Assembly (NCBI GenBank): GCA_965242565.1 | Contig: OZ251457.1 | Location: forward strand, 451,891 to 515,890 | Direction of reading: 5' to 3' | DNA: 64,000 nt | Source: Dehalococcoidia bacterium | Lineage (GTDB): Bacteria > Chloroflexota > Dehalococcoidia > Bin125 | Notes under the pieces: model-generated | Told to the model about the DNA's origin: nothing | The model's database searches: none | What the model saw: only the letters and a program-made list of their open reading frames with translations | Translations under genes and position numbers: made by a program | Shown here: positions 1 to 64,000 of the stretch, piece by piece | How the letters are laid out: every line of letters starts with the position of its first letter | Numbering within the stretch: position 1 is the stretch's first letter

Positions 1-261
1 AGCGAGTTCCTGTACTACGCGTTGCTCCATTCCGTCAGCGATCTGCGCGCACTGGGCACGGGCGCGACATTTGCTGAAGTCAGCAAGCGGACATTGGCCG
101 GATTCCGTATCGCCGTCGGGCCAGCCGAAGAGCAGCGTCGCATTACAGACCAGATGCGCGCCGTGCAACGCGCTCGGTCATCCGCAAACTCACAGCTTGC
201 TGCCCTTGAAGATCTATCCGCGTCACTTCTCAAGCGACTCTTCAGCCCCGCCACCGGATGA
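1..261 (+). CDS. hsdS: Type I restriction-modification specificity subunit (HsdS), 3' fragment; 5' end lies outside the window
   Basis: Frame 1 is open from nt 1. The C-terminal segment (...GTGATFAEVSKRTLAGFRIAVGPAEEQRRITDQMRAV...) has the conserved EQRRI-type HsdS C-terminal helix, and it lies immediately upstream of hsdM. Confidence 0.55.
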   Translation, partial: SEFLYYALLHSVSDLRALGTGATFAEVSKRTLAGFRIAVGPAEEQRRITDQMRAVQRARSSANSQLAALEDLSASLLKRLFSPATG

Positions 262-265
262 CCAC

Positions 266-1798
266 ATGACCACCGCCGATACCTTCAACGGCAAGATCTG
301 GGCGATCTGCGACATCATGCGCAGCGCCAACTACAGTGGCGTGATGGGCTACATCGCCGACCTCACCTGGCTGCTGTTCCTGCGGCTGTTGGACGAGAGC
401 GAAGCGGCAGCGGCGGAGAACCGCAAGGCCCTCGGTCTGCCGGTGCGGTTCTCGCTGAAGCCGCGCTATCGCTGGTCGAATTGGGCTGCGCCCGACGGCA
501 AGCTACGCGCTGAGCTCGCTGTCGGGCCGCGGAATGCGATGATCGACTTCGTCGATTCTGAGCTCTTGCCCTATCTGCGCAACCTACACGCCGGGCGCCA
601 GGCGACCGACAGCCAGCGCACGATCAGCCGGATCGTCTCCGGCGTCGATGAGATCGGGATGGACGGGAACAAGAATCTGCTGGATGTGCTGGACCTGCTG
701 CACGAGATCCGAACCGATCGGTCAGACCGAGCGACCGTCTTCGCTCTTTCGCAGGCCTACGAAGGTCTGCTGCTGGAGATGGGGCAGACGAACAAAGACG
801 CGGGCCAGTTTTTCACGCCTCGCATCGTCGTTTCCGCCATCGTGCGGGCGCTGAATCCGGAGCTCGGCGAGACCGTCTACGACCCCTGCTGTGGCACGGG
901 CGGTTTCCTCGCCCAGACCTATGAGCACATGCGCGGCAACCTGGGCGACAAGGTCACCGGCCGACAGCTTGAACAGCTGAGCTCGGAGACATTCTACGGT
1001 CGCGAGAAGGCTGACCTCGTCTACGCCATCGCCCTTGGCAACCTCATCCTGCACGGCATCGAACAGCCCAGGATCTGGCACGGCAACGCACTGAGCCGCA
1101 GCGAGTCCTATGGCGACCTTTACCAGTGCGCCCCCGAGCTCTTCGACGTGATCCTGACGAATCCGCCCTTCGGCGGCAAGGAGGGAGCCGACGCGCAGGA
1201 ACGCTTCGTGTACAAGTCCCGCGAAACACAGCTGCTCTTTCTACAGGAAGTGATCGACAGCCTCAAAGACGGCGGGCGCGCCGGGATGGTGATCGACGAG
1301 GGCACGCTCTTCAAACAAACCAAGGCCCACCGGCAGGTCCGCCAGAAGCTGTTGGACGAATGCGACCTCTGGTGCATCGTCAGCCTTGCGAATGGGGCTT
1401 TCACCGATGCCCACACAGGCGTCAAAACCGATCTGCTGTTCTTCACGAAGGGCAGGCCGACGGAGAAGGTCTGGTACTACGAGGTGTCCCCGCCGGCCGA
1501 CGCGCCAGGAGCGGGCGGATCGGGCAACCAGCGGACGTTCAACAAAGGCTATCCGCTTACGCACGCGCACTTCGACCACTTCCTCAAGCTGCTGCCCAAG
1601 CGTCGCAAGTCTCCACATTCCTGGACGGTCACACGCGCGGAAATCGAAGAACGCGACTACGTTCTGACAGCCGTCAACCCGCACCGCGTCGCGCAGGTCG
1701 ACACCCGCACCCCCGCCGAGCTGCTCGCCGAAATCGAGCAGCGCAACACCGAGCTCAACGCCGCCCTCAAGGACCTGCGCAAGGCGCTAAAGCGCTAA
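266..1798 (+). CDS. hsdM: Type I R-M DNA methyltransferase subunit HsdM (N6-adenine methylase)
   Basis: N-terminus MTTADTFNGKIWAICDIMR...; NPPFGG catalytic motif; SAM-binding CCGTGGFL; 511 codons; start 4 nt after the hsdS stop. Confidence 0.85.
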   Translation: MTTADTFNGKIWAICDIMRSANYSGVMGYIADLTWLLFLRLLDESEAAAAENRKALGLPVRFSLKPRYRWSNWAAPDGKLRAELAVGPRNAMIDFVDSELLPYLRNLHAGRQATDSQRTISRIVSGVDEIGMDGNKNLLDVLDLLHEIRTDRSDRATVFALSQAYEGLLLEMGQTNKDAGQFFTPRIVVSAIVRALNPELGETVYDPCCGTGGFLAQTYEHMRGNLGDKVTGRQLEQLSSETFYGREKADLVYAIALGNLILHGIEQPRIWHGNALSRSESYGDLYQCAPELFDVILTNPPFGGKEGADAQERFVYKSRETQLLFLQEVIDSLKDGGRAGMVIDEGTLFKQTKAHRQVRQKLLDECDLWCIVSLANGAFTDAHTGVKTDLLFFTKGRPTEKVWYYEVSPPADAPGAGGSGNQRTFNKGYPLTHAHFDHFLKLLPKRRKSPHSWTVTRAEIEERDYVLTAVNPHRVAQVDTRTPAELLAEIEQRNTELNAALKDLRKALKR

Positions 1799-1800
1799 CT

Positions 1801-2030
1801 CTCCCCCCCTGCGGGAGGAGATGCCGTCGGCTTCTGTTTTCTCCCCCCCTTGGGGGGAGATGCCGAAGGCAGAGGGGGGTGCGCGCGCAGCGCCGGCGCG
1901 CGCGCCTACCGCTCTCCTGCGCACGGGCGCCCCCCCTCTGTCGCGTTGCGACATCTCCCCCGCAAGCGGGGGGAGAAAATTTTTGGTTGCGCGTTTCTCC
2001 CTGTCGAGAAAAGGGGGATGTCTGCGGCGT
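1801..2030. repeat. Cluster of four GC-rich hairpins (TCTCCCCCC-N3-6-GGGGGGAGA). The third is followed by AAAATTTTT, so it is terminator-like between the convergent hsdM and MBL-hydrolase genes
   Basis: Inverted repeats read directly from the sequence; a fifth copy lies at about 41041-41070. Confidence 0.5.
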
Positions 2031-2039
2031 TTTGGGGCG

Positions 2040-2882
2040 TCAGGACGCGGCGAAGATGCGCTTGCCGTCCACCCGGGCGGCGCGGCCTACGCCGGGGAAC
2101 TTGAAGTGGCCGCTGGCGATCAAGGCATTTTCCCGCTCGATGCGGTCGAAGAGGGCGCGGCGGCTGGCGGTGCTCGTTGTGGGATCCACATCGGCGCTGG
2201 GGCACCAGTCGGTTTCGGTGAGTTGCACCATATGGTGGGCGGCGTCGCCGAGCACGTAGGCGCTCTCGCCGCCGCTGTTGACGGCGAACGAGACATGGCC
2301 GGGGGTGTGGCCGGGCGTGGGGATCGTGGTCACCTCGCTGGTCAGCGCGCCCTCGCCTTCGACGAAGTCGATCAGGCCCGCGTCGAGCACGGGGGCGAGC
2401 ACGTTGTCGTAGTTGGCGCCCTGCTTGAGCTCGTCGGAGCTGGTCCAGAAGTCCCACTCGGCCTGCTGTACGATGTGGCGGGCGTTGGGGAAGAGCGGCT
2501 GCGGTTTGCCGTCGACATCGGTGGTGTTCCAGCCGGTGTGGTCGAAGTGCAGGTGGGTGAAGGCGACGACGTCGACCTGGTCGGGGGGGACGCCGGCCTC
2601 GCGCATCACCTCGGGCAGGGCGGGCGGTGCCTTCAGCGGCAGCATTTCGACGGGGCGTCCGCCGATGCCGCTGTCGACGAGGATGGTGCGCCCCTGGCTG
2701 ATGATCAGCCAGGAGCCGAGGTTGAGGATGATGTTGCCGTCGTCGTCGAGCAGGTCGCCGTAGGCGTCCCAATCGGACGCCTGGGTGGTGGTGAAGAATC
2801 CGGTGGGGGGCACGACGGCCCAGGAGTCCTGGAGCGAGATCAGTTCGGCGTTGCCGACGTTGATGCGGTGGATCCGTGCCAT
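2040..2882 (-). CDS. MBL-fold metallo-hydrolase
   Basis: THLHFDHTGW (HxHxDH) motif plus downstream His and Asp ligands. Confidence 0.8.
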   Translation of the reverse strand: MARIHRINVGNAELISLQDSWAVVPPTGFFTTTQASDWDAYGDLLDDDGNIILNLGSWLIISQGRTILVDSGIGGRPVEMLPLKAPPALPEVMREAGVPPDQVDVVAFTHLHFDHTGWNTTDVDGKPQPLFPNARHIVQQAEWDFWTSSDELKQGANYDNVLAPVLDAGLIDFVEGEGALTSEVTTIPTPGHTPGHVSFAVNSGGESAYVLGDAAHHMVQLTETDWCPSADVDPTTSTASRRALFDRIERENALIASGHFKFPGVGRAARVDGKRIFAAS

Positions 2883-2938
2883 TGCGAGCCTCCCTAGGGC
2901 TGAGTGCCAGTCTGATGGGGTGAGGGTAGCGGAACGGG

Positions 2939-4288
2939 TTAGGGGGCGGCGTCGGCGCGGCGGTAGGACTCGTCGAGCAGTTCGATGGCGTGGGCGGTGC
3001 GGGCTGAGAGCGCGCCGGCGGCGTCGTGGCGGGCGATGCCGGCGTCGAGCTGGAGCATGCAGCCGGGGTTGGCGGTGCAGATTTGCTGCGCGCCCGTCGC
3101 CAGCACGTCCTCCATTTTCTCGGCCAGCACGCGCTGGGAGATGTCGGCCTGCATGATCGAGTAGATGCCGGCGCTGCCGCAGCAGCGGTCGGGCGCGCGC
3201 ATTTCGCGCAGCTGGAGTCCGGGGATGGCCCGCAGCAGCTGGCGCGGCGCTTTGCGCACCTCCTGGGCGTGCGAGAGGTGGCAGGAGTCCTGGTAGGTGA
3301 CGGCGCGGTTCAGCTCGCCCCGGGGCGGCTCGAAGCCGAGCTCGACCAGATACTCATGCACATCGCGGACGCGCGAGGCGAAGTCCGCCGCGCGCTCCGC
3401 CCAAGCCGGATCGTTGCGCAGCAAGTGTCCGTATTCCTTGAGGTGCGAGCCGCAGCCGGCGGCGTTGATCAGGATCGCGTCTGGCGGCTCGCCGTCCTCG
3501 GGCAGGAACGCGGCGATGTTCTTGCGCGCCAGCCGGCGCGCGGCCTCCACATCGCCGCCGTGCGCGTGGAGCGCGCCGCAGCAGACCTGCTCGCGTGGGG
3601 CGCGGACGGCGACGCCGTTGCGGGCGAAGACGCGGACGGTGGCGCGGTGGGTTTCGGGGTAGGCGAGCGGCATCATGCAGCCGGTCAGCAGGGCGGCGCG
3701 GGCGCGGAGCGGGGCGGTCGGCGCGACGCGCTCGGCCTCCCGGTTGTCGTAGAAGCGGGCGCGCGCGTCGGGCGAGAGCGCCTCGACGTCGGCCAGGCCG
3801 GGCGCGAGGCGTCGCAGCAGCCCGCTCTTGCGGACGAGCGTTTGCAAGCCGAGCCGCTGGTAGAGCTTCAGCCCGTAGCCGGCCAGCCGCAGGCGGCGCG
3901 GCGAGGGGAAGACGCCGCGCATGACGATGCGCCAGAGCAGGCGTCGGCGGCGCGGCCAGCGCTGCTGGGCGAAGGCTTCGGCGCGGGTCGCCTCCATTAG
4001 GCGTCCGTAAGGCACTTTGGAAGGGCAGGCGGTTTCGCAGGCGCGGCACTGGAGGCACTGATCGAAGTGCTGCTGGACGCGCGGCGTCCAATCGATGCGG
4101 CCGTCGTCGAGCGCGCGCATCAGCGCGATGCGCCCGCGCGGGGAGTCGGTTTCGAGTCCGAGGTCGAGGTAGGTGGGGCAGGCGTTGAGGCAGAAGCCGC
4201 AGTGGACGCAGAGGCCGAGTTCGCCCGGATCGGGGCGATCTTCGGTCAGCCAGATCGGCTCGCCGGCGGGAGCGGGAGCGTGGGTCAT
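2939..4288 (-). CDS. glcF: Glycolate oxidase iron-sulfur subunit-like (Fe-S)-binding protein (GlcF family)
   Basis: Two 4Fe-4S ferredoxin motifs (CVHCGFCLNACP, CLQCRACETACP) plus C-terminal Cys-rich CCG domains; 4-nt overlap with the upstream FAD subunit. Confidence 0.7.
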   Translation of the reverse strand: MTHAPAPAGEPIWLTEDRPDPGELGLCVHCGFCLNACPTYLDLGLETDSPRGRIALMRALDDGRIDWTPRVQQHFDQCLQCRACETACPSKVPYGRLMEATRAEAFAQQRWPRRRRLLWRIVMRGVFPSPRRLRLAGYGLKLYQRLGLQTLVRKSGLLRRLAPGLADVEALSPDARARFYDNREAERVAPTAPLRARAALLTGCMMPLAYPETHRATVRVFARNGVAVRAPREQVCCGALHAHGGDVEAARRLARKNIAAFLPEDGEPPDAILINAAGCGSHLKEYGHLLRNDPAWAERAADFASRVRDVHEYLVELGFEPPRGELNRAVTYQDSCHLSHAQEVRKAPRQLLRAIPGLQLREMRAPDRCCGSAGIYSIMQADISQRVLAEKMEDVLATGAQQICTANPGCMLQLDAGIARHDAAGALSARTAHAIELLDESYRRADAAP

Positions 4289-5592
4289 ATGCCGTCCACG
4301 AAGCGTCCGGGGTTGAGCGTGCGTTGGGGGTCGAATTCCTGCTTGACGCGATGCATCAGGCGCGCGCCCTCGCCGGCCGGGCCCCAGATGTCGAGGCGAT
4401 GTTTCAGTTCGGGCGGTGCCTGCTCCACGGTCAGGTTTCCTCCCAGCGGCGCGAGGGCGGCGCGCGCGGCTTCGATGCCCTGCGCCGCCGCTTCGAGCTC
4501 GGCGCAGGGCGCGTCCACGAAGAGTAGGCCCGAGTCGGCGGCGGCGATCCAGCGCGCCGCGCCGGGCACGCTCGCCCGCAGGTGTCGCACGGCGTCGGCC
4601 AGCGAGGCCGGCGGGACGCCGAGCCGCAGGCGCAGTTGGTCGGCGGGCGTAGCCAGCTCGAGATCGAAGATCGCCTGCCAGGTTTCGATGATGCCCTGGT
4701 CCGTGGCCGCGCCGTCTGTTGCGCCTGTTGCACGCGCGGCGTCGGTGGCGCGGGTCAGCGATTCGACCACCGCCTGCTCCAGGCCCGACATACGCAGCGC
4801 GATTGCTGCGCCGCCGGCGAATGCTCCGCCGAGCTCGCCTGCGGTATCCGCGGAGAGCGCGACGGCGGCCTGGAGCGACGGTTCGGCGCGCATCGCGGCG
4901 CGCCCGGCTTCGAGCGCGGCGGCGAAATCGGCCGCTGCCAGAATGGCCATCTGGTCGCTGGTCGGCAGCGGGCGGAGCTTAAAGGTGACTTCGACGATCA
5001 CGCCGAGGGTGCCGAGCGAGCCGCAGAAGAGTTTGGGCAGGTCGTAGCCGCTGACGTTTTTGACGACGCGCCCGCCGCCTTTGATCGGCGTGCCGTCGGC
5101 GCGGATCATGCGCATGCCGATCACCCAGTCGCGGGGGTAGCCGAAGGCGCGCCGGCGCAGTCCGCCGCGCCCGACGGCGGCGATGCCGCCCACGGTGGCG
5201 CGCTCGAACTGCGCCTGATCGAGCGGGACGAATTGCTCGTGCTCGGCCAGTTGCCGCTGGAGCGCGGCGAGCGGCATGCCGGCTTCGACGGTGATCGTGA
5301 AGTCGTCGGGCTCGTAGGCGACGACGCCGGTCATGGCCGAAAGATCAAGGGCGAGGTCGTAACGCTCGGGCGGCATGCCGAGGGCGGTCATGGTGGCGCC
5401 GCCGATCGGCGCGACGGCCAGTTCGTGCTCGTGCGCCAGCGCGAGGATGGTCTGGACATCGGCGTCGGAGCGCGGGCGCGCGGCGGCGTCCGGCGTTCGG
5501 CCGTCGATCAGCGCGCGCGGCTGGGCCGGATCGGCGAGGGCCGATTCCGGCAGGGCGGCGGCAAGCACATCGAGCGTCGTTTGAGTCATCAC
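4285..5592 (-). CDS. glcE: FAD-binding oxidoreductase, GlcE-like subunit
   Basis: FAD_binding_4 (PCMH) type N-terminus; operon position between the glcD-like and glcF-like genes. Confidence 0.65.
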   Translation of the reverse strand: MMTQTTLDVLAAALPESALADPAQPRALIDGRTPDAAARPRSDADVQTILALAHEHELAVAPIGGATMTALGMPPERYDLALDLSAMTGVVAYEPDDFTITVEAGMPLAALQRQLAEHEQFVPLDQAQFERATVGGIAAVGRGGLRRRAFGYPRDWVIGMRMIRADGTPIKGGGRVVKNVSGYDLPKLFCGSLGTLGVIVEVTFKLRPLPTSDQMAILAAADFAAALEAGRAAMRAEPSLQAAVALSADTAGELGGAFAGGAAIALRMSGLEQAVVESLTRATDAARATGATDGAATDQGIIETWQAIFDLELATPADQLRLRLGVPPASLADAVRHLRASVPGAARWIAAADSGLLFVDAPCAELEAAAQGIEAARAALAPLGGNLTVEQAPPELKHRLDIWGPAGEGARLMHRVKQEFDPQRTLNPGRFVDGI

Positions 5593-5662
5593 GGTGAATG
5601 CACCGCCAGCGTACTACCGCGCCGCGGCGGGCACGTGCATCGCATCGCGGCGCGCGTCGATC

Positions 5663-6118
5663 TCACAGGTTGCGGAAATCGACCGCGGCATCGACATCTA
5701 TCCGCCGGGCTTCCGCGAGGAGCAGAACGTCAACGGTGAGCAGCGGTCGGTCGGCGCTGATCACCGTGAGCAACGCGGCGTCCGTCAGCCCGACATATGT
5801 GTAGGCTGCATGCGCAGCGGCGTCGGCGCCCAACACGATCAATTCGCGGCTTTCATGAATGAGCGCGGCGAGTGTGTCCGACAGTTCGGATCTGCCCGGC
5901 TCCGCGTACTGGCGCAACAAGTTCGACGCTTCGGTCAGCGTGTTCGGGGTGACGTACACACCACCGCCGCTGTCAGAGATGAACCGGCGCAAACGGAAAT
6001 AATCTTCAACGCTGAAGCCCTTGAGCCGCCTGTGGCGCGCGATGATCCGCGGGTCTGTGTCGCCGGCCGCGAGTAGGACGAGCAGGTTGGCGTCAATGGC
6101 GTGGCCGCTCGGAGGCAT
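5663..6118 (-). CDS. vapC: PIN-domain toxin (VapC-like)
   Basis: 151 aa; LLD(A/T)...acidic-residue pattern of PIN (VLLAAGDTD...LTVDV...); 4-nt spacing from the upstream small ORF. Confidence 0.7.
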   Translation of the reverse strand: MPPSGHAIDANLLVLLAAGDTDPRIIARHRRLKGFSVEDYFRLRRFISDSGGGVYVTPNTLTEASNLLRQYAEPGRSELSDTLAALIHESRELIVLGADAAAHAAYTYVGLTDAALLTVISADRPLLTVDVLLLAEARRIDVDAAVDFRNL

Positions 6119-6122
6119 CGGC

Positions 6123-6407
6123 TCAGGCCAGGGGCGTCAGCAGGCGATCGGTGACGCCTGCGAACTCGCTGGTGCGATCCGCGATGTGTACCACCTTGTA
6201 CTGACGGTCGCCGAAGAGCCGCCCTCTCGCGAGGGGCGTCGTGGGCTGCGGAGTTGGGCGAGTGTGCGCAAAGCTGACCGTGATCAGCCATTCGTCCTTG
6301 TCAGGATCGAAGTTGAGCTCTTCGAGCAGAATTTCCGAGATGTGCTCATCGGCGAAGAGTTCCTTTGCGTACTCTTTCGCCGCCTGCACTGCTTCGACGC
6401 GATCCAT
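6123..6407 (-). CDS. Putative antitoxin partner of the PIN toxin (family not recognised)
   Basis: 94-aa ORF directly upstream of and co-oriented with the PIN gene; no RHH, AbrB or Phd signature seen. Confidence 0.4.
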   Translation of the reverse strand: MDRVEAVQAAKEYAKELFADEHISEILLEELNFDPDKDEWLITVSFAHTRPTPQPTTPLARGRLFGDRQYKVVHIADRTSEFAGVTDRLLTPLA

Positions 6408-6446
6408 GTTGCAGTTCCTCGCTCCCGTCTCGCTTGTGCGTCGATT

Positions 6447-7901
6447 TTAGACGAACGCCTTGGGGCCGAACTTGGCGATGGTCTGCTGCGCGTGCGCCCC
6501 GCCAGCCTCGCCGCAGCCGTGGCCGGCCGGGAAGATCTTGCAGGGGTTGAAATTCTCGGTTGCGCCGAACGCGCCGCGCAGACCTTGCATCGCGGCCATG
6601 TCGTCCTCCGTGAAAATCCACGGGAGGTAGTCGCGCTTCTCGTAGCCCACGCCGTGCTCGCCGGTGATCGCGCCGCCGGCGTCGACGCAGACGCGCATGA
6701 TCTCGCCGCCCGCTTCGAGCACGCGCTCCGTCGCGCCCGGCTCGCGCTCGTCGAACAGCAGGCAGGGGTGCAGATTGCCGTCGCCGGCGTGGAACATGTT
6801 GGCGACGGGCAGCCCGTAGCGGTCAGCGATTTCGTAGACCGCGTCGAGCACATCGGGCAGTTTGGTGCGCGGCACGACGCCGTCGAGCAGATAGTAGTTG
6901 GGCATAATCTGCCCCAGCGCCCCGATCGCTCCCTTGCGGCCCGCCCAAAGACGCTCGCGCTCCTCCGGATCGGTCGCCGAGCGGATCTCGCGCGGCTCGA
7001 AGCGGCGCAGAATCGATTCCACGATCCCGCCTTCGGCGGCGACCTGCGACTCCGGGCCGTCCACCTCGACCAGCAGCACAGCTTCCGCATCCAGCGGAAA
7101 GCCGGTGTGCAGGACGGGCTCAACCGCGGCGATCGTCGTCTTGTCGATCATCTCCAACGCAGCGGGCACTACGCCCGACGCGACCACGGCGCTGACCGCG
7201 TTGCTGGCTTCGCGCACGGAGTCGTAGATGGCCAGCAGCGTGCGCACCGAGGTCGGCGCGGGTACCAGCCGCACCAGCGCTTCGGTGACGATCCCGACCG
7301 TGCCCTCGCTGCCGACCACGCAGCCGACCAGGTCGTAGCCGGGCCGGTCGCGCGTCGCGTGGCCGATCCGCTGCACCTCGCCGTCGGGCGTGACCAGCAC
7401 CAACTCCAGCACGTGGTTGGTCGTTGTCCCCCAGGCGAGCGTGTGCGGCCCGCCCGCGTTCTCGGCGACATTGCCGCCGATCGTGCAGGCGCGCTGGCTG
7501 CTCGGATCGGGCGCGTAGGCCAGCCCGTAGGACGCGGCCGCCGCGCCGAGATCGAGGTTGACCACGCCCGGTTGGACGCGCGCGGTCTGGTTCTCCGCGT
7601 CGATCGCCAGGATGCGGCGCATGCGGTTCATCCCGAAGACGACGCCGCCCCGGGTGGCGAGCGCGCCGCCGCTCAGTCCGGTGCCCGCGCCGCGCGGCGT
7701 GATCGGCACGCCGTGCCGGTTGCAGATGCGCATCAGCGCGACGACGTCCTCGGTTGAGGCGGGCAGCGCGATCGCTTCCGGCTTCCCACGGTCGATCGTC
7801 GCGTCGTATTCGTAAACCAGCAGATCTTCGGGCTGCCAGACGACCGCCTCCTCGCCGATGGCTTCGATCAGTTCCCGCACCAGCGGCGACGGCTGCGTCA
7901 T
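6447..7901 (-). CDS. glcD: FAD-linked oxidase, GlcD-like subunit
   Basis: FAD_binding_4 plus FAD-oxidase C-terminal domain; real start MTQPSPLVRELIEA (485 codons) inside the longer ORF 6447..8015. Confidence 0.8.
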   Translation of the reverse strand: MTQPSPLVRELIEAIGEEAVVWQPEDLLVYEYDATIDRGKPEAIALPASTEDVVALMRICNRHGVPITPRGAGTGLSGGALATRGGVVFGMNRMRRILAIDAENQTARVQPGVVNLDLGAAAASYGLAYAPDPSSQRACTIGGNVAENAGGPHTLAWGTTTNHVLELVLVTPDGEVQRIGHATRDRPGYDLVGCVVGSEGTVGIVTEALVRLVPAPTSVRTLLAIYDSVREASNAVSAVVASGVVPAALEMIDKTTIAAVEPVLHTGFPLDAEAVLLVEVDGPESQVAAEGGIVESILRRFEPREIRSATDPEERERLWAGRKGAIGALGQIMPNYYLLDGVVPRTKLPDVLDAVYEIADRYGLPVANMFHAGDGNLHPCLLFDEREPGATERVLEAGGEIMRVCVDAGGAITGEHGVGYEKRDYLPWIFTEDDMAAMQGLRGAFGATENFNPCKIFPAGHGCGEAGGAHAQQTIAKFGPKAFV

Positions 7902-7923
7902 GATGTGCCCCTTCCGCCCGCGA

Positions 7924-8724
7924 TCATACCGCCGCCGACCAGCGCCGCCCCAGAAAGTCGAGCACGGCGGCGTTGAAGCGCTGCGGCTGCTCGAAGTAGA
8001 CGGAGTGTCCCGCATCGGGCACGCAGACGTACTCGCTGCCCTGCATCGCGCGGTGCGACGCCTCCATCGCTGTCGCCGGCACGATTCGGTCGTGCTCGCC
8101 GATGATGAACAGCAGCGGCATGCCGAGCTGCCGCATCATCGGCATCGTGGAGCCGCGCCAGGTGGCGAGCCCGGGCGTGGGCGCGAGGAACGTGCCGGGG
8201 CGCGGCGGATTCCAGCCATTCATGCGGCGGTAGAGCCAGGTTAGTTCGGGGCGCTCGCGCTCGGTCGCCGGTGCCAGCGCGCGCTGGCGCAGCGTCTGGC
8301 CGCGCACTTCCTCGTAGTGGCGGGCCTGAATGGCCCGTACCTCGTCGTTGACCAGCCCGGCCAGCGTGCCCGACAGGATCAGCGCGCGGATCCGTCCCGG
8401 GAAGAGCATCGCAAACGGGGTGGCGGTGCGCCCGCCCATCGAGTGGGCGATCATCGCAAAGTCCTCAATGCCCAGATGCTCGAGCAGCGCGTGCAGGTCG
8501 TAGGGGAAGGCGCGTCGTCCGGGTCCGCCGGGCACATCGCGGCTCAGCCCGAAGCTGCGGTGATCGAACGTCACGACGCGGTAGCGCTCCGCGAACGCGG
8601 GTACCTGCTGCCACCAGACGAGGTGGTTGCCGCCCGCGCCGTGCGCGAGCACCAGCGCCGGCGCGTCCTCCGCGCCGTGGCATTCGTACCAGAGGTCGAT
8701 CTCGTTGCAGCGCAGAAACGGCAT
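7924..8724 (-). CDS. Alpha/beta-hydrolase fold protein
   Basis: HGAGGN...AHSMGG nucleophile elbow (GxSxG); start MPFLRCNEIDL inside the 392-aa ORF. Confidence 0.75.
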   Translation of the reverse strand: MPFLRCNEIDLWYECHGAEDAPALVLAHGAGGNHLVWWQQVPAFAERYRVVTFDHRSFGLSRDVPGGPGRRAFPYDLHALLEHLGIEDFAMIAHSMGGRTATPFAMLFPGRIRALILSGTLAGLVNDEVRAIQARHYEEVRGQTLRQRALAPATERERPELTWLYRRMNGWNPPRPGTFLAPTPGLATWRGSTMPMMRQLGMPLLFIIGEHDRIVPATAMEASHRAMQGSEYVCVPDAGHSVYFEQPQRFNAAVLDFLGRRWSAAV

Positions 8725-8738
8725 CGAGCGAGCGCCGC

Positions 8739-9221
8739 TCAGCCCGCCTGGGCGGCGGCGAGCACCATTTCGAGCGCGCGGATCGCGGTCAGCCGCTTGT
8801 TGCCCTCGCGGTCTTCCGCCCAGACATGCCGCTCCGCCGCGATGCGGTCGCCCGGACCGACCGCCGCGATCCAGACGGTGCCGACGGGACGCTCCTCGTT
8901 GCCGCCGGTCGGTCCGGTGATGCCCGTCTCCGCCACGCCGATATCGGCGTTGAGCGTGTCGCGCACGCCGCGCGCCATCGCCACCGCCGCCTCTTCGGAG
9001 ACCGAGCCGTGTTCGCGCAGCAGCTCGCGATCGACGCCGATCAGGTTGATCTTCGGATGATTGTGATAGGGCGACGCGCCGCCGATCCAGGCGCGGCTGC
9101 AACCGGGAATGTCGGTGATCCAGTGTCCGATCAGGCCGCCGGTGTCGGTCTCGGCGGTGGCGAGGGTCAGCCTCCGCTCGGTCAGCGTGTCGACGACGGT
9201 TTGCGCCAGCGCTTCGGTCAT
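8739..9221 (-). CDS. CinA-family C-terminal domain protein (PncC-like nicotinamide-nucleotide amidohydrolase)
   Basis: 160 aa with the typical CinA_C motifs (LATAESCTGG-like: TLATAETDTGGLIGHWIT). Confidence 0.75.
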   Translation of the reverse strand: MTEALAQTVVDTLTERRLTLATAETDTGGLIGHWITDIPGCSRAWIGGASPYHNHPKINLIGVDRELLREHGSVSEEAAVAMARGVRDTLNADIGVAETGITGPTGGNEERPVGTVWIAAVGPGDRIAAERHVWAEDREGNKRLTAIRALEMVLAAAQAG

Positions 9222-9225
9222 CGGA

Positions 9226-9546
9226 TCAGTCCTCGTCCTCGCCGATGCCGGCGTGCGAGTCCCACTTGAAGATCAGGATCAGGATGAAGGTGACGAGCAC
9301 CAGGAACGGTGCGAGCATGATCGAGAACTCGAACCACTCCTCGCGATCGAAGTTGTTGACGCCGGTCCCGCCCTCGTCGGGCGCGGCCTGGAGTGCGAGC
9401 TCCGCCGTCGGTCCGGCCGGCGGCGCGTCGGCCGCCAGCGCATCGCCGGCCGCCAGCGCGCCCAGCGCGACGATCATCACCGCCGCAGCGGCGAGCGTCA
9501 GCGCCACGCGCCGCGCAGCTGCTGCGAACATCGTCCGAATTCTCAT
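9226..9546 (-). CDS. Small hypothetical membrane protein
   Basis: 106 aa; N-terminal hydrophobic segment and a C-terminal TM helix (FLVLVTFILILIF). Confidence 0.35.
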   Translation of the reverse strand: MRIRTMFAAAARRVALTLAAAAVMIVALGALAAGDALAADAPPAGPTAELALQAAPDEGGTGVNNFDREEWFEFSIMLAPFLVLVTFILILIFKWDSHAGIGEDED

Positions 9547-9578
9547 CACGGCCGCTCCTCCCTCAAGATCGTCCGCGC

Positions 9579-10880
9579 TTACTCCAGCGCGCCTTCGGCG
9601 GTCAGCGCGTCGATTCGCTCCTGATCGTAGCCGAGCATGCGGCTGAGCACGAAATGGGTGTCTTCGCCCAACCGCGGCGAGGGCGAGACGATCTCGGCGG
9701 GTGTCTCCGAGAAGCGCCAGGGCGGCGCGAGCACGGTGCGCTGGCGCGTCTCCGGCGGGCGGATCGGCACGCCGGCGCCGCGCGCCTGAAACTGCTCCGA
9801 GGCGTGGATGTCCGCGCCCCACATCGAGGGGCTGGCCGGCACGCCCGCTTCACGCAGCGTTTCCGACGCGGCCAGCGCCGACTGCTCGCTCGTCCACGCC
9901 TCAATCGGCGCGCGCAGCTCTTCGCGGTGCTTCCAGCGCCGCAGACCGGTGCGGAAGCGCGGATCGGCGCGCAGGTGATCCAACCCCGCCGCGTCGCACA
10001 GACTCTCCCACTCGGCGTCGTTGCGGCAGGCGATCGCCAGCCACGCTCCGTCGCTGCCATCATCGGAGCCAGACGCGCCGTTGGGCTCGCGCATTGCGGC
10101 GCAGCGGTAGACATCGTGCGGCGCCCAGGCGCGGTGGCCGTTGCCCAGCCGCTCGCCGTCGTCGCCCAGCAGCGAGACGCGTAGAAACTCCTCGCCCATA
10201 TGCATCGCGATCGCCTCGCGCGATGAGGCATCCACAAACTGCCCCAGCCCGGTGCGGTCGCGGTAGTGCAGCCCTGCCAGCATCGCAAACGCGGCCGCCG
10301 TGCCCGCGCGCAGATCGATCGAGCCGCCCATCGTCAGCGGCGGCTCGTCGGGCGCGCCGGAGAGGTAGGCGAGCCCGGCCAGCGCGGCGAAGGTCGGCGC
10401 GTAGCCGGTGTAGTTGCGCTCCGGCCCCGACGCGCCCAGCGCGCTGGCGGAGACCAGCACGATGTCTTCGCGCTGCTCGCGCAGCGACTCGTAGCCCAGC
10501 CCCAGCTTGTCCAGCGTGCCCGGGCGGAAGTTGTCGATCGCGCCGTCCGCCGTCGCCGCCAGATCGCGCACCACCTGCTTCGCGCCATCCTCTTTGAGAT
10601 TGAGCTGAATGGAGAGCTTGTTGAGGTTAAGTTCGTTGAACATCGGCGCCTGGTTGACGCCGCCGCGGAATGCGCCCATCGCCAGCGAGCGCTGGCGGCT
10701 GTGGTCGATCCGCGTGCGCGACTCGACCTTGATCACCTCCGCGCCGAGCAGCGCCAGCAGCATCGCGCCGTACGGTCCGGCCCAGGCCCAGGTGAAGTCA
10801 ATGATCCGCCGCCCCGCCAGCGGGCCGCGATGCGCGATCGACGCGAGCGGGAACTGGCCGTTGGCTCCGTTGCTGGTCAT
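9579..10880 (-). CDS. CoA-transferase family III (CaiB/BaiF) protein
   Basis: RIIDFTWAWAGPYG...AEVIKVE N-terminal signature; 4-nt overlap with the next paralog. Confidence 0.8.
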   Translation of the reverse strand: MTSNGANGQFPLASIAHRGPLAGRRIIDFTWAWAGPYGAMLLALLGAEVIKVESRTRIDHSRQRSLAMGAFRGGVNQAPMFNELNLNKLSIQLNLKEDGAKQVVRDLAATADGAIDNFRPGTLDKLGLGYESLREQREDIVLVSASALGASGPERNYTGYAPTFAALAGLAYLSGAPDEPPLTMGGSIDLRAGTAAAFAMLAGLHYRDRTGLGQFVDASSREAIAMHMGEEFLRVSLLGDDGERLGNGHRAWAPHDVYRCAAMREPNGASGSDDGSDGAWLAIACRNDAEWESLCDAAGLDHLRADPRFRTGLRRWKHREELRAPIEAWTSEQSALAASETLREAGVPASPSMWGADIHASEQFQARGAGVPIRPPETRQRTVLAPPWRFSETPAEIVSPSPRLGEDTHFVLSRMLGYDQERIDALTAEGALE

Positions 10881-12091
10881 GCGATCACTCCCGCCCGCCG
10901 CGCCTGCGCCGGCGTCCAGGGCGCGAGCTGCGGCGCGGTCAGCTCGTTGGTCGCTTCGCCGAGTTGCGGCGCAGGCGCGCGCGCCGCCCTCGGCGTCTCC
11001 GTCCACTCCGCCGCGAACTGCGCGTAGGACGCCGGACCGACCGCTGGATGCTCAAGCGTCTCGAAAAAACCGCGCAGCTGTTCCTGCTCGGAGACCATCA
11101 CCTCCGAGGGGCGCAGCACCGGCCCGGCCGGGGCGCTTTCGGCCTGCAACAGGCGGTAGACCTCGTCGCGCGTCCGGGCGCCCGCCCACTCGTCGATCGC
11201 TTCCTGCGCCGTATCCGCCATCTCCAGCCGATCGCGCAGCTTGCCCTCTTCGTCGTAGGCCCAGGCCGGATCGCCCATCGCGCTCAGCAGCCCGCGCCAC
11301 TGGTGCGGCTGCGGCGTCACTGTGATCACGTGCCCGTCGGCGCAGTCCATCCGCCCGCCGAACGAGGTGCGCCCGCTGCGCATAATCGGCGGCGGCCCGC
11401 CGTCGTTGGCCGCGATCGAGATGTCCACCCGATCGATCGTCATCATCGCCTCCGTCGCCGCCACATCCACGATCTGCCCCTCGCCCGTGCGATCGCGCGC
11501 GATCAACGCCGCCCAGACCGCCAGCGCGAGCGCCAGCCCCGCGTCCGCCTCGTGGACGCGCGCGCCGGCCATGATCGGCGAGCCGCCGTCCGCGCCCAGA
11601 TTGCGCCGCACGCCGGCCGCCGCGCCCGAGGCGTGCGCGCGCGTCAGCGCGCTCGACGGCCATTCGGCGGCGGGTCCGTCCAGCCCCCACGGCGTGAGCG
11701 CGGCGATGATCAGCCGCGGATGCGCCTCGCGCAGCGCCTCCAGTGCCAGCTCCGCCTCTTCCAGGCAGCTGGGCGGCCAATCGGTGACGAGCACATCCGC
11801 ATCGCGCAGCAGCGCCTGGAGGACTCGCTTCCCGGCGGCGGTGAGCAGATCGAGCGCCACGCTGCGCTTCGAGGTGTTGTAGTGCAGGAAGACGGTCGAA
11901 GTCTCGCGCCCCGGCCCGGCGCCGGCAAACGGCGCCATCCGACGCGCCGGATCCCCGCCCGGCGGCTCCACCTTGATCGTCTCCGCCCCCGCGTCGGCGA
12001 GCAGTTTGCCGGCAAACGGCGCAGCCACCTCGGTCGCCAGCTCGACTACGCGCAGCCCGTCCAGCAGCGTCGGTTTCGGAGCGTTCGTCAT
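10877..12091 (-). CDS. CoA-transferase family III (CaiB/BaiF) protein
   Basis: LDGLRVVELATEVAAPFAGKLLADAGAETIKVE signature. Confidence 0.8.
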   Translation of the reverse strand: MTNAPKPTLLDGLRVVELATEVAAPFAGKLLADAGAETIKVEPPGGDPARRMAPFAGAGPGRETSTVFLHYNTSKRSVALDLLTAAGKRVLQALLRDADVLVTDWPPSCLEEAELALEALREAHPRLIIAALTPWGLDGPAAEWPSSALTRAHASGAAAGVRRNLGADGGSPIMAGARVHEADAGLALALAVWAALIARDRTGEGQIVDVAATEAMMTIDRVDISIAANDGGPPPIMRSGRTSFGGRMDCADGHVITVTPQPHQWRGLLSAMGDPAWAYDEEGKLRDRLEMADTAQEAIDEWAGARTRDEVYRLLQAESAPAGPVLRPSEVMVSEQEQLRGFFETLEHPAVGPASYAQFAAEWTETPRAARAPAPQLGEATNELTAPQLAPWTPAQARRAGVIA

Positions 12092-12195
12092 GCCAACAGC
12101 CTCACCGATGCGCAGTCTACGCCCCACCCCCACCCAGGCGACAGCCACCCGGCGATTGGTAGGCTGCGAACAGGACAACGACAGCGAGGCCCACG

Positions 12196-12702
12196 ATGGT
12201 GAGGATGAGGCAAATCGCCCATGAGTTGCTGAAGACAGTCGACGCGTCGGAGCTGCGCGCCGACCCGGCCGCGCTTGTGGCGCAGCTGGAGAGCTTCGAC
12301 GATCGGATCACGATCATGCGCAACGGCAAACCCGCTGTCACCCTCTGGGGCTACGAGCCGACCCCGATTCACAACTGGAAACAGAACGACGAAGGCGAAT
12401 GGGTGGAATACACCCACGACTGGCGGGAGAGTGCGTTCGGGCGCATCGTGCAGCTCGGCGATCTGGCGGCGAAGTTCGACGCGCTCGCCGATGATCTGGA
12501 GGCCAACGCCGGCGGTGCGCTGATCAAATCAGGCGACGAGCGGGTGGCGGAGTTGACGCCCTACCGGCCGTCATGGTTCGGACGTTCGCTCAGGAAGCAC
12601 CAGTTCCTCGACGAACACAACGAACGCATGGACGCTGATCTGGACGCTGATCTGGACGCTGAGCGGGAGGCAAGGGCTGCGGCGTCGGGAGATGGGAGTT
12701 GA
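12196..12702 (+). CDS. Phd/YefM-like antitoxin with a long C-terminal extension
   Basis: N-terminal ...RITIMRNGKPAVTLWGYE beta-strand signature of Phd/YefM; 4-nt overlap with the downstream PIN gene. Confidence 0.5.
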   Translation: MVRMRQIAHELLKTVDASELRADPAALVAQLESFDDRITIMRNGKPAVTLWGYEPTPIHNWKQNDEGEWVEYTHDWRESAFGRIVQLGDLAAKFDALADDLEANAGGALIKSGDERVAELTPYRPSWFGRSLRKHQFLDEHNERMDADLDADLDAEREARAAASGDGS

Positions 12703-13097
12703 TCCTCCTCGACACGCAGACACTGGGCTGGCACGACCAGGCCGACCGCCGCCTCGGTCCACGTACGCGGGCCATGATCGAGCGGCACTGGCGGCAGAGG
12801 GAAGTCGCTGTCTCCGCGCTCTCGTTCTGGGAAATCACGATGAACCGCGACGCCCGGGAATTCCGCCGAATCCCCGACATCCGAGTGTGGCGGAACGATC
12901 TGCTCAAAGACGGGCTGATCGAGATTCCTGTAGATGGTGAGATCGCGATCGCGGCGGGCCGGATCACTGGCATGCACGGCGATCCCGGCGATCGGATCAT
13001 CGTGGCGACCGCGTTTCGCGCCGAAACGCTGGTGACCTCCGACGAGCGGATTATGCGCTGGGGTGGACAGCTCGATCGCGTCTACGCCTACGACTGA
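12699..13097 (+). CDS. vapC: PIN-domain toxin (VapC-like)
   Basis: MILLDTQTL...FWEI...IIVATA...TSD PIN acidic-residue pattern. Confidence 0.75.
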   Translation: MILLDTQTLGWHDQADRRLGPRTRAMIERHWRQREVAVSALSFWEITMNRDAREFRRIPDIRVWRNDLLKDGLIEIPVDGEIAIAAGRITGMHGDPGDRIIVATAFRAETLVTSDERIMRWGGQLDRVYAYD

Positions 13098-13174
13098 GCG
13101 GCCGCCGACGCCCGCGCCCATCCTCCTAAAGGCCTGCCAGCTATTGGTACGCTGGCAACGGATCGGAGCCAACC

Positions 13175-13663
13175 ATGGTGATGGCGGAGGACACAGCCCT
13201 CGCAGGCTTGACGGTGCTGGACGCCACGGAACTGGCGACCCGCTGCCAGGAAATCGTGGATCAGGCTGTGCGCAGCGAGGACCGGCTCGTGCTCACCGGC
13301 GACGGCCGCCCCATCGCCTACCTGGAGCGCTACGAACCGCCGCCGCGGCCGTTCTACGTGCGCCCGTCGCCTGAGGGCGGCGGCGCATCCGAGCGCGTCT
13401 ACCGCGAGGTCGTTGAGACCATCCATCGGTCCGTCAAGGTGGCGGAGTTGCAAGCGCAATCGCCCGACCTGGTCGAGCAGGCCGCCGCCAACGACTGGCG
13501 GGTGTTGATCTGGAACCGCAACGGTCCCGACGCGATGCTCATCCGCTACGCCCGGCGCGGCCGTCAGACCTCGCCTGTCACCGCGGTCAACGACATTGAC
13601 TGGGATGTCGGCGAAGTGTGGAACGCCACCCTCGACGGTCCGACGGCGGGCGAGTTGCTGTGA
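13175..13663 (+). CDS. Phd/YefM-like antitoxin (extended, 162 aa)
   Basis: LTVLDATELATRCQEIVDQAVRSEDRLVLTGDGRPIAYLERYE matches the Phd/YefM fold pattern; stop overlaps the GTG of the next PIN gene. Confidence 0.55.
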   Translation: MVMAEDTALAGLTVLDATELATRCQEIVDQAVRSEDRLVLTGDGRPIAYLERYEPPPRPFYVRPSPEGGGASERVYREVVETIHRSVKVAELQAQSPDLVEQAAANDWRVLIWNRNGPDAMLIRYARRGRQTSPVTAVNDIDWDVGEVWNATLDGPTAGELL

Positions 13664-14058
13664 TTCTGTCCGACACGCAGACGCTCTACTGGTGGCGCGA
13701 GGATCGCGGGCGTCTTGGTACGAACGCGCTCGCGGTGCTTGATGCGGCGTGGGATGCACGCAACCTGGCGGCCTCTGCAATCTCATTCTGGGAAATCGGG
13801 ATGCTCGAGTCGAAGGGGCGGCTGTCGCTTCCTGTCAACGCCGACCAATGGCGGCTGGACCTGCTCAACGAAGGGCTTGCGGAGATACCCGTCGATGGCG
13901 GAATCGGCCTCCGCGCGGCCTACCTCGCCAACTTCCATGGCGACCCTGCGGATCGCATCATCGTCGCGACCGCCCTCAACGACCATCAACTCCTGACCAC
14001 AGATCGCGAAATCCTGGATTGGGATGGCCCGCTTCAGCGCATCGACGCTCGGCGATAG
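13660..14058 (+). CDS. vapC: PIN-domain toxin (VapC-like), GTG start
   Basis: VILSDTQTLYWW...FWEIGM...IIVATAL...TTD. Confidence 0.7.
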   Translation: MILSDTQTLYWWREDRGRLGTNALAVLDAAWDARNLAASAISFWEIGMLESKGRLSLPVNADQWRLDLLNEGLAEIPVDGGIGLRAAYLANFHGDPADRIIVATALNDHQLLTTDREILDWDGPLQRIDARR

Positions 14059-14106
14059 CCGCTGCCATGGAAAGCTCGGTACGCTGACGGCGGATCGGAG
14101 CCGAGC

Positions 14107-14607
14107 ATGGTGATGGCGGAGGACACAGCCCTCGAAGGTTTGACGGTGGTGGACGCCGCGGAATTGGCGACCCGCTGCCAGGAAATCGTGGATCAGGCCG
14201 TGCGCAGCGAGGACCGGCTCGTGCTCACCGGCGACGGCCGCCCCATCGCCTACCTGGAGCGCTACGAACCGCCGCCGCGGCCCTTCTACGTGCGCCCGTC
14301 GCCTGAAGGCGGCGGCGCATCCGAGCGCGTCTACCGCGAGGTCGTCGAGACCATCCACCGGTCCGTCAAGGTGGCGGAGCTGCAAGCGCAATCGCCCGAC
14401 CTGGTCGAGCAGGCCGCCGCCAACGACTGGCGGGTGCTGATCTGGAACCGCAACGGCCCCGACGCGATGCTCATCCGCTACTTCTGGGACGGGATGCATC
14501 GCAACTCCGGGATCGACAACGGCGACCTCGTCACGGCGGTCCGCGAGCTGCGCGACGAGATGGCCGCGGAAGCCGAGCGGTCAATGAACCGAAGGTTCCC
14601 CCCATGA
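14107..14607 (+). CDS. Phd/YefM-like antitoxin. Residues 1-125 are nearly identical to the 13175..13663 paralog; the C-terminus is unrelated
   Basis: Direct comparison of the two translations: only three substitutions in the first 125 aa, then complete divergence after ...DAMLIRY. Confidence 0.55.
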   Translation: MVMAEDTALEGLTVVDAAELATRCQEIVDQAVRSEDRLVLTGDGRPIAYLERYEPPPRPFYVRPSPEGGGASERVYREVVETIHRSVKVAELQAQSPDLVEQAAANDWRVLIWNRNGPDAMLIRYFWDGMHRNSGIDNGDLVTAVRELRDEMAAEAERSMNRRFPP

Positions 14608-15002
14608 CGATGTTCGACACACACACGCTGCTCTGGTGGCGGTTGGAACCTCATCGGCTGAGCCCGGAGGCCAAGCGAGTCAGCGGCAGTGCTTTCCTCC
14701 GCGGCGAGCTGGCGGTGTCGGTGATCTCGTTTCAGGAGATCGGACGCTTGGTCAGGCGAGGCCGCGTGACGCTGCCGACCGATCTGCGGACTTGGCGTCG
14801 GCAGCTGTTGGACGAAGGTTTAGTGGAGTTGCCGGTCGACGGCGAAATTGTCCTGCGAACGCACGAGCTTGCCAATCTGCCGGCCGATCCCGCTGATCAG
14901 CTGATCGTCGCGACGGCGGCGGAGCGTCACACGCTGATCACCGCCGATGACGAAATCTACGATTGGCTGGGCCCGCTTGACCGCGTCCGCGCCGACGATT
15001 AA
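14604..15002 (+). CDS. vapC: PIN-domain toxin (VapC-like)
   Basis: MTMFDTHTLLWW...FQEIGRL...LIVATA...TAD. Confidence 0.7.
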   Translation: MTMFDTHTLLWWRLEPHRLSPEAKRVSGSAFLRGELAVSVISFQEIGRLVRRGRVTLPTDLRTWRRQLLDEGLVELPVDGEIVLRTHELANLPADPADQLIVATAAERHTLITADDEIYDWLGPLDRVRADD

Positions 15003-15029
15003 CCCCTGCACGTTAGACTCAACGCCAGC

Positions 15030-16241
15030 GTGACTGACACCAACACCCCCCAGGACACTCCCCGCCCCTTTGACGGCGTCCGCGTGCTCGAGCTCGCCGA
15101 GGGCATCTCCGGTCCCTTCGCCGGGCGCTGGCTCGCCGCGCTCGGCGCTGACGTCGTCAAAATCGAGCGCACCACCGGCGACCCCTCCCGCGCCTTCGGA
15201 CCCTGGCCCGACGACCTCCCCGACGACGAAACCAGCGGCCTCTACCTCTACCTCAACGGCGGCAAGCGCAGCGTCACGCTCAACCTCGACACCTCCGACG
15301 GGCGCGCGATCCTCGAAGAGCTGGCGGCCGACGCCGAAATCGTGATCGAATCGTTCGCGCCCGGCTACCTGGCCGAGCGCGGACTGGACTACGACGCGCT
15401 CTCCGCACAGCGCCCCCAGCTGGTGATGATCTCAATCACTCCCTTCGGCCGGACAGGCCCCAACGCCGACCTGCCCGCCACCGAACTCACCCTCTTCGCC
15501 GCCTGCGGCCAACTCTGGCTAACCGGCGACCCGGCCCGTACCCCGCTCAAAAACGGCGGCTCGCAGCCCTCCTACCAGGCTGGCCTCAACGCACTCGCCG
15601 CCGTCGCCGGCGCCTACTACGGCGCGCTCGCCCACGGACAGGGCGCGCACATCGACCTGGCCATGCAGGAAACCTACGCCGCCATGGCCGAAGCCTTCAT
15701 GACCCGCGCCTCCCAACTCGGCATCGAGACGCTCCGCTCCGGCAACAACCTCAACGCCCTCTGGGGCATCTACCCCACCGCCGACGGCTACGGCGGCGTC
15801 TGCGCCCTCCCGCGCAACTTCCCCGGCCTCGTCGAAGCGCTCGACATGGAGGAAATCCGCGATCCCCGCTTCGCCGAGCCCGCCGGCCGCCTCGAACACA
15901 ACGACGAGCTGATCGCCCTGCTCTACGGCTGGTTCGCCCAGCGCACCCGCGAGGATCTGACCGAACTCGGCCTGCGCCACCGCGTCCCCTTCGGCTACGT
16001 CGCCTCGATCGCCGACCTCGTCGAATCCGAACACCTCAAACAGCGCGACTTCTTCATCCAACAGGACCACCCCCGCGCCGGCGCGCTCACCTTCCCCGGC
16101 CGCCTCTGGACCAGCAGCGAGCACGACTGGCGCAGCGACCGCGCCCCCGAACTCGGCGAACATAACGTCGCCGTCCTCCACCAGGAGCTCGGCTACGACC
16201 TCGAAGACCTCGTCCGCCTCCGCGAACTCGACGCCATCTAG
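15030..16241 (+). CDS. CoA-transferase family III (CaiB/BaiF) protein (GTG start)
   Basis: FDGVRVLELAEGISGPFAGRWLAALGADVVKIE signature. Confidence 0.8.
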   Translation: MTDTNTPQDTPRPFDGVRVLELAEGISGPFAGRWLAALGADVVKIERTTGDPSRAFGPWPDDLPDDETSGLYLYLNGGKRSVTLNLDTSDGRAILEELAADAEIVIESFAPGYLAERGLDYDALSAQRPQLVMISITPFGRTGPNADLPATELTLFAACGQLWLTGDPARTPLKNGGSQPSYQAGLNALAAVAGAYYGALAHGQGAHIDLAMQETYAAMAEAFMTRASQLGIETLRSGNNLNALWGIYPTADGYGGVCALPRNFPGLVEALDMEEIRDPRFAEPAGRLEHNDELIALLYGWFAQRTREDLTELGLRHRVPFGYVASIADLVESEHLKQRDFFIQQDHPRAGALTFPGRLWTSSEHDWRSDRAPELGEHNVAVLHQELGYDLEDLVRLRELDAI

Positions 16242-16254
16242 GGAGCGCCGCATC

Positions 16255-17541
16255 ATGCCCGACCCCGGCCGACCCCTCAGCGGCGTCCGCGTCGCCGACC
16301 TCACGATGATCTGGGCCGGCCCTTACGCCACCAAAATCCTCGCCGACCAGGGCGCGGAGGTGATCAAAATCGAATCCCCCCGCGCCTGGGACAACATCCG
16401 CACCCTGCTCCCGCCGCCCACCGCGCCCGGCGAGCGCTGGTGGAACACCAACTTCTACTTCCACGAGTACAGCCGCAACAAAAAGTCGCTCAGCCTCGAC
16501 CTCGCCGCGCCCCGCGGCAAGGAAATCTTCGCCCGCCTCGTCGCCGAGTGCGATGTCGTGATCGAGAACTACCGCACCGACGTGATGGACAACCTCGGCC
16601 TCAGCTACGACTGGCTGCGCAAGCAGCGCGAGGACATCATCGTCGTCGGCATGGCCGGCTTCGGCAAAACCGGCCCCGAGCGCAACGCCGTCGGCTATGG
16701 GCCGATCATCGAGATGATGTCCGGCCTCACCTCCACCAGCGGCTACGGCGACGACGGCATGCCCTACAAGAGCGGCATCTCCTACGGCGACCCCATCGCC
16801 GGCGTCACCGCCGCCGCCGCCGTCGCCACCGCCCTCATCCACCGCCGCCGCACCGGACGCGGCCAATACATCGACCTCTCCCAGCGCGAAGCCATGTCCA
16901 CGATGCTCGGCGAGTTCTATATGGACTGGTCGATGAACCGCCGGCTGCCCGAGCATCAGGGCAACGGGCACGACTGGATGGCCCCGCACAACATCTACCC
17001 CTGCGCCGGCGAGGAGGAGTGGATCGCCATCTGCGTCCGCACCGACGCCGAGTGGGAATCACTCAAGCAGGTCATGGGCGCCCCCGCCTGGGCGGACGGC
17101 GAGGAATACTCAGACCAAATCTTCCGCTGGGAGCACCGCGAACAGCTGGACCGCGCAGTCGCCGAGTGGACCTCGACGCGCAGCAAAACCGAGCTGTTCG
17201 GGTCCCTGCGCGACGCCCGCATCCCCTCCTCACCCGTCTGGAAGACGCTCGAAGTGATCCGCGACCCGCACCTCAAGGCCCGCGGCTACTACGAGCCGCT
17301 CCACCACCCCGAAGTCGGCATCTGGAACGTCCACGGCTGGCTCTGGCGCACCGCCGGCGCAGGTCCCTGCGTGCTCGCCCCCGCCCCCGACTTCGGTCAA
17401 CACAACGACGAAATCCTCGGCGGCCTGCTCGGCCTCAGCGCCGAAGAGCAGGCGGCCCTCGAAGCCGCCGGCATCACCGCCGCCCGCCCCGAAGGCATCC
17501 CCTTCGCCTCCGAAATGCCCGCCCAACCCTCCCTCATCTAA
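16255..17541 (+). CDS. CoA-transferase family III (CaiB/BaiF) protein
   Basis: LSGVRVADLTMIWAGPYATKILADQGAEVIKIE signature. Confidence 0.8.
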   Translation: MPDPGRPLSGVRVADLTMIWAGPYATKILADQGAEVIKIESPRAWDNIRTLLPPPTAPGERWWNTNFYFHEYSRNKKSLSLDLAAPRGKEIFARLVAECDVVIENYRTDVMDNLGLSYDWLRKQREDIIVVGMAGFGKTGPERNAVGYGPIIEMMSGLTSTSGYGDDGMPYKSGISYGDPIAGVTAAAAVATALIHRRRTGRGQYIDLSQREAMSTMLGEFYMDWSMNRRLPEHQGNGHDWMAPHNIYPCAGEEEWIAICVRTDAEWESLKQVMGAPAWADGEEYSDQIFRWEHREQLDRAVAEWTSTRSKTELFGSLRDARIPSSPVWKTLEVIRDPHLKARGYYEPLHHPEVGIWNVHGWLWRTAGAGPCVLAPAPDFGQHNDEILGGLLGLSAEEQAALEAAGITAARPEGIPFASEMPAQPSLI

Positions 17542-17565
17542 GCCCCGTCCACCAACCCGCCATAC

Positions 17566-17728
17566 CCCCGCCCCCTTTTCCCCGTCATTCCCGCCCCCTT
17601 TTCCCCGTCATTCCCGCCCCCTTTTCCCCGTCATTCCCGCCCCCTTTTCCCCGTCATTCCCGCCCCCCTTTCCCCGTCATACCCCCACCCCCTTTTCCTC
17701 GTCATTCCCGCCCCCGAGCGGGAATCGG
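17566..17728. repeat. Tandem array (about 6 units) of a 23-bp repeat (GTCATTCCCGCCCCCTTTTCCCC) ending in a GGGAAT hairpin (CATTCCCGCCCCCGAGCGGGAATC)
   Basis: Perfect direct repeats visible in the sequence; no spacers, so not CRISPR. Confidence 0.7.
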
Positions 17729-17760
17729 CCCCGAGTCCCCCTCCAACGTCGCGCTACATC

Positions 17761-17975
17761 ACTCCCCCACTCCGTCGCCCCAGACTTGATCTGGGGCCCA
17801 AACCCAACTCTCTTCACGCGCCAGAGCCCCGACCTGCCCCCCAACGCCCGCACGCAGGACCGCCCAACGCCCCACCCCACTAACCCACCATCCCTGACCT
17901 CCGCCATCCCCGCGCACCTCTCCGTCATACCCGCGCTTGCCGCGGAGCCTGCCCCCGGCCCGAACGGGGGTATCT
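17761..17975. repeat. MITE-like mosaic repeat (CCGTCGCCCCAGACTTGATCTGGGGCCCAAACCCAAC ... CCGTCATACCCGCGCTTGCCGCGG...GGGTATCTCGACG)
   Basis: Same modules recur at about 21841, 25840, 32420, 35570 and 36450. Confidence 0.55.
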
Positions 17976-18186
17976 CGACGTGAACAGCGCCAACGCCGCA
18001 CTCTCTTCCCTAACCTTCGCCTACGCGCATGAGCCGCGCCGAATCATCATCAGCATAACCCCTTATCAAACACTATTGACATCCTACGCGCAAATCTGCC
18101 ACCCTTCCCCCACCGGTCCTCATCTCCGCCCCGAAGCCGCCGAACAGTCGGCCGCCCGCATGCGCGGGGGTGGGAAGGGGGAGCAC

Positions 18187-20388
18187 ATGGTCCATCTGCC
18201 GCCGCCGCTCATGCACGAGCGACCGCACCTGCCGCACGCCGTCAGCGAAGCCTTACGACACCGCCCCCACATCGTGCCGCTCATCGCCGACTCCCCCCAG
18301 CACCACCCACGCATCTTCAGCGCCGCCGCGATCGGTGCCAGCTTCCTGCTGCTCCTCGTCGCAGCCATCACCGTCTACAACAGCATCGTGCGAGCGCCCG
18401 ACGCTCAAAACGGGGCGCTGACCGAGGCGCTGCTGGCCTCCGGCACGACGGCCGACTGGCACTGGGGCGGCGGTCCGCCCGATGCGGAAGCCGCCGCCGC
18501 GCGAGACGGCGAACTCCAGCCCGGCAACCTCTACATCAACACCGACAACGGCGACATCTACCTGCGGCTCGAAGACGGTTGGAGCGACGATCCCGTCGGC
18601 AGTCTGGGCAGCGCCGCTCAGCCGATCATCCTCGAGCAGCCCGCCGCCGCCGGTGTTGATCGGGCGTCAATTGTCGGGGGGGGGGGGGGTAAAACCGGTG
18701 ATTCTTCCGCCGACTACAGCACATCGGGCGCTCCGGGACCCGCCGGACCGCCCGGTCCGCGCGGCGAAGCGGGGCTGCAAGGACCCGATGGCGAACGCGG
18801 TCCCCGCGGCCTGATCGGACCCACCGGCCCGCAAGGATTGCAAGGCGAGCAGGGCGAACCCGGCCCCGCTGGTGCAATCGGCCCGCAAGGGCTGCAAGGC
18901 GAACAGGGTGAGCGCGGCGAACCCGGTCCCGCCGGTGCAGTCGGCACGCAAGGACTGCAAGGCGAGCGCGGCCCCGCTGGTCCTGCCGGCGCAGTCGGCG
19001 CAATCGGTCCGCAGGGTCCTGTCGGCCCCGCCGGTCCGCGAGGATTGCAAGGCATCCCCGGACCTCCCGGCGCACAAGGCGAGCGCGGCGAGCAGGGCCT
19101 CCAGGGACCCACCGGACCGGCCGGGGGTCCGCCCGGACCGCAAGGCGCTGTGGGACCGTCCGGACCTCAAGGCGACGACGGCCCGCCCGGTCCGCGCGGC
19201 GAACGCGGACCGCAGGGCGAGCGCGGACCCGCCGGTCCGCAGGGTATCCAGGGACCGCCCGGACCCGCCGGCGGCCCGCGAGGAGCCACCGGCGCGGTCG
19301 GCCCCCAAGGTCCGCAGGGACCGCGCGGCCCACAGGGCGAACGCGGCTTCACGGGCGGCAGCGGCGCGCCCGGCCCGCAGGGCGCGACGGGCGAACGCGG
19401 CCCCGCCGGACAGCGCGGCGGCCGCTGGTTCACCCACGCCGGCGGCCACGCCTCCTACAGCTGGACGGGCATCGCCCTGCAATCCGGCGACATGTTCATG
19501 AACACCGCCAACTCGCAGATCTTCAGCTACGACGGCGCAGCTTGGGCGCTGGTCGGCACGCTGACCGGCATCCGGGGATTGCAGGGGCCGCAGGGCGCGG
19601 TCGGTCCGCAAGGCCCGCAGGGAGCGACCGGCCCGCAAGGCGAGCAAGGCCCACAAGGAAACATCGGCGCCGCCGGCCCCACCGGCTCGGTAGGCCCGCA
19701 GGGCGAAGCGGGCAACCGCATCTACCACCACACCGCCGCCCCGCCCGCCGTCGGCGACGCCTACTGGAGCGCCTACGGCAACCCGACGCTGCAACGCGGC
19801 GACCTGCTGATCAACACCGGCAACGGCGACCTGCACTGGTACGGCGGCAGCGCCTGGTCGCTGCTCGTCAACCTCCGTCAGGGACCGCAGGGACCGGCCG
19901 GTCCGACCGGACCGCAGGGCGACCAGGGCGCGACCGGTCCTCAGGGCGCGCGCGGAATGGGCTGGCACTTCGGCACCGACGACGTGCCGGCGCCCGTCGG
20001 TCCGGTCGCCGGCGACCTCTACTTCAACTACCAGAGCTTCGACGTCTACGCCTACCGCTCGGCTCCGGGTACGGGCACGAGCTGGAATCGGGTCACGTCG
20101 CTGCGCGGGCCGCAGGGCGAGGTCGGCCCGCAAGGCTCCCAGGGCGAGATCGGTCCGCAAGGCGCGCCGGGCGCAACAGGAGCAGCGGGCGCGACCGGCC
20201 CCGCAGGCGCGCCGGGCAACCAGTGGTACCACGGAGCCGGTGAGCCGACGAGCAACCCGCCCGCCGCGCGAGCCGGCGGCTTCCGCGCCGGCGACATGTA
20301 CCTCGACACCTCCAACCACCGCATCTGGAGCCACAACGGCTCCGCTTGGACCCAGATCGCCAGCCTCGTCGTCACCGCCCAGCCCTGA
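18187..20388 (+). CDS. Membrane-anchored collagen-like repeat protein (about 250 aa of G-X-Y triplets plus five interspersed about 25-aa repeats)
   Basis: SD-like GGGAAGGGGGAG precedes ATG 18187; TM helix [22 protein letters not shown]; uninterrupted [23 protein letters not shown]... triplets; recurring GD(L/M)(Y/F)xNTxNxx(I/L)(Y/W)xYxGxxW motif. Confidence 0.75.
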
Positions 20389-20447
20389 CCGGTCCCCGCG
20401 GAGCGGTCCGCCGCGCCCGTCGACGGGCGCGGCGGACCCGTTCCGCA

Positions 20448-20906
20448 TCACTCACGTTCTCGCTCCACCACCGCGTCCCCCAGCGCCTCGCGGAAATACC
20501 CCGTACGCCCTTCCAGCGACTCCCCCACCACCTCCGCCCACGCCGCCGCCGGACCCAGCCGCCGCGCAATCTCCTCTATATCCGTCCACCACTCCCAGCC
20601 GCGCGGCAGCGGCGCCGGCAGCTCCAGCCGCAGCGCATCCTCCTCCTCAGGCAGCCAGAAACGGCAATACCACGCCCGCCGACGCACAATCCCCGCCTGC
20701 ATCATCAGCGCATAGGTCGTGCGCCCCGCATCGTCGCGCCGCTCCGGTTCCTCCGCGCAACGCAGCAGGAAGTTGAAGATCGAGAACTGCCCCGACTCGA
20801 CGCCCGTCCGCGCCGCGCCGATGCGCCGCACCCCGTCGGCCACCGCCAGCAGCAGCGCCGCCCGCTCCACCGACAGGTTCGCCTCCTCCAGCGTCGTCGC
20901 CCTCAC
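20448..20906 (-). CDS. Hypothetical protein
   Basis: 152-aa ORF whose start overlaps (ATGA) the stop of the upstream enoyl-CoA hydratase gene; no recognisable domain. Confidence 0.35.
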   Translation of the reverse strand: MRATTLEEANLSVERAALLLAVADGVRRIGAARTGVESGQFSIFNFLLRCAEEPERRDDAGRTTYALMMQAGIVRRRAWYCRFWLPEEEDALRLELPAPLPRGWEWWTDIEEIARRLGPAAAWAEVVGESLEGRTGYFREALGDAVVERERE

Positions 20907-21721
20907 CGCTCGCCGCGCTGAAACTCGTCAAGCGTCGCCCGCAGCCCGTGCTCGCGGATGCTCCGATTCATCGCCAGCACCGGCTCCGAAAAGTGCGCAA
21001 TCGTGTCGATCTCCACCCCGCCCAGCAGCGCCTCGCGGAAGCCTTGCACCTCCTGCGTGCGGTTGATCGCCTTCTTCTGTAGCACCAGAATCTCTTTCGG
21101 CGTCCGCGCCGCCCGCTGCGCGTACTCCTCCACGAATTCGTCCAGCTGATCGGGTGGCAAACTGCGGTTGAACAGCCCGATCTCCGCCGCCTCCGCGCCC
21201 GAAATCATCGAGCCGACCGGAAAGAAGAACTCCTTCGCCCGCTTCGCGCCCACCTGCCAGGCCCAGAACGAGGCCACGAAGCCCGCGCCCAGCGGCAGCT
21301 GTGGCGCGCCCACCCGCGCGTCGTCCGCCGCGAATGTCACATCGCAGATCGTCGCCAACTGCGTGCCGCCGGCCAGGCAGTGCCCGTGGACTTTGGCGAT
21401 CACCGGCAGCCGCAAGTCCCAGATGCGCAGCCAGTTGCGCAGCAGCTCCTCCAGCCCGTCGCGGTCCCGCGAGATCGCCGACGCCTGCTCCGCTGCCACA
21501 CCGCCGCCGCCCTGAAGGTCGTAGCCCGCGCTGAACGCCCGTCCCGCCCCGCTCAGCAGCGCCACATGGACGCCGTCGTCGCGCTCCGCCTCCGTTAGCG
21601 CCTCGATCAGCTCGCGCTGCATCGCCCGCGAGATCGCGTTCAGCTTCTCCGGGCGATTGAGCGCAATCCGCGCCACCCGCCCCTCGCGCTCCACCCGAAT
21701 CGTCTCCCACTGCTCAGCCAT
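20903..21721 (-). CDS. Enoyl-CoA hydratase/isomerase (crotonase) family protein
   Basis: IALNRPEKLNAI...LSGAGRAFSAGYDL crotonase signature. Confidence 0.8.
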   Translation of the reverse strand: MAEQWETIRVEREGRVARIALNRPEKLNAISRAMQRELIEALTEAERDDGVHVALLSGAGRAFSAGYDLQGGGGVAAEQASAISRDRDGLEELLRNWLRIWDLRLPVIAKVHGHCLAGGTQLATICDVTFAADDARVGAPQLPLGAGFVASFWAWQVGAKRAKEFFFPVGSMISGAEAAEIGLFNRSLPPDQLDEFVEEYAQRAARTPKEILVLQKKAINRTQEVQGFREALLGGVEIDTIAHFSEPVLAMNRSIREHGLRATLDEFQRGER

Positions 21722-21785
21722 CGCCCACCTCCTAACTCACCCCTGATCGTACGCCCTTCACCTCGCACTCCCCCCACTCCGCGCC

Positions 21786-22060
21786 CCCTGGCAACCTCCG
21801 ACCACCGCTTGACCCCCATCACAGTTGCTCCGTCGCCCCAGCACACCCCCTTTCCGTCGCCCCAGACTTGATCTGGGGCCCAAACCCAACGTTGCGCGCG
21901 ACACCAAGCTCCCGCGCCGTCCCCACTTCCGTCATACCCGCGCTTGCCGTGGGTATCTCGCCGAGAGCAGCACCACCGTTGCATCCCCCTCCCTCCCGTC
22001 ATTCCCGCCTCCGAGCGGGAATCAGCCCCGCGCATCCTCCTAACGCCCCTCCCTACCCGA
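21786..22060. repeat. MITE-like mosaic repeat; begins with a 55-bp segment identical to the 3' end of the IS110-type remnant at 36408-36462
   Basis: CCCTGGCAACCTCCGACCACCGCTTGACCCCCATCACAGTTGCTCCGTCGCCCC is present at both sites. Confidence 0.5.
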
Positions 22061-22322
22061 TCCGACCATCCCGACCAGATAGAAACCCCACTCACACCCC
22101 AAGACTCACCCGACCACCCCCATCGCGCCATCTGTGGACCACTCAGACTCCCCCAGTTGCCATCGACGCTTGAATGTTCTAGATTTCTGTTTGGAACTCA
22201 CGTTCCCGGCGGCGTGGACGACATCCCAGGAAAACCCCAATGACCATCGCACTGATCCTGATCACCATCGCCCTCGGCCTCTGGCTCGTGCGCCAGTGGT
22301 CCCGCGGCGACCTCGCCTCACC

Positions 22323-22455
22323 CTCCCGTCATTCCCGCCGCCCCAGTTCCCGTCATTCCCGCCAGCCCAGTTCCCGTCATTCCCGCCGCCCCAGTTCCCG
22401 TCATTCCCGCCGGCCCAGTTCCCGTCATTCCCGCCCCCGAGCGGGAACCCGCCCA
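22323..22455. repeat. Tandem array (about 5 units) of a 23-bp repeat (CCCAGTTCCCGTCATTCCCGCCG) ending in CCCGAGCGGGAAC
   Basis: Direct repeats in the sequence; the apparent ORF 22240..22536 (SRHSRRPSS...) is just a translation of the array. Confidence 0.65.
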
Positions 22456-22614
22456 ACCCCGTTCCATCTGCCCGTTTCGCCCGCCCTGCCCGCCGCGAGC
22501 ACCACAGACCCTCCCTCCAACCGACGAGCGGCCTGACCCTCGGACGCCCCTTGCCTCACAACCCCGCACAACGCTTAGACTGCCATTCGCGTAGCTCGCG
22601 CGCGTGAGGACGAC

Positions 22615-23340
22615 ATGGCTCAAACCCCAGACAACGTCGACGCTGCCCGCTCCGACCCGGCCGCCCTGCTCGAGCGCGTCGTGCTCTTCCGCAATATGCC
22701 CTCCGACATGCTCCGCGAACTCGGCCACCAACTGCGCTCCGTCACCTACCGCGCGCAGACCGACATCTTCCACGCCGGCGACGAAGGCGCCACGATGTAC
22801 ATCATCCTGAGCGGCGCCGTCAAAATCTTCGTCCCCGCCCTCGACGGACGCGAAGTCGTCCTCGCCGTCCACCGCTCCGGCGACCTCTTCGGCGAAATGG
22901 CCCTGCTCGACGACGAACCGCGCTCCGCCTCCGCCAGCACCATGGAAGACACCGAGATGTTCAGCCTCAACCGCGCCGACTTCTCCAACGTGCTCAACAG
23001 ACACCCCGAAGCGCTGCGCGCCATCATCGATGTGCTCGTCGAGCGCCTCCGCGCCACCAACCAGTCCATCCAGGACGCCTACCTGCTCGATGTGCCCGGC
23101 CGCCTCGCCCGCCGCCTGCTGCTGATCGCCGACGAACACGGCGCCGACACCGAGCGCGGACGCGACATCGGCCTCCGCGTCAGCCAGCAGGAATTGGCCA
23201 GCATGATCGGCGCCAGCCGTGTCGCCGTCAACAAGCAGCTCCAGGCCTGGCGGCAGCGCGGCATCGTCGAAGTCACCCGCCAGCGCGTCGTGCTTCTCGA
23301 CCCCGCCGCCCTCCAACGCGAGTTCACCCTCTCCCCCTAG
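22615..23340 (+). CDS. Crp/Fnr-family transcriptional regulator
   Basis: cNMP-binding domain (MYIILSGAVKIF...GEMALLD) plus C-terminal HTH (SQQELASMIGASRVAVNKQLQ). Confidence 0.8.
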   Translation: MAQTPDNVDAARSDPAALLERVVLFRNMPSDMLRELGHQLRSVTYRAQTDIFHAGDEGATMYIILSGAVKIFVPALDGREVVLAVHRSGDLFGEMALLDDEPRSASASTMEDTEMFSLNRADFSNVLNRHPEALRAIIDVLVERLRATNQSIQDAYLLDVPGRLARRLLLIADEHGADTERGRDIGLRVSQQELASMIGASRVAVNKQLQAWRQRGIVEVTRQRVVLLDPAALQREFTLSP

Positions 23341-23416
23341 CCGCCCAACGTGACCGAACAGGGCCGAACGCAACCGAACAAACCCGAACGCAGCCGAACA
23401 GCGAACAGGACGACCC

Positions 23417-24127
23417 GTGCCCGACACCCTCAACCCCGACCAACTCGCCGCGCTCCGCGCCTGGCCCTCCCCGGCCGTCGCCAACGCCATCGAAACCTTC
23501 GACATCCGCAGCCGCGCCTTCGGCTTCATGACCCCCGACATCCTCTGCCGCTTCCCCGACATGCAACCCATCGTCGGCTACGCCGCCACCTGCAAAATTC
23601 GCGCCAGCATCCCGCCCGGCGACGACCCCGAAACCCAGGCCGCGCCCGACTGGTGGGCCCACATCGAATCCATCCCCGAACCCCGCATCATCGTCATCCA
23701 GGACCTCGACCAACCACCGATCGGCTCTTTCTGGGGCGAGGTCAACGGCAACATCCACAAGGCGCTCGGCGGCATCGGCCTGATCACCGACGGCGGCGTC
23801 CGCGACCTCGACGAGGTTGAGGAGCTCGGCTTCCAGTTCTTCTCCCGCGAAATCCTCGTCTCCCACGCCTATGTCCACATCGTCGAAATCGGCCAGCCCG
23901 TCACCGTCGGCGGCCTCACCGTCTCCCCCGGCGACCTCCTCCACGGCGATAAGCACGGCGTCGTCCAAATCCCCCACGACATCGCCCCCCAGGTCGCCGA
24001 CGCCGCCCAGGCCGTCGAAGACCGCGAGCGCGTGATCATCAACTACGCCAAATCCGCCGACTTCACCCGCCAGGGCCTGCTCAACATCATGCGCCCCACC
24101 CCCAGCGCCGAGGAGGAAACGCCCTAG
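23417..24127 (+). CDS. RraA-family protein (RNase E inhibitor RraA / 4-hydroxy-4-methyl-2-oxoglutarate aldolase-like), GTG start
   Basis: RraA-like fold motifs (GDLLHGDKHGVVQIP, GGVRDLDE). Confidence 0.65.
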   Translation: MPDTLNPDQLAALRAWPSPAVANAIETFDIRSRAFGFMTPDILCRFPDMQPIVGYAATCKIRASIPPGDDPETQAAPDWWAHIESIPEPRIIVIQDLDQPPIGSFWGEVNGNIHKALGGIGLITDGGVRDLDEVEELGFQFFSREILVSHAYVHIVEIGQPVTVGGLTVSPGDLLHGDKHGVVQIPHDIAPQVADAAQAVEDRERVIINYAKSADFTRQGLLNIMRPTPSAEEETP

Positions 24128-24130
24128 GGC

Positions 24131-24310
24131 GTGTTCACACTTCCGCCATACCGCCCCCCCTCCGTCATTCCGGCGCACGCTGAGCCTGCCCCCGGCTCGA
24201 ACGGGGGAATCCAAACCCAACTCCGCTCGCAGCGCCGGAAGCCTCGAATTGCCCGCCAACATCCGTTCGTAGGGCATCTCGGCGCACCGCGCCGCCGGCG
24301 ACCGCCGTAT
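24131..24310. repeat. MITE-like repeat (TAGGGCGTGTTCACACTTCCG...) with a TTCCAGCGTGCGCTGGAA palindrome at its right end
   Basis: Terminus shared with copies at 25621, 32262 and, in reverse orientation, 37690-37716. Confidence 0.5.
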
Positions 24311-25634
24311 GGATTCCAGCGTGCGCTGGAATGATGGGCAGAAGCGCGCGCGCCGCCTCAGACGCCGACTCACCCCCCGCCGTCGCGGCGCATTCGCACC
24401 CTTCCTCGCCCGCGACTTCCGCGTCCTCTGGGCCGTCATCTTCCTCCGCTCCTCCGCCCTCTGGCTCGACCAGGTCGCACGACCCGTCCTCATCGCCGAA
24501 CTCACCGGCTCCGCCCTCCTGCTCGGAGCCGTGCTCGCCGCCCGCATGGCCCCCAATCTCCTGCTCGGCGTCTTCGCCGGCGCAATCGTCGACCGCTACC
24601 CCCGCCGACGCATCCTCGTCCTCTCCCAGACCGGCAACGTCCTCGCCGCCGCCCTGCTCTGCATCCTGCTCGCCGCCGGCTGGGTCCAGGCCTGGCACGT
24701 GATCGCCCTCGCCGCCGTCTCCGGCGCGAACATCGCCTTCTTCCAACCCGCCCGCCAGGCCATCCTCCCCGCCATGGTGTCCTCCTCCTCAATCCGCAGC
24801 GCGGTCGCCCTCTCCCAGACCGCCAACACCGTCACCCGCATCGGCGGCGCGCTGCTCGCCGGCCTCCTGCTTGAATTCGCCGACTTCAGCGCCATCTACG
24901 GACTCATGGCCGCCGTCTACGCCGCCGCCGCTCTCTCCGCCCTCCTCATCCGCGCCGACGTCGAAGCCCCCGCCCAGCGCGAACCGAGCGACGGCTCCCT
25001 CCTCTCCCAAACAGCCGACGGCTTCCGCTGGGCTGTCCGCACCCGCCGACCCCTCGCCGTGCTCGGCGTCTCCGTCCTCCTCTTCATCTTCATCGTCCCC
25101 TACCAGGGCGTCTTCCTCCCCCTGCTCGTAATCGACGAACTCCGCGAGCACGCCTCTTGGGTCGGCTACATGATGGCCGCCGGCGGCGCGGGCGCAGTCG
25201 CCGGCTCCCTGATCCTCGCCGCCGCCCGCCAACTGCCCGCTACCGGACGCCTCATGGCCTCCCTGCTCGTCGCCGCCGGTATCGTTCTCGCCCTGCTCTC
25301 CTTCGCCCCCAACCTCCCCCTCGTCGCCCTCTGCGTCTTCGCCGCCGCCGCCTGCACCACCAACGTCATGTCCCTCGCCAACCTCGCCCTGCTCCGCCTC
25401 GGACGCGAAGGCATGGCCGGACGCGCCGTCAGCCTCATGAACTTCGCCCGCGGCATGATCCCCCTCGGCGCCCTCATCGCCGGCGCGCTCGCCGACGCCC
25501 TCGGCCCCCGTACCGGCCTGCTCGCCGTCGCCGCCGCCGCAACCGCCGTCAGCCTCGCCGTCCTCCTCTCCCCCATCGCCGGCCAAGCCTCCGAAACGCC
25601 TCCCGACTCCGCCCCCGATCAGCCCCGCGCCTAG
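24309..25634 (+). CDS. MFS transporter
   Basis: 12-TM-like hydrophobic periodicity; MFS motif GxLxDRxGRR-like (IVDRYPRRRIL); the exact start is uncertain because its first codons overlap the MITE. Confidence 0.7.
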   Translation: MDSSVRWNDGQKRARRLRRRLTPRRRGAFAPFLARDFRVLWAVIFLRSSALWLDQVARPVLIAELTGSALLLGAVLAARMAPNLLLGVFAGAIVDRYPRRRILVLSQTGNVLAAALLCILLAAGWVQAWHVIALAAVSGANIAFFQPARQAILPAMVSSSSIRSAVALSQTANTVTRIGGALLAGLLLEFADFSAIYGLMAAVYAAAALSALLIRADVEAPAQREPSDGSLLSQTADGFRWAVRTRRPLAVLGVSVLLFIFIVPYQGVFLPLLVIDELREHASWVGYMMAAGGAGAVAGSLILAAARQLPATGRLMASLLVAAGIVLALLSFAPNLPLVALCVFAAAACTTNVMSLANLALLRLGREGMAGRAVSLMNFARGMIPLGALIAGALADALGPRTGLLAVAAAATAVSLAVLLSPIAGQASETPPDSAPDQPRA

Positions 25635-25635
25635 C

Positions 25636-26030
25636 GCGTGTTCACCCTTCCGTCATACCCGTGCCACCCCCACTCCGTCATACCCGCCCCACCCCTACTC
25701 CGTCATACCCGCCCCACCCCTACTCCGTCATACCCGCGCTTGCCGCGGGTATCTCGACGTGACCAGCACCGACCCCTCGCCAGCCTGCCAGCCATGCCGC
25801 GCGCCCCCCGCGCACCAATCCGTCGCCTCCCGCACCAATCCGTCGCCCCAGACTTGATCTGGGGCCCAAACCCAACCCCACTCGCAGCACAAAGCCCCGA
25901 GCCCGTCTGCCCACACCTGTTCGCAGGCCAGCCCGATATGCCGCGCCGCCGACAGCCAACGTATGGATTCCCGCTCGGGGGCGGGAATGACGGTGGAGGC
26001 GGGGCGGGAATGACGGAAGGGGTGAACAGA
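25636..26030. repeat. MITE-like composite repeat including a 25-bp tandem array (CCCACCCCTACTCCGTCATACCCGC x3-4)
   Basis: Direct and inverted repeats in the sequence, shared with other intergenic copies. Confidence 0.55.
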
Positions 26031-26032
26031 CC

Positions 26033-27145
26033 CTAGCCCCCGTCGCCCGGCAGACCCGTCGGCGTCCCGATCTGCGGCCACGCCTCCAGCTCGATCTGCC
26101 GATACCAGGTCGCCCCCCCGCGCCGCACCTCCACCGTCACCGTCTCGCCCACCCGCAGCGTCTCCAGCGCCGCGATCAGATCGCCCAGATCGCTCACCGC
26201 AATCCCGCCGATCCGGCGCATCACATCGCCCACCCGCAGGTCGGCCCGGTCCGCCGCGCTGCCCTCCATCACGCTGCTGATCTCCAAATCAGCCTCCAGG
26301 CTCACCCCCAGCCGCGGGTGACGAATATGCTCGCCCGCGATCATCCGCGGCAGCACCCGCTGAATCGTGTCTACCGGAATCACCAGCCCCACCCCCGTAA
26401 ACGCGCGAATCGGACTCTCGATCCGGAACGGCGCGCCCAGCAACGCCCCCGTCCGATCCACCAGCACGCCGCCCGAGTTACCCGGATTCAGCGCCGCGTC
26501 CGTCTGCAACACCCCGAAATGACTCCGCCCCCCGAACCTGGTCGACCCCACCACCCGCTCCAGTCCCGAAATGATCCCCGTGCTCAGCGAGTGGTTGAAC
26601 CCGTGCGGCGCGCCGATCGCCGCCACCGGATCGCCCACTCGCGCCGCCGACAAATCCGCATATTCCAGCAACGCAATCGTCACCTCGTCCGGATCCACCT
26701 TGATCACCGCCAGATCGTTCGCCCGATCACTGCCGATCAACTCCGCCCGCACCGTCTCCCCCGCCCAGCTCCGCGCCAGGATCCGCTGCGCGCCTTCCAC
26801 AACATGGTGGTTGGTCAGAATGTGCCCCGCGTCGTCCACGAAAAAGCCCGATCCGCCGTTGCCCGTCTCACTCGCGATCGTCAGCACCGCCGGCGCGACC
26901 CGCTCATAGACCCCGGCCGGGTCGAACGCCGCCGGCGCAGCTCCGTCCTCCGCCGTCGGCTCTGGCGGCAGACTCGTCACATCGCGCACCTCCGCCGCCG
27001 TCGCCGCGACCGGCTGCGCCGTCGCCGCAACCTCGCTCGCCGGCGGCGCAACCTCCGCGCCCGTACCCGTCGTCAGCAGAATCGCCGCCGCGGTAATCGC
27101 CGACATCACCCCGCCCGCCGCCGCGGAAATCAGAAACGTTCGCAT
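26033..27145 (-). CDS. HtrA/DegP-family (S1C) serine protease with PDZ domain
   Basis: Catalytic triad context (HILTNHHVV, D, GNSGGVLV) plus C-terminal PDZ. Confidence 0.8.
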   Translation of the reverse strand: MRTFLISAAAGGVMSAITAAAILLTTGTGAEVAPPASEVAATAQPVAATAAEVRDVTSLPPEPTAEDGAAPAAFDPAGVYERVAPAVLTIASETGNGGSGFFVDDAGHILTNHHVVEGAQRILARSWAGETVRAELIGSDRANDLAVIKVDPDEVTIALLEYADLSAARVGDPVAAIGAPHGFNHSLSTGIISGLERVVGSTRFGGRSHFGVLQTDAALNPGNSGGVLVDRTGALLGAPFRIESPIRAFTGVGLVIPVDTIQRVLPRMIAGEHIRHPRLGVSLEADLEISSVMEGSAADRADLRVGDVMRRIGGIAVSDLGDLIAALETLRVGETVTVEVRRGGATWYRQIELEAWPQIGTPTGLPGDGG

Positions 27146-27302
27146 CTCTCACGCCTCCTCCGCCGGTCGCGCAGTGAACTGGCGCCCATGTGTGCAGCCT
27201 ATCGCCGCCCCGCCCCGCGCGCCCGCCTGAACACCCACCTGCGCGCCGGCTCCTTACCAACTCATTGCCGAATCATTGCCCAATTCTTACGGCCCGCCCC
27301 GC

Positions 27303-28238
27303 TCACTCTGGCCCCGCTAGCACCTCAATCAGCACCGGCACCCGCCCCTCGGGCAGCGTCGCCAGACGCTGGAATGCTGCTTCTGAGAGGTCTACGTGGT
27401 TGACGCCGAGCAGCCCTGTGTCTTGCACGATCACGTCCACCGAGCGCTCGCCGCGCCAGAGGCGCAGGCGGGTGCCGCACGGCCAGGTCACGGCGGCGGC
27501 GATCTGCGGATCCTGCGGGTCGTAGGGATTCCAGGGCGGGCAGTACATCGGTCCGCCGGCCAGCGACGGGTGGTAGTAGGTGATCTCGCCCGGCACCACC
27601 CGCGAGGCCAGATCGCCCGGCTGCACGCCCGAGGCCGGATTCCAGGTTGCGCCCGCGACCCGCGTGCGCACCCAGACCGCGTCGCCGGGATGCAGCACCG
27701 CGAACAGCTGTTGGGCGCTCTCGCCGGGCTGATAGGCGTACCAGCGCTGGTCGTCGGGCCACCAGCGCCGCGCTTCTGCGACCGGGCCCCACGGATCCTC
27801 GCCGAACGCCGTCCAGACCGGCTCGTGCAGGCCGGACCAGCCGAGGTACGACCAGCCGACCGGCAACTCGATCGGCGGCGGGAACGCTCCTGCGGTTTGC
27901 GGCTGCCGCCACACCGCCGCGTCGCTGAGCTCAAACCAGAGCGGCTGCCCGTGGCGCAGCTCCGTCAACGTCGGCCCAGGCAGTCCGGGTGCCCAGCCTT
28001 GCCAGCGCTGCTCCGCAACTTCCCAGCCCCAGGCGGCGCGCAGCGGCAGGCCCGTCAGCGCCTCCGCAATCGGCGTATCCGGACCGCACCAGGTCGCCGA
28101 ATTCCAGCCGGCGACCAGCTCGATCGCCCGCGTCTCTCTGGCGACGATTCGCGGTGGCGCAGCTGCGCCGACGGCGAGCAACGCCGCGCCGCCCGCGGCG
28201 GCGCGAAGCAAGGCGCGGCGGCTGAGCCGGCGCGTCAT
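27303..28238 (-). CDS. Tat-signal secreted protein with a C-terminal RlpA-like double-psi beta-barrel domain
   Basis: MTRRLSRRALLRAAAGGAALLAV twin-arginine signal; C-terminal YYHPSLAGGPMYCPPW...VDLSEAAF DPBB signature. Confidence 0.5.
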   Translation of the reverse strand: MTRRLSRRALLRAAAGGAALLAVGAAAPPRIVARETRAIELVAGWNSATWCGPDTPIAEALTGLPLRAAWGWEVAEQRWQGWAPGLPGPTLTELRHGQPLWFELSDAAVWRQPQTAGAFPPPIELPVGWSYLGWSGLHEPVWTAFGEDPWGPVAEARRWWPDDQRWYAYQPGESAQQLFAVLHPGDAVWVRTRVAGATWNPASGVQPGDLASRVVPGEITYYHPSLAGGPMYCPPWNPYDPQDPQIAAAVTWPCGTRLRLWRGERSVDVIVQDTGLLGVNHVDLSEAAFQRLATLPEGRVPVLIEVLAGPE

Positions 28239-29260
28239 AACGCTGCCCGCCGCTCGCGCCAGCCGCGCCAGGCGTACATCGCCACCGACGCGGCCACCGC
28301 CACGTTGAGGCTGTCGATCTCGCCGTAGACGGGGAGTTCGACTTGCAGCGCCGCCGCATCGAGGAACGCCTGCGGCAGCCCGTCGCCCTCGTTGCCCGCC
28401 ACGATCAGCGGGCGCTGCGGCCACTCCGCCGACCAGACAGGCTGCGCCTGTCCGCCCTGCTGGAGCGCGACGATCTCGTAACCCTCCGCTTTCGCCCGCT
28501 CAATGCACTCGTGCGGCGTCGCCAGCACCTCCACCGGCAGCCACCAGTCGGCTCCTTTCGTGGAGGGGCGATAGTAGAAATCGCGGCCCACGATCCAGAC
28601 CGCCTCCGCGCCCGCGGCCTCCGCGCTGCGAATCAGCGCGCCCAGATTGACGCCGTAGGAAAAGTTGAACGCCGCGATGGCGAACGAGCGCTCTCGCGCC
28701 GGCCTCTCGCCCGCCGGCGGCGCAAGCCCGAACGGGCGCACCGACGACAGCGCGCGGTCGCCCGCGTCGGGCCCGCGCGCCTCGATCGTCTCAATCGCCC
28801 GCTGCGCCCGCCCGCGCACCGACTCGTCGACATCCTCCGCCAGCCCGCGCAGCAGCGGCAGCGCCGCGGAACCGACCGCGGCCAGCGCGACGCAGGCCGC
28901 CCGCCGCGACGGTTGCGGGGCGTCGCTCAGCGCCGCGCCCAGCTGCCGGCAGACCTCGTCCGGATCCAGACGCGGCAGCAGCGTCATCGCTCGCCGTCGC
29001 GTCCGCCGATGCTCCGAGAGCAGCGCCGGAATCAGCGCCGCCACCGCCTCCGCCGCCGGCGCGAGTTGCAACGCAATCCGCGCCTCCCCGCGCGGGAACC
29101 CGTGCGCGGCGCTCAGCGCCGTCTCGGTAGCCAGCCGCACCCAGCCGTCCTCGCGCCGCTCCGCAGCCCGTCGCACGGCAAGGCCGAGCGCGTGCGCCTC
29201 GGCGTCCGCTGTGTCCAGGGCCGGGATGGCGTCGAGATCGGCGGTCATTCCGTAGATCAT
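28235..29260 (-). CDS. TrmH/SpoU-family RNA 2'-O-methyltransferase with an N-terminal HEAT-like repeat region
   Basis: C-terminal SpoU motifs (IVAGNEGDGLP, GEIDSLNVAVAASVAMY); start MIYGMTADL. Confidence 0.6.
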   Translation of the reverse strand: MIYGMTADLDAIPALDTADAEAHALGLAVRRAAERREDGWVRLATETALSAAHGFPRGEARIALQLAPAAEAVAALIPALLSEHRRTRRRAMTLLPRLDPDEVCRQLGAALSDAPQPSRRAACVALAAVGSAALPLLRGLAEDVDESVRGRAQRAIETIEARGPDAGDRALSSVRPFGLAPPAGERPARERSFAIAAFNFSYGVNLGALIRSAEAAGAEAVWIVGRDFYYRPSTKGADWWLPVEVLATPHECIERAKAEGYEIVALQQGGQAQPVWSAEWPQRPLIVAGNEGDGLPQAFLDAAALQVELPVYGEIDSLNVAVAASVAMYAWRGWRERRAAL

Positions 29261-29295
29261 CGCACGGCTATCCTGAGACGGCGAAAGGATCCCGA

Positions 29296-30192
29296 ATGGC
29301 GAAGCCATTCTCCCTACAGATCTTCCTCCCCTTCGGCGAGCCCGCCGGGCTGCGCATCGTCGACCGCGCCAACTGGACCGGTCAGGGAATCGCGTTCCCG
29401 CGCGGTCGAGTGCAGCAGGCGTTGAAGACCGAGGAGCTGCAACGCACCGGCGTCTACATCCTCTGGAATCGCGATGAGGCGCAGCCCGCACCGCAGGTCT
29501 ACGTTGGCCAGGGTGAGCGGGTCAGTGACCGCATTCGCAGCCACGACCGCGAAAAAGACTTTTGGACCGACGCGGTCGCGTTCACGACCAAAGATGACTC
29601 GCTCAATCGGGCTCACGTGCTGTATCTCGAGTCTCGTCTGATACAGATCGCGGCCGAAGCGGGGCGCTGCACACTGGAGAACGGAACCACGCCCACGCTT
29701 CCGAACATCGGGCAGGCGGCGACCGCCGACACGGAACGGTATCTCGATGATCTACTCGCCTGCCTGCCGATCATCGGGGTGCGTTTCTTCGAAGCCTCCG
29801 TTGCGGCGAGCACCGAGAGCGGTGTCCCCGACGGTGCGATCGAGCTGTTTTTCAAGGACTACAAGGGTTTGGCCGCTCGCGCCTATCAGTCCGCCGACGG
29901 GTTCGTCGTTCTCAAGGGCTCCTACGCCAACGTGAACGAAGTTCCTGCGGTTGCAAAGTTCTTTCCCGGCTACTCAGCTGATCGCCGGCGACTCGTGGAG
30001 CAGGGCATTCTTGTCGAGTCGAAGACCTTGCCCGATGCGTACGAATTCGCCCGCGATTACGAGTTTTCGTCACTCACTCGCGCCGAGACGGTCATCAAGG
30101 GCATGGCAGCAGCTGGGCGAAAAGCGTGGAAAGACAAGGACGGGCGCTCGCTCGTCGATTTGGCCGAACTCGACGCGGAGAGCGGATCATGA
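29296..30192 (+). CDS. GIY-YIG nuclease-domain protein with a DUF4357-like C-terminal domain
   Basis: GVYILWN...QVYVGQGE...R...H resembles the GIY-YIG core. Confidence 0.5.
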   Translation: MAKPFSLQIFLPFGEPAGLRIVDRANWTGQGIAFPRGRVQQALKTEELQRTGVYILWNRDEAQPAPQVYVGQGERVSDRIRSHDREKDFWTDAVAFTTKDDSLNRAHVLYLESRLIQIAAEAGRCTLENGTTPTLPNIGQAATADTERYLDDLLACLPIIGVRFFEASVAASTESGVPDGAIELFFKDYKGLAARAYQSADGFVVLKGSYANVNEVPAVAKFFPGYSADRRRLVEQGILVESKTLPDAYEFARDYEFSSLTRAETVIKGMAAAGRKAWKDKDGRSLVDLAELDAESGS

Positions 30193-30575
30193 CCGTCCGC
30201 GACGTCCAAATCAACGCCGAGCCGATCGACGCCTACGAGGCCGCCTGCGAGGTGCTCGAAGACGCCACCACCCGCGGCGCGTTCAGAGTCGTCCTCGACG
30301 AAGAAGCCCACCGCTACTCCATCGCCTGGCAGACGCGGCTGAGCGGCTCGCGCTACGACTTCCGCTTCGAGCGGCTCGGCGCGACGCTGACCCGCGTCGA
30401 GGTCGAGCTCGACTTCTCCGGCGCCGTCGGCGGGCTGATCCGCCTGCTCCGCGGGCGCGGCAACGGGCCGCACCTCGAACGCATCCTCGACGACATTCGC
30501 CAACTCGCCGAGTCCGAGGAGTTCTATCAGGACGGCGAGGACGACGACGATCCCGAAGACCACGAACCTGTCTGA
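30189..30575 (+). CDS. Hypothetical protein with a highly acidic C-terminus
   Basis: 128 aa; ATGA overlap with the preceding gene; C-terminal DGEDDDDPEDHE. Confidence 0.4.
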   Translation: MTVRDVQINAEPIDAYEAACEVLEDATTRGAFRVVLDEEAHRYSIAWQTRLSGSRYDFRFERLGATLTRVEVELDFSGAVGGLIRLLRGRGNGPHLERILDDIRQLAESEEFYQDGEDDDDPEDHEPV

Positions 30576-30596
30576 CCACACGAACAGGAGAACGCC

Positions 30597-31418
30597 ATGC
30601 AACTCACCGGTCTCGAAAACAAGGTCGCCGTCGTCACCGGCGCAGGACGGATGCGCAGCATCGGACGCCCAATCGCCGTTGAACTGGCCGAGGCGGGCTG
30701 CGACATCGTGCTGACCGGCACCGGGCGCGCGCCCGAACACTACCCCGACGACGAAAAGGCCGCCGGCTGGCGCGATATCCACTCCGTCGCCGCAGAGGTC
30801 GAGGCGGCCGGCCGCCGCGCGCTCGCTGTCGTTTCAGATGTCGCCGACTACGCCGCCGTCGAAGCGCTGCTTCAGCGGACCATCGACGAATTCGGGCGCG
30901 TCGACTTCGTGATCAACAACGCCGGCGCGGCGCGCGGGGCGGACCGCGTGCCCGTCGTTGAGATCGACCCCGAACTCTGGCGCGTCGTCATCGATGTCAA
31001 CCTGACCGGCGCGTTCTACATGAGCCAGGTCTTCGGGCGACGGCTGATCGAGCAGGGCGAGGGCGGCGCGATCATCAACATCTCCTCGATCGCCGGCAAA
31101 ATGCTCGGCCCCAACACCGCCGCCTACGCCGCCTCCAAGGCCGGTTTGCAGGCCCTGACCGCCTCAATGGCGCAGGAGATCGGGCGGCACGGCGTGCGTG
31201 TCAACGCGATCTGCCCGGGCATCATCGACACCTCGCGGATGGACGACCTGGGCCGCGGCGAGACGTGGGAGGGCATGATCCGCACCCGCATCCCGATCGG
31301 GCGCGCCGGCGAGGGCGAGGACATCGCGCACATCACCACCTTCCTCTGTTCCGAGCAGGGTGAGTGGATCACCGGGCAGTCCTACAATGTGGACGGCGGC
31401 ACCTGCGTGCAGCACTAA
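30597..31418 (+). CDS. SDR-family oxidoreductase (FabG-like)
   Basis: TGAGRMRSIG Rossmann motif; YAASK catalytic motif. Confidence 0.85.
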   Translation: MQLTGLENKVAVVTGAGRMRSIGRPIAVELAEAGCDIVLTGTGRAPEHYPDDEKAAGWRDIHSVAAEVEAAGRRALAVVSDVADYAAVEALLQRTIDEFGRVDFVINNAGAARGADRVPVVEIDPELWRVVIDVNLTGAFYMSQVFGRRLIEQGEGGAIINISSIAGKMLGPNTAAYAASKAGLQALTASMAQEIGRHGVRVNAICPGIIDTSRMDDLGRGETWEGMIRTRIPIGRAGEGEDIAHITTFLCSEQGEWITGQSYNVDGGTCVQH

Positions 31419-31468
31419 GCGCGCGCCGGACCGCCGCGCAGCGCGACGAGACAACGAGGGAGACTCGC

Positions 31469-32260
31469 ATGGCCTACGAATTCATCACCTACGAGCAGGA
31501 CGAGCGGATCGTGACGATCACGATCAACCGCCCGGAGCGGATGAACTCGATTCATCCGCCGACCACGGCCGAGCTGGCGGACGCCTGGAACACGTTCGCC
31601 AACGACGACGACGCCTGGATCGCGATCCTCACGGGCGCGGGCACGCGGGCGTTCTCGGCCGGCAACGACCTGAAGTACACCGCCGAGATGTCGCGCGAGG
31701 CCAACCCGCCGCGCTTCGCGCCGGTGGCCGGCGGCTTCGGCGGGATCACCGCCGAGTTCGACTGCCCGAAGCCGATGATCGCCGCGGTCAACGGCTTCGC
31801 GCTGGGCGGCGGCTGCGAGATGGCGATGGCCTGCGACATCATCGTCGCGGCCGAGCACGCCGTGCTCGGCCTGCCCGAGCCCAAAGTCGGCCTGATGGCC
31901 GGCGCGGGCGGCGTCCACCGGATGCCGCGCCACATCCCGCTCAAGATCGCGATGGGCTACATGCTCACCGGCAAGCACGTGCCGGCCGCCGAAGCGCACC
32001 GCTGGGGGCTGGTCAACGAGGTCGTCCCCGCCGAGGAGCTGATGTCCGCCGCCCGCCGCTGGGCGGAGGAAATCCTGCTCTGCGCGCCGATTTCGATCCG
32101 CGCCAGCAAGGAGTCTGCCTACAAGGGCCTCGAACTGCCGCTGCCCGCCGCGCTCACCCACAGCTTCCACCAGCAGCGCCTCATGTCGCAGTCCGAGGAC
32201 CTGATCGAAGGCCCGCGCGCGTTCGCCGAGAAGCGCACCCCCAACTGGAAAGGCCGCTAG
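31469..32260 (+). CDS. Enoyl-CoA hydratase/isomerase family protein
   Basis: ITINRPERMNS...FSAGNDL crotonase signature. Confidence 0.8.
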   Translation: MAYEFITYEQDERIVTITINRPERMNSIHPPTTAELADAWNTFANDDDAWIAILTGAGTRAFSAGNDLKYTAEMSREANPPRFAPVAGGFGGITAEFDCPKPMIAAVNGFALGGGCEMAMACDIIVAAEHAVLGLPEPKVGLMAGAGGVHRMPRHIPLKIAMGYMLTGKHVPAAEAHRWGLVNEVVPAEELMSAARRWAEEILLCAPISIRASKESAYKGLELPLPAALTHSFHQQRLMSQSEDLIEGPRAFAEKRTPNWKGR

Positions 32261-32261
32261 G

Positions 32262-32588
32262 GCGCGTTCCCACAAGCCCGCCTACCATTGGCGCACATAC
32301 AAGTCCCGTCGCGCTGCCCCAGCACACCTTCCCGTCGCACCCCAGCGCACCTTCCCGTCGCACCCCAGCGCACCTTTCCGTCGCGCCCTAGCGCATCGTT
32401 CCGTCGCCCCCGACTCCCTCTCCGTCGCCCCCGACTTGATCGGGGGCCCAAACCCAGCCCTGCTTGCAGCACAGGGGCTCGGCTTCCTGCCGACACCCGT
32501 TCGCAGATCGACTCGGTATGCCGCGCCGCACGGCAGCCGCCGTCTGGATTCTCGCTCAGGGGCGAGAATGACGGAAGTGTGAACACGC
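32262..32588. repeat. MITE-like mosaic repeat (TAGGGCGCGTTCC...CCGTCGCCCCCGACTTGATCGGGGGCCC...GCCGCCGTCTGGATTCTCGCTCAGGGGCGAGAATGACGGAAGTGTGAACACGCCCTA)
   Basis: Both termini match the other copies; fills the whole intergenic space. Confidence 0.55.
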
Positions 32589-32589
32589 C

Positions 32590-33174
32590 CTAATCGGGCG
32601 GTGCCCACGGCGGCGACGCCGACAGCTCCGCCATCAGCCGCGCCGAATCCGGCACATCGTGCCCCAGCTTCTGCCCGTACTCCTCCGCCCACGACGGCGG
32701 CAGCAGTTGCTGTACCTCGTGCCAGCGAATCGGCTGCTCGCCGCTGCAACGCTCCGCCTCGAACACATCCGCCAGCCAGATCGCCATATCCCCCCCGTCC
32801 ATCCGGTTCACCACCCGGCACGCCAGCCAGCCCACCACGCCATCGAGAATCGGCAGCCCCTCCGGTCCCTCGCGCCAGCCCACATCCGCAAACTTGTCCA
32901 CCTCGGTTTGCGAGCGGAAGCCCCAGTGCCGCACCCACTCCCACTGCGCGCGGCTGATCACATGCACCGCGAACCGACCCGACGCCTCAATCAACCCGTT
33001 AGTGTGATTGCGCTTCTGAATCTGCACCAGCAGCCGCGGCTGCGCCGGCACGATCGAGGCGGCGAACGCGCCCACCGCAATCTGCCCGCCGCGATGCTCC
33101 CCGTCGGCGGCCGTCACCACCGTCAGCGGCGACCACAGCAGCGTCAGCAGCGAGGGTGCCTCCTGGATCGTCAT
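32590..33174 (-). CDS. Flavin reductase family protein (NADH:FMN oxidoreductase-like)
   Basis: Flavin_Reduct domain pattern (PLTVVTAADGEHRGGQIAVGAFA...). Confidence 0.7.
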   Translation of the reverse strand: MTIQEAPSLLTLLWSPLTVVTAADGEHRGGQIAVGAFAASIVPAQPRLLVQIQKRNHTNGLIEASGRFAVHVISRAQWEWVRHWGFRSQTEVDKFADVGWREGPEGLPILDGVVGWLACRVVNRMDGGDMAIWLADVFEAERCSGEQPIRWHEVQQLLPPSWAEEYGQKLGHDVPDSARLMAELSASPPWAPPD

Positions 33175-33857
33175 GACTCGCGCAGGCTATCGCGCCGCTC
33201 GCGCCGCCGACGCCACCAGACCCAGCCCAGCGGGACGGCGAAGAACAGCAGCAGACCGCCCGCCGCGCCCGCCAGCAGCCGCCAGTCCCCCACCACGCCC
33301 TCGCCCAGCACCGCCGCGATCCCCAAAATCGGCGCGCTCGCCAGCACCGAGACCACGATGTAGATGCCGAACCGCATCTGCGTCAGCCCCGCCGCATAGG
33401 AGACATAATCCACCCCCGCAATCGGGAACAGCCGCAGCACAATCAGCAGCCGCAGCCCCAGCCGCTCGCCCAATTCGTCCACCTTGTCAACCGCCCCCTG
33501 CGACATCAGCCGCCGCAGCATCGGACGCCCCAGCTTGCGCGCCAGCCAGAAGCAGATCGCCGAACCGATCGCCGTTCCCGTCAGCGTGTAGAGGAAGCCC
33601 AGCGCCCCGCCGAAGACCGTCGCCGCGATGATCGGCGCGGGCGCCGTCGGCACCGGCGCGAACAGCATCGAGCCCGCGAAGAACGCGATGTAGGCGATCG
33701 GCCCCCATGGCCCCAACTGCTCAATCCAGTCCGCGACATCCGTCTCGATCCACTCCTGCAGCTCGTCGCGGAAGAGGATGTAAGGCGTGATCAGCGCCGC
33801 GCCCACGATCAGCGCCGCGACGACCAGCAGGATGATGCGGTTGCGGGTGAGCTCCAC
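33171..33857 (-). CDS. TVP38/TMEM64 (DedA/SNARE-associated) family membrane protein
   Basis: Multi-TM protein with the conserved SNARE_assoc core. Confidence 0.65.
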   Translation of the reverse strand: MELTRNRIILLVVAALIVGAALITPYILFRDELQEWIETDVADWIEQLGPWGPIAYIAFFAGSMLFAPVPTAPAPIIAATVFGGALGFLYTLTGTAIGSAICFWLARKLGRPMLRRLMSQGAVDKVDELGERLGLRLLIVLRLFPIAGVDYVSYAAGLTQMRFGIYIVVSVLASAPILGIAAVLGEGVVGDWRLLAGAAGGLLLFFAVPLGWVWWRRRRERRDSLRES

Positions 33858-33907
33858 GCAGGCGATGGTACGCGCCGTACGCTAATGTCAAACGGGCGGA
33901 GCGAACC

Positions 33908-35257
33908 ATGACCACCAGCATCGACCGCGAGTTCTTCGAGCGGCACCGGACCTCGGCGGAGCGCGCCGCCGAGGCGCGCGAGCTGTTTCCCAGCGGCGTC
34001 ACTCACGATGTGCGCTTTTTCGACCCCTTCGGGCTCTTCATCGACCGCGCCGTCGGCCCGCGCAAGTGGGACGTCGACGGCAACGAGCTGATCGACTACG
34101 TGATGGGCCACGGCGCGCTGCTCTTCGGCCACAGCCACCCCTATCTGGTCGAGGCGGTGCAGCAGCAGGTCGCGCGGGGCACCCATCTGGGCGGCTCCAA
34201 CGACTACGAGGCGCAGTGGGCGCGCGCCATCCAGCGCCTCATGCCCAGCGCCGAAAAAGTCCGCTTTACCTCCTCCGGCACCGAAGCCACGATGATGGCC
34301 GTCCGCCTCGCCCGCGCAGCCACCGGACGCGATCGCCTGCTCCGCCTGCGCAACCACTTCCACGGCTGGAACGACAGCGTGATGGTCGGCGGCCGCACCT
34401 CCGCCGGCCGAATCGGCGACAGCGGACTCTCCCGCGCGATCGGCGAAACCATCGCCGTCTTCGACCAGATAGACCTCCCCGGCATCGCCGACGCGCTCGC
34501 CGCCCGCGACATCGCCGCCGTGATCCTCGAGCCGACCGGCTACTCGTGGGGAACCTGCCCGCTGCCGCCCGAAATCCCCCAGCAACTCCGCGCCCTCACC
34601 GAGCAGTCCGAGACGCTGCTGATCTTCGACGAAGTGGTGACCGGCTTCCGCGCGAGCGAGGGCGGCGCGCAGCAGCGCCTCGGCGTCCGCCCCGACCTCA
34701 CCACACTCGCCAAAATCGCCGCCGGCGGCCTGCCCGGCGGCGCGGTCGTCGGACGCGCCGACCTGATCGACCAGATCGCCTTTGAGGCGGGCGCGGAGCG
34801 CGTCGCCCACCCCGGCACCTTCAACGCTAACCCGCTCAGCGCCGCCGCCGGCGCGCGCGCCCTCGCCGCTGTGGCCGAGGAAAACCCCGTCGGCGTCGCC
34901 GCCGAGCAGGCCAAACGCCTCACCCGCGGCTTCAACGACGCCCTGCGCAGCGCCGAAATTCCCGGCGCGGCCTTCGCCGACATGTCGATGGTGCATATCG
35001 CGCTGGGTACCGACCTCCCCCGCCCCGACGACGGCGTCACTTGGAGCTGGGAGCCGCTCGGCGGCCCGCAGCCCGAGCTCGCACCCACGCCGCCGGCCGT
35101 CGCCTGGCCATTCCGCCGCGCCATGGCCAATCACGGCGTCGACCTGATGGGCATGGGCGCAATCGTCTCCTGCGTCCACAGCGACGCCGAGATCGACGCC
35201 ACCATCAACGCCTTCGCCGCCTCCCTCGCCGACCTCCGCCGCGAACAACTCCTCTAG
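33908..35257 (+). CDS. Class-III (GSA-aminomutase-like) PLP-dependent aminotransferase
   Basis: Class-III aminotransferase layout: GHSHPYLVEAV, TSSGTEATM, DEVVTGFR. Confidence 0.8.
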   Translation: MTTSIDREFFERHRTSAERAAEARELFPSGVTHDVRFFDPFGLFIDRAVGPRKWDVDGNELIDYVMGHGALLFGHSHPYLVEAVQQQVARGTHLGGSNDYEAQWARAIQRLMPSAEKVRFTSSGTEATMMAVRLARAATGRDRLLRLRNHFHGWNDSVMVGGRTSAGRIGDSGLSRAIGETIAVFDQIDLPGIADALAARDIAAVILEPTGYSWGTCPLPPEIPQQLRALTEQSETLLIFDEVVTGFRASEGGAQQRLGVRPDLTTLAKIAAGGLPGGAVVGRADLIDQIAFEAGAERVAHPGTFNANPLSAAAGARALAAVAEENPVGVAAEQAKRLTRGFNDALRSAEIPGAAFADMSMVHIALGTDLPRPDDGVTWSWEPLGGPQPELAPTPPAVAWPFRRAMANHGVDLMGMGAIVSCVHSDAEIDATINAFAASLADLRREQLL

Positions 35258-35660
35258 CCCCCCCTAACACCAACTCGCCCCAACCTGCCAGGCGCACACC
35301 GCTCGTCCAACCCCCAACCGCCCGCCCATTTCTCCTCGTCGTTCCCGCCCCCACCTCCCGTCATTCCCGCCCATTTCTCCTCGTCATTCCCACCCCCACC
35401 TCCTGTCATTCCCGCCCATTTCTCCTCGTCGTTCCCGCCCCCACCTCCCGTCATTCCCACCCCCACCTCCTGTCATTCCCGCCCTCACTCTCCGTCATTC
35501 CCGCCTCCGAGCGGGAATCTGCCGCGAGCCGCCCCTTCCCGGTCATTCCCGCCCCACCCTCCCGTCACACCCGCGCCGAAGAATCCGTCATACCCGCGCT
35601 TGCCGCGGAGCCTGCCCCCGGCCTGAACGGGGGTATCTCGACGAGAGCACCCCCAACCCC
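35258..35660. repeat. MITE-like composite repeat with a 45-bp tandem array (CCATTTCTCCTCGTCGTTCCCGCCCCCACCTCCCGTCATTCCCGC x3-4) and GGGAAT hairpins
   Basis: Direct repeats in the sequence. Confidence 0.6.
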
Positions 35661-35879
35661 CGCGCCCCCCTTGTATGTTGCGACGGCCTTGGGGATGGGA
35701 CCTGAGGCGAAGCGGGGTGCGGCAGGCCGAAGCCCCCTGGGTCCTGACGAGACCGCGACGGAACCTGGGCCGCCGCACCCCATTCCGCACGAGAGTCCGA
35801 ACAATTGAGAGGGCGCGCCGTCCGCAGGCGGCGCAGCCCGCATTGCACAAGGCCGGGCCGGGTGCAGGATAGGGAGAGC

Positions 35880-36434
35880 GGAGCTGACGGAGCAGCGGTT
35901 TATCGGGATCGACGTCTTGAAGTGTTGGCTGGACGCGGCGCTGCGTCCGGGTGGTCGCACCTGGCGGCGGCCAACACCGAGCAGGGCGCGGCGCGGTTGG
36001 CGGTCGAGTTGGCCGCGCTGCGGCTGGCGCTGGTCGTGCTGGAGCCGACCGGCGGGCTGGAGGCGGAGGTCGTCGAGGCGCTGGCCGCCGTCGGCCTGCC
36101 GGCGGCGCTGGTCAATCCCCGCCGGGTGCGCGGCTGCGCCCGGGCGACGGGGCGCTCGGCCAAGGCCGACGCGCTCGACGCGGCGCTGCGGGCGTTGCTC
36201 GTCCGGCGCCGCCAGTTGGTCAAGCTGCTGACCGCGGAGCGCAACCGGCTGCGCCGCGCCGCCGCCGTGGTGCGCGACGGGCTGGCCGCGCACATCGCCT
36301 GGCTGGAGCGGGCGGTCGAGCGGCTCGAGGCCGAGTTACGCGCCGCGCTCGTCGCGTGCATGCGCACATTGCTCACCATCCTCAACGCCGTCCTCCGAGA
36401 CCGCACCCCCTGGCAACCTCCGACCACCGCTTGA
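35880..36434 (+). pseudogene. IS110-family (DEDD) transposase remnant: frameshifted and internally deleted
   Basis: N-terminal GIDVLKCWLDAAL motif in one frame, then ...LVVLEPTGGLEAEVVEALAAVGLPAALVNPRRVRGCARATGRSAKADALDA... in another; the product ends with the typical IS110 C-terminal tail (ILNAVLRDRTPW) after only about 200 aa. Confidence 0.5.
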
Positions 36435-36624
36435 CCCCCATCACAGTTGCTCCGTCGCCCCAGACTTGATCTGGGGCCCATACCCAACGCCGTTCGCAGC
36501 GCGAGGCCTCGGGGTACTCCGCCAACGCAGTGCGCAGGACTTTCCGGCGCTTGCACTGCCAACGGCCGCCGTATGGATTCGCTACGTTCCAATCCGAAGC
36601 AGGACGGCAGTTGGAGGTGTGCGC

Positions 36625-37716
36625 ATGGGACAGCGGTACCGTCAGCTTTCTGAGGCGGAGCGGAAGCGGATCGCCGAGCTACACGGCGCGGGCCGCTCGA
36701 CGCGGCAGATCGCAGCAGCTCTAGATCGCTCGTCATCGACGATTGCGGCGGAGTTGAAGCGCAACGCGCGCAGCGACGGCGGCTACGACCCGGTCTACGC
36801 CCAGGAGCGGACCTGGGCGCGGCGTTTCCGCGGCTCGAAGCTGGACGGCGACGACGCGCTGCGCGAGCGGGTCACGGCGCTGCTCGCGCAGGGCCTCTCG
36901 CCGGAGCAGGCCGCGGGCCGGCTGAACCGCGAAGCGGGCCGCACGCTGGTCTGCCATGAGACGATTTACCAGTTCATCTACGCCCAGGTGCGGCGCACCA
37001 AGGACTACGCCTGGGCGCGGCTGCCGCCCAGCGGGCGCGGGCGCCGCCGCGCGCGCGGACAGCGCCGCCCGCGCGTCGCGCGGGCGGTCGGCGCGATCCG
37101 CCGCCGCCGCCCACTCTCCGAGCGCCCGCGCGAGGCCCAGACCCGCTCCCAACCCGGCCACTGGGAGGCGGATCTGATGCACTTCGGACGCGGCGGCCGC
37201 TCGCTGCTGGTGCTGCAGGAGCGCCGCCGCCGCGCGCTGCTCGCCCTGCCGCTGGCGAGCAAGGCCGCCGCTCCGCTGAGCGAGGCCCTGAGCGGGCTGC
37301 TCGCCGCCCTGCCCGCCCCGCTGCGCCGCAGCGTCGCCTTCGACAACGGGGCCGAGTTCGCCCGCCATTACGAACTGCACGCGCTCGGCGTCGAAACGTT
37401 CTGCTGCGAACCCCACGCGCCCTGGCAGAAGGGCGGCGTGGAGAACGCGATCGGGCGGCTGCGCCGCGTCCTGCCGCGCCGCGCCCAACTCGCCGAGCTG
37501 CCCCGCCAGCTGCTCAACGAGATCCTGCGCGCCGCCGACAACACCCCCCGCAAGTGCCTCGACTTCCAAACCCCAGCCGAAGTGCTCCGTGCCCAACTGT
37601 CCGGCTTGCAACTCGAATCCACATTCCAGCGTGCGCTGGAACGACGGCGCGCAGCGCGAGAACACCAACGCTCCTTGCCCGCTGCGACACCGCGCGTTTG
37701 CGTGAACGCGCCCTAG
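36625..37716 (+). CDS. IS30-family transposase
   Basis: N-terminal HTH (LSEAERKRIAELHGAGRSTRQIA); DDE core (GHWEADLM ... FDNGAEF ... HAPWQKGGVENAIGRLRR); the last codons run into a reverse-oriented MITE terminus (GTGAACGCGCCCTAG). Confidence 0.75.
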   Translation: MGQRYRQLSEAERKRIAELHGAGRSTRQIAAALDRSSSTIAAELKRNARSDGGYDPVYAQERTWARRFRGSKLDGDDALRERVTALLAQGLSPEQAAGRLNREAGRTLVCHETIYQFIYAQVRRTKDYAWARLPPSGRGRRRARGQRRPRVARAVGAIRRRRPLSERPREAQTRSQPGHWEADLMHFGRGGRSLLVLQERRRRALLALPLASKAAAPLSEALSGLLAALPAPLRRSVAFDNGAEFARHYELHALGVETFCCEPHAPWQKGGVENAIGRLRRVLPRRAQLAELPRQLLNEILRAADNTPRKCLDFQTPAEVLRAQLSGLQLESTFQRALERRRAAREHQRSLPAATPRVCVNAP

Positions 37717-39323
37717 CGAGCGACAGCCGCCTGCTCCCCCTCCTGCGGAGCACCCGTCTGCTGGTCGAACACCGTGAAGCGACGATGCAGCTCCGCGAAG
37801 TAATCGCGCACCGCCTGCTCCCGATGTTCGTCGCTCCACTTCAGCCGCTGCTGCATGATCTCCGCCGTACGCGGCGCCGCGCTGCGGCCCAGATCATGCG
37901 TCAGACCCACAGCCGTGCGGCGCAGCAGCACGTCCGCCACCGTCCGCGCCCCCTCGTGCTCGACCGCGAAGGCCGCCTGCGCGCCGATGTCGCGGTGATA
38001 CGGCGAGAGCGGCTCCGCCAGCACCGCATCCGCCGCCGTGTAAGCCGCCACCTCCGGCGCGCGCGGGCCGTAGGTGCGGCGCAGATGCTGCTCCGTCGGC
38101 GCCGGCAGAAAGCTGGCGCGCGCGTGCGGCTCCGCCGGCAGCGCCCGAATCCCCCGCGCCCGCGGACGCCCGATCTCCCGCCGCACCCGCTCCGACACTT
38201 CCCGCCCCAGCGGGCGCGCCGTCGTCAGCTTCCCGCCCACAATCGAGAACAGCCGCTCCACCCCCTCGCGCTCGTGATCGACGATGAACGAGCGTCGCGT
38301 GATCGCCCCCGGCGACACGCCGTCCGCCGCGTGCGGCAAGGGCCGCACCCCGGAATAGGCGTAGCGCACGTTGCGCCGCTCAATCCCGATCCCCGGCAGC
38401 GCCCGCGACGCCTCCGTCAGCAGATAGTCGATCTCCCAGTCCGCGATCCGCGTCGCGCCCGGATCGCCGTCGTCGTGAACATCCGTCGCGCCCAGAATGT
38501 GGTGATCCAGCCACGGCACGACGAAAATCGGACGTCCGTCCGAGCGCGCCGACAGCAGCACCGCATGGCGCGGCCCGCGGCGCTCCAGGTCCAGCACCAG
38601 ATGCGACCCCCGCGTGCCGCCGATCCGCCGCTCCAGACTCCGCCCCGTCGCCTCCAGCACCGCGTCCACCCACGGTCCCGCCGCGTTGATCACCAGCCGC
38701 GCCGCCGCCGACGAGCGCTTGCCCGTCAGCACATCGTGAAAGTCCACCCCGCGCGCCCGCCGGCGGTCGACGATCACGTAGTCGACCGCTGCGTAGTTGC
38801 GCAGATCCGCACCCGAGCTGCGCGCCTCCGCCAGATACTCCAGCGTCAGCCGCTCCGGCATCGCCACCTGCGCGTCGTAGAAGCGGTACGCAGCCGTCAG
38901 CTCGTCGGTCGAGACCGCAGGCTCGATCCGCTGCAACTGCCGTGTCGAAAACGAGCGGTGCCACGGCGTCACCTTGCGCGGCGAGAGCAGGTCGTAGAGC
39001 AGCAGCCCCGCCCGCACCACGGCCGCCGGCCGCGGGTCGCCGCGGTAGACCGGCAGCAGGAAACCGAGCGGCCGGACGAGGTGCGGACGCTTACGCAGCA
39101 GCCGCTCGCGCGACTGGAGCGACTCATGCACCAGCCCCGCGTCGCCTGTCGCTAGATAGCGCAGCCCCCCATGAATTAGCTTCGTTGACGCTGAGGTCGT
39201 GCCCGACGCGAAATCGCCCTGCTCGAGCACCAGGGTGCGATACCCCCGCGCCGCGACCGCCGCCGCAATCGCCGCCCCGTTAATCCCGCCGCCGATGATG
39301 ATCACGTCGTATTCGGGTGTCAT
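37713..39323 (-). CDS. glpD: FAD-dependent glycerol-3-phosphate dehydrogenase/oxidase
   Basis: YDVIIIGGGINGAAIA dinucleotide-binding motif; GlpD/GlpA family length; adjacent to the glycerol kinase gene. Confidence 0.8.
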   Translation of the reverse strand: MTPEYDVIIIGGGINGAAIAAAVAARGYRTLVLEQGDFASGTTSASTKLIHGGLRYLATGDAGLVHESLQSRERLLRKRPHLVRPLGFLLPVYRGDPRPAAVVRAGLLLYDLLSPRKVTPWHRSFSTRQLQRIEPAVSTDELTAAYRFYDAQVAMPERLTLEYLAEARSSGADLRNYAAVDYVIVDRRRARGVDFHDVLTGKRSSAAARLVINAAGPWVDAVLEATGRSLERRIGGTRGSHLVLDLERRGPRHAVLLSARSDGRPIFVVPWLDHHILGATDVHDDGDPGATRIADWEIDYLLTEASRALPGIGIERRNVRYAYSGVRPLPHAADGVSPGAITRRSFIVDHEREGVERLFSIVGGKLTTARPLGREVSERVRREIGRPRARGIRALPAEPHARASFLPAPTEQHLRRTYGPRAPEVAAYTAADAVLAEPLSPYHRDIGAQAAFAVEHEGARTVADVLLRRTAVGLTHDLGRSAAPRTAEIMQQRLKWSDEHREQAVRDYFAELHRRFTVFDQQTGAPQEGEQAAVAR

Positions 39324-40804
39324 GCGTCCGTCGTCCCCGCTTCAGCGTATAGATTCGCACCGCCGTGCAGCGAGCGCCAGCGTTGAAAAGCCGCCTCAAG
39401 ATCGGCCCGCGGCTCGACCCTGGTGTAAGCGAGCTCGCAGGGCGGCGGCGTGCCAAGATCGGCCTCCACCGCCAGCCGCGCCGCGCCGAGCGCCGTCGTC
39501 TCCAGATTCGCGGGCCGTAGCACCGGCCGTTGCAGCGCGTCGGCCTGAATCTGCAGCAGCGCGTCGCTGTTGGCCAGACCGCCGTCCACCCGCAGCTCGC
39601 CGATCGGCGACGGAAACGCCTCCACAATCTCCCGCACCCGAAAGGCGATCGCCTCCAGCGCCGCCCGCGCAATCTGCGCCCGCGTGGTCCCCGCCGACAG
39701 CCCGGCGATCATCCCCCGCGCCCGCGGCTCCCAGTGCGGCGCGCCGATCCCGGCCAGCGTCGGCAGAATCGCAACCCCGCCGCTGTCCGACGCCGACGCC
39801 GCCAGACGCGATAGCTTGGCTGCGTCGGCGGCAATCCCCAGCTCGGCCACCATCCAGTCGATCAGCGCCCCGACGGTGAAGACGCCGCCCTCAAGCGCCA
39901 GCGCATCGGGCGCATCGGCCGCCGCTGTGAGCAGCAGCCCCGGCGGCGGTTCGCCCGTGCCGTCTGTGCCGTCACTGCGAGCGAGCACGAACGCGCCGGT
40001 GCCGTAGGTGCATTTCGCCGCATCGGGCGAGCGGCAATCCTGACCGAACAGCGCCGCCTGCTGGTCCCCCGCCACCGCCAAAATCGGCAGCGGCTCGCCC
40101 AACAGCTCCGCCGCCGTCTCGCCGAACAGCCCGCGGCTGGGCCGCACCTGCGGCAGCGCCGCTTCGGGCACATCCGTCCACTCCGCAAGCTGCGGATCCC
40201 ACGACTCCGTCCCGAGGTTGTAGAGCAGCGTGCGCGAGGCGTTGGTGCGGTCCGTGACGTGCGCCACGCCGCCCGTGAGCTTCGCGATCAGCCAGCTATC
40301 TACCGTGCCGACCGCCAGCTCGCCCCGCTCCGCCCGCTCCCGTGCGCCCGACAAACGTGCGCCCGGCGTCTGATCGAGTATCCAGGCCAGCTTGGGCGCC
40401 GAAAAGTAGGCATCGGGCGTGAGACCCGTGCGCTGCCGAAACTCAGCCTCGTGCGCAGCAGTCAGCGCCGCCGCCCGATCCGCCGTGCGACGGCAGTGCC
40501 AGACGATCGCCGGCCCGATCTGCGACAGGCTTGAGCGCTCCCAGACCACCGAGGTCTCGCGCTGATTGGCGATCGCGACCGCTCGAACGCGCGACGCACC
40601 ACCGACCGCCCGCACCGCCTCGCGTGCGGCTTCTAGCTGACTCGACCAGATCGCCTCTGCGTCCTGCTCCGCCCAGCCCGGCTGCGGATGCTGCGTCGCC
40701 AGCGGACGCCGCGCCTGCGCACACAACCGCCCACGCACGTCAAAGACCAACGCGCGGCTGCTCGATGTGCCCTGGTCCAGCGCCAGGTAGAGCTCGCGGC
40801 TCAA
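39320..40804 (-). CDS. glpK: FGGY-family carbohydrate kinase (glycerol kinase-like)
   Basis: LALDQGTSSSRALVFD N-terminal FGGY motif; 4-nt overlap with glpD. Confidence 0.7.
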   Translation of the reverse strand: MSRELYLALDQGTSSSRALVFDVRGRLCAQARRPLATQHPQPGWAEQDAEAIWSSQLEAAREAVRAVGGASRVRAVAIANQRETSVVWERSSLSQIGPAIVWHCRRTADRAAALTAAHEAEFRQRTGLTPDAYFSAPKLAWILDQTPGARLSGARERAERGELAVGTVDSWLIAKLTGGVAHVTDRTNASRTLLYNLGTESWDPQLAEWTDVPEAALPQVRPSRGLFGETAAELLGEPLPILAVAGDQQAALFGQDCRSPDAAKCTYGTGAFVLARSDGTDGTGEPPPGLLLTAAADAPDALALEGGVFTVGALIDWMVAELGIAADAAKLSRLAASASDSGGVAILPTLAGIGAPHWEPRARGMIAGLSAGTTRAQIARAALEAIAFRVREIVEAFPSPIGELRVDGGLANSDALLQIQADALQRPVLRPANLETTALGAARLAVEADLGTPPPCELAYTRVEPRADLEAAFQRWRSLHGGANLYAEAGTTDA

Positions 40805-40810
40805 GGGGAG

Positions 40811-40927
40811 CTAGGCGTCTTCTTCCGCGTCGCGGCGCCGGCCCATCACGACCCGCGCGACGGCCGCGATCACCGCCAGCAGCGCCCCAATACCGATGAT
40901 TCGCCTCTTCCGCATCTGTCTGTCCAT
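40811..40927 (-). CDS. Possible 38-aa single-TM peptide
   Basis: MDRQMRKRRIIGIGALLAVIAAVARVVMGRRRDAEEDA; sits 7 nt after the glpK stop; speculative. Confidence 0.2.
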   Translation of the reverse strand: MDRQMRKRRIIGIGALLAVIAAVARVVMGRRRDAEEDA

Positions 40928-41040
40928 TCGTTGTCGGCGCTCCCCATCGCCGCAAACGACGGGCAACGCGCAAATCCGGATCATCGCTAGGCTAGCACGC
41001 CCGCCCACATCAGGCGCGCTGCCCATCCTCCAACACAGCT

Positions 41041-41240
41041 CTGAAAGTCTCCCCCCATCGCGGGGGGAGATTTAGAGGGGGGCGCGCCGCAACACCGCAC
41101 GCCCCGGAACCTCCGAAGGCGCCCCCAGATTCATCGCCCCGCCGACCCCCCTTCCATCGCCCCTCGGCCCCTTCCCGTCATTTCCGCCGACCTCTCCCGT
41201 CATTCCTGCGCAGGCAGGAATCCAGGCGCCCCCCGCCGTT
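41041..41240. repeat. Hairpin TCTCCCCCCATCGCGGGGGGAGA plus a MITE-like fragment (CCGTCATTCCTGCGCAGGCAGGAATCC)
   Basis: Same families as at 1801-2030 and 17700. Confidence 0.5.
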
Positions 41241-41371
41241 CGTTTACCCTGCGAACCATCAACGGCTCTCAAAATGCCGCTTCGGGGGGCTTCGGAGCAC
41301 CGAAGAGGTCATGAGCGATCGGCTGCGGCGGGAGGGGCTGTAGACTCGCTGGGCGTTCGAGGAGGACCCCG

Positions 41372-42556
41372 ATGGTCGGATGGCGGCGGGCCGCATCGCT
41401 CGTGGTGATCGCGCTGGCCGCCCTCGCGGCACTGGCGCTGACCGGCGCCGCGAGCGCCGACGATGGCGAACAAGCGGCCACCGCGCCTACGGTCTTGCAG
41501 CCGACGCAGGTCGTCGCCGCGATCCCCGAGGGCTACAACCAGCTCTTCCCGCTTCAGTGGGGCGGCGGCTCGCTCTTTCAGCTCAAGGCGCGGCTGGCGA
41601 CGATGGGCTGCATCGCGAACACGATCTGGAATCACGACGGCGGCGAATGGCGCGGCTACAACCAGTACAATGTGCCGTCGACCCTGAACGCCGACTGGCT
41701 GTCTGCGTACGGGGAGTTCGTGCCGGCGGGGAGCCTGTTCGCAACCTGCTTCGATGTCTGCGAGTTCAGCTACTTTGAGGTGCCGAGCGGCGATTTGCCG
41801 TGTCAGTCATTGGCTGAGTTCCGCGAAAGGGACTTCTACGGCATCCTCCCGTACCCCATCGATGACTCGTCCGCATGCACAGACGACTTCGACGAGCGCG
41901 TGAAGGAGCATGTCCTGCCGTCGATGCCGCTGTACCCGGACACATGCATCATTCGACAAAGCACTCCTCCCGGGGGAAATCCACAAGGGTTCACAGGTCA
42001 CCCGATCGCCTTGAGACGCAACGCCGCTACGTACCCGTACTACCCGAGCTTCGTCGTGGTCTACACGACGACGATGCCGCCGGTGAGCGAAAGGGAAAAG
42101 GTGGTGGCTCTGAACACGGAGATACACGAGCTCTGCCACACGAACCAGAGCTTCCACTTCATCGAACAGATGAAGCCTGATCTATTAATCGCGGTACCAG
42201 GGCCATCGAGCAATAGGTGGGCAGCAACTACGCCGGGCAACACCTTCATCGATCTGGTCGGATTCACACGCGACGACGACGGTGAGTGGTCGCTCCCTGC
42301 TGGCACATATGAGGGGATTTATGGCCAGCACGCCCCCACGGAATTGGCGGCCGAGATCTGCTCGATGTACTTCATCCACAGGCTGGGAGAGCGAAGCGAC
42401 TACGCCGGCAGGACGTACAACTTTGAGAAGCGAGGTTTTGAGCGGTTGCCGGACACCAGGGAGTTTGATCCGATGCAGTACCTCACAGACGAGATTGTGG
42501 AGTGGATCGAGACTTGGGTCGCGCTGCCGGCGATCACCGCTGCCGAGACGGACTGA
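41372..42556 (+). CDS. Secreted protein with an HExxH (HELCH) zinc-metallopeptidase-like motif, in a low-GC patch
   Basis: N-terminal signal peptide (AALAALALTGAASA); HELCH; GC visibly lower than the flanks (about 57%). Confidence 0.5.
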   Translation: MVGWRRAASLVVIALAALAALALTGAASADDGEQAATAPTVLQPTQVVAAIPEGYNQLFPLQWGGGSLFQLKARLATMGCIANTIWNHDGGEWRGYNQYNVPSTLNADWLSAYGEFVPAGSLFATCFDVCEFSYFEVPSGDLPCQSLAEFRERDFYGILPYPIDDSSACTDDFDERVKEHVLPSMPLYPDTCIIRQSTPPGGNPQGFTGHPIALRRNAATYPYYPSFVVVYTTTMPPVSEREKVVALNTEIHELCHTNQSFHFIEQMKPDLLIAVPGPSSNRWAATTPGNTFIDLVGFTRDDDGEWSLPAGTYEGIYGQHAPTELAAEICSMYFIHRLGERSDYAGRTYNFEKRGFERLPDTREFDPMQYLTDEIVEWIETWVALPAITAAETD

Positions 42557-42655
42557 GGGCTGGACTGCGGCGTGTGGGCGGCTGCGGGCAAGCTAAGGTC
42601 GGCCCGGAGCTGCCACAAGCAGAGCTGTGGGCCTGGAGCGTTGGCCGACCGCCCA

Positions 42656-42847
42656 TCACTCAAAATCCTCGCTGCCGTCTCGATACCCCCCGACATCGTC
42701 AAAGCCCAATAGATCGTCATCGAGCGAGCCGAGCGCGCTGCTCTCCTGGGTCGATGGCGGCTCCTCCACACCCCGCTCCCCAACCGGCTCGTCCAACCAC
42801 CCCCGCAAACGCCCAACCAGATGCCTAACAGCCGCCAAGAACGACAT
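42656..42847 (-). CDS. Small acidic hypothetical protein (63 aa), possibly co-translated with the DUF192 gene
   Basis: Starts 7 nt after the DUF192 stop; no other support. Confidence 0.2.
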   Translation of the reverse strand: MSFLAAVRHLVGRLRGWLDEPVGERGVEEPPSTQESSALGSLDDDLLGFDDVGGYRDGSEDFE

Positions 42848-42853
42848 CGCCCT

Positions 42854-43456
42854 TCACTCCCCCTCAATCACCAGCCGATCCCCCACCCCAATCCCCAGCT
42901 CCGCATACCGCCCCGCCGGCATCTCCAGCGCGTAGCTGTACGGCTGCGACGGACGCCGAATCTCCCGCGAGTGCGCCTCCAGCGTCACGAACTCCAGAAT
43001 CCGCCCCTCCGCATCGAGAAACGCCACGTGCAGATCGATCGGCACATTGTTGTTCCAGAAGCCGCCATGCACGGGCGGATCGTCGAAGATGAACAGCATC
43101 GCATTCGCCGGCGGCAGCCCCGTCGCGTACATCAACCCCCGCTGCCGCCGCGCCGACGTATCCGCGATGAACACCCCCAACTCCAGCTCGCCGCCCGTCG
43201 TCTCCATCGTCATCCGCGTCCACGCGAACTCAATCGGCTCCACGCCCTCGCCGAGCTCCAGCCAGTCGGCCAGGTTCGGCGGCCCAGCCTGCTCGGTCTG
43301 CTCTGTCTGCTCAACCTGCTCAGTCTGCGCCGCCTGCCCAACCGCCTGAGCGGGAGGCGGCGTCTCCTGCGCCGGCTCGGCCTGCCGCGAGGGCCCGCAC
43401 GCCAGCGCCGCCGCGGCGACCACCAGCACGACAGCGAGATGTCGGAGCGCGCCCAT
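42854..43456 (-). CDS. DUF192-domain secreted protein
   Basis: Signal peptide plus DUF192 core (GLMY...MLFIF...VPIDLHVAFLD); start MGALRHL chosen so the gene does not overlap the tRNA. Confidence 0.55.
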   Translation of the reverse strand: MGALRHLAVVLVVAAAALACGPSRQAEPAQETPPPAQAVGQAAQTEQVEQTEQTEQAGPPNLADWLELGEGVEPIEFAWTRMTMETTGGELELGVFIADTSARRQRGLMYATGLPPANAMLFIFDDPPVHGGFWNNNVPIDLHVAFLDAEGRILEFVTLEAHSREIRRPSQPYSYALEMPAGRYAELGIGVGDRLVIEGE

Positions 43457-43485
43457 CCCGCAAGGGTAAACTGAGCGAGCCCAAC

Positions 43486-43561
43486 GGGCCGGTAGCTCAG
43501 GGGTCAGAGCAGGCGGCTCATAACCGCTCGGTCGCTGGTTCGAATCCAGCCCGGCCCACCA
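43486..43561 (+). tRNA. tRNA-Met (anticodon CAT); elongator-type acceptor stem (G1-C72). A lysidine tRNA-Ile cannot be excluded
   Basis: Cloverleaf read by hand: GGGCCGG acceptor, GCTC/GAGC D-arm, anticodon loop CTCATAA, GCTGG-TTCGAAT-CCAGC T-arm, CCGGCCC-A-CCA 3' end; coordinates +/-2. Confidence 0.8.
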
Positions 43562-43582
43562 ACCCACCGCACGAACTCCCCC

Positions 43583-46500
43583 TCAGGCCGCCGACAGCCA
43601 CAACCCCGTCAGCGCCTCCGCCTGCTCGAGCACCGTGTCCGTCGCCCGCTCCTGCTTGTCGGGCGGGTAGCCGTGCTTGCGCAGCACCCGCTTCACCGCC
43701 GTCCGCAGCTTCGCCCGCACCGCCTCCCGATGCGCCCAGTCCAGCGACGCCGAGCCGCGCACCATCTCGACCAACTCCCGCGCGATGCCCCGCAGCTTCT
43801 CGTCGCCCAACACCTCCACCGCGCTCTCGTTGTCCGCCAGCGCGTCGTAGAACGCCAGCTCATCGTCCCTCAGACCGAGCCGCTCGCCCCGCCCCTCGGC
43901 CTCTCGCAGCTCCCGCGCCAGATCGATCAGCTCTTCGATCACCTGCGCCGCCTCCACCGCCCGATTCCGGTAGCGCAGCAGCGAACGATCCAGCAGCTCC
44001 GAGAAGTTGCGCGCCTCCACCACATTCTTCCTGCGCCGCGCCGCGATCTCCCCCTTCAGCAGCTTCTGCAGCAACTCCACCGCCAGATGACGCTGCGGCA
44101 TCCCCCGCACCTCCGCCAGAAACTCATCGGACAGAATCGAGGTGTCCGGCTTGCCCAGCCCCGCCGCGGCGAAGATGTCCAGCACCCCCTGCGACGCGAC
44201 CGCGTTCGAGACCAGCCGCCGCAGCGCGTAATCCAGCTCCTGATCGGCCTGCCCCTCCGCCGGCGAGCGCTTCGACAACGCCGTCCGCACCGCCTGGAAG
44301 AACGCCGCATCGTCGCGGATGCGCCGCGTCTCCTCGTGCGGCGCCGCCAGCGCGAACGCCTGCGTCAACTCCCGCACCGCCGCCAGACACCGCTCCTTCC
44401 CGTCCTCCTGCGCCAAAATGTGCTCCTGCGCCGCCGGCAGCAGCGCCAGACGCTGCTCCGCCGTCCCCCGCCGCCAGAGCGAGCGATCAAACCCGTGAAA
44501 CAGCCCCTCGCAAACCTCGTACTTCTCGACCAGCGCCGCCACCGCATCCTCGTGGTTCAATGTCGTCCGACCCGTCCCGCCGCTCTCCGTGTAGACCGCC
44601 AGCGCCTGCTTCAGGTCGTGCGCCAGACCCAAATAGTCCACCACCCGCCCGCCGTCCTTGTCCTTGAACACCCGATTGACCCGCGCGATCGCCTGCATCA
44701 GGCCGTGCCCCCGCATCGGCTTGTCCACGTACATCGTATGCAGACTCGGCGCGTCGAAACCAGTCAGCCACATATCGCGCACCAGCACGATCCGCAGCCC
44801 GTCTTCCGGATCGCGGAAGCGGTTCGCCAGCGCCTCGCGGCCCGCCTTGTTGCGAATATGCCGCTGCCACTCCGTCGGATCCGACGCCGAGCCCGTCATC
44901 ACCACCTTGATCTCGCCCGCCTCATCGTCCTCGCTGTGCCACTGTGGACGCAACCGCGTCAACTCCGCGTACAGCTCCACGCAGATCCGCCGACTCATGC
45001 AGACCACCATCGCCTTGCCCGACAGCGCCTCCAGCCGCTGCTCGAAATGCTCCACGATGTCCTCCGCAATCTGCCGCACCCGCGGCTTCGCCCCCACCAC
45101 CGCCTCCAGCTGCGACCAGCGCGTCTTCAGCTGCTCACGTTCCGCCGACTCCTCGCCCTCCGTGATCTGCTCGAAATTCGCATCCAGCAGCTCCCGATCG
45201 CCGCGAATGCCCAGCTCCACCAGCCGACTCTCGTAATAGATCGGCACCGTCGCCTTGTCCTCCACCGCCCGCTGAATGTCGTACACGCTGATGTAATCGC
45301 CGAACACCGCCCGCGTATCAGCGTCCCGCTTCTCGATCGGCGTTCCCGTGAAACCCACAAACGACGCCCGCGGCAGCGCATCCCGCATATGCCGCGCGAA
45401 CCCGTCGATGAAATCGTACTGACTGCGGTGCGCCTCGTCCGCTATCACCACGATGTTCCGACGCTCCGACAGCGCCGGCTGCTCCCCGCCCCCGCGCTCC
45501 GGAAAGAACTTCTGAATCGTCGTGAAAATCACCCCGCCCGACGCCCGCCGCAGCCGCGACCGCAAATCCGCCCGACTCTCCGCCTGCTCCGGCCGCTGCC
45601 CCAGCACATCCGCGCAGCGCGAAAACGTCGTGAACAACTGGCTGTCCAAATCGTTGCGGTCCGTCAGCACCACAATCGTCGGATTGCCCATCCGCGCATC
45701 ACGCGCTATCGCCCCAGCGTAAAACGCCATCGTCAGACTCTTCCCCGAACCCTGCGTGTGCCAGACCACCCCGATCCGACGATCCCCCCGCTCCCCGCCC
45801 GCGCGGCCCGTCTCGTAACGCCCGCCCGGCTCCGCGAAGCCCGCCTCCTCCGAAGCCCGCACCGTCTGCTCCACCGCGTGCCGCACCGCGTGAAACTGGT
45901 GATACCCAGCCAACTTCTTCGCCGTCGCCCCGCCGTCGTCCTCGAACACGATGAAATCGCGCACCAGCGCCAACAGACGCGACGGCTCGCACACCCCCTC
46001 CAGCAGCACCTGCAACTCCGGCATATGCGGATCATGCAGCCGCTCGCCCGAAATCGTCCGCCACGGCTTGAACCACTCCATCCCCGCCGTCAGCGTCCCT
46101 AGCCGCGCCCACACCCCGTCCGACACGATCAGTAACTCATTCATCGCAAACAGCGACGGCAACTCCGCCTGGTACGTCTGCAACTGCCGCCACGCCGCCC
46201 ACACGTCCGCCTGCTCGTCGGCCGGATTCTTCAGCTCGATCACCCCCAGCGGCAGGCCGTTCACAAACAGCGCGATATCGAGCCGCCGCAAGTGCTTCTG
46301 CTCCGACACCGTCAACTGGTTCACCGCCAACAGGTTATTCGCCTCCGCCTCCTCGAAATCGAGCGCCCGCGCCTGCGCCCCGCGCACCCGCCCCTCATCG
46401 TCGCGGTACTCCACCGGCACCCCGTCCACCAGCATCCGGTGAAACGACCGGTTGCGCGCCTCCGTCGTCGCCCCCGCCGGCCGCGTCAGCCTGGCCAACG

Positions 46501-46705
46501 CATCCTCCAGCGCCGAGTCCGGCAGCTCCGGGTTCAACTCCGCCAGCGCATCCCGCAGCCGCTGCTCCAACACCACATCCGAAAAATCCCCGCGCTCCGC
46601 CGTCCCCTCCGGCCCAAGCTCCGGCCCGTGCGCCGCCTCCCAGCCCAGACCGCGCAGCCAGCCCAGCGCCGCCGCCTCCACCGTCCCCTCATTGAACGCG
46701 CTCAC
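43583..46705 (-). CDS. hsdR: Type I restriction endonuclease subunit HsdR
   Basis: 1040 aa; helicase motifs ([10 protein letters not shown] Walker A, DEAH-like [10 protein letters not shown]); GTG start overlapping (GTGA) the stop of the upstream 140-aa gene. Confidence 0.9.
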
Positions 46706-47124
46706 GACCCGCCGCCAACCTGACAGGTGTAGGAGATGTCCGCCACCCGCACCGCGCCCAGCGCCACATTGAGAATCAGGAACGGTAGTTGGCCGATCTC
46801 CGTCGTCCGCGCGACCAGCTCCACCTCATCGCCTTCCAGCCGCAGCGAACGCCGCACATCGGCGATCAGCGACAACTGGTAGTCGGTGAGCTCGTCAAAG
46901 CACCGCGCGCGTCGCAGCCAGTCGTGCGCATCGCAGTAGTCGGTCACGACATACTCCCCGTCGCGCTCCAGAATCCAGACTTGCACCTCGTCGCAATCCG
47001 GGTAGAGCAGCGACGTGTTCACGCCGACTGCCCCGTCCGGCGCGGGGAAGAACTCGAACAGATCCGACGCCTCCAGGCGCATCTCCGTGCTCAGCGCATC
47101 CAGCAGGGCCGGTTTGGTCACCAT
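46702..47124 (-). CDS. Hypothetical 140-aa protein 'P1' (cassette gene, copy 1 of 3); no recognised domain
   Basis: [12 protein letters not shown]...[17 protein letters not shown]; paralogs at 47687..48109 and 48669..49091. Confidence 0.55.
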
Positions 47125-47600
47125 CTCGTGCCCCCTTCCGCTCCGTGCAGAATACCCCGATGCGTGAGGTTGATCTCTGCACAGAACTGCCGCCAGACCT
47201 CGCTTGGATCGCCGGCATCGGCTGTGATGTCCGGCGGGACATAAACCCACTGGTCGCCGAACTGCTCCGTCCAGCGGTGCTTGTGGACGCCGCGCGGGCA
47301 GTCGCAACGAAGTTTGGACACGCCAGTGCTGTCGCAAAGCGGGCCGTGGTGGACGACGCCGGGGCCCAGACAGACCCCGACCACTCGGCCTGCGCTCGGG
47401 TGGATTACGTGATAGCCCAGCGCCGCCGAAGCCGGCTTCCGCCAGCCGTACACCCGCAAGCCCCGATCAGGCGTCGAGCCGACGGCCGCCGTGAACCGCT
47501 GCGACCCGCGGTAGCCCGGTGCGAGCGTCCAGCGGATGTCGCCGACGATCTCCTTCGTCGGGTCGGCCAGCATTTCCGCGAACTCTTGCTCAGTGACCAT
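47118..47600 (-). CDS. Hypothetical 160-aa Cys/His-rich protein 'Q1' (cassette gene, copy 1)
   Basis: M(V/I)TEQEFAE(M/L)LADPTKEIVGDIRW ... HH.P.C ... RC.CPRG.HKHRWTEQF; its end overlaps P1's start codon. Confidence 0.5.
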   Translation of the reverse strand: MVTEQEFAEMLADPTKEIVGDIRWTLAPGYRGSQRFTAAVGSTPDRGLRVYGWRKPASAALGYHVIHPSAGRVVGVCLGPGVVHHGPLCDSTGVSKLRCDCPRGVHKHRWTEQFGDQWVYVPPDITADAGDPSEVWRQFCAEINLTHRGILHGAEGGTRW

Positions 47601-47609
47601 TGGGCAAGC

Positions 47610-47690
47610 TCAGCGCGCCGTCTCCCAGCCCAGACCGCGCAGCCGGCCCAGCGCCGCCTCCTCCACCGTCCCCTCATTGAACGCGCTCAC
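47610..47690 (-). pseudogene. hsdR 5'-end fragment (26 codons: [26 protein letters not shown]), copy 2
   Basis: About 90% identical to the first 24 codons of hsdR at 46705; GTGA overlap with P2, exactly as at the P1-hsdR junction. Confidence 0.6.
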
Positions 47691-48109
47691 AACCCGCCGC
47701 CAACCTGACAGGTGTAGGAGATGTCCGCGACGCGGACGGCGGCGAGCGCCACATCGAGGATCGCGTAGGGAATGTTCTCCACTTCCTGCACGCGCGCGAC
47801 CAGCTCCACGCCCTCGCCCTCCAGCGTGAGCGAGCGGCGCACCCCGTCGATCAGCGCCAGCTGCTCTTCAGTCAGCTCGTGGAAGCAACGCGCGCGGCGC
47901 AGCCAGTCGTGGCCCGCGCCGCGATCTGTCACGACGTACTCGCCGCCGCGCTCCGACACCCAGACCTGCACCTCTTCGCGATCCGGATAGAGCAGCCTGG
48001 CATTGACGCCCACATCGTCCGGCGGGACCGGGAAGAACTCGAAGAGATCCGTGAGCTCGACGCTCCGCGAGCTGGTCAACTCGTCGATCAGGGCGGGCTT
48101 GGTCGCCAT
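47687..48109 (-). CDS. Hypothetical 140-aa protein 'P2' (cassette copy 2)
   Basis: MATKPALIDELTS...[17 protein letters not shown]. Confidence 0.55.
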   Translation of the reverse strand: MATKPALIDELTSSRSVELTDLFEFFPVPPDDVGVNARLLYPDREEVQVWVSERGGEYVVTDRGAGHDWLRRARCFHELTEEQLALIDGVRRSLTLEGEGVELVARVQEVENIPYAILDVALAAVRVADISYTCQVGGGL

Positions 48110-48582
48110 GGTTCGTTCCCCTCCGGTTCCACCAGAATACCCGAGTGGGAGACATCGATCTCAGCGCAGAACTGCCGCCAGACGGCCGTCGAGTCGGTCA
48201 CATCAGCCGTGATGTCCGACGGCGCGTAAATCCACTGGTCCGCAAACTGCTCGGTCCAGCGATGCTTGTGCGTCCCGCGCGGGCAGGCGCAATGCCGCTT
48301 CCCCGCGCGGGTGTCGCGGCAGTCTGGCAGATGGTGGACCTCAATGCCCAGACAGAGCCCGACAATCCGCCCGACGCCCTCGTAGATGACCGAGTAGGAG
48401 AGCCGCGCAAGACGCGGGTTTCGCCACGCTTCAACCCGCAGCGGCCAATCGGACTGCGAGCGCACGTGCGCAGTGAACTCGTGCGCGCCGGGATGAGATA
48501 TGCTGGCCGCCCACCGAATGTCGCCGACGATCTCCTTCGTCGGGTCGGCCAGCAGCTCGGCGAACTCTTGCTCAGTGATCAT
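48088..48582 (-). CDS. Hypothetical 164-aa Cys/His-rich protein 'Q2' (cassette copy 2)
   Basis: About 55% identical to Q1 with the same Cys/His spacing; 22-nt overlap with P2. Confidence 0.5.
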   Translation of the reverse strand: MITEQEFAELLADPTKEIVGDIRWAASISHPGAHEFTAHVRSQSDWPLRVEAWRNPRLARLSYSVIYEGVGRIVGLCLGIEVHHLPDCRDTRAGKRHCACPRGTHKHRWTEQFADQWIYAPSDITADVTDSTAVWRQFCAEIDVSHSGILVEPEGNEPWRPSPP

Positions 48583-48591
48583 TGGGCAAGC

Positions 48592-48672
48592 TCAGCGCGC
48601 CGTCTCCCAGCCCAGACTCTCCAGCCAGCCCAGCGCCGCCGCCTCCACCGTCCCCTCATTGAACGCGCTCAC
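48592..48672 (-). pseudogene. hsdR 5'-end fragment ([26 protein letters not shown]), copy 3
   Basis: Same junction structure as copy 2. Confidence 0.6.
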
Positions 48673-49091
48673 GACCCGCCGCCAACCTGACAGGTGTAGG
48701 AGATGTCCGCCACCCGCACCGCGCCCAGCGCCACATCGAGGATCGCCGTCCCCACATCGTCGACATCCGTCACCCGTGCGACCAGCTCGACGCCTTCGCC
48801 TTCCAGCACCAGCGAGCGTCGCACCTCGCCGATCAGCGCCATCTGCCGCTCGCCCAGCTCCTGAAAGCACCGCGCCTTGCACAGCCAGAGCCAGGCGTCG
48901 CCGCCGTCTGTCACCACGTACCCGCTGTCCTGCTCCGTCACCCAAACCTGCACCTCATCGCGATCCGGGTAGAGCAGCGATGTGTTCACGCCGACCGACC
49001 CGTCCGGCGCCGGGAAGAACTCGAACAGGTCCGAAGCCTCCAGCCGCACCCCCGCAGCCAGCGCATCCAGCAGAGCCGGCTTGGTCGCCAT
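48669..49091 (-). CDS. Hypothetical 140-aa protein 'P3' (cassette copy 3); only a 50-nt remnant of its Q3 partner survives, overlapped by the rloC-like 3' end
   Basis: [14 protein letters not shown]...[17 protein letters not shown]; upstream remnant ...[19 protein letters not shown] matches the Q1/Q2 C-termini. Confidence 0.55.
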   Translation of the reverse strand: MATKPALLDALAAGVRLEASDLFEFFPAPDGSVGVNTSLLYPDRDEVQVWVTEQDSGYVVTDGGDAWLWLCKARCFQELGERQMALIGEVRRSLVLEGEGVELVARVTDVDDVGTAILDVALGAVRVADISYTCQVGGGS

Positions 49092-49139
49092 CTCGCGCCC
49101 CTTCCGGTTCCCACAGAATACCCCGATGCGTCACGTTGA

Positions 49140-51524
49140 TCACCTCGCAGAGCTGCCATCAGGCGGTGATCGGCTGATCTGCGTCTGTTGCGGCTTGGCG
49201 AACTCGAGAACGCGTTCAACGAAGGGCCTCAACTCGCCGTCCGAGGGCCTCTCGTCCGCGTGCTGCTGGTTTGAGTCATGATGGAACCGATGAGCGTACG
49301 TCATGAGCTCATCGAGCTCGTTGATCTGTTGCGCCGACAGGATCGGACTTCCGTGTTTAGCGCGCCTCTCGCACTCCTTAATGAACCGACCAAACCTTTC
49401 TCCCGGGCCGAAGTCGCCCGGGCAAGTGACGCGGAGGTAGTGTTCGAGGTAGGGGCGCAACGACTTGGCGACTGCCACCAAATCATCGTCGTCTGTCTCC
49501 AGGTACCGCGTCAAACGCAGATACGTTCGATCGTGATCTGTGATGAGGTCGTTATTGACATCCCACGGCCTCAGAGAGGAACCGTCGCTGCTCCGCGCGA
49601 TCTTGATTGCCGACCGCGATTCCCGGTAAGGGCGACCAGCAGTCTCCCAGATGTCGCACAGGAACCTCTTGTTGTGAGACAGTACGATCACCTGCCCGAC
49701 ACGGTCGAGAAGACCAGCGATCTCCGACACCGTCACCGAGAATCGGCTGGTGTCGAGACTGGAGATTGGGTCATCCATCACGACCGTCAGGTCGCTAGGA
49801 TTGGGATCAAGCTCGATCGCCACCAAGAACATCGAGAACGCCAACGCGTTGCGGTCACCTGCGCTCAGAGTATTGCCGAAGGAATACTCACCCGCAGGCA
49901 CGTCCTGGTTCGTGATGGGCACGAGCTTTCCGTTGATTTCGAGTGCGTAAGTTGTCGTCGGACCGCCCGTCTGGCGCGGCTTGAGGGACTTTACTCGAAA
50001 GCCGGCACCAAACCGACTCAGGTGGTGGTTCAGCCTCTCCTCGTATTGCGGAAAGATCTGATTCCGGAAAGCAGCGAGAGCTTGACTGGCGCGTTTTTGT
50101 TCGTCATTCGTTCGCGATTTGGCTGCGCTTTCGTTTAGGTAAGCGACGGCCAGGTCGACGATGTCCGGAGAGTAGCGCGCCTGAACTGCAGTTAGCCGCG
50201 CTATCTCGTCTTTGATGGTGCCGGCGTTCGTGGACGCTGCTTGGTCGAGGAAAGCCGCGATCGTGGTGTTGGCCCGCTCGATTGTGCGGTTTGCGGAGGT
50301 GACGCCCGCTCGAAGCTCGTCATAGCGAGCAAGCGCGACGCGAGCCTCGTCATCGATGGTGAGGGTGTCGAGTGGTGCAGCCTGTTTCGTGCGAAAGTGG
50401 CGGATGATCGCGGTGTAGGCCTCGTCCCACGCGCCAGCAATCGCTGGAGCGTCGACTTCGATCAGATCGACCTCACACACTTCACGCCAAAACCGCATGC
50501 GCTTGGTGGTTTCGGTCACTGTGCGCTCGAACGCGGTCTGAGCCTTTCGGCCATGTGTTTCATCGATGTGGGTTCGTTCGTCTTGGATCGATGATTTCAG
50601 GTCGCGATAGGCGGCGCTGAAGTAGGAACGGTAGTGCGCGAGCATTACAGACGAACCAATAGCCTGCAAGCAGAAGGGGCACGTCGCTACATCGTCAGCC
50701 TGCGCCGACTGTTGTAGGTACGTTGTGCCTTGGTCTAGCCACCGCTCGCCGTCCTCGCCAAGTTCATCCGCGTGGTCAGCAATTTGTTTTGCGGCATCGG
50801 CGTCGAGTTCCGATATGTCGCGACGCAAAACACGCTCTATCTCGTTGAGATCGAAAGTGGCGGTCGAGAGTCGCCCGGGCGTTGGTGCTTTGCTGATTTC
50901 GTCAGCGCGTTCTGCCGCTGCCTGTAGCTGGCGTTGATGGCGAAGTGCATCGTCGACGTTGAGCTCGTCGGTGAGGTTGCAGAAGCGTTCGATCGCGTCG
51001 CGGCCAGCGAGCGACGACCGAAGGTCGGCAGGAACGGCGTCACGGATCTGTTCCTCCAGCCGGCGTAGCTCTGCGTTGTGCTCTTTCAGCCGGTCGTTCG
51101 TTCGCTGGACGGTTCGATTCAGGCTGACGCCTTGCTCGCCCAGGATGAGTTCGTGGAGAGCTTGCCTATGGGCGTTGTGGACCTCAAGGCCAGAGCAGAC
51201 ACTTTCAGCGACAAACTGTTCATCGAAGACCTTGAGCGACGTCAACGGCGGAATTTTCCAAGCACCATCGGCGAATACTGCGCCGCCCTCTTCGCCCCGC
51301 AGCGTGATCACGACCACCGGCGGGTCACTCACGTCGATCCGTTGGCGCTCGACGATCGCTGTTGCATTGCCCTTGGCCAACGACCGAAGGACCTCGGAGA
51401 GAGTGGTCTTACCACGGCTGTTATCGCCGTAGATCACGGTCAGCCGTTTCAGGGGAAGCGAGGCACCGTCGGTCACAGCCTTGAATTGGCCGATGTTGCC
51501 GAGGAAATCAATTGTCTCTAGCAT
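49140..51524 (-). CDS. AAA_13-type ABC ATPase with a coiled-coil CxxC zinc hook; RloC-like (putative anticodon nuclease family)
   Basis: Walker [10 protein letters not shown] near the N-terminus; long helical middle containing [12 protein letters not shown] (CxxC); signature-like [11 protein letters not shown]; Walker [12 protein letters not shown]; 794 aa; embedded in a type I R-M locus; low GC. Confidence 0.5.
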
Positions 51525-52828
51525 TGTGAGACTCTCCCTGTGGACTCTTGGATCTCTCCGGCAGTCGCCAGCAGTTGTCGCGACAGCGAGTTGCGGACGA
51601 CACTGATCGCCGCCGTATCGGTCCCTGCCTTCGTCGCCCGGGCGATCAAAGGGCCGACCTCAGCCGCGAAGCGAGAAGAGGCTGGGGTGGGCGGAACGGC
51701 GACGACATAAGACGCGACCGCAGCCGGCGGCACGCGCTGCCGCCCGCTCGTGCCGGTCATGCTCTGGATGGCGAACTCGCGGAACGGCTCGCTCCGAGCG
51801 AGGCAGTAGGCGAACTCCGGCGGCAGCGGCGGCTTGGGTCGCAGCACGATGTACTCCGTTGAACCCCAGCCTACCTGACCATCCTCCAGAAAGTCCACAT
51901 AGGCCGTCTTCCCGTTCTCCAGGCACGGCGTGATCCGCGCCACGAGCGTGTCGCCGTTGATGAAGCGCGTTCCCGAGCCGAACGGCCGCTCCGTCACCGC
52001 GTGCGGCACGTGCCCGTGCGTGGGCATGTCCGCCATCGCCAGGTGCGGCGCGGCCTCGCCCTTCTTGAGCGACCGCCTCGGATTGACCTCCACCACATCC
52101 CCAAGCGCGGCCACGCGCCAGCCGGCGGGGATGGGGCCGAGCGCCGACGCCTCCAGGCGCTCGGGGAACGCCTCGTAGAGCTGCGCGGGCAGCCCCGGCA
52201 GCGACTCCCCCGAGCGCCAGCGGCCCTCCTGCTTCGCCCGCACCGGCTCGAAATCCACAAACCACGAGCGAAACAGCGCCCGCGCCATCTCCTCCAGCGT
52301 CCCCGCCATCCGACGGTTCAACTCAATCTTGTCATCCAGACACCCCAACACCCCCGCAATCCGCCGCTGCTCCCCCATCGGCGGCAAGCGCAGTTTGATA
52401 CTTTTGAGCGCCGTGCCGGACAGCTCGCGGAACGTGGAACCCGACGAGTGCCGCTCCAGTTCTTCGGTGTTCACCGAAAGCCAGTAGTACAGGTATTCAC
52501 CGAATGCACCGTCGCGAGGAATCAGCGACCGGAAGCCCTGATTGGTCGCGATCGGGTTCTTGGCGATCGCGACGTATCCAACGGGCGCTCGCGTTGAGAG
52601 CAGTACGGCGCCGGCGGGCAAAAGCTTGGCCGAACAGCTGTCGAGTCCCTGTTGCGTGAGATTCCGCTCCCCGCGAGCAATGTAGCGATCATGCGGCCCC
52701 GAAAGGTCTTTGGGCGTCACCCACGGTATGTCGCCGCCGAAGTTGTCAGGGTCTTTCGTTGACGGCGTAGAGCCGCCCACGATGTCGGCGATCTCGCCGA
52801 TGGTCACTTCAGTCCAGCTAGCCGTCAT
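51518..52828 (-). CDS. hsdS: Type I R-M specificity subunit HsdS (two target-recognition domains)
   Basis: 436 aa; two TRD halves separated by the central conserved helix ([24 protein letters not shown]...); C-terminal conserved helix. Confidence 0.8.
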
Positions 52829-53109
52829 TTGAACTCCTCGTGATCGGGCGTCCGCATGAGCGCGAGGACATCGGCTCGCTCATACTCCACATCGCGCTTC
52901 GCAGCGACCGAGCCGTGGCGTCCGAAGAACCAGTCGCCGCCGGTGTCGAGCTCGACGTTGAGCACGCGAATCCGCTCAGCCGCCACATCGTCGAAGCCGT
53001 CCTCGTACCCGTTGACCACGACGCGCATCCCGCTCGGATACTGCGAGAGGTGCTCGATCAGTTCGCCCACCGTCATCATGGCGCATCCCTCGGATGAGGC
53101 GCTCCCCAT
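52825..53109 (-). CDS. Small hypothetical protein (about 84-94 aa) between hsdM and hsdS
   Basis: Start trimmed to MGSASS / MMTVGEL so it does not overlap the upstream ORF; ATGA overlap with the hsdS start. Confidence 0.35.
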
Positions 53110-53185
53110 CGCAGCGTCGCTTGGAACGACTTTACCACGAGACACAGAATTGCGGTCGTGGACCTCCTCGTTCGGACCGACGCAG

Positions 53186-54160
53186 TCATGCGAACTTGAC
53201 CCAAGGTCCTGGGAAGCCTTGCTTCGGAAAGTCCATCGGTGGTTCCTCGCCGCGGGCCTTGCCTTCGAGATCATCGATGGCAGCTAGGTAGCTCCCTCTA
53301 CCCGACATGCAGAGCCAAGGTTCTGGGCCGATCACGTCGCCGTTCGCTGCAACGTACATCTGAGACAGGAGCCTCCTGAGCTCGCCGAACGCTTGCTCGC
53401 TCCGTTGCCAGCCTGTAGGCCGTGCGGACTGTAGACGAAACCCGTTGTCGTACACGACGCTGACGGTCGCCCAGAGCTCGTCCGTCTCTTCATGGACCAC
53501 TGGCTCCGTGCGGAGAGAGACGATCTTTGGAGCTGGATGGCGAGTGCGCATCTGGTCGGGAATGCCAAGGTCGGTCCAGCGGGCTATGCGATAACCAGAG
53601 GCTGTTTCTGTGGGGAAGATGCCCATGCAGCCGATCTGGTGTGCGAGGTCGAGGACATGCCGTGTGCTGAAGATCATCTGCTCCCCAGGTTCGAACCAGC
53701 GCAGAACTTCGCACTTGCCGCAATGCTCTTTCGTGGCCTGTCCGTGGGCATGGATGAGGTCGTTGCGGATGTGACGCAGGTCGTTCATCACGTTGATCTG
53801 CGGAGGGATGCCTACGGGACCGACAGCGGCTTTGAACTGCGGCCGGAATCCATGTTCCCAGCGGCTGTAGACCTCGACGATCCATGCGCGGTAGGCGAAC
53901 TGTTCCACTGCACCATCCCGCTCGAGATCCTCCAGCGGATGACGGTCAAGGACATCTGGTTGACAGTCCAGGTAAGACGGCTTCAGCGGGACGCGCATAC
54001 CGGCGTTTAGCGTTTCCGGAGTCATCGTGCTGTACCACTGCCGCTGTTCGTCGCGCACAAACTCGAGGCCGTGGAGAGTTGCGAAGAGATGACGGGTCGC
54101 TCTTGTGATGTCGTAGTAGAGCATCCCTATCTCCTCTCTCATTCGCTGCTCGTCAGCCAC
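53186..54160 (-). CDS. Hypothetical 324-aa protein with a HEPN-like Rx4HxH motif (RHIRNDLIHAHG)
   Basis: Motif read from the translation; lies between hsdM and hsdS, where Abi/HEPN genes are commonly embedded; low GC. Confidence 0.4.
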   Translation of the reverse strand: MADEQRMREEIGMLYYDITRATRHLFATLHGLEFVRDEQRQWYSTMTPETLNAGMRVPLKPSYLDCQPDVLDRHPLEDLERDGAVEQFAYRAWIVEVYSRWEHGFRPQFKAAVGPVGIPPQINVMNDLRHIRNDLIHAHGQATKEHCGKCEVLRWFEPGEQMIFSTRHVLDLAHQIGCMGIFPTETASGYRIARWTDLGIPDQMRTRHPAPKIVSLRTEPVVHEETDELWATVSVVYDNGFRLQSARPTGWQRSEQAFGELRRLLSQMYVAANGDVIGPEPWLCMSGRGSYLAAIDDLEGKARGEEPPMDFPKQGFPGPWVKFA

Positions 54161-54317
54161 GGCATCCTCCTTTCTGTTCGTGAGACACGCCGAGGCGTGC
54201 TACGCGGGTCATGACGCCACCTCGCAACAGTACAGCGTTGACTGGCAGATCGCACGGATTTGCGACCTGCCAGATCGGAATGTAGCGCAGGCAACATCAC
54301 CAGTTGTCATTGGCCTT

Positions 54318-55874
54318 TCACTTGCCACCCTCCGCGGGGAAGCCGAGCGACTGCAGATTGGCCTCAATCTGCGCATCGAGCCGCGCCGCCTCAGCCTGCT
54401 GCCCGCGCCACTGCGCCGCCAGCCGCCCCATCTTCTCCGCAAACGGCTCGCCGTCGTCCGCCTGCGGCTCCACGCCCACGTAGCGCCCCGGCGTGAGCAC
54501 GTAATCCTGCGCGCGCACCTCGTCGAGCGACGCGCTCTTGCAGAAACCGGGCGCGTCCTCATACGCGCCGGCGCCCTCCTCCCCTCGCCATGCGTGGTAG
54601 GTATCCGCGATGCGGCGGACATCCTCGTCGCTCAGATCGCGGTGCGTACGATCCAGCATGTGCCCCAGCTTGCGCGCGTCGATGAACAGTATCTCGCCGC
54701 GCCGGTCGCGCATCCCGCCGCCGTGCCGCCGTCGCGCCAGAAACCACAGGCAGGCCGGAATTTGCGTGGTATAGAAGAGCTGCCCCGGCAGCGCCACCAT
54801 ACAGTCGACCAGATCGTTCTCGATCAACCGTCTGCGGATCTCCCCTTCGGCTGATTGCGCCGTCGACATCGAGCCGTTGGCCAGCACGAAACCGGCCACG
54901 CCGCGCGGCGAGAGGTGATGCACCATATGCTGCACCCAGGCGAAGTTGGCGTTCTTGGCCGGCGGCGTCCCCCAGCGCCAGCGCTTGTCCGCGCTCAGCT
55001 GCGCCGCGCCCCAGTCCATATTGAACGGCGGGTTGGCCAGGATGAAATCCGCCCGCAGGTCCGGATGCCGATCGTTGAAGAACGTATCGCCCTGCGCGAT
55101 GTTGCCGTCGATCCCGCGAATCGCCAGATTGATCTTCGCCAGCCGCCAGGTCGTGTAGTTCGACTCCTGGCCGTAGATCGAGATATCGTTCTGCGCGTCG
55201 CTCGGCGACTTGCCGCCGTCGCCGTTGCCCGTCGCGTGCGCGCGGATGAACTCCACCGACTGCACGAACATCCCGCCCGATCCGCAGCACGGATCGTACA
55301 CCCGCCCCTTGTATGGTTCGAGCATCTCGACCAGCAGCCGCACCACGCTGCGCGGCGTGTAAAACTCGCCGCCCCGCTTGCCCTCCGCGCTCGCAAACTG
55401 CGCGAGGAAGTACTCGTACACGCGCCCCAGCACATCGGTCGAGCGCGCGTCCTCGGTGCCGACCGCGATGTTGCTGATCAGGTCGATCAGCTGCCCCAGC
55501 CGCCGCTTGTCCAGCGCCTCCCGCGCGTAGTCTTTGGGCAGCACGTCCTTGAGCGACGCATTGTCGCGCTCGATGGCCAGCATCGCCTGGTCGACGGTCG
55601 TTCCGATCGTCGTCTGCCGCGCCGCCCGCTGCAACACCCGCCAGCGCGCCTCTTCCGGCACCCAGAACACGTGCTCCCCGCGATACTCGTCCGGGTCTTC
55701 CGGATCGGCCCACTCTTCGTGTTCCAGCTCGGCGCGGCGCTCCTCGAAGGCGTCCGAGATGTACTTGAGGAAGATCAGGCCGAGCACGACGTGCTTGTAC
55801 TCCGCGGCGTCCATACTGCCGCGCAGCTCGTTGGCGGCCGCCCACAGATCGGCTTCGTGCTGATTCGCGCTCAC
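54318..55874 (-). CDS. hsdM: Type I R-M DNA methyltransferase subunit HsdM
   Basis: HsdM N-terminal domain ([34 protein letters not shown]); SAM motif [10 protein letters not shown]; catalytic NPPFN; GTG start overlaps (GTGA) the stop of the upstream aminotransferase. Confidence 0.85.
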
Positions 55875-57055
55875 GACGACACCTCCCGCAGCGCCGCCGC
55901 AAACCCCGCCGCAGCCCCCTCCAGCTCCCACTGTTCCACGCAGTAGGAAATCCGGAAATGCCCCGGCATCCCGAAACCGCGCCCCGGCACCACCAGCACC
56001 CCGTGCTCCTGAAGCGCCTCCACCATCCGCAGCTCATCCTCCACCGGCGACTGCGGGAACATGTAGAACGCCCCCTCCGGCTTGCGCACGCTGTAGCCCG
56101 CGTCGGTCAGCACGCCGTACAGATAGTCGCGCTTCTTCTGGTACTGCCCCACATCGATCGTCGCCTCCTGGAGATTGCGCACGAGGTGCTGCATGATCGC
56201 CGGCGCGTTGACGAAGCCCAGCACGCGGTTACAGAAGATGAAGGCGTCCATCAACTCCGCGCCGCCCTCGTACTCCGGATGCAGCGCCAGATAGCCGATC
56301 CGGTCGCCCGCCAGCCCCAGGTCCTTGGCGTGCGACGTCACCGTAATCGTCCGCCGGTACGCCTGCTGCGGAAACGGGTACTGCTGATCGTCGTAGATGA
56401 TCTTGCGGTACGGCTCGTCGCTGACCAGAAAGATGTCCGTACCGAACCGCTCGCACGCGCGATCCAGCAGCTCCGCCAGCGAGTCGATCACCGAGCGCGG
56501 GTAGATCGCGCCCGACGGATTGTTGGGCGAGTTCAGGATCACCAGCCGCGTGCGCTCGCTCAACCTCTCCTCCAGCTCCGCCAGATCCGGCGTGAAGTCC
56601 TCGCCGCAGCTGATCACCACCGGCTGCGCGTCGCGCCCCAGAATGTAGAACATGTACTCGCCGAAAAACGGCGTGAGGATCACGATCTCGTCGCCCGGGT
56701 TGCAGAGCGCGCGCACGATCACGTTCAGCGCCGCCGCCGCGCCCACCGTCATCACGATGTTGTCCGCGCGATAGCCCAGCCCGGTTTCCACCGAAAGCGC
56801 GTCGGCCACGGCCTGGCGCGTGTCGGGATAGCCCGCGTTGGGCATATAGCGGTGCGCGCCCGGCTGCGGCGTCTCCGCGAAGCGGCGCAGCTCCTCGAAA
56901 AATTCCGGCGGCGGCTCGGCCACCGGATTGCCCAGCGAGAGGTCGAACACGTTCTCCGCCCCGCGCTCCGCTCTCAGCGCGATGCCCAGCTCGAACATCC
57001 GCCGAATCCACGAGCTGTCCTCCATGTGCCGTTGTACGTCCGTTGCGATGGTCAT
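55871..57055 (-). CDS. Class I/II PLP-dependent aminotransferase
   Basis: 394 aa; [11 protein letters not shown] motif; PLP-lysine context [16 protein letters not shown]. Confidence 0.8.
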
Positions 57056-57176
57056 GGCGCTCTCCGCGTCGTCGTATCGAGTGCTGTGCGCAGCTGCCGG
57101 CGGCTCATTGATACGCTCCCCCCGGCAACGCGAGGGTATCCGACGCCGCCTGGGGCGTCGCCGGTCGGAGGCCGCG

Positions 57177-58283
57177 ATGCGCTCGTTCACGCGAGAAGAA
57201 ACGCGCCTGCTGCGTCTCGATGCGCAGGGCCTGGGCGAACTGGGTGCCAGCCGCTGGGCGACGCCGGCCGAGGTCGCTCGCGGCTGCGGCGGCGTCCAGT
57301 CGCAGGATCGCATCGGCGGCCTGCTCGCCTTCCGCGCCCGCTCCTCGGGGCTGACCGCCGCGCAGGTCGAGCGCGCGCTGTTTGAGGAGCGCTCCATCGC
57401 CCGCACCTGGCTGATGCGCGGCACCCTGCACACCGTCGCCGCCGCCGACCTCCGCTGGCTGCTCGCCCTGCTCGGCCCGGAGATGGACCGCAAGGCGCTC
57501 AAGCGCCGCGCCGACCTCGGCATCGACGACGACATCCGCGACGCCGCGCTGGCAACGATGCGAGCGGCGCTGGCGGGCGGCGCAACGCTGCCCCGCGCGG
57601 AACTCGTCGAGCGTGTGCGCGAGGCCGGGCTGCCCTCCGAGGGCCAGGTCGTCCCTCACCTGCTGCGCGCCGCCTCAATGCGCGGCCTGATCTGCTTCGG
57701 GCCGACCCAGGACGGCGCAGAGACGCACGCGCTGCTCGACGACTGGCTGGCGGACATCGCCGACACCCAGCCGCCTGATCCCGGAGCCGAACTCGCCCGC
57801 CGCTACTTCGCCGCCTACGGCCCCGCAACGCAGGCCGACTTCCGCTTCTGGTCGGGCCTCTCCGGCGCCGACGCCCGCGCCGCCTTCCGCGCCATCGAGG
57901 ACGAACTCGAAGAGGTCAAAGCCGACGGCAAGCCGATGTGGATGACGTCCGGCCGCGACGCGCCCGCCGACGCGCCGCTCTCCGTCCGCGTGCTCGGCCC
58001 GTTCGACCCCTACGTGCTCGGCTACGCGAAGCGCGAGCTGGGCGCGTCCGAGGATGCACTGCGGCTGCTGCACCGCGGCGGCGGCATGATCCCGCCGATC
58101 GTGCTGGCCGACGGCGTGCTGGTCGCCGTCGCAACCCGCCGCCGCACCGCGAGCGGCATGCGCTTCACGCTCAACCCCGTCGCCCGCCTCACCAGTCAAA
58201 TCCGCGCCAGCCTCGACGCCGAACTCGCCGACATCGCCCGTTTCCTCGGCGAACCCGCGACTTGGGAGGTGGAGTCGGCCTAG
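57177..58283 (+). CDS. Winged-helix DNA-binding domain protein of the YcaQ/AlkZ (DUF1006) family (putative crosslink-repair DNA glycosylase)
   Basis: Length and conserved ...RTWLMRGTLH... and GPFDPYVLGY segments, typical of this family. Confidence 0.5.
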   Translation: MRSFTREETRLLRLDAQGLGELGASRWATPAEVARGCGGVQSQDRIGGLLAFRARSSGLTAAQVERALFEERSIARTWLMRGTLHTVAAADLRWLLALLGPEMDRKALKRRADLGIDDDIRDAALATMRAALAGGATLPRAELVERVREAGLPSEGQVVPHLLRAASMRGLICFGPTQDGAETHALLDDWLADIADTQPPDPGAELARRYFAAYGPATQADFRFWSGLSGADARAAFRAIEDELEEVKADGKPMWMTSGRDAPADAPLSVRVLGPFDPYVLGYAKRELGASEDALRLLHRGGGMIPPIVLADGVLVAVATRRRTASGMRFTLNPVARLTSQIRASLDAELADIARFLGEPATWEVESA

Positions 58284-58397
58284 ATGCGCGTTCCTGTGGC
58301 GGACTCGCTCCGTGACGGATCGCCTGCGATACCCTGTTGACGAGGGCGGATGCGTCGCGCGCGATGAGCACGCCTCGGAATTCGAGAGAGTCGCTTC

Positions 58398-59960
58398 ATG
58401 CCAGACAGACGATTGCTCGAACTGTGGGGCCAACTCCAGGGCAAGAAGCCGCACTACGCCCACTTTCTGACTGAGGTCAGTCTGGCGAACATTCGCGGGA
58501 TCACGGACCTGCGGGTGCTGTTGGACTACCCAGTCAGCGTGATCGCCGGCGGCAACGCGAGCGGCAAGACCACGGTCTTGCTGGCGGCGGCATGTGCATA
58601 CCGTGTTCCCAACGCAGGCGTGAAAGACTTCGTGCCCTCAACGTTGTTTCCGGATTATCGACCGAAGGTCGGCGAGCGGGGAGATGAACGCCGGACGGTG
58701 ACGATTGACTTCGATTACGCCACGCCAGAGGGCCGACGCGCGATGCGTTGGCGCCGCGCGAGAAGCTGGAACCGCAGCTTCTTTGGCCGACCGGGGGGGC
58801 GCCAGCCGACCCGCCGAGTCTACCTGCGCACGCTGAGCAACCTGGCCAACCCGTCGGAAGTTCGCGGTGTGCTGGGCATGTCGCAGGCAACGACCGCACC
58901 GAACGAACAGCCGCTGACGGCGTTGCAAATCGACTTCGCCCAGAAGATGCTGCCGTTTCGTTACTCGGAAGTCGTTGACCTCACCAGCGGGCGAAAGAAT
59001 CTGCTGTTCGCCGCCCAAGAGGGCGGCGCCGCATACTCGGAGCTGCACATGGCGGCGGGTGAGCGCGCGATCCTCCGGCTGTCGCAGGAAATCGCCCAAC
59101 TGCAAGGTGCGCTCGTGCTGATCGATGAGGTGGAAGCCGGCTTGCACCCGTGGGTGCAGCATCTGCTGATGCTCCACCTGCAAGAGCTGGCTTTGCGTAA
59201 TGAACTGCAAGTCGTCGTCACCACGCACAGCCCGGTCGTGCTCGACTCGGTGCCTCGGAACGGCCGTATCTTCCTGGAGCGCGTCGACGATGGTTCGGTG
59301 CATGTCAGGCCGCCGTATCGCGATGTCGTGCAGAACGCGCTCTACGGGCGCTCCGACGACGCGCTCAACATCCTCTGTGAAGATGAGATCGCCGAGGCCA
59401 TGCTGCACGGTGTCTGCGACCGTGTCCTGCGGGCCGAACGAATTCGCCCGGAAACGGTCCGCATCGGGCGCGACACGGGAGCCGATGAGTTCCCGATGCA
59501 CGCGGCGGCCTTTCGCAAGTTTGGACAGATCGAAAACTTCGTGTTCGTTCTCGACGGTGACCGCCGCGACAGCGCGGTTGTGGATCGCGTGAAGAGCGAA
59601 GCGGGAAGCGCATTCCCCGTGCTCTTTCTGCCCAGGCGAGAGGCCCCGGAATGCTGGGCCTGGGAACGCCTTTCGGCATGCGTGGACGATCTGGCCGGGC
59701 CGCTCGGCATCGCCGCGGCCGACCTGCGCGATCTGCTCCGCCTGCAAGATCAAACCTACGCGTCGGCTACGGACAAGCCCGGCGAGATCGCCAAGGCGAA
59801 GCTGCGCGCGATCGGCGACCAGACCAATCGCTCCACAGCTGATGTCTGTCGTCACGTCGCCGCATCTGAAACCGATAAAGCGGACAGCCAAATCCAGCCG
59901 CTGGTTGCCGGGCTGCGCTCGGCGATCGAGGCTTGGCGCGCTGAGCGTGGCGGTTCCTAA
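58398..59960 (+). CDS. OLD-family nuclease (N-terminal ABC ATPase plus C-terminal TOPRIM), stand-alone (class 1)
   Basis: Walker A GGNASGKTT; signature-like MAAGERAILRL; Walker B LVLIDEVEAGLHP; H-loop TTHSP; TOPRIM-like E (ILCEDEIAE) followed by DGD (FVFVLDGDRRD). Confidence 0.6.
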   Translation: MPDRRLLELWGQLQGKKPHYAHFLTEVSLANIRGITDLRVLLDYPVSVIAGGNASGKTTVLLAAACAYRVPNAGVKDFVPSTLFPDYRPKVGERGDERRTVTIDFDYATPEGRRAMRWRRARSWNRSFFGRPGGRQPTRRVYLRTLSNLANPSEVRGVLGMSQATTAPNEQPLTALQIDFAQKMLPFRYSEVVDLTSGRKNLLFAAQEGGAAYSELHMAAGERAILRLSQEIAQLQGALVLIDEVEAGLHPWVQHLLMLHLQELALRNELQVVVTTHSPVVLDSVPRNGRIFLERVDDGSVHVRPPYRDVVQNALYGRSDDALNILCEDEIAEAMLHGVCDRVLRAERIRPETVRIGRDTGADEFPMHAAAFRKFGQIENFVFVLDGDRRDSAVVDRVKSEAGSAFPVLFLPRREAPECWAWERLSACVDDLAGPLGIAAADLRDLLRLQDQTYASATDKPGEIAKAKLRAIGDQTNRSTADVCRHVAASETDKADSQIQPLVAGLRSAIEAWRAERGGS

Positions 59961-60019
59961 CGACACGGCGTTTCCGCCCGATCGGTAGACTGTGCCACAG
60001 CAGCGACAGGAGGCGCGCA

Positions 60020-60346
60020 ATGGCCAAAGTCCACTACGACTGCACCATGCAGGAGGGGCAGGTCGGCAAAGAGACGCGGGCGCGGCTGGCCGACAGTCTC
60101 GCCGCCGTCACCGAGCAGACGCTCAGCGTGGCGGCGGACGACATCAGCGTCGAATTCTCCGACATCCCTCAGGGCTTCGCCTTCCGCGCCGGCGAGCCCT
60201 CCACCACCTCGCTCGTGCGCGGCTCGGTCGAGGGCGGGCTGGAGCAGCCCGTGCGCGTCGAGCTGATGCGCGCCATCTGCGACACCTGGATGGAAATCAG
60301 CGGCTGCACCGTTGACGAACTCGTCGTCAGCGTCCGCGACGCCTGA
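60020..60346 (+). CDS. Hypothetical small protein (possible tautomerase-superfamily fold)
   Basis: 108 aa; only a weak resemblance to the downstream gene. Confidence 0.3.
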   Translation: MAKVHYDCTMQEGQVGKETRARLADSLAAVTEQTLSVAADDISVEFSDIPQGFAFRAGEPSTTSLVRGSVEGGLEQPVRVELMRAICDTWMEISGCTVDELVVSVRDA

Positions 60347-60399
60347 GCGCGGGCTGGATCGGCTATCCTGACGGCGGACAACGACAGAGAGGATCGACA

Positions 60400-60807
60400 A
60401 TGCCGTATTACCGATGGCGGGTTCCCGAAGGCTCCGTGCCCTACGACACGCGCAGCGAGGTGGCCAAAGCGTTCACCGACATCCACTGCGGCTCGACCGG
60501 CGCGCCGCGCAGCTTCGTCCATGTCGAGTTCGCGGAGAGCAGCAAGAGCGCCGACGCCCCCGCCGGCGAGCGCTACTTCCTTGACGGCTTCAACCGCGCC
60601 GGACGCCCCGAAGAGGTCAAGCAGGCCCTGCTCAGCGACCTGCTCGATTCCTTCATCTCGATCACCGGCGTCGACCAGTCGGAGGTCGGCGGGCGAATCA
60701 ACGAAGGCCCCGCGTCCTGGACGATGGAGGGCGGCATGGTGCTGCCCGAACCCGGCGAAGAGACCGAGGAGTGGTACGCCCACGACGGCGTAGCCGCCGG
60801 CGGCTAA
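60400..60807 (+). CDS. Putative tautomerase-superfamily protein (Pro-1 enzyme, MSAD/cis-CaaD size class)
   Basis: Begins Met-Pro (MPYYRW...), 135 aa; speculative. Confidence 0.3.
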   Translation: MPYYRWRVPEGSVPYDTRSEVAKAFTDIHCGSTGAPRSFVHVEFAESSKSADAPAGERYFLDGFNRAGRPEEVKQALLSDLLDSFISITGVDQSEVGGRINEGPASWTMEGGMVLPEPGEETEEWYAHDGVAAGG

Positions 60808-60829
60808 AGCGCGGCGATCCCGCCCGAGC

Positions 60830-61321
60830 TCACTCCACCTCGTTCAGCCGCCCCGTTGCGCAGTCGTAGACGAAGCCGCGGATCTGGTCCTTGCTCGGGA
60901 CGAACGGGTTCGCCCGAATCCGCCCGATCGACTGGCGCACATCATCGTCGAGGTCGCCGAACGCCTCCAGCGCGAACGACGGGCGCAGGCCGGTGTCGGC
61001 CAGGATGCCGTCTTTCACATCGTCGTCGCGGAAGGTCAGCATCCCGCAGTCGGTGTGGTGGATCAGAATGATCTCCTCGGTGCCGAGCAGCCGCTGAGAG
61101 ATCACCAGCGAGCGGAGCGCGTCGTCGGAGACCACGCCCCCGGCGTTCCGAATCACGTGCGCGTCGCCCAGCTCCAGGCCGAGCAGGCCATGCACGTCGA
61201 GCCGCGCGTCCATGCACGCCACCACCGCCAGCTTGCGCGCCGGCGGCAGCGGCAGGCTGCCCTTGTCAAACGCCTCGGCGTAGCTCGCGTTGCGCTCAAG
61301 CAGATCGTCGGTTGCGGTCAT
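60830..61321 (-). CDS. Beta-class carbonic anhydrase
   Basis: CMDAR ... HTDCG zinc-ligand motifs; 163 aa. Confidence 0.75.
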   Translation of the reverse strand: MTATDDLLERNASYAEAFDKGSLPLPPARKLAVVACMDARLDVHGLLGLELGDAHVIRNAGGVVSDDALRSLVISQRLLGTEEIILIHHTDCGMLTFRDDDVKDGILADTGLRPSFALEAFGDLDDDVRQSIGRIRANPFVPSKDQIRGFVYDCATGRLNEVE

Positions 61322-61469
61322 TCCGGGTCCCTTTCCAGACGCGCAGCCGCATCCGGCGCGCTGCGCGCGGGCGAAATTATGGCAGATCGCGCAGCGCGGC
61401 GCACAGCCGTCGCGACCCAGCCCCCCTGCGGCACACCTACAATGCAGAGACCCGCAGCGAGGACAAGCG

Positions 61470-61916
61470 ATGACCACCGCCGACGCCGATCCCATCGAGA
61501 GCCACAGCGTTCACTGCGAACGGCTGCTGGCGCACGCCGCCCAGCTGATCGCGCAGGATGATCGTCTCCAGGCTTCGGAGAAAATCTGGGGCGCCGCCGT
61601 CCACGGCCTGAAGACGATCGCCGCCGAGCGCGATTGGCCCTACGACTACCACCCCGACGGTCGGGTGATCGCCCGCTACCTGGCCCGGCAATCCGGCAAC
61701 CGCCGGATCGCGCACCTCTTCGACATCGCCGAAGCCGCGCATCGGAATTTCTACAAGGATTTGCTCACCACCCAGGACTTGCAGGAGTACCTCGCGGAGA
61801 TCCGTGAGGCGCTCGAGCTGCTCAACGCCGCCCATCTCGCGTTGCCGTCCGACCTCTCCCCGCCGACCGACAGCCACTACCGCCGACGCCACAACCTAAG
61901 CTCCTCCGACGGCTGA
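61470..61916 (+). CDS. PaREP1-family-like protein (HEPN superfamily)
   Basis: ...SEKIWGAAVHGLKTIAAERDWPYD...AHLFDIAEAAHRNFYKD... matches the PaREP1 (PF05942) pattern KxWGAAxxAxKxxAxxRG...LHxNFYE. Confidence 0.45.
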   Translation: MTTADADPIESHSVHCERLLAHAAQLIAQDDRLQASEKIWGAAVHGLKTIAAERDWPYDYHPDGRVIARYLARQSGNRRIAHLFDIAEAAHRNFYKDLLTTQDLQEYLAEIREALELLNAAHLALPSDLSPPTDSHYRRRHNLSSSDG

Positions 61917-61988
61917 CGCTCGGCGCAGCGCGCCCGCGGGATGTCTACGCTATGCAGACCCCAAGCGAGGACGGGCGATGACCACCGC

Positions 61989-62420
61989 CGACGCCGAACA
62001 GATCGAGAGCCATAGCGTTCACTGCGAACGCTGCTGGCGCACGCTATCCAAATGATCGCTCAGGACGATCGCCTCCAGGCCTCGGAGAAGATCTGGGGCG
62101 CAGCCGTCCACGGCCTGAAGACAATCGCCGCCGAGCGCGGCTGGCCCTACGACTACCACCCCGACGGTCGGGTGCTCGCCCGCTACCTGGCCCGGCAATC
62201 CGGCAACCGCGAGATCGACCACCTCTTCGCCGTCGCCGAGCGCGCCCATCAAAACTTCTACAAGGACCAGATCCCGATCGAGGAACTGGACGAGCAGCTT
62301 GCCGAGATCCGCGAGCTGCTCGAGCTGCTCAACGCCGCCCACATCGCCCTGCCTTCCGACCTCCCTCCGCCGACCGACAGCCACTACCGCCGACGCCACG
62401 ACATAACCGCCGACATCTAG
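61989..62420 (+). pseudogene. Tandem paralog of the PaREP1-like gene, disrupted by a 1-nt frameshift after codon about 18 (intact from MIAQDD onwards)
   Basis: MTTADAEQIESHSVHCER then frame change; the downstream frame, 62052..62420, is about 80% identical to the first copy. Confidence 0.4.
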
Positions 62421-62429
62421 CTTCGCCGC

Positions 62430-62762
62430 TCACTCCTCCTCCGCACTGACCATTACCGCGTGACCGCTGCGGTGGACGCTCAGCAATCCGTTCGCCCCGA
62501 AGCGAAAGATCACCTCCAGCCCCTCAATCACCTCCGTGCGCCGCACCCCGCGCACGATCCAGCTGTGCGGCCCGCAGGTCGCATCCACCCGCGCGATCCG
62601 CGGCCAGAGCAGCAGACGCAGATTGCCGTTCTCGCTGCGGCGTTCGACCGACCAGATCGCCCCGACCCCGTCCCGATCATCCTGCTGCAACCGCGCCTCC
62701 GACCCGAACAGCGCACCAATCTCCGCGATCGCCTCCGCCGGCAGCCCGTCGTAGACGCTCAT
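62430..62762 (-). CDS. Hypothetical protein
   Basis: 110-aa ORF; 4-nt overlap with the rarA stop; no domain recognised. Confidence 0.3.
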
Positions 62763-64000
62763 CTCTCTGCGCTTTCGCCATTTGCCAAGTGATCGCGCGA
62801 TGTCGGCTCGTAGAACACCGCATCCGCCAACTCCTCCGGCAGATGCGCCTGATCCGGCGGCAGCGCATCCTCGTAGTCGTGCGCGTACTGATAGCCCGCG
62901 CCGTAGCCCTGCGCCGCCATCAGACCGGTCACCGCGTTGCGCAGATGCAGCGGCACCGGCAGCAGTCCGTGCTCTTGCACCGCCCGCGCCGCCGCCGAAT
63001 AGGCCCGCATCGCCGAGTTGCTCTTCGGCGCCCGCGCCAGATAGACCGCCGCCTCCGCCAGCGGCAGCTTCGCCTCCGGCAGCCCCACGAAATGCGCCGC
63101 CTGCTGCGCCGCCACCGCGACCGCCAGCGCCTGCGGATCCGCCAGCCCCACATCCTCGGCGGCCAGAATCACGATCCGACGCGCCACGAACATCGGATCC
63201 TCCCCCGCCTCCAGCAGCCGCGCCAGCCAGTAGACCGCCGCCTGCGGATCCGAGCCCCGCACCGACTTGATCAACGCCGAAATCAAGTCGTAGTGCGACT
63301 CCCCGGCCTTGTCGTGCCGCAGCTGCCGCTGCGTCGTCGCCTCCACCGTCGCCAGATCGATGATCCGCTCGGCGTCCGCCGCGGCGAACTCGAGCGCGTT
63401 GAGCGCCACCCGCGCGTCGCCGCCCGCCAGACGCACCAGCGCGTCCAACGCCTCCGGCTCCGCCTCCACGCCCGTCCCGCCCAACCCTCGCTCCGCGTCG
63501 CCCAGCGCCCGCTCCAGCAGCGCGCGCAGATCATCCTCCGCCAGCGGCTGCAGCGTGTACACCCGGCTGCGCGAGAGCAGCGGCGAGATCACCTCAAACG
63601 ACGGATTCTCCGTCGTCGCCCCGATCAACGTGACCGCCCCATCCTCCACCGCGTGCAGCGCCGCGTCCTGCTGCGCCTTGTTGAAGCGGTGAATCTCGTC
63701 GATGAACAGAATCGTGCGCAGCCCCGCGTCGCGCCGCGCCCGCTCCGCCTCCGCGATGATCTCGCGCAACTCCCGCACCCCCGCCGAAACCGCCGACAGC
63801 GTCGCAAAATGCGAGCGCGTCCGCTGCGCGATCACCCGCGCCAGACTCGTCTTCCCGCTGCCCGGCGGCCCCCAGAAAATGCACGACGGCACCGCATCCG
63901 CCTCAATCGCCCGCCGCAGCGGCGCATCCGCGTCCAGCAGATGACGCTGCCCCACGCACTCATCTAGTTCGCGCGGACGCATCCGCGCCGCCAGCGGCGC
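62759..64000 (-). CDS. rarA: Replication-associated recombination protein A (RarA/MgsA), 5' end outside the window
   Basis: AAA+ Walker [14 protein letters not shown], Walker [17 protein letters not shown], sensor motifs and RarA C-terminal domain; the ORF is still open at nt 64000. Confidence 0.8.

Follow-up and report, generated by a model that had tools for sequence, protein, structure and literature searches.

Tandem-Phd antitoxins and concerted evolution of a shared antitoxin block in a VapBC-like array of Dehalococcoidia

Three toxin-antitoxin pairs between CoA-transferase genes

The window, that is, the whole 64,000-nt stretch of DNA that was analysed, comes from an uncultured Dehalococcoidia bacterium. 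Between positions 12,196 and 15,002, its plus strand carries three pairs of genes, each consisting of a Phd-type antitoxin gene followed by a gene for a PIN-domain (VapC) toxin (Table 1). In all three pairs, stop and start codons overlap by 4 nt (TTGA, GTGA, and ATGA), the arrangement of a small two-gene operon. A sequence-only reading of this DNA had described three such plus-strand modules surrounded by four CoA-transferase paralogs. We find the open reading frames as described, and all four flanking genes belong to the CoA_transf_3 family (PF02515). Related Dehalococcoidia carry the array in the same position, flanked by CoA-transferase genes, with synteny kept in L004 to L010; every comparison genome is a metagenome assembly. 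An Rfam scan of positions 11,900 to 15,300 returned no match.

Table 1. Features of the array and its flanks, in window coordinates.
Feature	Position	Strand	Evidence or remark
CoA-transferase family III gene, second on left flank	9579–11006	−	Pfam PF02515
CoA-transferase family III gene, left flank	10877–12091	−	Pfam PF02515; reads away from the array
Antitoxin A1, 168 aa, tandem-Phd type, own tail	12196–12702	+	ORF; Pfam PhdYeFM at residues 13–53
12-nt perfect tandem repeat (×2.8) within A1 tail	12629–12662	+	TRF
Toxin T1, PIN/VapC, 132 aa	12699–13097	+	Pfam PIN, 32.4 bits; TTG start, TTGA overlap
Shared (putatively converted) block, copy 1: A2 codons 1–125 with their 29-nt leader	13146–13549	+	
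TACGCT, −10-like TAnnCT upstream of A2	13148–13153	+	Invariant among upstream regions of different genomes (11 regions)
GGAGC, Shine-Dalgarno sequence upstream of A2	13165–13169	+	
Antitoxin A2, 162 aa: tandem-Phd body 1–125, type-2 tail 126–162 (...DIDWDVGEVWNATLDG...)	13175–13663	+	
Toxin T2, PIN/VapC, 132 aa	13660–14058	+	Pfam PIN, 28.4 bits; GTG start (most likely), GTGA overlap
Shared (putatively converted) block, copy 2: A3 codons 1–125 with their 29-nt leader	14078–14481	+	
TACGCT, −10-like TAnnCT upstream of A3	14080–14085	+	
GGAGC, Shine-Dalgarno sequence upstream of A3	14097–14101	+	
Antitoxin A3, 166 aa	14107–14607	+	AlphaFold2 model m5c3e9ae8c5f7; Pfam, TIGR01552, hhalign
Toxin T3, PIN/VapC, 132 aa	14604–15002	+	Pfam PIN, 36.8 bits; ATGA overlap
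Two CoA-transferase family III genes, right flank	15030–16241 and 16255–17541	+	Pfam PF02515

All three toxins score above the PF01850 (PIN) gathering score of 23.6 bits, and the acidic active-site residues D5, E45, D95/D98, and D115 are invariant among them. With this acidic active site intact, each toxin is predicted to act as a PIN-domain RNase. The start of T2 most likely lies at the GTG at 13,660, and not at position 13,618 of a longer open reading frame, because this choice gives the GTGA overlap and a protein as long as T1 and T3, and because orthologs are called at 132 aa.

The toxins are of distinct types, with 51.5% identity between T2 and T3, 46% between T1 and T2, and 42.5% between T1 and T3. 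T2 and T3 are therefore closer than the "only distantly related" toxins of the earlier description. Their similarity to each other is no higher than that of either to VapCs from other phyla, a comparison for which the outgroup sample is skewed to T2-like sequences. The family comprises at least 2274 proteins, which the source databases call VapC, and one database protein (P0081) is 100% identical to T2. The closest outside relatives of T2 (54–61% identity) are paired with ordinary single-Phd antitoxins. A PDB sequence search with T3 gave no match.

Antitoxins with two Phd units

The antitoxins had been read as Phd/YefM-type proteins with a possible internal duplication; we find support for the family assignment and confirm the duplication. 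A2 and A3 (30.6 and 30.4 bits) score just above the PF02604 (PhdYeFM) gathering score of 29.8, while A1 (26.6 bits) falls below it but is homologous to A2 and A3 by alignment (residues 1–110, 27–28% identity). The TIGR01552 scores, with a cut-off of 20.8, are 25.2 for A2, 23.8 for A3, and 13.7 for A1. Instead of one Phd domain in a chain of ~75–105 aa, these proteins have two Phd units in 162–168 aa. PF02604 and TIGR01552 match the two units separately, and hhalign aligns unit 1 with unit 2 at a probability of 97.4% (E = 1.3e-11). Repeat 2 and the tail of A1 can be aligned with a 94-aa partner antitoxin of the canonical Phd type. The array antitoxin is a canonical single-Phd antitoxin with an extra Phd unit and a beta-hairpin linker fused ahead of it.

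An AlphaFold2 model of A3, computed from a diverse 45-sequence alignment (mean pLDDT 81.4), contains two beta-alpha-beta-beta units together with a hairpin and a helix in the tail. Phd unit 1 spans residues 13–52, the beta-hairpin linker 60–76, and Phd unit 2 85–124; these are followed by a disordered hinge (126–137) and the tail helix (138–160). An earlier run on 34 closely related sequences reached a pLDDT of 55 and was excluded from claims about the fold. The highest-probability Foldseek matches in the PDB (0.35–0.51) are YefM/RelB-type antitoxins that each cover about half of the model, none of them significant, and the same search gave no whole-chain match for the tandem-Phd model. The profile of Phd unit 1 matches RelB (9G12) and Rv2865 (3G5O) at E ~1e-3. 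Among 1.84 billion representative proteins, the tandem-Phd scaffold is found in eight full-length clusters (E ≤ 1e-10). Judged from these searches, it is very rare and confined to a few Dehalococcoidia clusters.

The modules resemble VapBC systems with Phd/YefM-type antitoxins in their antitoxin-first two-gene operons, 4-nt overlaps, 132-aa PIN toxins, and acidic tetrad, as well as in antitoxins that have a Phd unit at the N-terminus and a tail at the C-terminus. They differ from the usual Phd-type VapBC in having two Phd units per chain, joined by a beta-hairpin linker. The YefM/Phd structures 2A6Q, 3D55/3CTO, 3G5O, and 9G12 are single-domain homodimers, whereas the array antitoxins are covalent tandems. 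YefM/Phd antitoxins partner YoeB, RelE, or Doc toxins, whereas the array antitoxins partner PIN toxins. The PHD-PIN pairing itself is common (Makarova, Wolf & Koonin 2009, PMC2701414).

The 12-nt repeat in the A1 tail varies in copy number between genomes, as seen from the length of A1: 168 aa in the window and in L006, 164 aa in L010, and 161 aa in L009.

Concerted evolution of the A2 and A3 heads

A2 and A3 are identical at 122 of their first 125 residues, in agreement with the three substitutions counted previously. At the nucleotide level, this near-identity occupies a 404-bp block from −29 to codon 125, with 95.5% identity (386/404–405 in an ungapped comparison from −29 to +375). Outside the block, identity drops to 46/111 downstream and 23/91 upstream. 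Maximum chi-square breakpoints lie at +375 and −29, and none of 1000 permutations matched the observed value. The abrupt change that the sequence-only reading placed after ...DAMLIRY is thus supported by the alignment; its ~45 bp of shared upstream DNA shrinks to about 29 nt that are truly upstream. We detected no homology between A2-type and A3-type tails (hhalign probability 0.1%).

Near-identity of this kind could come from strong purifying selection on the N-terminal domain, or from convergence there, with no recombination involved, and dN/dS in the block is indeed low (about 0.1 in the window). However, homogenisation extends to synonymous sites and to the 29 nt of non-coding DNA upstream, and the identity stops abruptly, which makes this explanation extremely unlikely. 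Equally hard to credit is a repeat that was collapsed or duplicated during metagenome assembly. All of the sequences do come from metagenome-assembled genomes, but the two copies differ from each other at 13–19 sites as well as in their flanking context, and the same structure is present in at least five independent assemblies, megabase contigs included.

The block edges are identical in five genomes. Nucleotide identity of the block is 86–97% between the copies of one genome (five genomes, three clades), compared with 70–79% between clades, and dS is 0.11–0.44 within genomes, compared with 0.59–1.09 between clades. In the tree of the N-terminal tract, clades that contain both types have bootstrap values of 0.99–1.0, and monophyly of all A2 sequences was recovered in 0 of 500 replicates. 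Tails and toxins group by type, and the toxin types are monophyletic (bootstrap 0.99–1.0). Strain-specific alleles are common to both paralogs; at offsets 188–198, for instance, the pair of copies in L006 differs from the pair in the window. The locus therefore combines what is expected of gene conversion: within-genome paralogs that are closer than orthologs, abrupt edges, orthologous flanks, and lineage-specific shared alleles.

Tails and their cognate toxins had been proposed to be swapped by recombination onto a shared module. The mosaic nature of A2 and A3, with the tail travelling with its toxin, holds. A single event does not, as the block is closer within a genome than same-type copies are across clades in the five genomes. 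A single ancient domain swap, in which different tails and toxins were joined to one N-terminal module and then simply diverged, agrees with the abrupt breakpoint and with tails that have no detectable homology. In the absence of later exchange, it nevertheless predicts that copies within a genome have diverged no less than same-type copies of different clades, and we observe the opposite in 5/5 genomes, synonymous sites included; the strain-specific alleles common to both paralogs also show recent exchange. We consider such a swap highly improbable as the whole history. An ancient transplant may still have been the first origin of the block, which would suit the distance between toxins T2 and T3, no smaller than their distance to VapCs from other phyla. 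Because the block groups by genome, tails and toxins group by type, and synonymous sites are homogenised, the data argue for recurrent, domain-bounded gene conversion. Homogenisation has not been continuous in every lineage: in L004, identity between the copies is as low as 86% (dS 0.44).

The array also varies between genomes, with at least four module types that have been gained and lost. L010 has a two-module array with its junction at −25 to −20, inside the shared block. In L001, modules 1 and 3 have a common tract from −60 to codon 48. Chimeric antitoxins occur among the recombinant derivatives, and L009 has a chimeric toxin. The gene calls had suggested that the L009 toxins were truncated; we rejected this, since retranslation shows both to be intact and one to be chimeric. 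The same block homology yields the two-module array, the chimeric antitoxins, and the chimeric toxin.

This turnover could also be taken to mean that the N-terminal blocks are recent vertical duplicates, and that horizontal transfer repeatedly brought in the same two tail-toxin cassettes, with an identical breakpoint each time. The array does behave as a recombination hotspot with cassette-like turnover, and between-clade dS is 1.2–1.3 for the toxin-antitoxin genes, compared with 0.3–0.4 for the flanks. Import would, however, require at least three clades to have received the same two types, each time at the same codon. Furthermore, between-clade divergences of tail, toxin, and N-terminal tract are of similar depth, the types are cleanly monophyletic, and gene conversion accounts for the data in far fewer events. 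We therefore regard repeated import as very unlikely. Overall, the locus is probably best explained as a variable three-module VapBC-like array with tandem-Phd antitoxins, in which the head of A2 and A3 undergoes recurrent conversion.

Proposed mechanism and relation to known systems

We propose that the two Phd units of one chain pack as a pseudo-dimer, which would replace the usual homodimeric DNA-binding body and leave one tail per repressor unit. The tail (hinge and helix, ~40 aa) would neutralise only the toxin encoded directly downstream. Recurrent gene conversion between the ~404-bp direct repeats, which lie 932 bp apart, most probably maintains the near-identity of A2 and A3. Conversion tracts end where homology ends, in non-homologous intergenic DNA on the 5′ side and at the non-homologous tail on the 3′ side, and tracts that break the match between tail and toxin would be selected against. 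As a result, the scaffold evolves in concert, while tail and toxin evolve independently, and unequal crossing-over through the block homology alters module number and generates chimeras. Regulation would then be shared by the A2 and A3 heads, with neutralisation insulated.

A2 and A3 could accordingly have a common DNA-binding specificity and cross-regulate both modules. The shared upstream DNA spans only the −10-like TAnnCT element, a putative promoter judging from its sequence, and the Shine-Dalgarno sequence. Upstream of A1, A2, and A3, an operator search revealed no palindrome or repeat conserved across modules or genomes; the short inverted and direct repeats present there are not conserved between modules or between genomes, and conservation is limited to TAnnCT and GGAGC. 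A consensus promoter and terminator scan gave no relevant terminator, and the two promoter-like sites that were its only matches are antisense. With only 29 nt shared upstream and no conserved palindrome, cross-regulation is not backed by the sequence. Conversion may also be selectively neutral and simply follow from the proximity of the two copies. A more ambitious proposal is that the antitoxin is a single-chain pseudo-dimeric repressor with one tail, and that homogenisation was selected for a common operator specificity, giving a co-regulated multi-toxin array with private tails. We advance this proposal tentatively and consider it rather unlikely.

Antitoxins are commonly viewed as a regulatory body plus a toxin-specific tail, a view based mostly on ancient domain shuffling and engineered chimeras. 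Modular "mix and match" of DNA-binding domain and toxin-neutralising region in antitoxin evolution was reportedly described by Leplae et al. (2011), and Kurata et al. (2022) reportedly provide a further example in the Panacea domain. As in mix-and-match antitoxins, the N-terminal body and the C-terminal, presumptive neutralising region of A2 and A3 behave as separable modules. Those cases concern ancient shuffling between families, deduced from domain architectures, whereas the array points to ongoing exchange between adjacent paralogs at the nucleotide level.

Homogenisation of same-genome paralogs by homologous recombination, toxin-antitoxin loci included, is also mentioned for vapBC25 and vapBC31 of M. 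tuberculosis in a preprint (PMC13061034). Conversion in the array differs in being limited to one protein module and its 29-nt leader, leaving out the presumed specificity-determining tail and the toxin; its boundaries are the same in each of the three or more clades where it recurs, and it goes together with changes in array copy number. Literature on antitoxin gene conversion, concerted evolution, and tandem-Phd proteins, outside subscription journals, yielded only this vapBC25/31 mention and no description of the domain-bounded pattern.

The exchange of body and leader between neighbouring modules in several lineages, with tail and toxin kept apart, amounts to a natural experiment in modularity. 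The limit of exchange would mark codon 125 as a functional boundary of neutralisation specificity. Because bodies are exchanged naturally and tails stay private, the array provides ready-made chimeras for tests of insulation versus cross-talk among paralogous VapBC systems. Repressor:toxin stoichiometry is central to models of conditional cooperativity; a covalent tandem-Phd scaffold would alter this stoichiometry and would be a useful natural variant for such models. Since the biology is that of an ordinary chromosomal toxin-antitoxin island in an uncultured organism, the impact lies mainly in toxin-antitoxin evolution and specificity.

In L005, L006, and L007, the T3 gene is deleted. A3 stays intact after the loss of its toxin gene. 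Under the tentative proposal of a single-chain repressor homogenised by selection, this would be explained by A3 serving as a regulator or an anti-addiction factor.

Gene content and antitoxin architecture

We find three intact VapBC-like modules in the window, formed by six ORFs in three antitoxin-toxin pairs (A1-T1 to A3-T3), each with a 4-nt overlap (TTGA, GTGA, and ATGA in modules 1, 2, and 3, respectively). For T2, the GTG at 13660 is the best start, preferred over a longer ORF from 13618, since the resulting 132 aa match the length of T1, T3, and the orthologs annotated in other assemblies. T1, T2, and T3 all exceed the gathering score of Pfam PIN and retain the acidic residues D5, E45, D95/D98, and D115. 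For PhdYeFM (Pfam), A2 and A3 fall narrowly above the gathering score and A1 narrowly below. The flanking genes are four CoA-transferases, as the sequence-only reading had it; they belong to family III and lie two per side, pointing away from the array. There are no Rfam matches in the array region. Long antisense ORFs over the antitoxin genes (232 and 238 aa; 13088-14499, minus strand) appear spurious, given dN far below dS in the plus-strand frame and the high G+C content.

Positions of features in the array and in related loci (window coordinates unless a locus or residues are named)
Feature	Position	Strand	Remark
Module 1	A1 12196-12702; T1 12699-13097	+	A1 168 aa
Module 2	A2 13175-13663; T2 13660-14058	+	A2 162 aa
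Module 3	A3 14107-14607; T3 14604-15002	+	A3 166 aa
Block, A2 copy	13146-13549		-29 from ATG to codon 125
Block, A3 copy	14078-14481		-29 from ATG to codon 125
-10-like TAnnCT	13148-13153; 14080-14085	+	invariant in 11 upstream regions
A1 tail repeat	12629-12662		12 nt, x2.8
Phd unit 1	residues E13-16, H17-33, E38-42, E45-52		AlphaFold2 prediction
Beta-hairpin	residues E60-64, E72-76		AlphaFold2 prediction
Phd unit 2	residues E85-88, H89-105, E110-114, E117-124		AlphaFold2 prediction
Hinge	residues 126-137		AlphaFold2 prediction, low confidence
C-terminal helix	residues 138-160		AlphaFold2 prediction
T3 remnant	L006:6433-6500; L007:6433-6500; L005:5501-5559		~35 nt of 5' end
A2-type remnant	L003:6001-6306		5'-truncated
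Antitoxin mosaic tract	L001:4987-5190; L001:5941-6145		-60 to codon 48
Chimeric middle module	L009:4075-4951
Single-Phd antitoxin	L012:2112-2504		130 aa

The suspected internal duplication of the antitoxins is borne out. Profile-profile comparison matches the two halves over 42 columns (probability 97.4%, E = 1.3e-11), PF02604 (Pfam) matches residues 14-50, and the best TIGR01552 match covers residues 87-125. An AlphaFold2 model from a diverse 45-sequence alignment contains two Phd units (mean pLDDT 81.4; ~90 for residues 11-125). Foldseek returned no significant whole-chain PDB match to this model; only YefM/RelB-family antitoxins reached an appreciable probability (0.35-0.51), and each of them spans about half of the model. 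Profile matches to RelB 9G12 and Rv2865 3G5O map to unit 1. A 94-aa single-Phd antitoxin, the partner of a T2 relative from outside the array, aligns both to unit 1 and to unit 2 plus tail in A1, A2, and A3, and canonical antitoxins share motifs with A1 (RPSWFGRSLR versus RPESWFGRDR) and A2 (DIDWDV..W versus PIDVEWEA). Thus, each array antitoxin consists of a whole canonical antitoxin preceded by an extra Phd unit and a linker.

This scaffold is extremely rare. Word-indexed searches returned 33 and 6 clusters, and exhaustive HMMER scanning of 1.84 billion representatives yielded only 8 full-length clusters at E <= 1e-10. Unrelated database proteins with two Phd units exist elsewhere (P0064, 171 aa; P0045, 101 aa; P0046, 103 aa; P0050, 191 aa). 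The tandem Phd idea is therefore not unique to the array, and the architecture probably arose more than once. The PHD-PIN pairing of the array is a common one (PMC2701414), and PMC13061034 mentions gene conversion between vapBC paralogs of M. tuberculosis. In the literature searched, which covered few subscription journals, neither tandem-Phd antitoxins nor conversion limited to the antitoxin body turned up.

Recombination in the A2/A3 block

Of the 125 residues up to codon 125, A2 and A3 share 122. At the nucleotide level, 386 of 404-405 positions of the block agree, versus 46/111 directly downstream and 23/91 upstream. By maximum chi-square, the breakpoints fall at -29 and +375, the observed value being reached in 0 of 1000 permutations, and no homology is detectable between the two tail types (hhalign probability 0.1%). 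The mosaic pair with its abrupt break, seen from the sequence alone, is therefore confirmed; its interpretation is supported only in part. The toxins, previously called distantly related, are 42-52% identical to one another, which makes them distinct types and not distant relatives.

That interpretation was a swap of tails and toxins onto a common N-terminal module, here taken as a single event with plain divergence thereafter. In all five genomes having both A2 and A3, the block edges are identical, and without exception the two copies within a genome (86-97% nucleotide identity, dS 0.11-0.44) are more similar than same-type copies across clades (70-79%, dS 0.59-1.09). Mixed-type clades in the block tree have bootstrap support of 0.99-1.0, and all-A2 monophyly occurs in 0 of 500 replicates. 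Tails and toxins behave in the opposite way, sorting by type (bootstrap 0.99-1.0, with identities in agreement). Furthermore, near-identical strains carry strain-specific alleles common to both paralogs (e.g., offsets 188-198 in L006 versus the window), and the window A3 bears A2 alleles across offsets 63-87, a stretch in which the remaining A3 copies keep a haplotype of their own. Grouping by genome and paralog-wide strain alleles exclude a single swap with plain divergence thereafter, and also purifying selection alone, which the low within-genome dS contradicts. The block instead undergoes concerted evolution through recurrent, patchy, domain-bounded gene conversion.

As the block's origin, a swap may nevertheless be right. 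VapCs of other phyla resemble each array toxin at least as closely (best identities 54%, 61%, and 55%) as its neighbors do (40-51%), and a T2+T3 clade and an all-array-toxin clade receive bootstraps of 0.05 and 0.14, in an outgroup sample biased towards T2-like proteins. These toxin relationships and the unrelated tails fit a scaffold that was transplanted long ago onto different tail-toxin cassettes, although an old duplication with divergence past recognition could also account for them. The VapC family containing T2 is very large (at least 2274 matches), and T2 relatives outside the array (54-61% identity) partner ordinary single-Phd antitoxins of 94-130 aa. One such antitoxin, beside a close T2 relative at locus L012, repeats its tail motif internally (FGLNKGRYEIIGDL / FGIDRGRLQIVGDI), which would mean that the toxin-binding region was duplicated, not a Phd unit.

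Established knowledge of Phd/YefM and VapBC systems suggests a mechanism. The two Phd units could form a DNA-binding intramolecular pseudo-dimer, while the C-terminal hinge and helix would bind and inhibit the cognate PIN toxin. Conversion tracts would stop at the limits of homology, and those breaking the tail-toxin match would be counter-selected, so that A2 and A3 might share DNA-binding specificity with neutralization kept insulated. Across 11 upstream regions, only the -10-like TAnnCT and a GGAGC Shine-Dalgarno are invariant, and no operator could be established there.

The array in related loci

The relatives carrying the array are uncultured Dehalococcoidia. All recovered loci have it in the same syntenic position, flanked by the CoA-transferase pairs, and its content differs. 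The window and L004 have three full modules; L008, L010, L001, and L002 have two. L005, L006, and L007, which span two different clades, have modules 1 and 2 and a full-length, conserved A3 with T3 reduced to a remnant; A3 is therefore an orphan antitoxin there. L003 retains only a remnant of a decayed array, with the right-hand CoA-transferase ~115 nt downstream of it, and lacks left-flank synteny.

Recombination over the same homology drives copy-number changes and produces chimeras. The two-module array of L010 has A2 context upstream and carries A3 alleles from a point between -25 and -20, within the block, as would be expected after unequal crossing-over deleted module 2. The module-1 antitoxin of L001 is ~95% identical to its A3-type neighbor up to an abrupt break, forming a second mosaic class with its boundary after Phd unit 1, unlike that of A2/A3 conversion. 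L009 has three modules, the middle one doubly chimeric: its antitoxin has a divergent body of A1' type (38% identity to L008 A1) and starts with ~10 A2/A3-like codons, and its toxin is T1'-type for ~93 residues, then nearly identical to window T2 over the final ~125 nt, with the junction at a conserved HGDPADRIIVAT motif. This suggests a four-module ancestral array.

Between clades, T2/T3 dS is 1.2-1.3 versus 0.28-0.44 for the adjacent CoA-transferases (window 12196-15002 versus 15030-17541, with orthologous loci L004, L005, and L008). Older allelic lineages may have been traded through the conserved flanks, codon bias may constrain the flanking genes, or mutation or recombination may be locally raised. 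The A1 tail contains a perfect tandem repeat, TGGACGCTGATC, encoding DADLDADLDAE, whose copy number varies by genome, giving A1 lengths of 168 aa (window, L006), 164 aa (L010), and 161 aa (L009).

Follow-up and report, generated by a model that had tools for sequence, protein, structure and literature searches.

A poly-G tract as a putative phase-variation switch in a collagen-like gene of uncultured Dehalococcoidia

The window, by which we mean the whole 64-kb stretch of Dehalococcoidia DNA analysed here, contains a run of 14 consecutive G residues inside the reading frame of a gene for a collagen-like, membrane-anchored protein. Judging from the sequence of this tract and of its counterparts in public assemblies, it is probably a hypermutable simple-sequence repeat that serves as a translational phase-variation (contingency) switch. 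A first-pass annotation of the same DNA had proposed phase variation by strand slippage, and this reading is supported at the comparative level: tract length is polymorphic, all three frames are represented among alleles, and the sequence downstream of the tract is under purifying selection. The mechanism would be a known one in a new phylum and a new gene family.

The poly-G tract and the gene that contains it

Besides one transmembrane (TM) anchor and its blocks of collagen triple helix, the protein contains five small globular modules, and the features of the gene are arranged in the window as follows.

18187..20388, + strand: gene for the collagen-like membrane-anchored protein, 733 aa from ATG 18187 (Pfam Collagen E=9e-53)
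18313..18390, + strand: hydrophobic segment, predicted signal-anchor/TM helix (best 19-aa Kyte-Doolittle window 2.49; runner-up in the protein 0.86)
18523..18582, + strand: module copy 1, GDxYxNTxNGDxY...GxW, upstream of the tract (D8 repeat family)
18676..18689, + strand: G14 tract, proposed slipped-strand switch, in frame (ON) and encoding GGGG+G
18690..18692, + strand: TAA abutting the tract, stop of the +1 class, reached at once if the tract gains one base or loses two
18727..19425, + strand: main collagen block, 77 G-X-Y triplets spread over three runs (Pfam Collagen)
18812..18814, + strand: TGA closing the -1 frame after an out-of-frame tail of ~41 aa, the same tail in several alleles
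19486..19545, + strand: module copy 2 (D6 repeat)
19567..19719, + strand: collagen block 2, 17 triplets
19798..19857, + strand: module copy 3 (repeat family)
19882..19962, + strand: collagen block 3, 9 triplets
20011..20061, + strand: module copy 4
20107..20223, + strand: collagen block 4, 13 triplets
20290..20349, + strand: module copy 5, C-terminal (repeat family)

The tract lies in the context CAATTGTC-G14-TAAAACC and is read in the frame of the gene as four GGG codons and one GGT, which are codons 164-168 counted from ATG 18187, or 173-177 from the deposited ATG 18160. It is located 3' of the sole hydrophobic anchor (aa 43-68) and 13 residues ahead of the first G-X-Y run (aa 181 onward). 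Because the anchor is encoded upstream of the tract, it is present in ON and OFF products alike. No other homopolymer in the 64-kb window is longer than 7 nt, the next longest being nine runs of 7, and under a first-order Markov model the expected number of runs of at least 14 nt per window is ~3e-5 for G and ~6e-3 for C. Codon usage points the same way, as GGG accounts for 3.8% of the remaining Gly codons in the collagen-like gene and for 22% in 16 neighbouring genes, and the one other Gly4 run among the genes examined is encoded by GGCGGCGGCGGT. That neither chance, by a wide margin, nor the codon preference of the gene accounts for the tract was counted as support for a contingency switch. 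The first-pass annotation had already placed the G14 run within this ORF, after the membrane anchor and before the G-X-Y region, had called it unexpected by chance, and had ended the shifted frame at 18814; each of these statements holds, the last through the TGA of the -1 frame. The TAA that abuts the tract and stops the +1 frame was absent from that annotation.

With one TM segment followed by collagen blocks, the topology and surface exposure of the protein are predicted. The word "adhesin", also used in the first-pass annotation, is an assumption: the collagen repeats alone match known adhesin models, and all of these matches fall below curated cut-offs. When isolated, the five non-collagen modules gave nothing usable in Pfam or PHROG searches (E=0.003-0.005 only against phrog_21412), and the PHROG matches of the collagen-like protein stem from its collagen repeats. 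No exact match was returned for the window protein, whether begun at ATG 18187 or at ATG 18160, or for the neighbouring CoA-transferase, which reflects a gap in the index and not absence, since the 742-aa product of the deposited start is identical to protein P0134. The gene neighbours encode CoA-transferases, an enoyl-CoA hydratase, Crp, RraA and MFS. A prophage or tail-fibre origin was rejected on this gene context and because tblastn with the N-terminal domain matched none of 50,697 phage records. Likewise, an internal sigma-70-like promoter formed by the AT-rich flanks (CAATTG / TAAAAC) and spaced by the G run was discarded because a scan of 17500-21000 found none and the spacing from TTGTCG to TAAAAC is just 12 nt.

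Tract length and reading frame among alleles

Public assemblies yielded 14 other distinct alleles, and poly-G occupies exactly the same place in all of them. The resulting 15 distinct alleles are from at least eight samples plus the window genome. Poly-G is kept at this position by ten DNA loci orthologous to the gene and by five additional alleles known as protein only; the contigs fetched come nearly all from one metagenome project ('PANK22-1' scaffolds, two Logan runs), plus one long-read assembly. In these assembly consensus sequences the total tract length is 13, 14, 15 or 16 nt. The first-pass annotation had suggested checking orthologues for such variation, and had named mixed Gly codons in place of a homopolymer as evidence that would count against it. 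Length does vary, with all three frames found (the window alone is ON, against nine alleles of the -1 class and five of the +1 class), and mixed codons occur in no allele of the clade; two alleles begin with a single GGT and continue with G10 (L087, out of frame) or G12 (L086). The -1 tail is found in P0002, P0124, P0125, P0128, P0132, P0136 and P0137, while products of the +1 class, ending ...GGGG(G)*, are P0001, P0126, P0127, P0131 and P0133. The TAAA that follows the tract is unchanged in 7/7 aligned orthologues.

Frame class turns over faster than protein sequence. The pairs P0001/P0124 and P0125/P0127 have 0 differences over 162-166 aa, yet their frames differ, and the window, which is ON, differs from P0137, which is in the -1 frame, at 1/163 aa. 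Searching with the 91-aa ON-frame junction peptide gave no significant match, and no cluster representative reads through the tract. Neither JGI metagenome contigs nor GTDB representative genomes yielded a relative in protein-pattern scans for the N-terminal domain, and the tract-bearing clade is missing from both.

Sequencing errors are frequent in long G runs, and every strain could in truth have an in-frame length such as G14, with the differing lengths being homopolymer miscalls. The sources of miscalling that we envisaged are PCR stutter, long-read indel error and consensus error. A sequencing-error hotspot had been offered as the alternative in the first-pass annotation, and for one allele it certainly stands: L003 is a 2x-coverage contig with G16 and with other frameshifts in the same gene. 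L003 and L089 both belong to a single assembly of long-read style, in which contigs are named like ctg28370_15x_c, and the commonest class, -1 (9/15), lies in the direction that systematic under-calling of G14 would produce. As an account of all strains, this explanation is unlikely. In each of two samples, two assemblers arrive at G13 independently (L090 matches L091 at 100% over 1085 nt; L001=L002), and both the -1 and +1 classes are present, short-read scaffolds included (L086 with GGT+G12, and L004). L087 has merely G10 after its GGT, a length usually well called by short reads, and is still out of frame. L089 is a 15x circular chromosome with G13 that has 0 gaps against the window across 2488 nt of adjacent genes, the sole frame-shifting gene difference between the two is at the tract, and runs of G7-G8 and C7-C8 at these loci leave their genes unbroken.

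At 1/15, the ON state falls short of the 1/3 that unbiased switching would give (binomial P=0.019), and this scarcity calls for an extra assumption: that OFF is selected, that tract changes are biased toward deletion, or that the gene is expressed through RNA-level slippage. In Campylobacter jejuni, polyG tracts of 8-11 nt switch at high rates, and from G8 to G11 mutability rises 10-fold and change becomes biased toward deletions (PMC3401435). Such a deletion bias of longer polyG agrees with a modal G13 below the in-frame G14. OFF may be favoured in situ (14/15 alleles), for example if the fibre is an attachment site for phages or predators, or if it is costly.

Integrity of the downstream frame and the proposed switch

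In the three complete orthologues (L089, L090 and L087), the 1-nt tract difference is the sole frame-shifting indel. The nine other indel differences are 9, 45 or 99 nt long, all multiples of 9, and the length of the main collagen block differs between alleles by these same steps. Downstream of the tract the frame is open for 562-598 aa to a common C-terminus, with pN/pS of 0.03-0.11 among alleles that are all OFF and of 0.25-0.33 between alleles and the window. The downstream frame is therefore under purifying selection, even between "OFF" alleles. Within the 123 nt 3' of the tract, 16/24 variable columns are third positions of the ON frame, and amino-acid identity reaches 0.89 when this stretch is read in the ON frame, against 0.76 for the -1 frame. 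The truncation by a +/-1 slip that the first-pass annotation had envisaged is supported by these orthologues, in which the tract is the only frame-breaking lesion and the rest of the gene is under purifying selection.

These data also bear on whether the gene is a decaying pseudogene, or the tract merely a structural glycine linker, in which case the tract would be a neutral accident and the frameshifts would mark gene loss. Most alleles are disrupted and glycine-rich linkers are common beside collagen domains, but no complete allele has a second lesion, the remaining indels are multiples of 9, and downstream pN/pS is 0.03-0.33. The homopolymer itself has been kept across dS ~0.25-0.35 despite the rarity of GGG elsewhere in the gene. 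Sister clades do without any Gly5 linker, and their tract-free homologues, a natural control for the switch, are assembled intact in the same project (P0140 and P0145, 673-676 aa; L085, 1251 aa). This explanation is already contradicted, and we regard it as very improbable.

Strong conservation of a frame from which 14/15 alleles are shifted (pN/pS 0.03-0.11) could also mean that the gene is normally out of frame and that full-length protein is made by recoding at the G run, where either RNA polymerase slips or the ribosome shifts frame. A single locus would in that case provide a constitutive short membrane stub together with some full-length fibre, and the DNA variation would be secondary. 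Long homopolymers are known sites of transcriptional slippage (PMC3711429), and G-quadruplex-aware folding predicts a stable tract structure at 13 or more G, which could pause polymerases or ribosomes. Programmed sites, however, hold their offset and length fixed, whereas near-identical alleles here have three frames and at least five lengths; the tract has neither the fixed offset nor the conserved slippery motif of a recoding site, and a ribosomal slippery heptamer of the X XXY YYZ type is absent. The -1 tail is without coding constraint, with changes hitting its second codon positions, and the bacterial slippage sites described in the introduction of PMC3711429 are A/T runs, while this one is poly-G. 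We consider recoding improbable, slightly more so than miscalling.

The locus shows three features of a simple-sequence-repeat switch: a long repeat inside a reading frame (G14, 18676-18689), a repeat number that varies between close relatives with near-identical flanks, and a length change that toggles between intact and truncated product in an otherwise unbroken gene. Based on what is established for such tracts, G residues would be gained or lost by strand slippage during replication, and the changes here would be high-rate and reversible within populations. With 3n+2 G after ATTGTC (14 here), translation would read through to the full 733-aa protein, with a cytoplasmic N-terminus, one TM anchor, one module, and a collagen triple helix of ~560 aa with four more modules; this product presumably forms a trimeric fibre at the surface. 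Loss of one G (or gain of two) would add a 41-aa nonsense tail and leave a membrane stub of ~208 aa, and one G more (or two fewer) would end translation at the TAA abutting the tract. The switch may possibly alternate between two functional isoforms, the ~208-aa one-module membrane stub and the full fibre, and RNA-level slippage on a run of 13-16 G could make the OFF state leaky.

Comparison with known systems and significance

One of the closest likenesses is to SclB/Scl2 of Streptococcus pyogenes, whose control by a repeat is reportedly described by Lukomski 2001 and Rasmussen & Bjorck 2001. Slipped-strand mispairing of a pentanucleotide coding repeat controls production of this protein (cited in PMC10330708). 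SclB/Scl2 is a collagen-like surface protein, as ours is predicted to be, and the translation of both is switched, or in our case would be switched, by a change in coding repeat number upstream of the G-X-Y region. The SclB/Scl2 repeat, however, has a 5-nt unit and stands right after the start codon, whereas ours is a homopolymer 164 codons into the gene, and Scl2 carries an LPXTG anchor at its C-terminus besides a signal peptide, where our protein has an N-terminal TM anchor and a C-terminus (...SLVVTAQP) that lacks LPXTG. Alignment between them is limited to the collagen repeats, and the hosts are a Firmicute pathogen and an uncultured Dehalococcoidia. Membership in SclA/SclB was rejected, the NCBIfam scores being 175 for SclB (cut-off 325) and 127 for SclA (cut-off 400). 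Legionella Lcl was rejected on the same grounds (score 206, cut-off 500), its matches lying in G-X-Y stretches only. The protein does resemble Lcl and Bacillus BclA (PDB 1wck match) in having a G-X-Y stalk, presumably at the surface, with a strain-variable number of triplets, changing here in 9-nt steps, but the similarity is confined to the collagen repeat, and the non-collagen modules match no Pfam family. We know of no homopolymer switch described for BclA or Lcl.

In its type of repeat, the locus resembles the polyG/polyC genes of C. jejuni, in which intragenic G/C homopolymers toggle surface-structure genes by +/-1 changes and longer tracts are more mutable and deletion-biased (PMC3401435, PMC4965091). 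C. jejuni tracts have a modal length of G9 and occur at many loci of an AT-rich genome, whereas ours are G13-G16 in a 68% GC genome, with a single tract within 64 kb. High GC content and indels in coding G/C runs, which are reversible in that species, are shared with the homopolymer frameshifts of Mycobacterium tuberculosis (for example ESX-1-associated, and glpK; PMC11898584, PMC13596474), but those tracts are short (~7-9 nt), lie in metabolic or secretion genes, and have been studied in clinical isolates and not in environmental populations.

Phase variation by repeat slippage is textbook knowledge for host-adapted pathogens. Soil and ocean bacteria are named as a knowledge gap for phase variation in a 2025 review (PMC11868660). 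Here the comparative argument for a contingency locus, in a Chloroflexota lineage that is uncultured and high in GC, is fairly complete with metagenome assemblies alone: the tract has stayed a homopolymer, near-identical alleles fall into all three frames, the gene has no further lesion, purifying selection acts on the downstream frame, and tract-free sisters are intact. It is tempting to go further and see in these uncultured, aerobic-type Dehalococcoidia from environmental metagenomes the first population-genomic example of simple-sequence-repeat phase variation in Chloroflexota, with OFF in 14/15 alleles implying strong fluctuating counter-selection on the fibre (for example as an attachment site for phages or grazers), but we put this forward tentatively and think it doubtful as a whole. 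As gene callers split the gene in 14/15 public alleles, such loci are systematically mis-annotated as fragments. The locus is a concrete target for tests of bet-hedging in soil communities, and it suggests that these bacteria depend on a surface fibre whose display is often too costly for them.

The poly-G tract and the gene that carries it

The window contains 14 consecutive G residues at 18676-18689, in the context TCAATTGTC-G14-TAAAACCGGTGAT; no other homopolymer within the 64 kb exceeds 7 nt. The first-pass annotation had placed a G14 run here beyond chance, and this is borne out: the overall composition is 68.5% G+C and G makes up 30.5% of the tract strand, and a first-order Markov model puts the expected number of G runs this long at ~3e-5 per window. 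AT-rich hexamers, unusual for a 68% GC gene, bracket the tract, namely the palindrome CAATTG (18669-18674) and TAAA(A/G)C (18690-18695). Both are invariant in all aligned orthologues, the TAA abutting the tract is the +1-frame stop, and we found no promoter-like arrangement in them. From G13 upward, quadruplex-aware folding predicted G4 structures of two layers, and from G15 upward of three; these could promote both replication slippage and pausing.

The likely start of the gene is ATG 18187 (MVHLPPP...), with AAGGGGGAG just upstream, giving a protein of 733 aa; the public record starts at ATG 18160, which yields a 742-aa product identical to the public protein P0134, encoded on a contig of 3,259,939 bp.

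Layout of the collagen-like gene and its protein
17980-20388, + strand: tract-bearing ORF
N-terminus of the 733-aa protein: His/Arg/Pro-rich
aa 43-68 (numbered from ATG 18187): strong hydrophobic segment (KD19 2.49; rest of protein <=0.9)
~95 aa between this segment and the linker: first module region, carrying the module motif
After the ~95-aa region, before the G-X-Y blocks: linker
G-X-Y blocks: 77, 17, 9 and 13 triplets
Between the G-X-Y blocks: four further modules of 50-60 aa each, common motif GDxYxNTxxxxxxxYxGxxW

As first proposed, the tract thus lies downstream of the hydrophobic anchor (aa 43-68) and upstream of the G-X-Y blocks. Collagen was the only Pfam match of the protein (E=9e-53), and matches in PDB and NCBIfam (collagens, BclA, Lcl, SclA/B) were limited to the G-X-Y repeats and fell under curated cut-offs. 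The isolated modules matched no Pfam family and had a weak match to a tail-fibre PHROG.

Tract alleles among orthologues

Only three protein clusters, each of short proteins, matched a query of the 177 N-terminal residues; with the C-terminal 322 aa as query, there were four true relatives. By listing cluster members and fetching their contigs, we obtained ten DNA loci (L handles) and five further protein-only alleles (P handles) for the tract-bearing clade, and the poly-G is at exactly the same place in every allele. Alleles that keep the frame are termed ON, and those in the -1 frame (nonsense tail) or +1 frame OFF.

Tract alleles at DNA loci
Window, 3.26-Mb contig: G14 after ATTGTC, in frame (ON)
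L089, 15x circular 3.23-Mb chromosome: G13, -1 frame
L090 = L091, scaffold and Logan contig: G13, -1 frame
L001 = L002, scaffold and Logan contig: G13, -1 frame
L087, scaffold: GGT+G10 (13 nt), -1 frame
L003, 2x contig: G16, -1 frame
L086, scaffold: GGT+G12 (15 nt), +1 frame
L004, scaffold: ATTGC+G13, +1 frame

Frames of protein-only alleles were read from the protein ends, with P0124, P0128, P0132 and P0137 in the -1 frame (tail VK...) and P0126, P0131 and P0133 in the +1 frame (ending directly behind the glycines). In total, one allele is ON, nine are in the -1 frame and five in the +1 frame (n=15); an ON-frame query across the tract junction found no further read-through representative. The tract-length variation that the first-pass annotation associated with a switch is therefore present among orthologues (G13, G14, G16, GGT+G10, GGT+G12), with alleles in all three frames.

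This frame variation is tied to the tract. P0001 and P0124, like P0125 and P0127, are identical over 162-166 N-terminal residues and differ in frame, and the window allele (ON) differs from P0137 (-1) at 1 of 163 residues. In global alignments of three complete orthologous genes with the window gene, the sole frame-shifting indel is at 18676, the remainder being of 9, 45 or 99 nt, and the ON frame is open from the tract for 562 (L089), 580 (L090) and 598 aa (L087), ending in a common C-terminus (...SLVV[TN]AQP). Those other indels (window 18907-19030 vs L087, L089, L090) change the length of the collagen stalk while keeping its frame, each being a multiple of three G-X-Y triplets, and add a second kind of variation to the gene.

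Homopolymer miscalling, the alternative raised alongside the proposed switch, clearly affects L003, but probably does not account for all of the variation: short-read scaffolds include both frame classes, independent assemblers are concordant (L090 = L091, L001 = L002), L087 is out of frame with only G10, and indels are absent elsewhere, with 0 gaps in 2488 nt beside the gene. Programmed recoding at the tract is disfavoured because frame offset and length are both unconserved. At the comparative level the proposed switch is supported (all frames, tract-only frameshift, conserved downstream frame), and the simplest mechanism fitting all of these sequence data would be slipped-strand mispairing at a hypermutable poly-G: the tract would change length by slippage, expression of the collagen-like fibre would toggle stochastically ON and OFF, and OFF products would keep the membrane anchor and first module.

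The modal tract length, G13, is one below the in-frame length, and ON is rare (1/15 alleles, P=0.019 under a 1/3 expectation). Both fit published data on C. jejuni, in which mutability is ~10-fold higher for longer G tracts and deletions are favoured (PMC3401435). ON rarity could also come from selection against fibre display, or from leaky expression via RNA-polymerase slippage.

Selection downstream and upkeep of the homopolymer

The part downstream of the tract is still a gene. Its pN/pS is 0.11, 0.06 and 0.03 among L087, L001 and L086, all "OFF", and 0.25-0.33 against the window (dS ~0.26-0.35). The ON frame and the -1 tail share 123 nt. Of the 24 variable columns there, 16 fall at third positions of the ON frame, which are second positions in the tail frame, and amino acid identity is higher when the stretch is read in the ON frame (0.89) than in the tail frame (0.76). 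Given this low pN/pS, third-position bias and higher ON-frame identity, the out-of-frame state cannot be a long-standing pseudogene state. GGG makes up 3.8% of the other 159 Gly codons in the gene and 22% of those in 16 neighbouring genes, and the other Gly4 run found is encoded by GGCGGCGGCGGT. Orthologues encoding the glycines with mixed codons, which the first-pass annotation had named as evidence against a switch, were not found: the G run is kept in all alleles across three sub-clades, and the one interruption seen is a G-to-T change that L086 and L087 carry at the 5' end of the run. These selection and codon data contradict both a decaying pseudogene and a glycine linker that is neutral.

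More distant homologues have neither glycine linker nor homopolymer. P0140 and P0145, from the same project, are intact full-length calls (673-676 aa, ~58% identity), and the homologue at L085:7604-11359 (1251 aa, 45% identity), likewise assembled intact, has an N-terminal TM anchor as well. The latter adjoins glpK-glpD in a related Dehalococcoidia contig, and public gene calls represent it by a 452-aa fragment and an antisense ORF that is spurious (8855-9922). In these MAGs, mis-annotation of collagen-like genes does not require a frameshift.

Host, neighbourhood and known systems

The host is an uncultured member of the Chloroflexota, class Dehalococcoidia, with a genome of 3.26 Mb and 68% GC. 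The closest counterparts of its GlpK, at 72-78% identity, are in five Dehalococcoidia MAGs that are complete or nearly so; the complete chromosomes measure ~3.1-3.4 Mb. Two family-III CoA-transferases lie upstream of the collagen-like gene, and a hypothetical gene and an enoyl-CoA hydratase lie downstream, followed by Crp-like, RraA-like and MFS genes. These neighbours are metabolic or regulatory, with no phage genes among them, and tblastn of the N-terminal domain against 50,697 phage records gave no match.

In the upstream intergenic region, a 23-nt unit, CCCGCCCCCTTTTCCCCGTCATT, is repeated in tandem (~7 copies, 17544-17738), with 5 perfect cores in the window, 2 in L090 and 0 in L089, and could represent another variable repeat close to the gene. 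REP-like hairpin elements (GTCATTCCCGC...GAGCGGGAATC, plus CGCCCCAGACTTGATCTGGGGCCCAAACCCAAC with copies 89-96% identical) occur at 17688-17945 and 21834-22471, on both sides of the segment that holds the collagen gene, the hypothetical gene and the hydratase, and also in the L001 and L086 flanks. Gene order near the locus (15030-25631) varies among close relatives: L090 has that of the window, L089 has the Crp-RraA-MFS block inverted and no hydratase, and L003 has this block upstream of the collagen gene. The flanking repeats may mediate such rearrangements. Defence and addiction genes are plentiful in the window (2-1795, 13130-14604, 43586-46825, 54321-56033, 58368-59957), comprising two type I R-M methylase genes, HsdR, an AAA_21/AbiEii-like ATPase and two Phd/YefM-like antitoxin ORFs, whose L090 equivalents adjoin PIN toxins.

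The mechanism of phase variation is already known. S. pyogenes SclB/Scl2 is described as a surface protein of collagen-like type that a repeat within its coding region switches (PMC10330708); the window gene would be functionally similar to it and to the contingency genes with polyG tracts in C. jejuni (PMC3401435). Membership of the Scl or Lcl families was rejected, as the 733-aa protein scores under their cut-offs and, unlike Scl, has no LPXTG and a different anchor. Soil and ocean bacteria have been identified as an open gap for phase variation in a recent review (PMC11868660). What is new here is the host, an uncultured environmental member of the Chloroflexota, and the gene family, as well as the fact that the case for a contingency locus can be built from metagenomes.

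Follow-up and report, generated by a model that had tools for sequence, protein, structure and literature searches.

Within the window, i.e., the whole stretch of 64,000 nucleotides analysed, one chromosomal gene was found to encode a collagen-like protein. It is an insertion specific to its lineage and lies between two housekeeping genes in convergent orientation. Its neighbours encode CoA-transferases, an enoyl-CoA hydratase, an MFS protein and HtrA. The ORF was uninterrupted on translation (Table 1), and its start (MVHL) and C-terminal end were also found in the relatives P0128, P0151 and P0003. The gene is intact and codes for a collagen-like protein with a predicted membrane anchor and five copies of one module. 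The elements proposed in the earlier note from the letters alone (collagen, an N-terminal hydrophobic anchor and five β-rich motif copies flanking or separating the triple helices) were present. That note had also raised the possibilities of a disrupted ORF and of a repeat matching a Pfam family with known collagen association; the frame is continuous, and no such Pfam match was found. Promoter and terminator scans with default consensus sequences returned no match. As the terminator scan requires a T run, it missed a perfect palindrome located between the convergent stop codons of the collagen gene and orf152, which is probably a bidirectional terminator hairpin without a T tract. The sole match in an Rfam scan was a distant tRNA. 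A long spurious antisense ORF was noted at 18667-20451. The 23-bp tandem repeats upstream of the gene were considered as a gene-specific element and rejected, since they are part of an intergenic repeat family dispersed in this Dehalococcoidia lineage; their core occurs a single time upstream of the L001 ortholog.

Table 1. Features of the collagen gene, its product and its flanks (positions in the window; aa, residues of the product; module scores are from the independent profile).
Feature	Position	Strand	Evidence or remark
Tandem repeat array, 23-bp unit CCCGCCCCCTTTTCCCCGTCATT, 6.4 copies	17567..17715	+	Within the 646-bp region 5' of the gene
Shine-Dalgarno-like AAGGGGGAG	18175..18183	+	3 nt 5' of ATG; read from sequence
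Complete coding sequence	18187..20388	+	733 aa + TGA; start and end common to P0128, P0151, P0003
His/Arg/Pro-rich N-terminal tail, aa 1-42	18187..18312	+	Predicted cytoplasmic; basic residues precede the helix
Single transmembrane or signal-anchor helix, aa 43-64	18313..18378	+	Hydropathy
Module A, aa 91-141, membrane-proximal type	18457..18609	+	31.6 bits; always the first module in relatives
Collagen region 1, aa 181-413, 77 Gly-X-Y triplets	18727..19425	+	Two one-residue G-G breaks, aa 316 and 365
Module B, aa 414-460	19426..19566	+	28.8 bits
Collagen region 2, aa 461-511, 17 triplets	19567..19719	+	Triplet count
Module C, aa 512-565	19720..19881	+	22.1 bits; AF2 pLDDT 87.7
Collagen region 3, aa 566-592, 9 triplets	19882..19962	+	Triplet count
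Module D, aa 593-640, divergent type	19963..20106	+	34.7 bits
Collagen region 4, aa 641-679, 13 triplets	20107..20223	+	Triplet count
Module E, aa 680-733, C-terminal cap	20224..20385	+	48.9 bits; always the last module in relatives
Perfect 34-nt G+C-rich palindrome, 15-bp stem, TCGA centre	20405..20438	.	Read from sequence

The N-terminal tail is followed by one hydrophobic helix with a mean Kyte-Doolittle value of 2.49 over 19 aa. An equivalent segment was found in all five relatives (2.27-2.75), whose tails are K/R-rich before the helix (MIRRYPD, MKRMLRYQ); the combination of hydropathy and N-terminal positive charge was thus seen in six proteins of the lineage. The tail is predicted to be cytoplasmic because the basic residues lie N-terminal to the helix, and by the positive-inside rule the topology would be type II (N-in/C-out).

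The collagen portion comprises 116 Gly-X-Y triplets (348 aa) in four regions and matched the Pfam model Collagen (PF01391) with an E-value of 9e-53 (176 bits; model cut-off, 27.2). The earlier note had recognised the collagen but underestimated it, at about 250 aa of perfect triplets in three blocks. Position X is Pro in 44% of the triplets, and position Y is Gln in 34% and Arg in 16%. The two G-G breaks in region 1 are conserved and delimit two 16-triplet blocks, and blocks of 15-16 triplets were likewise present in L002, L003 and L004. The NCBIfam models NF038329, NF038330 and NF046116 were matched through collagen only, with scores far under the equivalog cut-offs (SclB, 175.4 vs. 325; SclA, 127.3 vs. 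400; Lcl, 205.6 vs. 500, respectively), and an LPXTG sorting motif was absent from the C-terminus.

All five motif strings quoted in the earlier note were found exactly (aa 113-133, 434-459, 538-563, 609-639 and 702-727). The five copies stood, whereas the proposed unit, a β-hairpin repeat of 25 aa, did not; the repeat unit measures ca. 48-54 aa, with the pattern W-[YHF]-x-G-x-G-x-P ... G-D-x-Y-x-[ND]-T-x-x-G-x-[IV]-Y ... W-x-x-[IV]-x-x-L, and AF2 models it as a four-strand domain. The first residue of each unit follows directly on the final triplet, and its last residue is the Gly that opens the triplet thereafter. Collagen runs directly into strand 1, with a near-invariant Trp at the next Gly position, and restarts one residue after strand 4. 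In the AF2 models, modules E (pLDDT 97.0, pTM 0.79; strands 2-4, 25-28, 33-37 and 42-47) and C (strands 2-4, 29-32, 37-41 and 46-51) have the same four strands, and module C has an additional short helix (13-19) in the β1-β2 loop. According to these models, the module is an autonomous four-strand β fold, the monomer of which folds confidently. Module C is the best-conserved type, with 67%-90% identity to the type-C copies of relatives. In module D, NY replaces NT/DT, and an insertion lies ahead of the conserved Trp. Against a profile built independently from 255 modules of unrelated proteins, with the lineage of the collagen gene excluded, the five copies scored 22-49 bits each and 139.6 bits in total, compared with a maximum of 10.3 bits in 2,500 composition-preserving shuffles of the same segments. 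Therefore, the five copies exceed chance, and they belong to one unnamed W-x-x-G-x-G-x-P...G-D-x-Y-L-D-T...W family.

This family has no curated model and is common to phage tail fibres and collagen-like proteins of giant viruses. In line with the earlier note, which had placed the repeat outside described families, the module was covered neither by Pfam or NCBIfam models nor by the more recent precomputed Pfam labels of true homologs. The same note had suggested Phage_fiber_2 (PF03406) as a possible relative, which was not borne out; scans of the whole protein, each module and 111 modules gave no match at E ≤ 10, and PF08400, PF03406 and PF06820 had no match in the Dehalococcoidia protein. 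The suggested likeness to phage tail fibres was nevertheless well founded: canonical modules matched the PHROG tail-fibre families 3904 and 21412, as well as the unannotated phrog_4013, and fold matches in BFVD were giant-virus collagen-like proteins and phage tail fibres, including those of Pelagibacter, Prochlorococcus and Agrobacterium phages (probability about 1, TMq up to 0.78, 20%-38% identity). No homologs came from word-index searches with the alignments A1 and A2 of the module, whereas an exhaustive profile search found the module in 1,716 clusters (50% identity) at E ≤ 1e-3 and in 309 at ≤ 1e-10, with up to 23 copies per protein. Collagen was also present in 72 of the 150 top proteins, and the architecture, which the earlier note had called unusual, is not unique. 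At least three triplets lay within 8 aa of 66% of full-length modules, the corresponding share being 34% for core-only copies and 16% for random windows; 170 of the 267 full-length modules are in direct contact with upstream collagen, and 106 have collagen on both sides. A search with the full protein was swamped by collagen-only matches, with two true homologs topping the list. A look-up of the module clusters returned no informative names, and a literature search for the motif strings found no papers.

Five intact independent relatives occupy the same locus. No relative emerged when genomes were scanned with the N-terminal 180 aa, and the five loci were located through the neighbouring CoA-transferase. 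Compared with the order A-B-C-D-E in the present protein, the relatives have A-C-D-B-E, A-B-B-B-B-D-E, A-B-B-B-B-C-E and A-C-B-B-C-C-C-E. The first and last module types are kept, and the internal cassettes are shuffled. The gene is a recent gain and diversifies quickly, as would be expected where a structure meets the environment or a host. The source organism is uncultured, and relatives of this Dehalococcoidia lineage are largely sponge-derived. L003 carries a tandem pair of collagen gene copies. The gene calls of P0003, P0091, P0128 and P0138 are partial, and that of P0152 truncates an ORF of 1,256 codons.

Among proteins of known structure, all Foldseek matches of the modules had E > 1 and none was significant; with that limit, the best look-alikes of the modelled folds appear to be trimer-forming or attachment domains, several of which reappeared for a second module. 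They included the N-terminus of full-length HylP, a streptococcal phage hyaluronidase (6x3m; TMq 0.61), Mtd of a Bordetella phage (1yu1; TMq 0.57), CBA120 TSP3 (25% identity) and the trimerisation domains of collagens XVIII and XV (TMq about 0.48), and lectin blades reached a TMq of only about 0.3. The N-terminal β-prism of Mtd has been described as a trimer element (PMC10743442). Mtd_N (PF18454; PDB 1yu0-1yu4) and the HylP N-terminus resemble the module in size (about 48 aa), in strand order and in a hairpin, REITVDTDKNTVVVHDG, similar to GDLYLNTxxGDIYxYxG of the module, with Foldseek TMq values of 0.57-0.62 over 47-51 columns. In contrast, Mtd_N is a single N-terminal attachment domain, whereas the module is repeated and embedded in collagen. 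The Mtd_N cut-off of 26.3 bits was passed by summed weak matches in P0014 (40.6 bits), where the best match overlaps a module copy, and in P0030 (48.5 bits). Only one of 111 modules had an Mtd_N match (E 0.0097), and the protein's own five modules had none. The hhalign comparison with five Mtd_N-type N-termini was weak (P = 0.005, probability 7%). Homology between the module and Mtd is not claimed; hhalign against Mtd alone gave a probability of 0.14%. The trimerisation domains of the multiplexin collagens XV and XVIII (3n3f, 3hon; PF20010) are also small (about 55 aa) and β-rich, adjoin a collagen helix as the module does and share a short helix with module C. These domains were among the top fold matches of two independent modules (TMq 0.44-0.49), although only 30-42 columns aligned, with E > 1 and 3%-14% identity. 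PF20010 matched one of 111 modules at an E-value of 0.21, which does not place the module in that family, and the likeness is most probably analogy rather than homology. Among PDB sequences, a profile search matched one protein marginally, the SGIV anchor protein VP88 (E 0.0034), which also headed the fold matches of module C (31 columns, rmsd 1.3, E 1.6). VP88 was set aside as a functional lead and treated as a shared short hairpin.

The animal collagens of types XIII, XVII, XXIII and XXV have a type II single-pass anchor and extracellular collagen interrupted by non-collagen domains. These types (cited in PMC8968730, Snellman et al. 2000) have other non-collagen domains and are not known to be related in sequence to the protein described here. 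Non-collagen domains direct the trimerisation of both bacterial and animal collagens (PMC8968730). In Scl1 and Scl2 of Streptococcus, Lcl of Legionella and BclA of Bacillus, a trimeric collagen stalk displayed on the surface is combined with a trimerisation domain that is not collagen (PMC8968730), whereas the present protein has an N-terminal anchor and no LPXTG motif, V domain or C1q-like C-terminal domain. In EPclA-D of the E. coli O157 prophage, triple-helix segments are separated and capped by small fibre domains as here, especially in EPclB, in which a small fibre repeat lies between two collagen domains (PfN-PCoil-Col-Pf2-Col-PfC), and the terminal domain PfC has been shown to trimerise (PMC3368898). 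However, the EPcl proteins are prophage-encoded with an N-terminal tail-attachment domain, in contrast to the chromosomal gene and membrane anchor found here, and their domains differ from the five modules, which belong to another family. The MAT fibres of Bdellovibrio (PMC10769870) are, like the present protein, chromosomal, located at the cell surface and trimeric (both presumed here), built with phage-fibre-like β elements and mosaic, varying between paralogs; they lack collagen, their N-terminal domain is a different one, and the domains at their C-terminal tips vary.

The best explanation, in which we place slightly better than even confidence, is a type-II-anchored trimeric surface fibre with the modules acting as trimerisation and registration knots. 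The short basic tail would stay cytoplasmic, and one hydrophobic helix would anchor the chain in the membrane (N-in/C-out). The remainder would project outward as a homotrimer, consisting of about 100 nm of collagen triple helix and five small globular nodes. Three copies of each module would associate about the fibre axis, and such on-axis association is the likeliest mechanism because collagen enters strand 1 and resumes after strand 4 without a linker. Folding would be nucleated by the C-terminal module, which would also cap the fibre, and the internal modules would bring the chains back into register, allowing every collagen segment to fold on its own. Loops specific to a module type, of which those of type C are conserved best, may also bind ligands. 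Trimer formation by the modules, the membrane topology and a surface-fibre or adhesive role are what we infer for this protein. Several counter-points were noted. The conservation of type-specific loops (67%-90% in type C) exceeds the need of a pure knot and hints at binding, AF2 folds the module confidently as a monomer, and the PDB fold matches (all with E > 1) and the hhalign comparisons with Mtd described above also count against this reading.

In another explanation, the modules are primarily lectin- or adhesin-like ligand-binding domains on a collagen stalk, with trimerisation arising from collagen itself or from the membrane-proximal region. The conserved positions are rich in aromatic residues (W, Y), module types are kept as types across genomes (in particular the type C loop AYW..YGNPTLQ), the internal cassettes differ in number and order as those of adhesins do, and the variable parts of phage tail fibres and Bdellovibrio MAT fibres recognise surfaces (PMC10769870). 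However, the zero-linker collagen junctions on both sides and the strong statistical coupling to collagen are consistent with a structural node on the axis, trimerisation or attachment domains rather than lectin blades rank highest among the fold look-alikes, and a domain of 48 aa leaves little room for a pocket. We regard primary ligand binding as unlikely.

The abundance of the module, and of the collagen-plus-module design, in phage tail fibres and viral collagen-like proteins raises the question of whether the gene is a relic of a prophage or a domesticated tail-fibre gene, for which its insertion between convergent housekeeping genes and the varying copy number, with a tandem pair in L003, would also speak. 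The earlier note had recommended looking for a prophage or tail-fibre neighbourhood of homologs; none was found. Flanks here and at L001-L004 contained no prophage or phage genes, and there was no phage context around P0151, P0152, P0005 and P0007 (also L082 and L083), housekeeping genes being the neighbours in each case. The modules, when concatenated, had no tblastn match in 50,697 phage records. Furthermore, all six proteins have an N-terminal membrane anchor and no baseplate-attachment domain, and their ORFs are intact with a conserved ground plan. The collagen gene is cellular, with neither a phage location nor an N-terminal virion-attachment domain, and did not qualify as a phage structural gene; a phage relic is quite improbable. 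Even less credence is due to a repeat-driven assembly artefact or a decaying pseudogene. Collagen repeats do break assemblies, as in the four partial calls and the truncated P0152, and the antisense ORF described above is long, but the continuous 733-codon frame with its Shine-Dalgarno-like site and conserved start and end, the five independent intact relatives at the same locus and the good module scores against the independent profile all argue against an artefact.

The trimeric surface fibre could be extended to a broader proposal, which we put forward tentatively and with some doubt. The module may be an unnamed autonomous domain for collagen trimerisation and registration, which bacteria, phages and giant viruses would use as a prokaryotic and viral counterpart of the NC domains of animals; the protein may be analogous to those transmembrane collagens of animals whose helices are interrupted and may have evolved by cassette shuffling, and the fibre could engage the collagenous matrix of a sponge host. 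Bacterial collagens need a neighbouring domain for the start and register of the triple helix, and few such domains have been characterised (the Scl V domain, the BclA C-terminal domain and EPcl PfC). In the design of recombinant collagens, a domain of 48 aa that joins collagen directly, with no linker, would serve as a compact tool for registration. Additionally, as the module occurs in > 1,700 protein clusters, many tail fibres of phages and ‘collagen-like’ proteins of giant viruses would be better annotated with a model of it. The protein itself is a candidate for a major surface fibre of an uncultured Dehalococcoidia lineage.

The collagen gene is an unbroken frame, in which all five motif strings reported in an earlier note were found in place. 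AAGGGGGAG stands three bases 5' of its ATG, and the window protein has its start MVHL and its C-terminal ...IASLVV.AQP in common with the metagenomic relatives P0128, P0151 and P0003. A Pfam scan of the whole protein matched Collagen alone (PF01391, E 9e-53). The earlier note had correctly recognised collagen but underestimated it as about 250 aa in three blocks; the protein has 116 Gly-X-Y triplets (348 aa), spread over four regions. The G-G interruptions in the first region delimit two 16-triplet blocks, with counterparts of 15-16 triplets in the proteins of three related loci (L002, L003 and L004). A long antisense ORF over the gene is a by-product of its G+C-rich repeats.

Features of the collagen gene, its product and its surroundings (window coordinates unless marked aa)
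Feature	Position	Strand	Remark
Collagen gene	18187-20388	+	Uninterrupted, 733 aa, TGA stop
Collagen region 1	aa 181-413		One-residue G-G breaks at aa 316 and 365 (window about 19132 and 19279)
Collagen region 2	aa 461-511
Collagen region 3	aa 566-592
Collagen region 4	aa 641-679
Insertion	17542-20447		About 2.9 kb, relative to L006-L015
Antisense ORF	18667-20451
Palindrome	20405-20438		Perfect, 34 nt, G+C-rich
Upstream neighbours			Two CoA-transferases
Downstream neighbours			orf152, enoyl-CoA hydratase, MFS transporter, HtrA, DPBB protein, SpoU methylase
ORF	22318-23571	-	417 aa
Repeat array	17567-17715
Repeat array	21929-22008
Repeat array	22326-22434
Repeat array	25650-25737
Repeat array	25981-26016	-
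Repeat array	35358-35597
Repeat array	41175-41209

The repeat had been read as a 25-aa unit. However, 20-25 residues ahead of its G-D-x-Y core every copy in the window opens with W/I-[YHF]-x-[GH] and a loop that contains Pro, and the unit is therefore a module of 48-54 aa, which occupies the entire gap between collagen runs. An independent profile of 255 modules from other proteins, with the window's lineage left out, scored the five window copies (A-E) at 31.6, 28.8, 22.1, 34.7 and 48.9 bits, against a best score of 10.3 bits in 2,500 shuffles that preserved the composition of these segments. Neither the whole protein nor the isolated modules matched Phage_fiber_2, the family suggested earlier, and the isolated modules had no match in Pfam at all. 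When 111 diverse modules were scanned singly, each Pfam family was matched by at most two of them and no NCBIfam family by any, and newer precomputed Pfam labels on true homologs comprised PF01391 alone, with no module family. The expectation that the repeat lacks a curated family was thus borne out. An exhaustive profile search of 1.84 billion representatives found the module (consensus WYTGSGAPxxxxGxxGDLYLDTxTGDVYQKxxGxWxxxGNIKG) in 1,716 clusters at E <= 1e-3 and in 309 at <= 1e-10; a single protein can carry as many as 23 copies. The module is widespread, yet no curated model or published description of it was found.

Collagen runs were present in 72 of the top 150 module proteins. Among strictly full-length modules (n = 267), at least three triplets directly abutted 170 upstream, 144 downstream and 106 on both sides. 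By a looser test, 66% of full-length modules (n = 355) adjoined collagen, compared with 34% of copies consisting of the hairpin core alone and 16% of randomly placed windows in these proteins. The junctions of the window protein have zero linker (...GGR|WFTH, ...GNR|IYHH, ...GMG|WHFG and ...GNQ|WYHG); its modules end at the first Gly of the following collagen run, and the near-invariant module Trp occupies the position of the next collagen Gly.

With the module alignment, AlphaFold2 predicted the C-terminal module E as a compact domain (mean pLDDT 97.0, pTM 0.79) with strands at 2-4, 25-28, 33-37 and 42-47, and module C (pLDDT 87.7) with these four strands and an additional short helix in its first loop. 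Matches among predicted viral structures had Foldseek probabilities of about 1, TMq values reaching 0.78 and identities of 20-38%; they comprised giant-virus collagen-like proteins (Orpheovirus, Yasminevirus, Tupanvirus, Megavirus and Moumouvirus) and phage proteins, among them Pelagibacter, Prochlorococcus and Agrobacterium phage tail fibres. Of the 111 modules, 11 matched PHROG 3904 ('tail fiber protein') and 15 matched PHROG 4013, and some top module-bearing proteins are true phage tail proteins with Prophage_tail and Peptidase_S74, or GpJ, domains. The kinship with phage fibres proposed in the earlier note was upheld by these fold matches and by the PHROG matches of canonical modules.

Solved structures gave no significant match to modules E and C (all E > 1). 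Several look-alikes nevertheless recurred for both modules, and the list is coherent, every entry being a small domain from a homotrimeric fibre. It comprises the N-terminal part of full-length streptococcal phage hyaluronidase (TMq 0.61), Bordetella phage Mtd (TMq 0.57 across 47 columns), CBA120 tailspike 3 (25% identity) and the collagen XVIII and XV trimerisation domains (TMq about 0.48), each at E > 1. The N-terminal β-prism of Mtd has been described as the element through which the trimer attaches (PMC10743442). Two proteins, P0014 and P0030, exceed the Mtd_N cut-off by summing weak matches, and the best match in P0014 overlaps a module copy. A sequence link is suggestive only; profile-profile comparison gave P = 0.005 and a probability of 7%, and the module was therefore not assigned to Mtd_N. 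A single GDVYLDSTTGNYYVLKDGW hairpin in the iridovirus capsid anchor protein SGIV VP88 (PDB 8hif chain y4, residues 353-383) matched the module profile at E 0.0034 and ranked first among the fold matches of module C (31 columns, rmsd 1.3), which could reflect either convergence or a shared element.

The window protein and five relatives of its lineage share one layout. From the N-terminus, a short basic tail, one strongly hydrophobic helix (Kyte-Doolittle 2.27-2.75), a spacer and module type A precede a long collagen region, in which conserved G-G breaks delimit blocks of 15-16 triplets; modules then alternate with short collagen runs, and a final type E lies a few residues from the stop. The order is A-B-C-D-E in the window and A-C-D-B-E (twice), A-B-B-B-B-D-E, A-B-B-B-B-C-E and A-C-B-B-C-C-C-E in the relatives, which contain 300-747 aa of collagen. 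Type C is the best conserved (67-90% identity). The closest MAG (L003) carries tandem paralogs of 898 and 1,098 codons (11726-14419 and 14628-17921) with differing internal cassettes. In L001, an open frame of 1,256 codons (7589-11356) encodes 747 aa of collagen and eight modules; the public call P0152 (452 aa) is truncated, and a 355-aa minus-strand call (8855-9922) is probably spurious antisense.

The source bacterium belongs to the Dehalococcoidia (Chloroflexota). Three Dehalococcoidia MAGs encode a CoA-transferase that shares 87-89% identity with the one next to the collagen gene, and in about forty further MAGs the identity is 78-83%. Several of these MAGs bear names matching sponge metagenome studies (RHO and IRC; PMC8163846), and a sponge origin of the window itself is something we only infer. 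Across the wider clade, CoA-transferase 2 converges on orf152 and the two genes touch, as in more distant relatives where the orf152 homolog (11283-11720) meets the CoA-transferase end (11284) with no spacer. In the window, L003 and L004, the collagen gene lies exactly between them, and the insertion consists of this gene and a 646-bp upstream region. The collagen gene is thus a recent, lineage-specific insertion. A prophage setting, which the earlier note had raised, was not borne out: nothing phage-like was found among the genes around it, and its orthologs on metagenomic contigs L001 and L002 also have housekeeping flanks, several homologous to window neighbours (CoA-transferase in L002; SpoU, DPBB, HtrA and MFS in L001). 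Two more distant proteins that combine collagen with the module, P0005 (from a 4-Mb contig) and P0007, are chromosomal too. Overall, the earlier observation is confirmed and its interpretation was right in part.

The palindrome that separates the stop codons of the convergent collagen and orf152 genes has no T tract and was missed by a terminator scan; it is a candidate bidirectional terminator of a high-GC organism. Tandem 22-25-bp repeats form a dispersed family with the core CCGTCAT[TA]CCCGC (32 matches in the window versus 0.5 expected), present in few of the loci compared, chiefly the closest relatives (L001-L005), and located for the most part between long ORFs. An inverted core pair in L003 and L001 (CCGTCATACCCGCG...CGCGGGTATGACGG) is reminiscent of REP-like elements. 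One array (22326-22434) is crossed by the 3' end of the 417-aa ORF, which had no Pfam match; its 67%-identical homolog in L003 indicates a real gene, but one with an uncertain true end.

An N-in/C-out anchor is suggested by the distribution of charges and by the helix being the only hydrophobic segment. The ectodomain would then form a rod of three chains, about 100 nm long (116 triplets, 0.286 nm per residue), with five nodes. The modules join collagen with no linker, are statistically coupled to it, keep the same first and last types and resemble trimer-forming domains, all of which points to trimerisation and registration as their most likely role. The C-terminal module would cap the fibre and nucleate folding, and the internal modules would let each collagen segment fold and remain in register. 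This proposed role agrees with other collagens, in which folding depends on non-collagen trimerisation domains (PMC8968730), and with the EPcl proteins of E. coli prophages, in which PfC is the trimerising domain and two collagen domains are held apart by a Pf2 repeat (PMC3368898). The conserved loops of individual module types may have an additional binding role. The window protein is a new architectural variant among bacterial collagen-like surface proteins, and its building block is a widespread module.

Follow-up and report, generated by a model that had tools for sequence, protein, structure and literature searches.

The minus strand of the window (the whole 64,000-nucleotide stretch of DNA that was analysed) carries, at the 5′ end of hsdR, three diverged copies, arranged in tandem, of PDC-M24, a two-gene candidate defence module. 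Units of ~985 bp, three in number and each consisting of Q (160 aa), P (140 aa) and hsdR codons 1–26 with a stop (the stub), are followed by intact hsdR. The comparative anatomy of ~10 related assemblies makes it rather probable that hsdR-ending segments entered by hsdR-anchored recombination that left a stub behind, and that homologous recombination multiplied and shuffled them; more tentatively, Q-P would be a maintained accessory pair.

Architecture of the array in the window and in sister strains

A type I R-M operon carries the array at its 3′ end; in this operon hsdM, two unknown ORFs, hsdS, an AAA_13 gene embedded between hsdS and the array, the three Q-P pairs and hsdR follow one another. 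The features are as follows.

43486–43561, plus strand: tRNA-Met (ARAGORN and Rfam), conserved right-hand border of the variable island
43583–46705, minus strand: intact hsdR, type I restriction subunit, 1040 aa (Pfam HSDR_N, SWI2_SNF2, ResIII, T1R_D3-like and T1RH-like_C over the full length); its GTG overlaps the P1 stop (GTGA)
46628–46779, minus strand: conserved block B1, made up of the 3′-terminal 75 nt of P1 and the first 78 nt of hsdR
46702–47124, minus strand: P1, 140 aa, hsdR-adjacent copy, DUF1828-type, type III secretion chaperone/YbjN-like fold
47118–47600, minus strand: Q1, 160 aa, DUF6978-type (PADLOC PDC-M24A, E 1.7e-34), with the same sequence as database protein P0012; Q1 stop and P1 start overlap (ATGGTGA)
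47526–47764, minus strand: conserved block B2, P2 3′ end, stub2, J1 and first 75 nt of Q1
47601–47609, minus strand: junction J1 spacer (GCTTGCCCA) from the stub2 stop to the Q1 ATG
47610–47690, minus strand: stub2, hsdR codons 1–26 and TGA (HsdR N-terminus profile, E 2e-9); its GTG overlaps the P2 stop
47687–48109, minus strand: P2, 140 aa, cassette type 2 (PADLOC PDC-M24B, E 3.5e-16)
48088–48582, minus strand: Q2, 164 aa, cassette type 2 (PADLOC PDC-M24A, E 2.2e-39; Pfam DUF6978, 30.8 bits, above the cut-off of 29.6 bits); it has lost the usual stop and is 5 codons longer than its orthologue
48508–48746, minus strand: conserved block B3, P3 3′ end, stub3, J1 and first 75 nt of Q2
48583–48591, minus strand: junction J1 3′ of stub3
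48592–48672, minus strand: stub3, hsdR codons 1–26 and TGA
48669–49091, minus strand: P3, 140 aa, of cassette type 3 and most distant from hsdR (PADLOC PDC-M24B, E 7.2e-16)
~49092–49162, minus strand: Q3 remnant, roughly the 3′-terminal 20 codons of a Q gene (repeat family D3 and alignment)
49140–51524, minus strand: AAA_13 ATPase, 794 aa, RloC/PrrC-like class (Pfam AAA_13, E 6.5e-44; PADLOC PDC-S06, E 1e-71)
51518–52828, minus strand: hsdS (Pfam Methylase_S)
54318–55931, minus strand: hsdM (Pfam HsdM_N and N6_Mtase)

A repeat search returned three copies at spacings of 985 and 982 nt. Each of the three P genes ends in a GTGA overlap with the GTG of hsdR or of a stub, and the 16-residue P C-terminus is identical in all of them; each stub comprises 26 codons and TGA, followed by GCTTGCCCA and the Q ATG. 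The three-fold architecture described in the original prediction is thus present with its overlaps, spacer and P C-terminus; the Q3 remnant is there as well, but it is confined to ~20 codons, which supply the final codons of the AAA_13 gene. Along the entire chain Q, P, stub, Q, P, hsdR, each stop either overlaps the next start or is separated from it by 9 nt, and neither a sigma-70-type promoter consensus nor a terminator consensus was found on the coding strand within the array.

Between units, nucleotide identity is 91% over the first 75 nt of Q and 60–69% over its remainder, 70–76% over the first 345 nt of P and 86–95% over its last 75 nt, and 90–92% in the stubs. A block of ~240 bp spanning the P 3′ end, the stub and the Q 5′ end is 86–95% identical, whereas the unit interiors are 60–76% identical. 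At the protein level, Q1 and Q2 share 60% identity and P1, P2 and P3 share 67–72%.

The same ordered array is carried by two independently assembled sister genomes, L005, with three complete Q-P pairs and an HsdR 98% identical in amino acids to that of the window, and L008, with two units. Q1 and P2 are each 96–97% identical to their L005 and L008 counterparts, and P3 is 96% identical to L005 P3. Q2 is 99% identical to L005 Q2; the values for L010 Q and L009 Qb are 96% and 93%. P2 is 93% identical to the P of L010, a copy located elsewhere on the chromosome, and 88% identical to L009 Pb. The extent of erosion at the far end differs between strains: Q3 is intact in L005 (152 aa, P0005) at the position of the window's remnant, is reduced to ~20 codons in the window, and is absent in L008, where half of Q2 is also lost. 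A tblastn search with the AAA_13 protein of L005 found no match in the window at E ≤ 1e-10, indicating that the window AAA_13 gene is very different, and the window hsdS is 96% identical to that of L005 over the first 260 aa only.

Since the units differ and the same ordered array stands in these two other sister-strain long-read contigs, the array is not an assembly artefact and its units are not the exact recent tandem duplicates that the original prediction had set as the contrary outcome. An origin as mis-assembly or decaying pseudogene debris is scarcely conceivable: repeats of ~1 kb are open to mis-assembly, and P3 compared with L005 P3 gives a dN/dS of ~1.1 (on only 8 differences), but the interior divergence makes assembly collapse or inflation impossible, all of the ORFs are intact, and most dN/dS values between orthologues are low (below). 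The sister contigs, the dN/dS values and the interior divergence together refute this candidate.

Identity and conservation of Q and P

The Q-P pair matches the PADLOC candidate system PDC-M24 (DUF6978 + DUF1828), so that the earlier statement that no described system was known to have this architecture no longer applies (bioRxiv 10.1101/2024.01.29.577857). PDC systems are candidates picked out by their position inside BREX, DISARM and type I R-M loci, and PDC-M24 was proposed as a defence candidate because it is embedded in the last of these (bioRxiv 10.1101/2024.01.29.577857). P matches only the N-terminal half of the PDC-M24B profile (E ~1e-15), that is, it carries the DUF1828 chaperone-like domain only, the C-terminal half being present in other lineages. 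The fold is that of type III secretion chaperones and YbjN-like proteins, suggesting that P is probably a protein-binding adaptor. For Q, the fold search yielded neither an HNH nor a zinc-ribbon nuclease and no informative structural relative, no nuclease or recombinase relative was found by fold or sequence, and the CxC loop is missing in distant homologues; these results speak against the nuclease considered earlier. Q is probably a small, beta-rich protein in which a cluster of histidines is conserved.

Throughout the family, conservation at the protein level holds at the N-terminus of Q and at the C-terminus of P. Orthologous copies gave dN/dS values mostly of 0.04–0.39, the three comparisons near 1 resting on ≤8 differences, and paralogues gave 0.34–0.68 at a dS of 0.3–0.8. 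The coding signature on which the reading of P and Q as genes had been staked is thus present; orthologous copies would appear to be mostly under purifying selection, and all look like maintained genes.

In L001 and L013, Q, P (259 aa) and hsdR are joined by a GTGA or ATGA overlap, the same 4-nt P/hsdR overlap as in the window. Each of 80 metagenome loci has a single Q followed by a full-length P wherever there is enough sequence, and a second Q-P copy was found in none of the 80. Of the metagenome loci, 32 have sufficient flank; in at least 8 of these an hsdR-like gene lies within 900 nt downstream of P, and in 24 none was detected within that distance; the Q-P pairs of L011 and L014 stand among housekeeping genes. 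The pair thus adjoins hsdR elsewhere too, as had been expected, and because the 4-nt overlap recurs in distant relatives that have Q, a full-length P and hsdR, Q-P immediately upstream of hsdR would seem to be an old arrangement.

Fold, context and selection tentatively suggest that Q and P most likely serve as a backup to, or a monitor of, the type I enzyme, working together as a sensor-effector or toxin-antitoxin-like accessory pair. If so, several diverged Q-P copies would broaden the recognition range.

Stubs and junctions at the hsdR 5′ end

The junction sequence J1 (GCGCGCTGAGCYTGCCCAATG) is common to both internal junctions of the window and to those of L005, L008 and L009, being identical or nearly so in each (twice in the window, L005 and L009, once in L008), despite L009 stubs whose 5′ parts are only ~65% alike. 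One sequence in all internal junctions of the clade indicates that the three units are not three independent insertions; in place of the insertion applied three times that had been envisaged, it points to one event that was later propagated. Further junctions occur in other lineages.

J2, L002: stub to codon ~19, separated from Q by the last 20 nt of an AAA_13 gene
J3, L020, L044 and L045: stub to codon ~62, separated from Q by an hsdS tail
J4, L044: 11-codon stub, then darG, then hsdR
J5, L033: stub to codon 30 that matches the resident 5′ end at 93% identity, with a single Q-P
J6, L057: ~12-codon stub, different HsdR family

Stubs directly upstream of Q thus have junctions of their own in three unrelated lineages, with one more stub upstream of darG. 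The earlier proposal of entry at the hsdR 5′ end together with a replacement 5′ end fits the stubs in L057, L002, L033 and L020/L044, and judging from these sequences, entry through hsdR would be recurrent. Three break points (J1, L033 and a deletion inside hsdR of L003/L004) lie no more than a few codons apart at HGP(E/S)(L/I)(G/A)P, a clustering that a purely random illegitimate joint does not predict.

The likeness to integrase-driven tRNA islands was not borne out. The precomputed annotation of the sister loci L005 and L008, whose flanking genes also occur in the window by protein similarity, lists no gene with a Pfam recombinase or integrase domain; no att-like second copy of the tRNA-Met 3′ end was found in the window; and break points and left borders vary.

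The stubs, which are always ORFs placed for translational coupling, could themselves have a role. A run of 26 stop-free codons is not unlikely at 68% GC, so the stub ORFs are evidence neither for nor against one.

Origin of the array

The ~240-bp block bears what appear to be gene-conversion tracts, accompanied by gain and loss of cassettes. The window P2 has the type-2 allele at its 3′ end, like L010, whereas P2 of L005 and L008 has the P1/P3 version instead, and the three strains differ in which of their blocks carry the LES or LRG codon variant and an ATG or GTG start. L010 P consists of a type-2 body with a site-B tail, P0087 is a clean recombinant allele, L006 pairs a Q from one lineage with a P from another, and L009 has one additional type-2 cassette relative to L002. 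The type-2 cassettes at site A (window) and site B (L010) differ by a dS of 0.08–0.14, similar to that of hsdR between strains (~0.09); their spread might have been between chromosomal sites or, instead, between strains. Of the two options originally offered, the recombination-shuffled array fits the window best.

That an ancient duplication or triplication diverged in place, its ends conserved by selection on the P C-terminus, the Q N-terminus and translational coupling, without ongoing exchange or horizontal input, is unlikely. The single common junction, the unit order that is stable in three strains, the family-wide protein conservation of both termini and a paralogue dS compatible with an old duplication all suit it, but block conservation extends to synonymous sites and to non-functional stubs. 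Nor does it account for the clustered conversion tracts and shuffled variants, the recombinant alleles and discordant Q/P pairings, or a type-2 cassette at another chromosomal site with strain-level divergence only, and duplication cannot yield the stub with one Q-P seen in L033 and L057.

It is distinctly unlikely that Q-P propagates itself in a homing-like manner, a product (presumably Q, with its conserved histidines) cutting or nicking hsdR near codon 30, repair copying Q-P with the hsdR 5′ end from a Q-P-bearing template, and the left end being joined to leave a stub that ends at the cut. Stubs directly upstream of Q occur in at least five independent junction types, in lineages of 47% to 68% GC, and in ~3 of ~10 independent Q-P-hsdR loci; the three clustered break points coincide at HsdR codons ~26–33, and L033 resembles a clean single Q-P insertion with a 91-nt duplication of the hsdR start. 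However, all loci examined were selected for Q, which biases the stub association, the other break points lie at codons ~11, 12, 19 and 62, left borders range from 9 nt to >100 nt, and one stub precedes darG rather than Q-P. The folds are also unfavourable, Q having no nuclease or recombinase relative and P being of an adaptor fold, as are the 24 of 32 metagenome loci without a detected hsdR-like gene within 900 nt of P and the pairs of L011 and L014 among housekeeping genes. A regulated recombination between a stub and the hsdR 5′ end that selects which pair adjoins and is coupled to hsdR, as in hsdS shufflons and Rhs orphan switching, is most improbable. Direct repeats flank every unit, a deletion from stub to hsdR 5′ end would bring a distal pair beside hsdR, and Rhs orphan toxins are reported to be activated in this way (PMC3967940); yet direct repeats make the change an irreversible loss, no recombinase gene was found at the locus or close to it, the units keep one order in three strains differing by ~9% at synonymous sites, and all units would appear to be co-translated anyway.

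According to the hsdR-anchored recombination that we favour, a segment reaching from a few bases upstream of Q to inside hsdR would have been joined behind codon ~26 of a resident hsdR, with a homologous right-hand crossover within hsdR and an illegitimate left-hand joint. The route would be homology-facilitated illegitimate recombination, and the product a 5′ stub, an extra Q-P pair and a still intact hsdR; unequal exchange between sister copies and deletion between adjacent R-M islands give the same product. Formation of J1 would have created the ~240-bp direct repeat, and the conserved block (e.g. B2) is proposed as a substrate for homologous recombination, by which units would be gained and lost and cassette types moved between arrays, including the second chromosomal site. 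Gene conversion would have homogenised the repeat while the Q and P interiors stayed or became diverged, and the far end would have been eroded at each replacement of the upstream embedded genes, in the window the AAA_13 gene. As recombination scars, the stubs would mark one way in which such modules enter and are swapped in restriction loci.

Anatomy of the array and its relatives

On the minus strand of the window, at 49162-46625, three head-to-tail units are spaced by 985 and 982 nt, each consisting of Q (a DUF6978-type gene; 160-164 aa), P (a DUF1828-type gene; 140 aa) and hsdR codons 1-26, the duplicates of which, with their stop codon, are referred to here as stubs. The units are numbered from hsdR outward, and in the third, furthest from hsdR, Q is cut to about its last 20 codons, which overlap the 3' end of the AAA_13 ATPase gene. 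In every unit Q and P lie adjacent on the same strand in that order, with the Q stop overlapping the P start and the P stop overlapping the GTG of the stub or of hsdR itself (GTGA), and the stub TGA is followed after 9 nt by the next Q ATG. The identity among the units differs by segment.

Nucleotide identity among the three units
Q, first 75 nt: 91%
Q, remainder: 60-69%
P, up to the last 75 nt: 70-76%
P, last 75 nt: 86-95%
Stub: 90-92%

The original prediction described this arrangement correctly, barring small details. The interiors are diverged (60-76%), too much so to be collapsed or inflated, and the ordered array recurs in two sister long-read contigs, L005 and L008; an assembly artefact is thus excluded. 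L005 carries three complete Q-P pairs and an hsdR with 98% amino-acid identity to that of the window, and L008 carries two units, with half of Q2 lost. For Q2 of the window (48088-48120, minus strand), the usual TGG-TGA ending is lost through a base change that also converts P2 codon 2 from Val to Ala, so that Q2 reads five codons deeper into P2 than its L005 orthologue. Directly past the break point in hsdR (46600-46625, minus strand), a direct 9-mer repeat, GGGCCGGAG ... GGGCCGGAG, is located in a Gly/Pro-rich linker; this linker varies by indel among the sister strains, and may therefore be a fragile or tolerant spot.

By gene content the locus is a type I restriction-modification (R-M) locus, with an hsdR containing nuclease, motor and C-terminal domains together with hsdM and hsdS. 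The hsdS and hsdM genes and the following ATPase gene are upstream of hsdR on the same strand.

49140-51524, minus strand: AAA_13 ATPase of the RloC/PrrC class (PADLOC PDC-S06, E 1e-71)

The array and hsdR may be co-transcribed; no sigma-70-type promoter or terminator consensus was detected on the array coding strand, in a scan that is weak for DNA of 68% GC.

The related arrays fall into three groups. Group I comprises the window, L005 and L008, whose housekeeping proteins are about 98% identical. The island is located at site A, between the aminotransferase gene and tRNA-Met/DUF192, and contains an intact R-M system with three, three and two units, respectively. The genes embedded between hsdM and the array are different in each strain, and their replacement removed the far end of the array to differing depths. 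In the window, the last codons and the stop of the AAA_13 gene come from the Q3 remnant, which indicates that a recent gene replacement cut into the array. The window AAA_13 protein is very unlike that of L005 at the same position, and a tblastn search of the window with the L005 protein gave no match at E<=1e-10.

Group II (L003, L004, L006 and L007) is located at the same chromosomal site, with an aminotransferase 76% identical to that of the window. The hsdS gene is fragmentary, other defence genes are present (ThsB-TIR, 8xMP and DUF6731), one Q-P pair is left at the tRNA-proximal end, and hsdR is reduced to an in-frame mini-gene of 8-38 N-terminal codons and about 60 C-terminal codons just before tRNA-Met.

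L003, L004 and L007, about 10910-11190: hsdR mini-gene
L006, about 10900-11100: hsdR mini-gene

In L003 and L004, hsdR is broken directly after YGPE, near the break points of junction J1 (below) and of the unrelated contig L033. These two contigs also contain a frameshifted extra Q (P0019; 9493-9990) directly upstream of the intact Q; there is no P or stub between the copies, and this duplication differs in kind from that of the window. A J1-like sequence that precedes Q in both L004 and L007 was considered as proof of an ancestral array and dropped, since it may be the native Q leader.

Group III (L002, L009 and L010) has two, three and one units, respectively, at site B, a second chromosomal site between UDG/hsdS and RNase J, where there is no hsdR. 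In L009, the 600 nt that separate the last P from RNase J are filled with short tandem repeats (CCCGAACAAAGCTGAACAAA-like; about 11400-12050), and the reading frame of that P runs into the repeats, giving 154 aa. In L013, a distant relative, a Q-P-hsdR operon is located between a relaxase-like gene (Replic_Relax, 1-1019) and a large serine recombinase gene (12537-14243), and the entire R-M island is probably carried by a mobile element.

Individual cassettes are shared across these groups. The type 2 cassette, which occupies position 2 in the window, L005 and L008, is the sole cassette of L010 (96% and 93% identity for Q and P, respectively) and the middle one of L009 (93% and 88%). The type 4 cassette is common to L009 and L002, and a cassette type with the tail ADISYTFRSE is common to L009, L002, L003 and L004. 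In addition, L006 combines a Q near that of L003 with a P near that of L007, and in the database protein P0087 two P alleles are cleanly recombined.

One sequence, GCGCGCTGAGCYTGCCCA-ATG (J1), is found at the end of every internal junction of the arrays in the window, L005, L008 and L009. The L009 stubs are only about 65% alike in their 5' parts and identical in their 3' parts. The identity of J1 across the arrays, together with the dissimilar 5' parts of the L009 stubs, points to one junction event that was later propagated. The original prediction of a cassette insertion applied three times does not hold in this form, as the three units share J1 and do not represent three independent insertions.

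The block of about 240 bp that spans the P 3' end, the stub and the Q 5' end exhibits clear signs of gene conversion, as judged from its allele distribution. The 3' end of P2 in the window is the type-2 allele, as in L010, whereas P2 of L005 and L008 carries the sequence of the neighbouring P1 and P3. A 4-base variant at stub codons 19-21 (Leu-Glu-Ser versus Leu-Arg-Gly) is found in different blocks in each strain, as is the ATG/GTG start. Furthermore, the L010 P has a type-2 body with a site-B tail and downstream sequence, which would be the product expected if an L009-like array underwent a deletion from the conserved 3' end of one P gene to that of the adjacent P.

Identity and maintenance of Q and P

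The original prediction that the pair corresponds to no described system is superseded by profile matches, according to which Q-P is already catalogued in PADLOC as the candidate defence system PDC-M24. The PDC set comprises 145 candidate systems proposed from their embedding in BREX, DISARM or type I R-M loci, and PDC-M24, a DUF6978 protein with a DUF1828/DUF1829 protein, derives from this "guilt-by-embedding" screen (bioRxiv 10.1101/2024.01.29.577857). Q1 and Q2 match PDC-M24A strongly (E 1.7e-34 and 2.2e-39, covering profile positions 1-143 of 151), P1, P2 and P3 match PDC-M24B (E about 1e-15), and the adjacent gene order and the type I R-M embedding are the same. However, the P matches cover only about positions 12-126 of 256, where the proteins end, so that the window P corresponds to the N-terminal half of PDC-M24B and not to its full length. 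The wider relatives of P are longer, at 256-263 aa, and all those examined share a conserved C-terminal domain, about 120 aa in length, which the window P lacks; this domain resembles DUF1829 weakly (2 of 25 members match, best E 3e-4). The window module also differs from PDC-M24 in forming a tandem array of three copies that are separated by hsdR stubs.

The Pfam assignments are close to the gathering cut-offs. For DUF6978 (29.6 bits), Q2 scored 30.8 bits and Q1 23.6 bits, and both align over their full length with homologues bearing a precomputed PF22398 annotation. For DUF1828 (22 bits), P1-P3 scored 20.7-21.7 bits and the full-length relatives 35-59 bits, and close P homologues carry PF08861. 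No NCBIfam family was found for Q or P, and the PHROGs matches were weak (phrog_1960 for P, E 1.7e-5; phrog_2017 for Q, E 0.07).

The Q structure model (pLDDT 89.9) is mostly beta. The suggestion that Q might be an HNH or zinc-ribbon nuclease found no fold or sequence relative in its favour: the best Foldseek match of Q in the PDB had E 0.47, and PDB sequence and profile searches with Q and full-length P gave no match. The invariant residues of the Q family are K16, F36, R72, H83 and H105, whereas the Cys-x-Cys loop is restricted to the clade of the window and missing from distant homologues, which leaves the nuclease assignment unsupported. For P, the predicted fold is that of type III secretion class I chaperones and YbjN/DUF2170; however, the identity to P is only 5-14%, and there is no secretion system near Q-P.

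Q belongs to a small family, with 491 clusters in a set of 1.84 billion representative proteins, and no match was obtained in plasmids by tblastn and no relative in a scan of viral contigs. A genome-contig search with a narrow alignment returned one locus, in a Chloroflexota MAG, from a species-representative set in which the clade of the window is almost absent.

For orthologous Q and P copies, compared among the three sister strains and the related arrays, dN/dS was 0.04-0.39, and three further comparisons near 1 each contained at most eight differences. The Q and P paralogues exhibited dN/dS of 0.34-0.68 at dS of 0.32-0.76, and for hsdR between the strains dS was about 0.09 and dN/dS about 0.1. 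By these substitution patterns the internal Q-P copies are maintained genes, which excludes decaying debris; P3, the furthest copy, may be under relaxed selection.

Stubs of hsdR and a probable route of cargo entry

Stubs with independent junctions, each having a break point and a left border of its own, were found in further loci.

J2, L002 (site B): stub to about codon 19, then the last 20 nt of an AAA_13 gene, then Q
J3, L020 and L044/L045: hsdR residues about 1-62 fused to an hsdS C-terminal tail, then Q
J4, L044 4081-5392: 11-codon stub directly after the P stop, then a frameshifted darG, then intact hsdR
J5, L033 5806-5895 (47% GC): stub of codons 1-30, separated by about 110 nt from a single Q-P that is followed by hsdR
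J6, L057 5890-5925 (other HsdR family): stub of about 12 codons directly behind the hsdS stop, then Q-P-hsdR

The break points thus vary among lineages, at about codons 11, 12, 19, 26, 30 and 62. The AAA_13 tail of J2 also precedes the first Q in L005 and L010. For the L044 darG (PADLOC DarG, E 7e-67 and 5e-20; Pfam Macro domain), no darT was identified, and the contig contains a second, longer stub upstream of Q. The L033 stub is 93% identical to the intact hsdR 5' end. L033 and L057 belong to lineages unrelated to that of the window, and each has a stub yet only one Q-P, which simple tandem duplication cannot explain. In these two loci no P precedes the stub, and the idea that the stub peptide is a ligand of P was therefore dropped.

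In a wider survey of 80 metagenome loci, all chosen for carrying Q, a single Q was followed by a full-length P wherever the flank sufficed, and a second copy was seen in none. Of the 32 loci with sufficient flank downstream, 8 had an hsdR-like gene no more than 900 nt downstream, and of the 65 with sufficient upstream flank, 4 had a stub upstream of Q; when independent Q-P-hsdR loci are counted, roughly 3 in 10 carry a stub.

The common product would consist of recipient DNA that includes the first 11-62 codons of hsdR, a short leader representing whatever preceded the cargo in the donor, the cargo, and a complete hsdR. A homologous crossover inside conserved hsdR combined with an illegitimate joint on the other side would yield this four-part product, and such hsdR-anchored recombination is, from the scars, the most likely explanation of the stubs. 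Homology-facilitated illegitimate recombination, with one homologous anchor and one microhomology joint, is known from naturally transformable bacteria. It predicts the stub product, variable joints and variable left borders, as seen across the Q-P loci, and may have operated here. An identical scar would result from unequal (sister) exchange, or from a deletion that joins two adjacent islands. In the clade of the window, the J1 event would have created the direct repeat of about 240 bp, and the distribution of alleles and cassettes indicates that homologous recombination across this repeat has since added, removed, converted and relocated cassettes. What the data show is the anatomy, the common junction, the conversion tracts, which cassettes are present or absent, purifying selection and the folds; the order of events, the recombination pathway, co-transcription and the function are inferred.

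Alternatively, Q-P might be a selfish, homing-like element of type I restriction genes, which breaks hsdR near codon 30 and is copied in with a fresh hsdR 5' end, so that restriction is not lost to the host. In favour of such an element, stubs recur beside Q and three break points (J1, L033 and the L003/L004 deletion) coincide near an HGP(E/S)(L/I)(G/A)P motif, but the other break points are scattered, the L044 stub precedes darG, Q-P has no nuclease signature, and the loci were chosen for having Q, which biases the association; we regard this reading as quite improbable. Its extension to the array, by repeated invasions of diverged variants followed by homologous shuffling, likewise seems a poor prospect. 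If it were true, Q-P would represent a mobile module of a novel class, in which no nuclease or recombinase can be recognised, and homing could be a general route for "embedded" defence genes into R-M operons; should the stubs prove specific to the pair, it would be a self-inserting element of a new kind.

Pure divergence in place of duplicated units is unlikely, being contradicted by the conversion tracts, the type-2 cassette at site B and the single-copy loci with stubs. A programmed switch that selects among the Q-P copies has neither a recombinase nor reversibility to support it, and appears extremely improbable. The tRNA-island or integrase type of insertion, to which the array had originally been likened, is disfavoured because no recombinase was found, the 3' end of tRNA-Met is not copied and the junction positions differ among lineages. 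No Pfam recombinase or integrase domain was present in the precomputed annotation of the L005 and L008 genes, whose flanking genes are the same as in the window, or in six window ORFs scanned up to about 58300. An Rfam scan of the window found the tRNA alone, and no second, att-like copy of the tRNA-Met 3' end was detected in the window.

Under hsdR-anchored recombination, the 5' stubs would be datable scars, left where segments ending in hsdR were joined to the first codons of a resident hsdR without loss of the enzyme, and the repeat of about 240 bp allows cassettes to be multiplied, converted and moved. Many defence genes are embedded in type I R-M, BREX and DISARM operons, and their entry and turnover have so far had no explanation; the array offers a mechanism and a testable signature for this embedding, namely a second, short copy of the beginning of hsdR within a few kilobases upstream of the gene, for which R-M loci could be surveyed.

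Known counterparts, possible function and neighbouring genes

In the orphan toxin-immunity arrays of rhs and cdiA, diverged two-gene cassettes are located downstream of the main gene, each bordered by a fragment of it. The fragments provide homology for cassette swap or deletion, and older cassettes are displaced from the main gene. The window array likewise consists of displaced, fragment-bordered cassettes, but as a mirror image: its cassettes are upstream and bordered by the 5' end of the main gene, and they are genes in their own right rather than alternative ends of the main protein. These arrays, mirror-imaged, are the closest analogy (for Rhs orphan toxins, see PMC3967940).

The embedded genes PrrC, RloC and DarTG are likewise located between hsdS and hsdR with apparent co-transcription; the AAA_13 gene of the window operon is of the RloC/PrrC class, and the L044 darG stands behind an hsdR stub in the same manner as Q-P. 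However, none is related in sequence to Q or P. To our knowledge, neither tandem multiplication nor 5' stubs have been described for these genes, and no such description was found in the literature searched. Searches for the window architecture (PDC-M24, the DUF names, hsdR remnants and orphan arrays, and illegitimate recombination with defence) also returned no earlier description of the tandem array, of the truncated P overlapping hsdR or, foremost among the new points, of hsdR 5' stubs as recurrent scars of cargo entry into type I operons.

The array does not as yet reveal a new biochemical activity. Q-P is embedded in the R-M operon beside a PrrC/RloC-class ATPase and tightly coupled to hsdR, it persists after hsdR decay and stands alone among housekeeping genes in two loci (L011 and L014), P has a predicted adaptor fold and Q a conserved histidine cluster, and diversification is concentrated in the protein interiors. 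These features are consistent with Q and P acting as a sensor-effector or toxin-antitoxin-like pair, accessory to the type I enzyme as its backup or monitor, in which the paralogues would widen recognition; this proposal is at best tentative. The translational coupling, the survival beyond hsdR and the diversification into paralogue arrays suggest that PDC-M24 has an unusually close link to HsdR and is a good candidate for experiments.

Two further ORFs are located between hsdM and hsdS in the window.

53186-54160, minus strand: ORF of 324 aa, without Pfam or PADLOC match
52825-53274, minus strand: ORF of 149 aa, without Pfam or PADLOC match

Both may be uncharacterised embedded defence genes. 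Their position is taken by other genes in L005 and L008 (an 84-aa ORF; MNT-HepT and a weak DUF3800/PDC-M04A-like gene). The hsdS gene (51518-52828, minus strand) is 96% identical to that of L005 over the first approximately 260 residues and divergent thereafter, which looks like a target-recognition domain swap between the sister strains.
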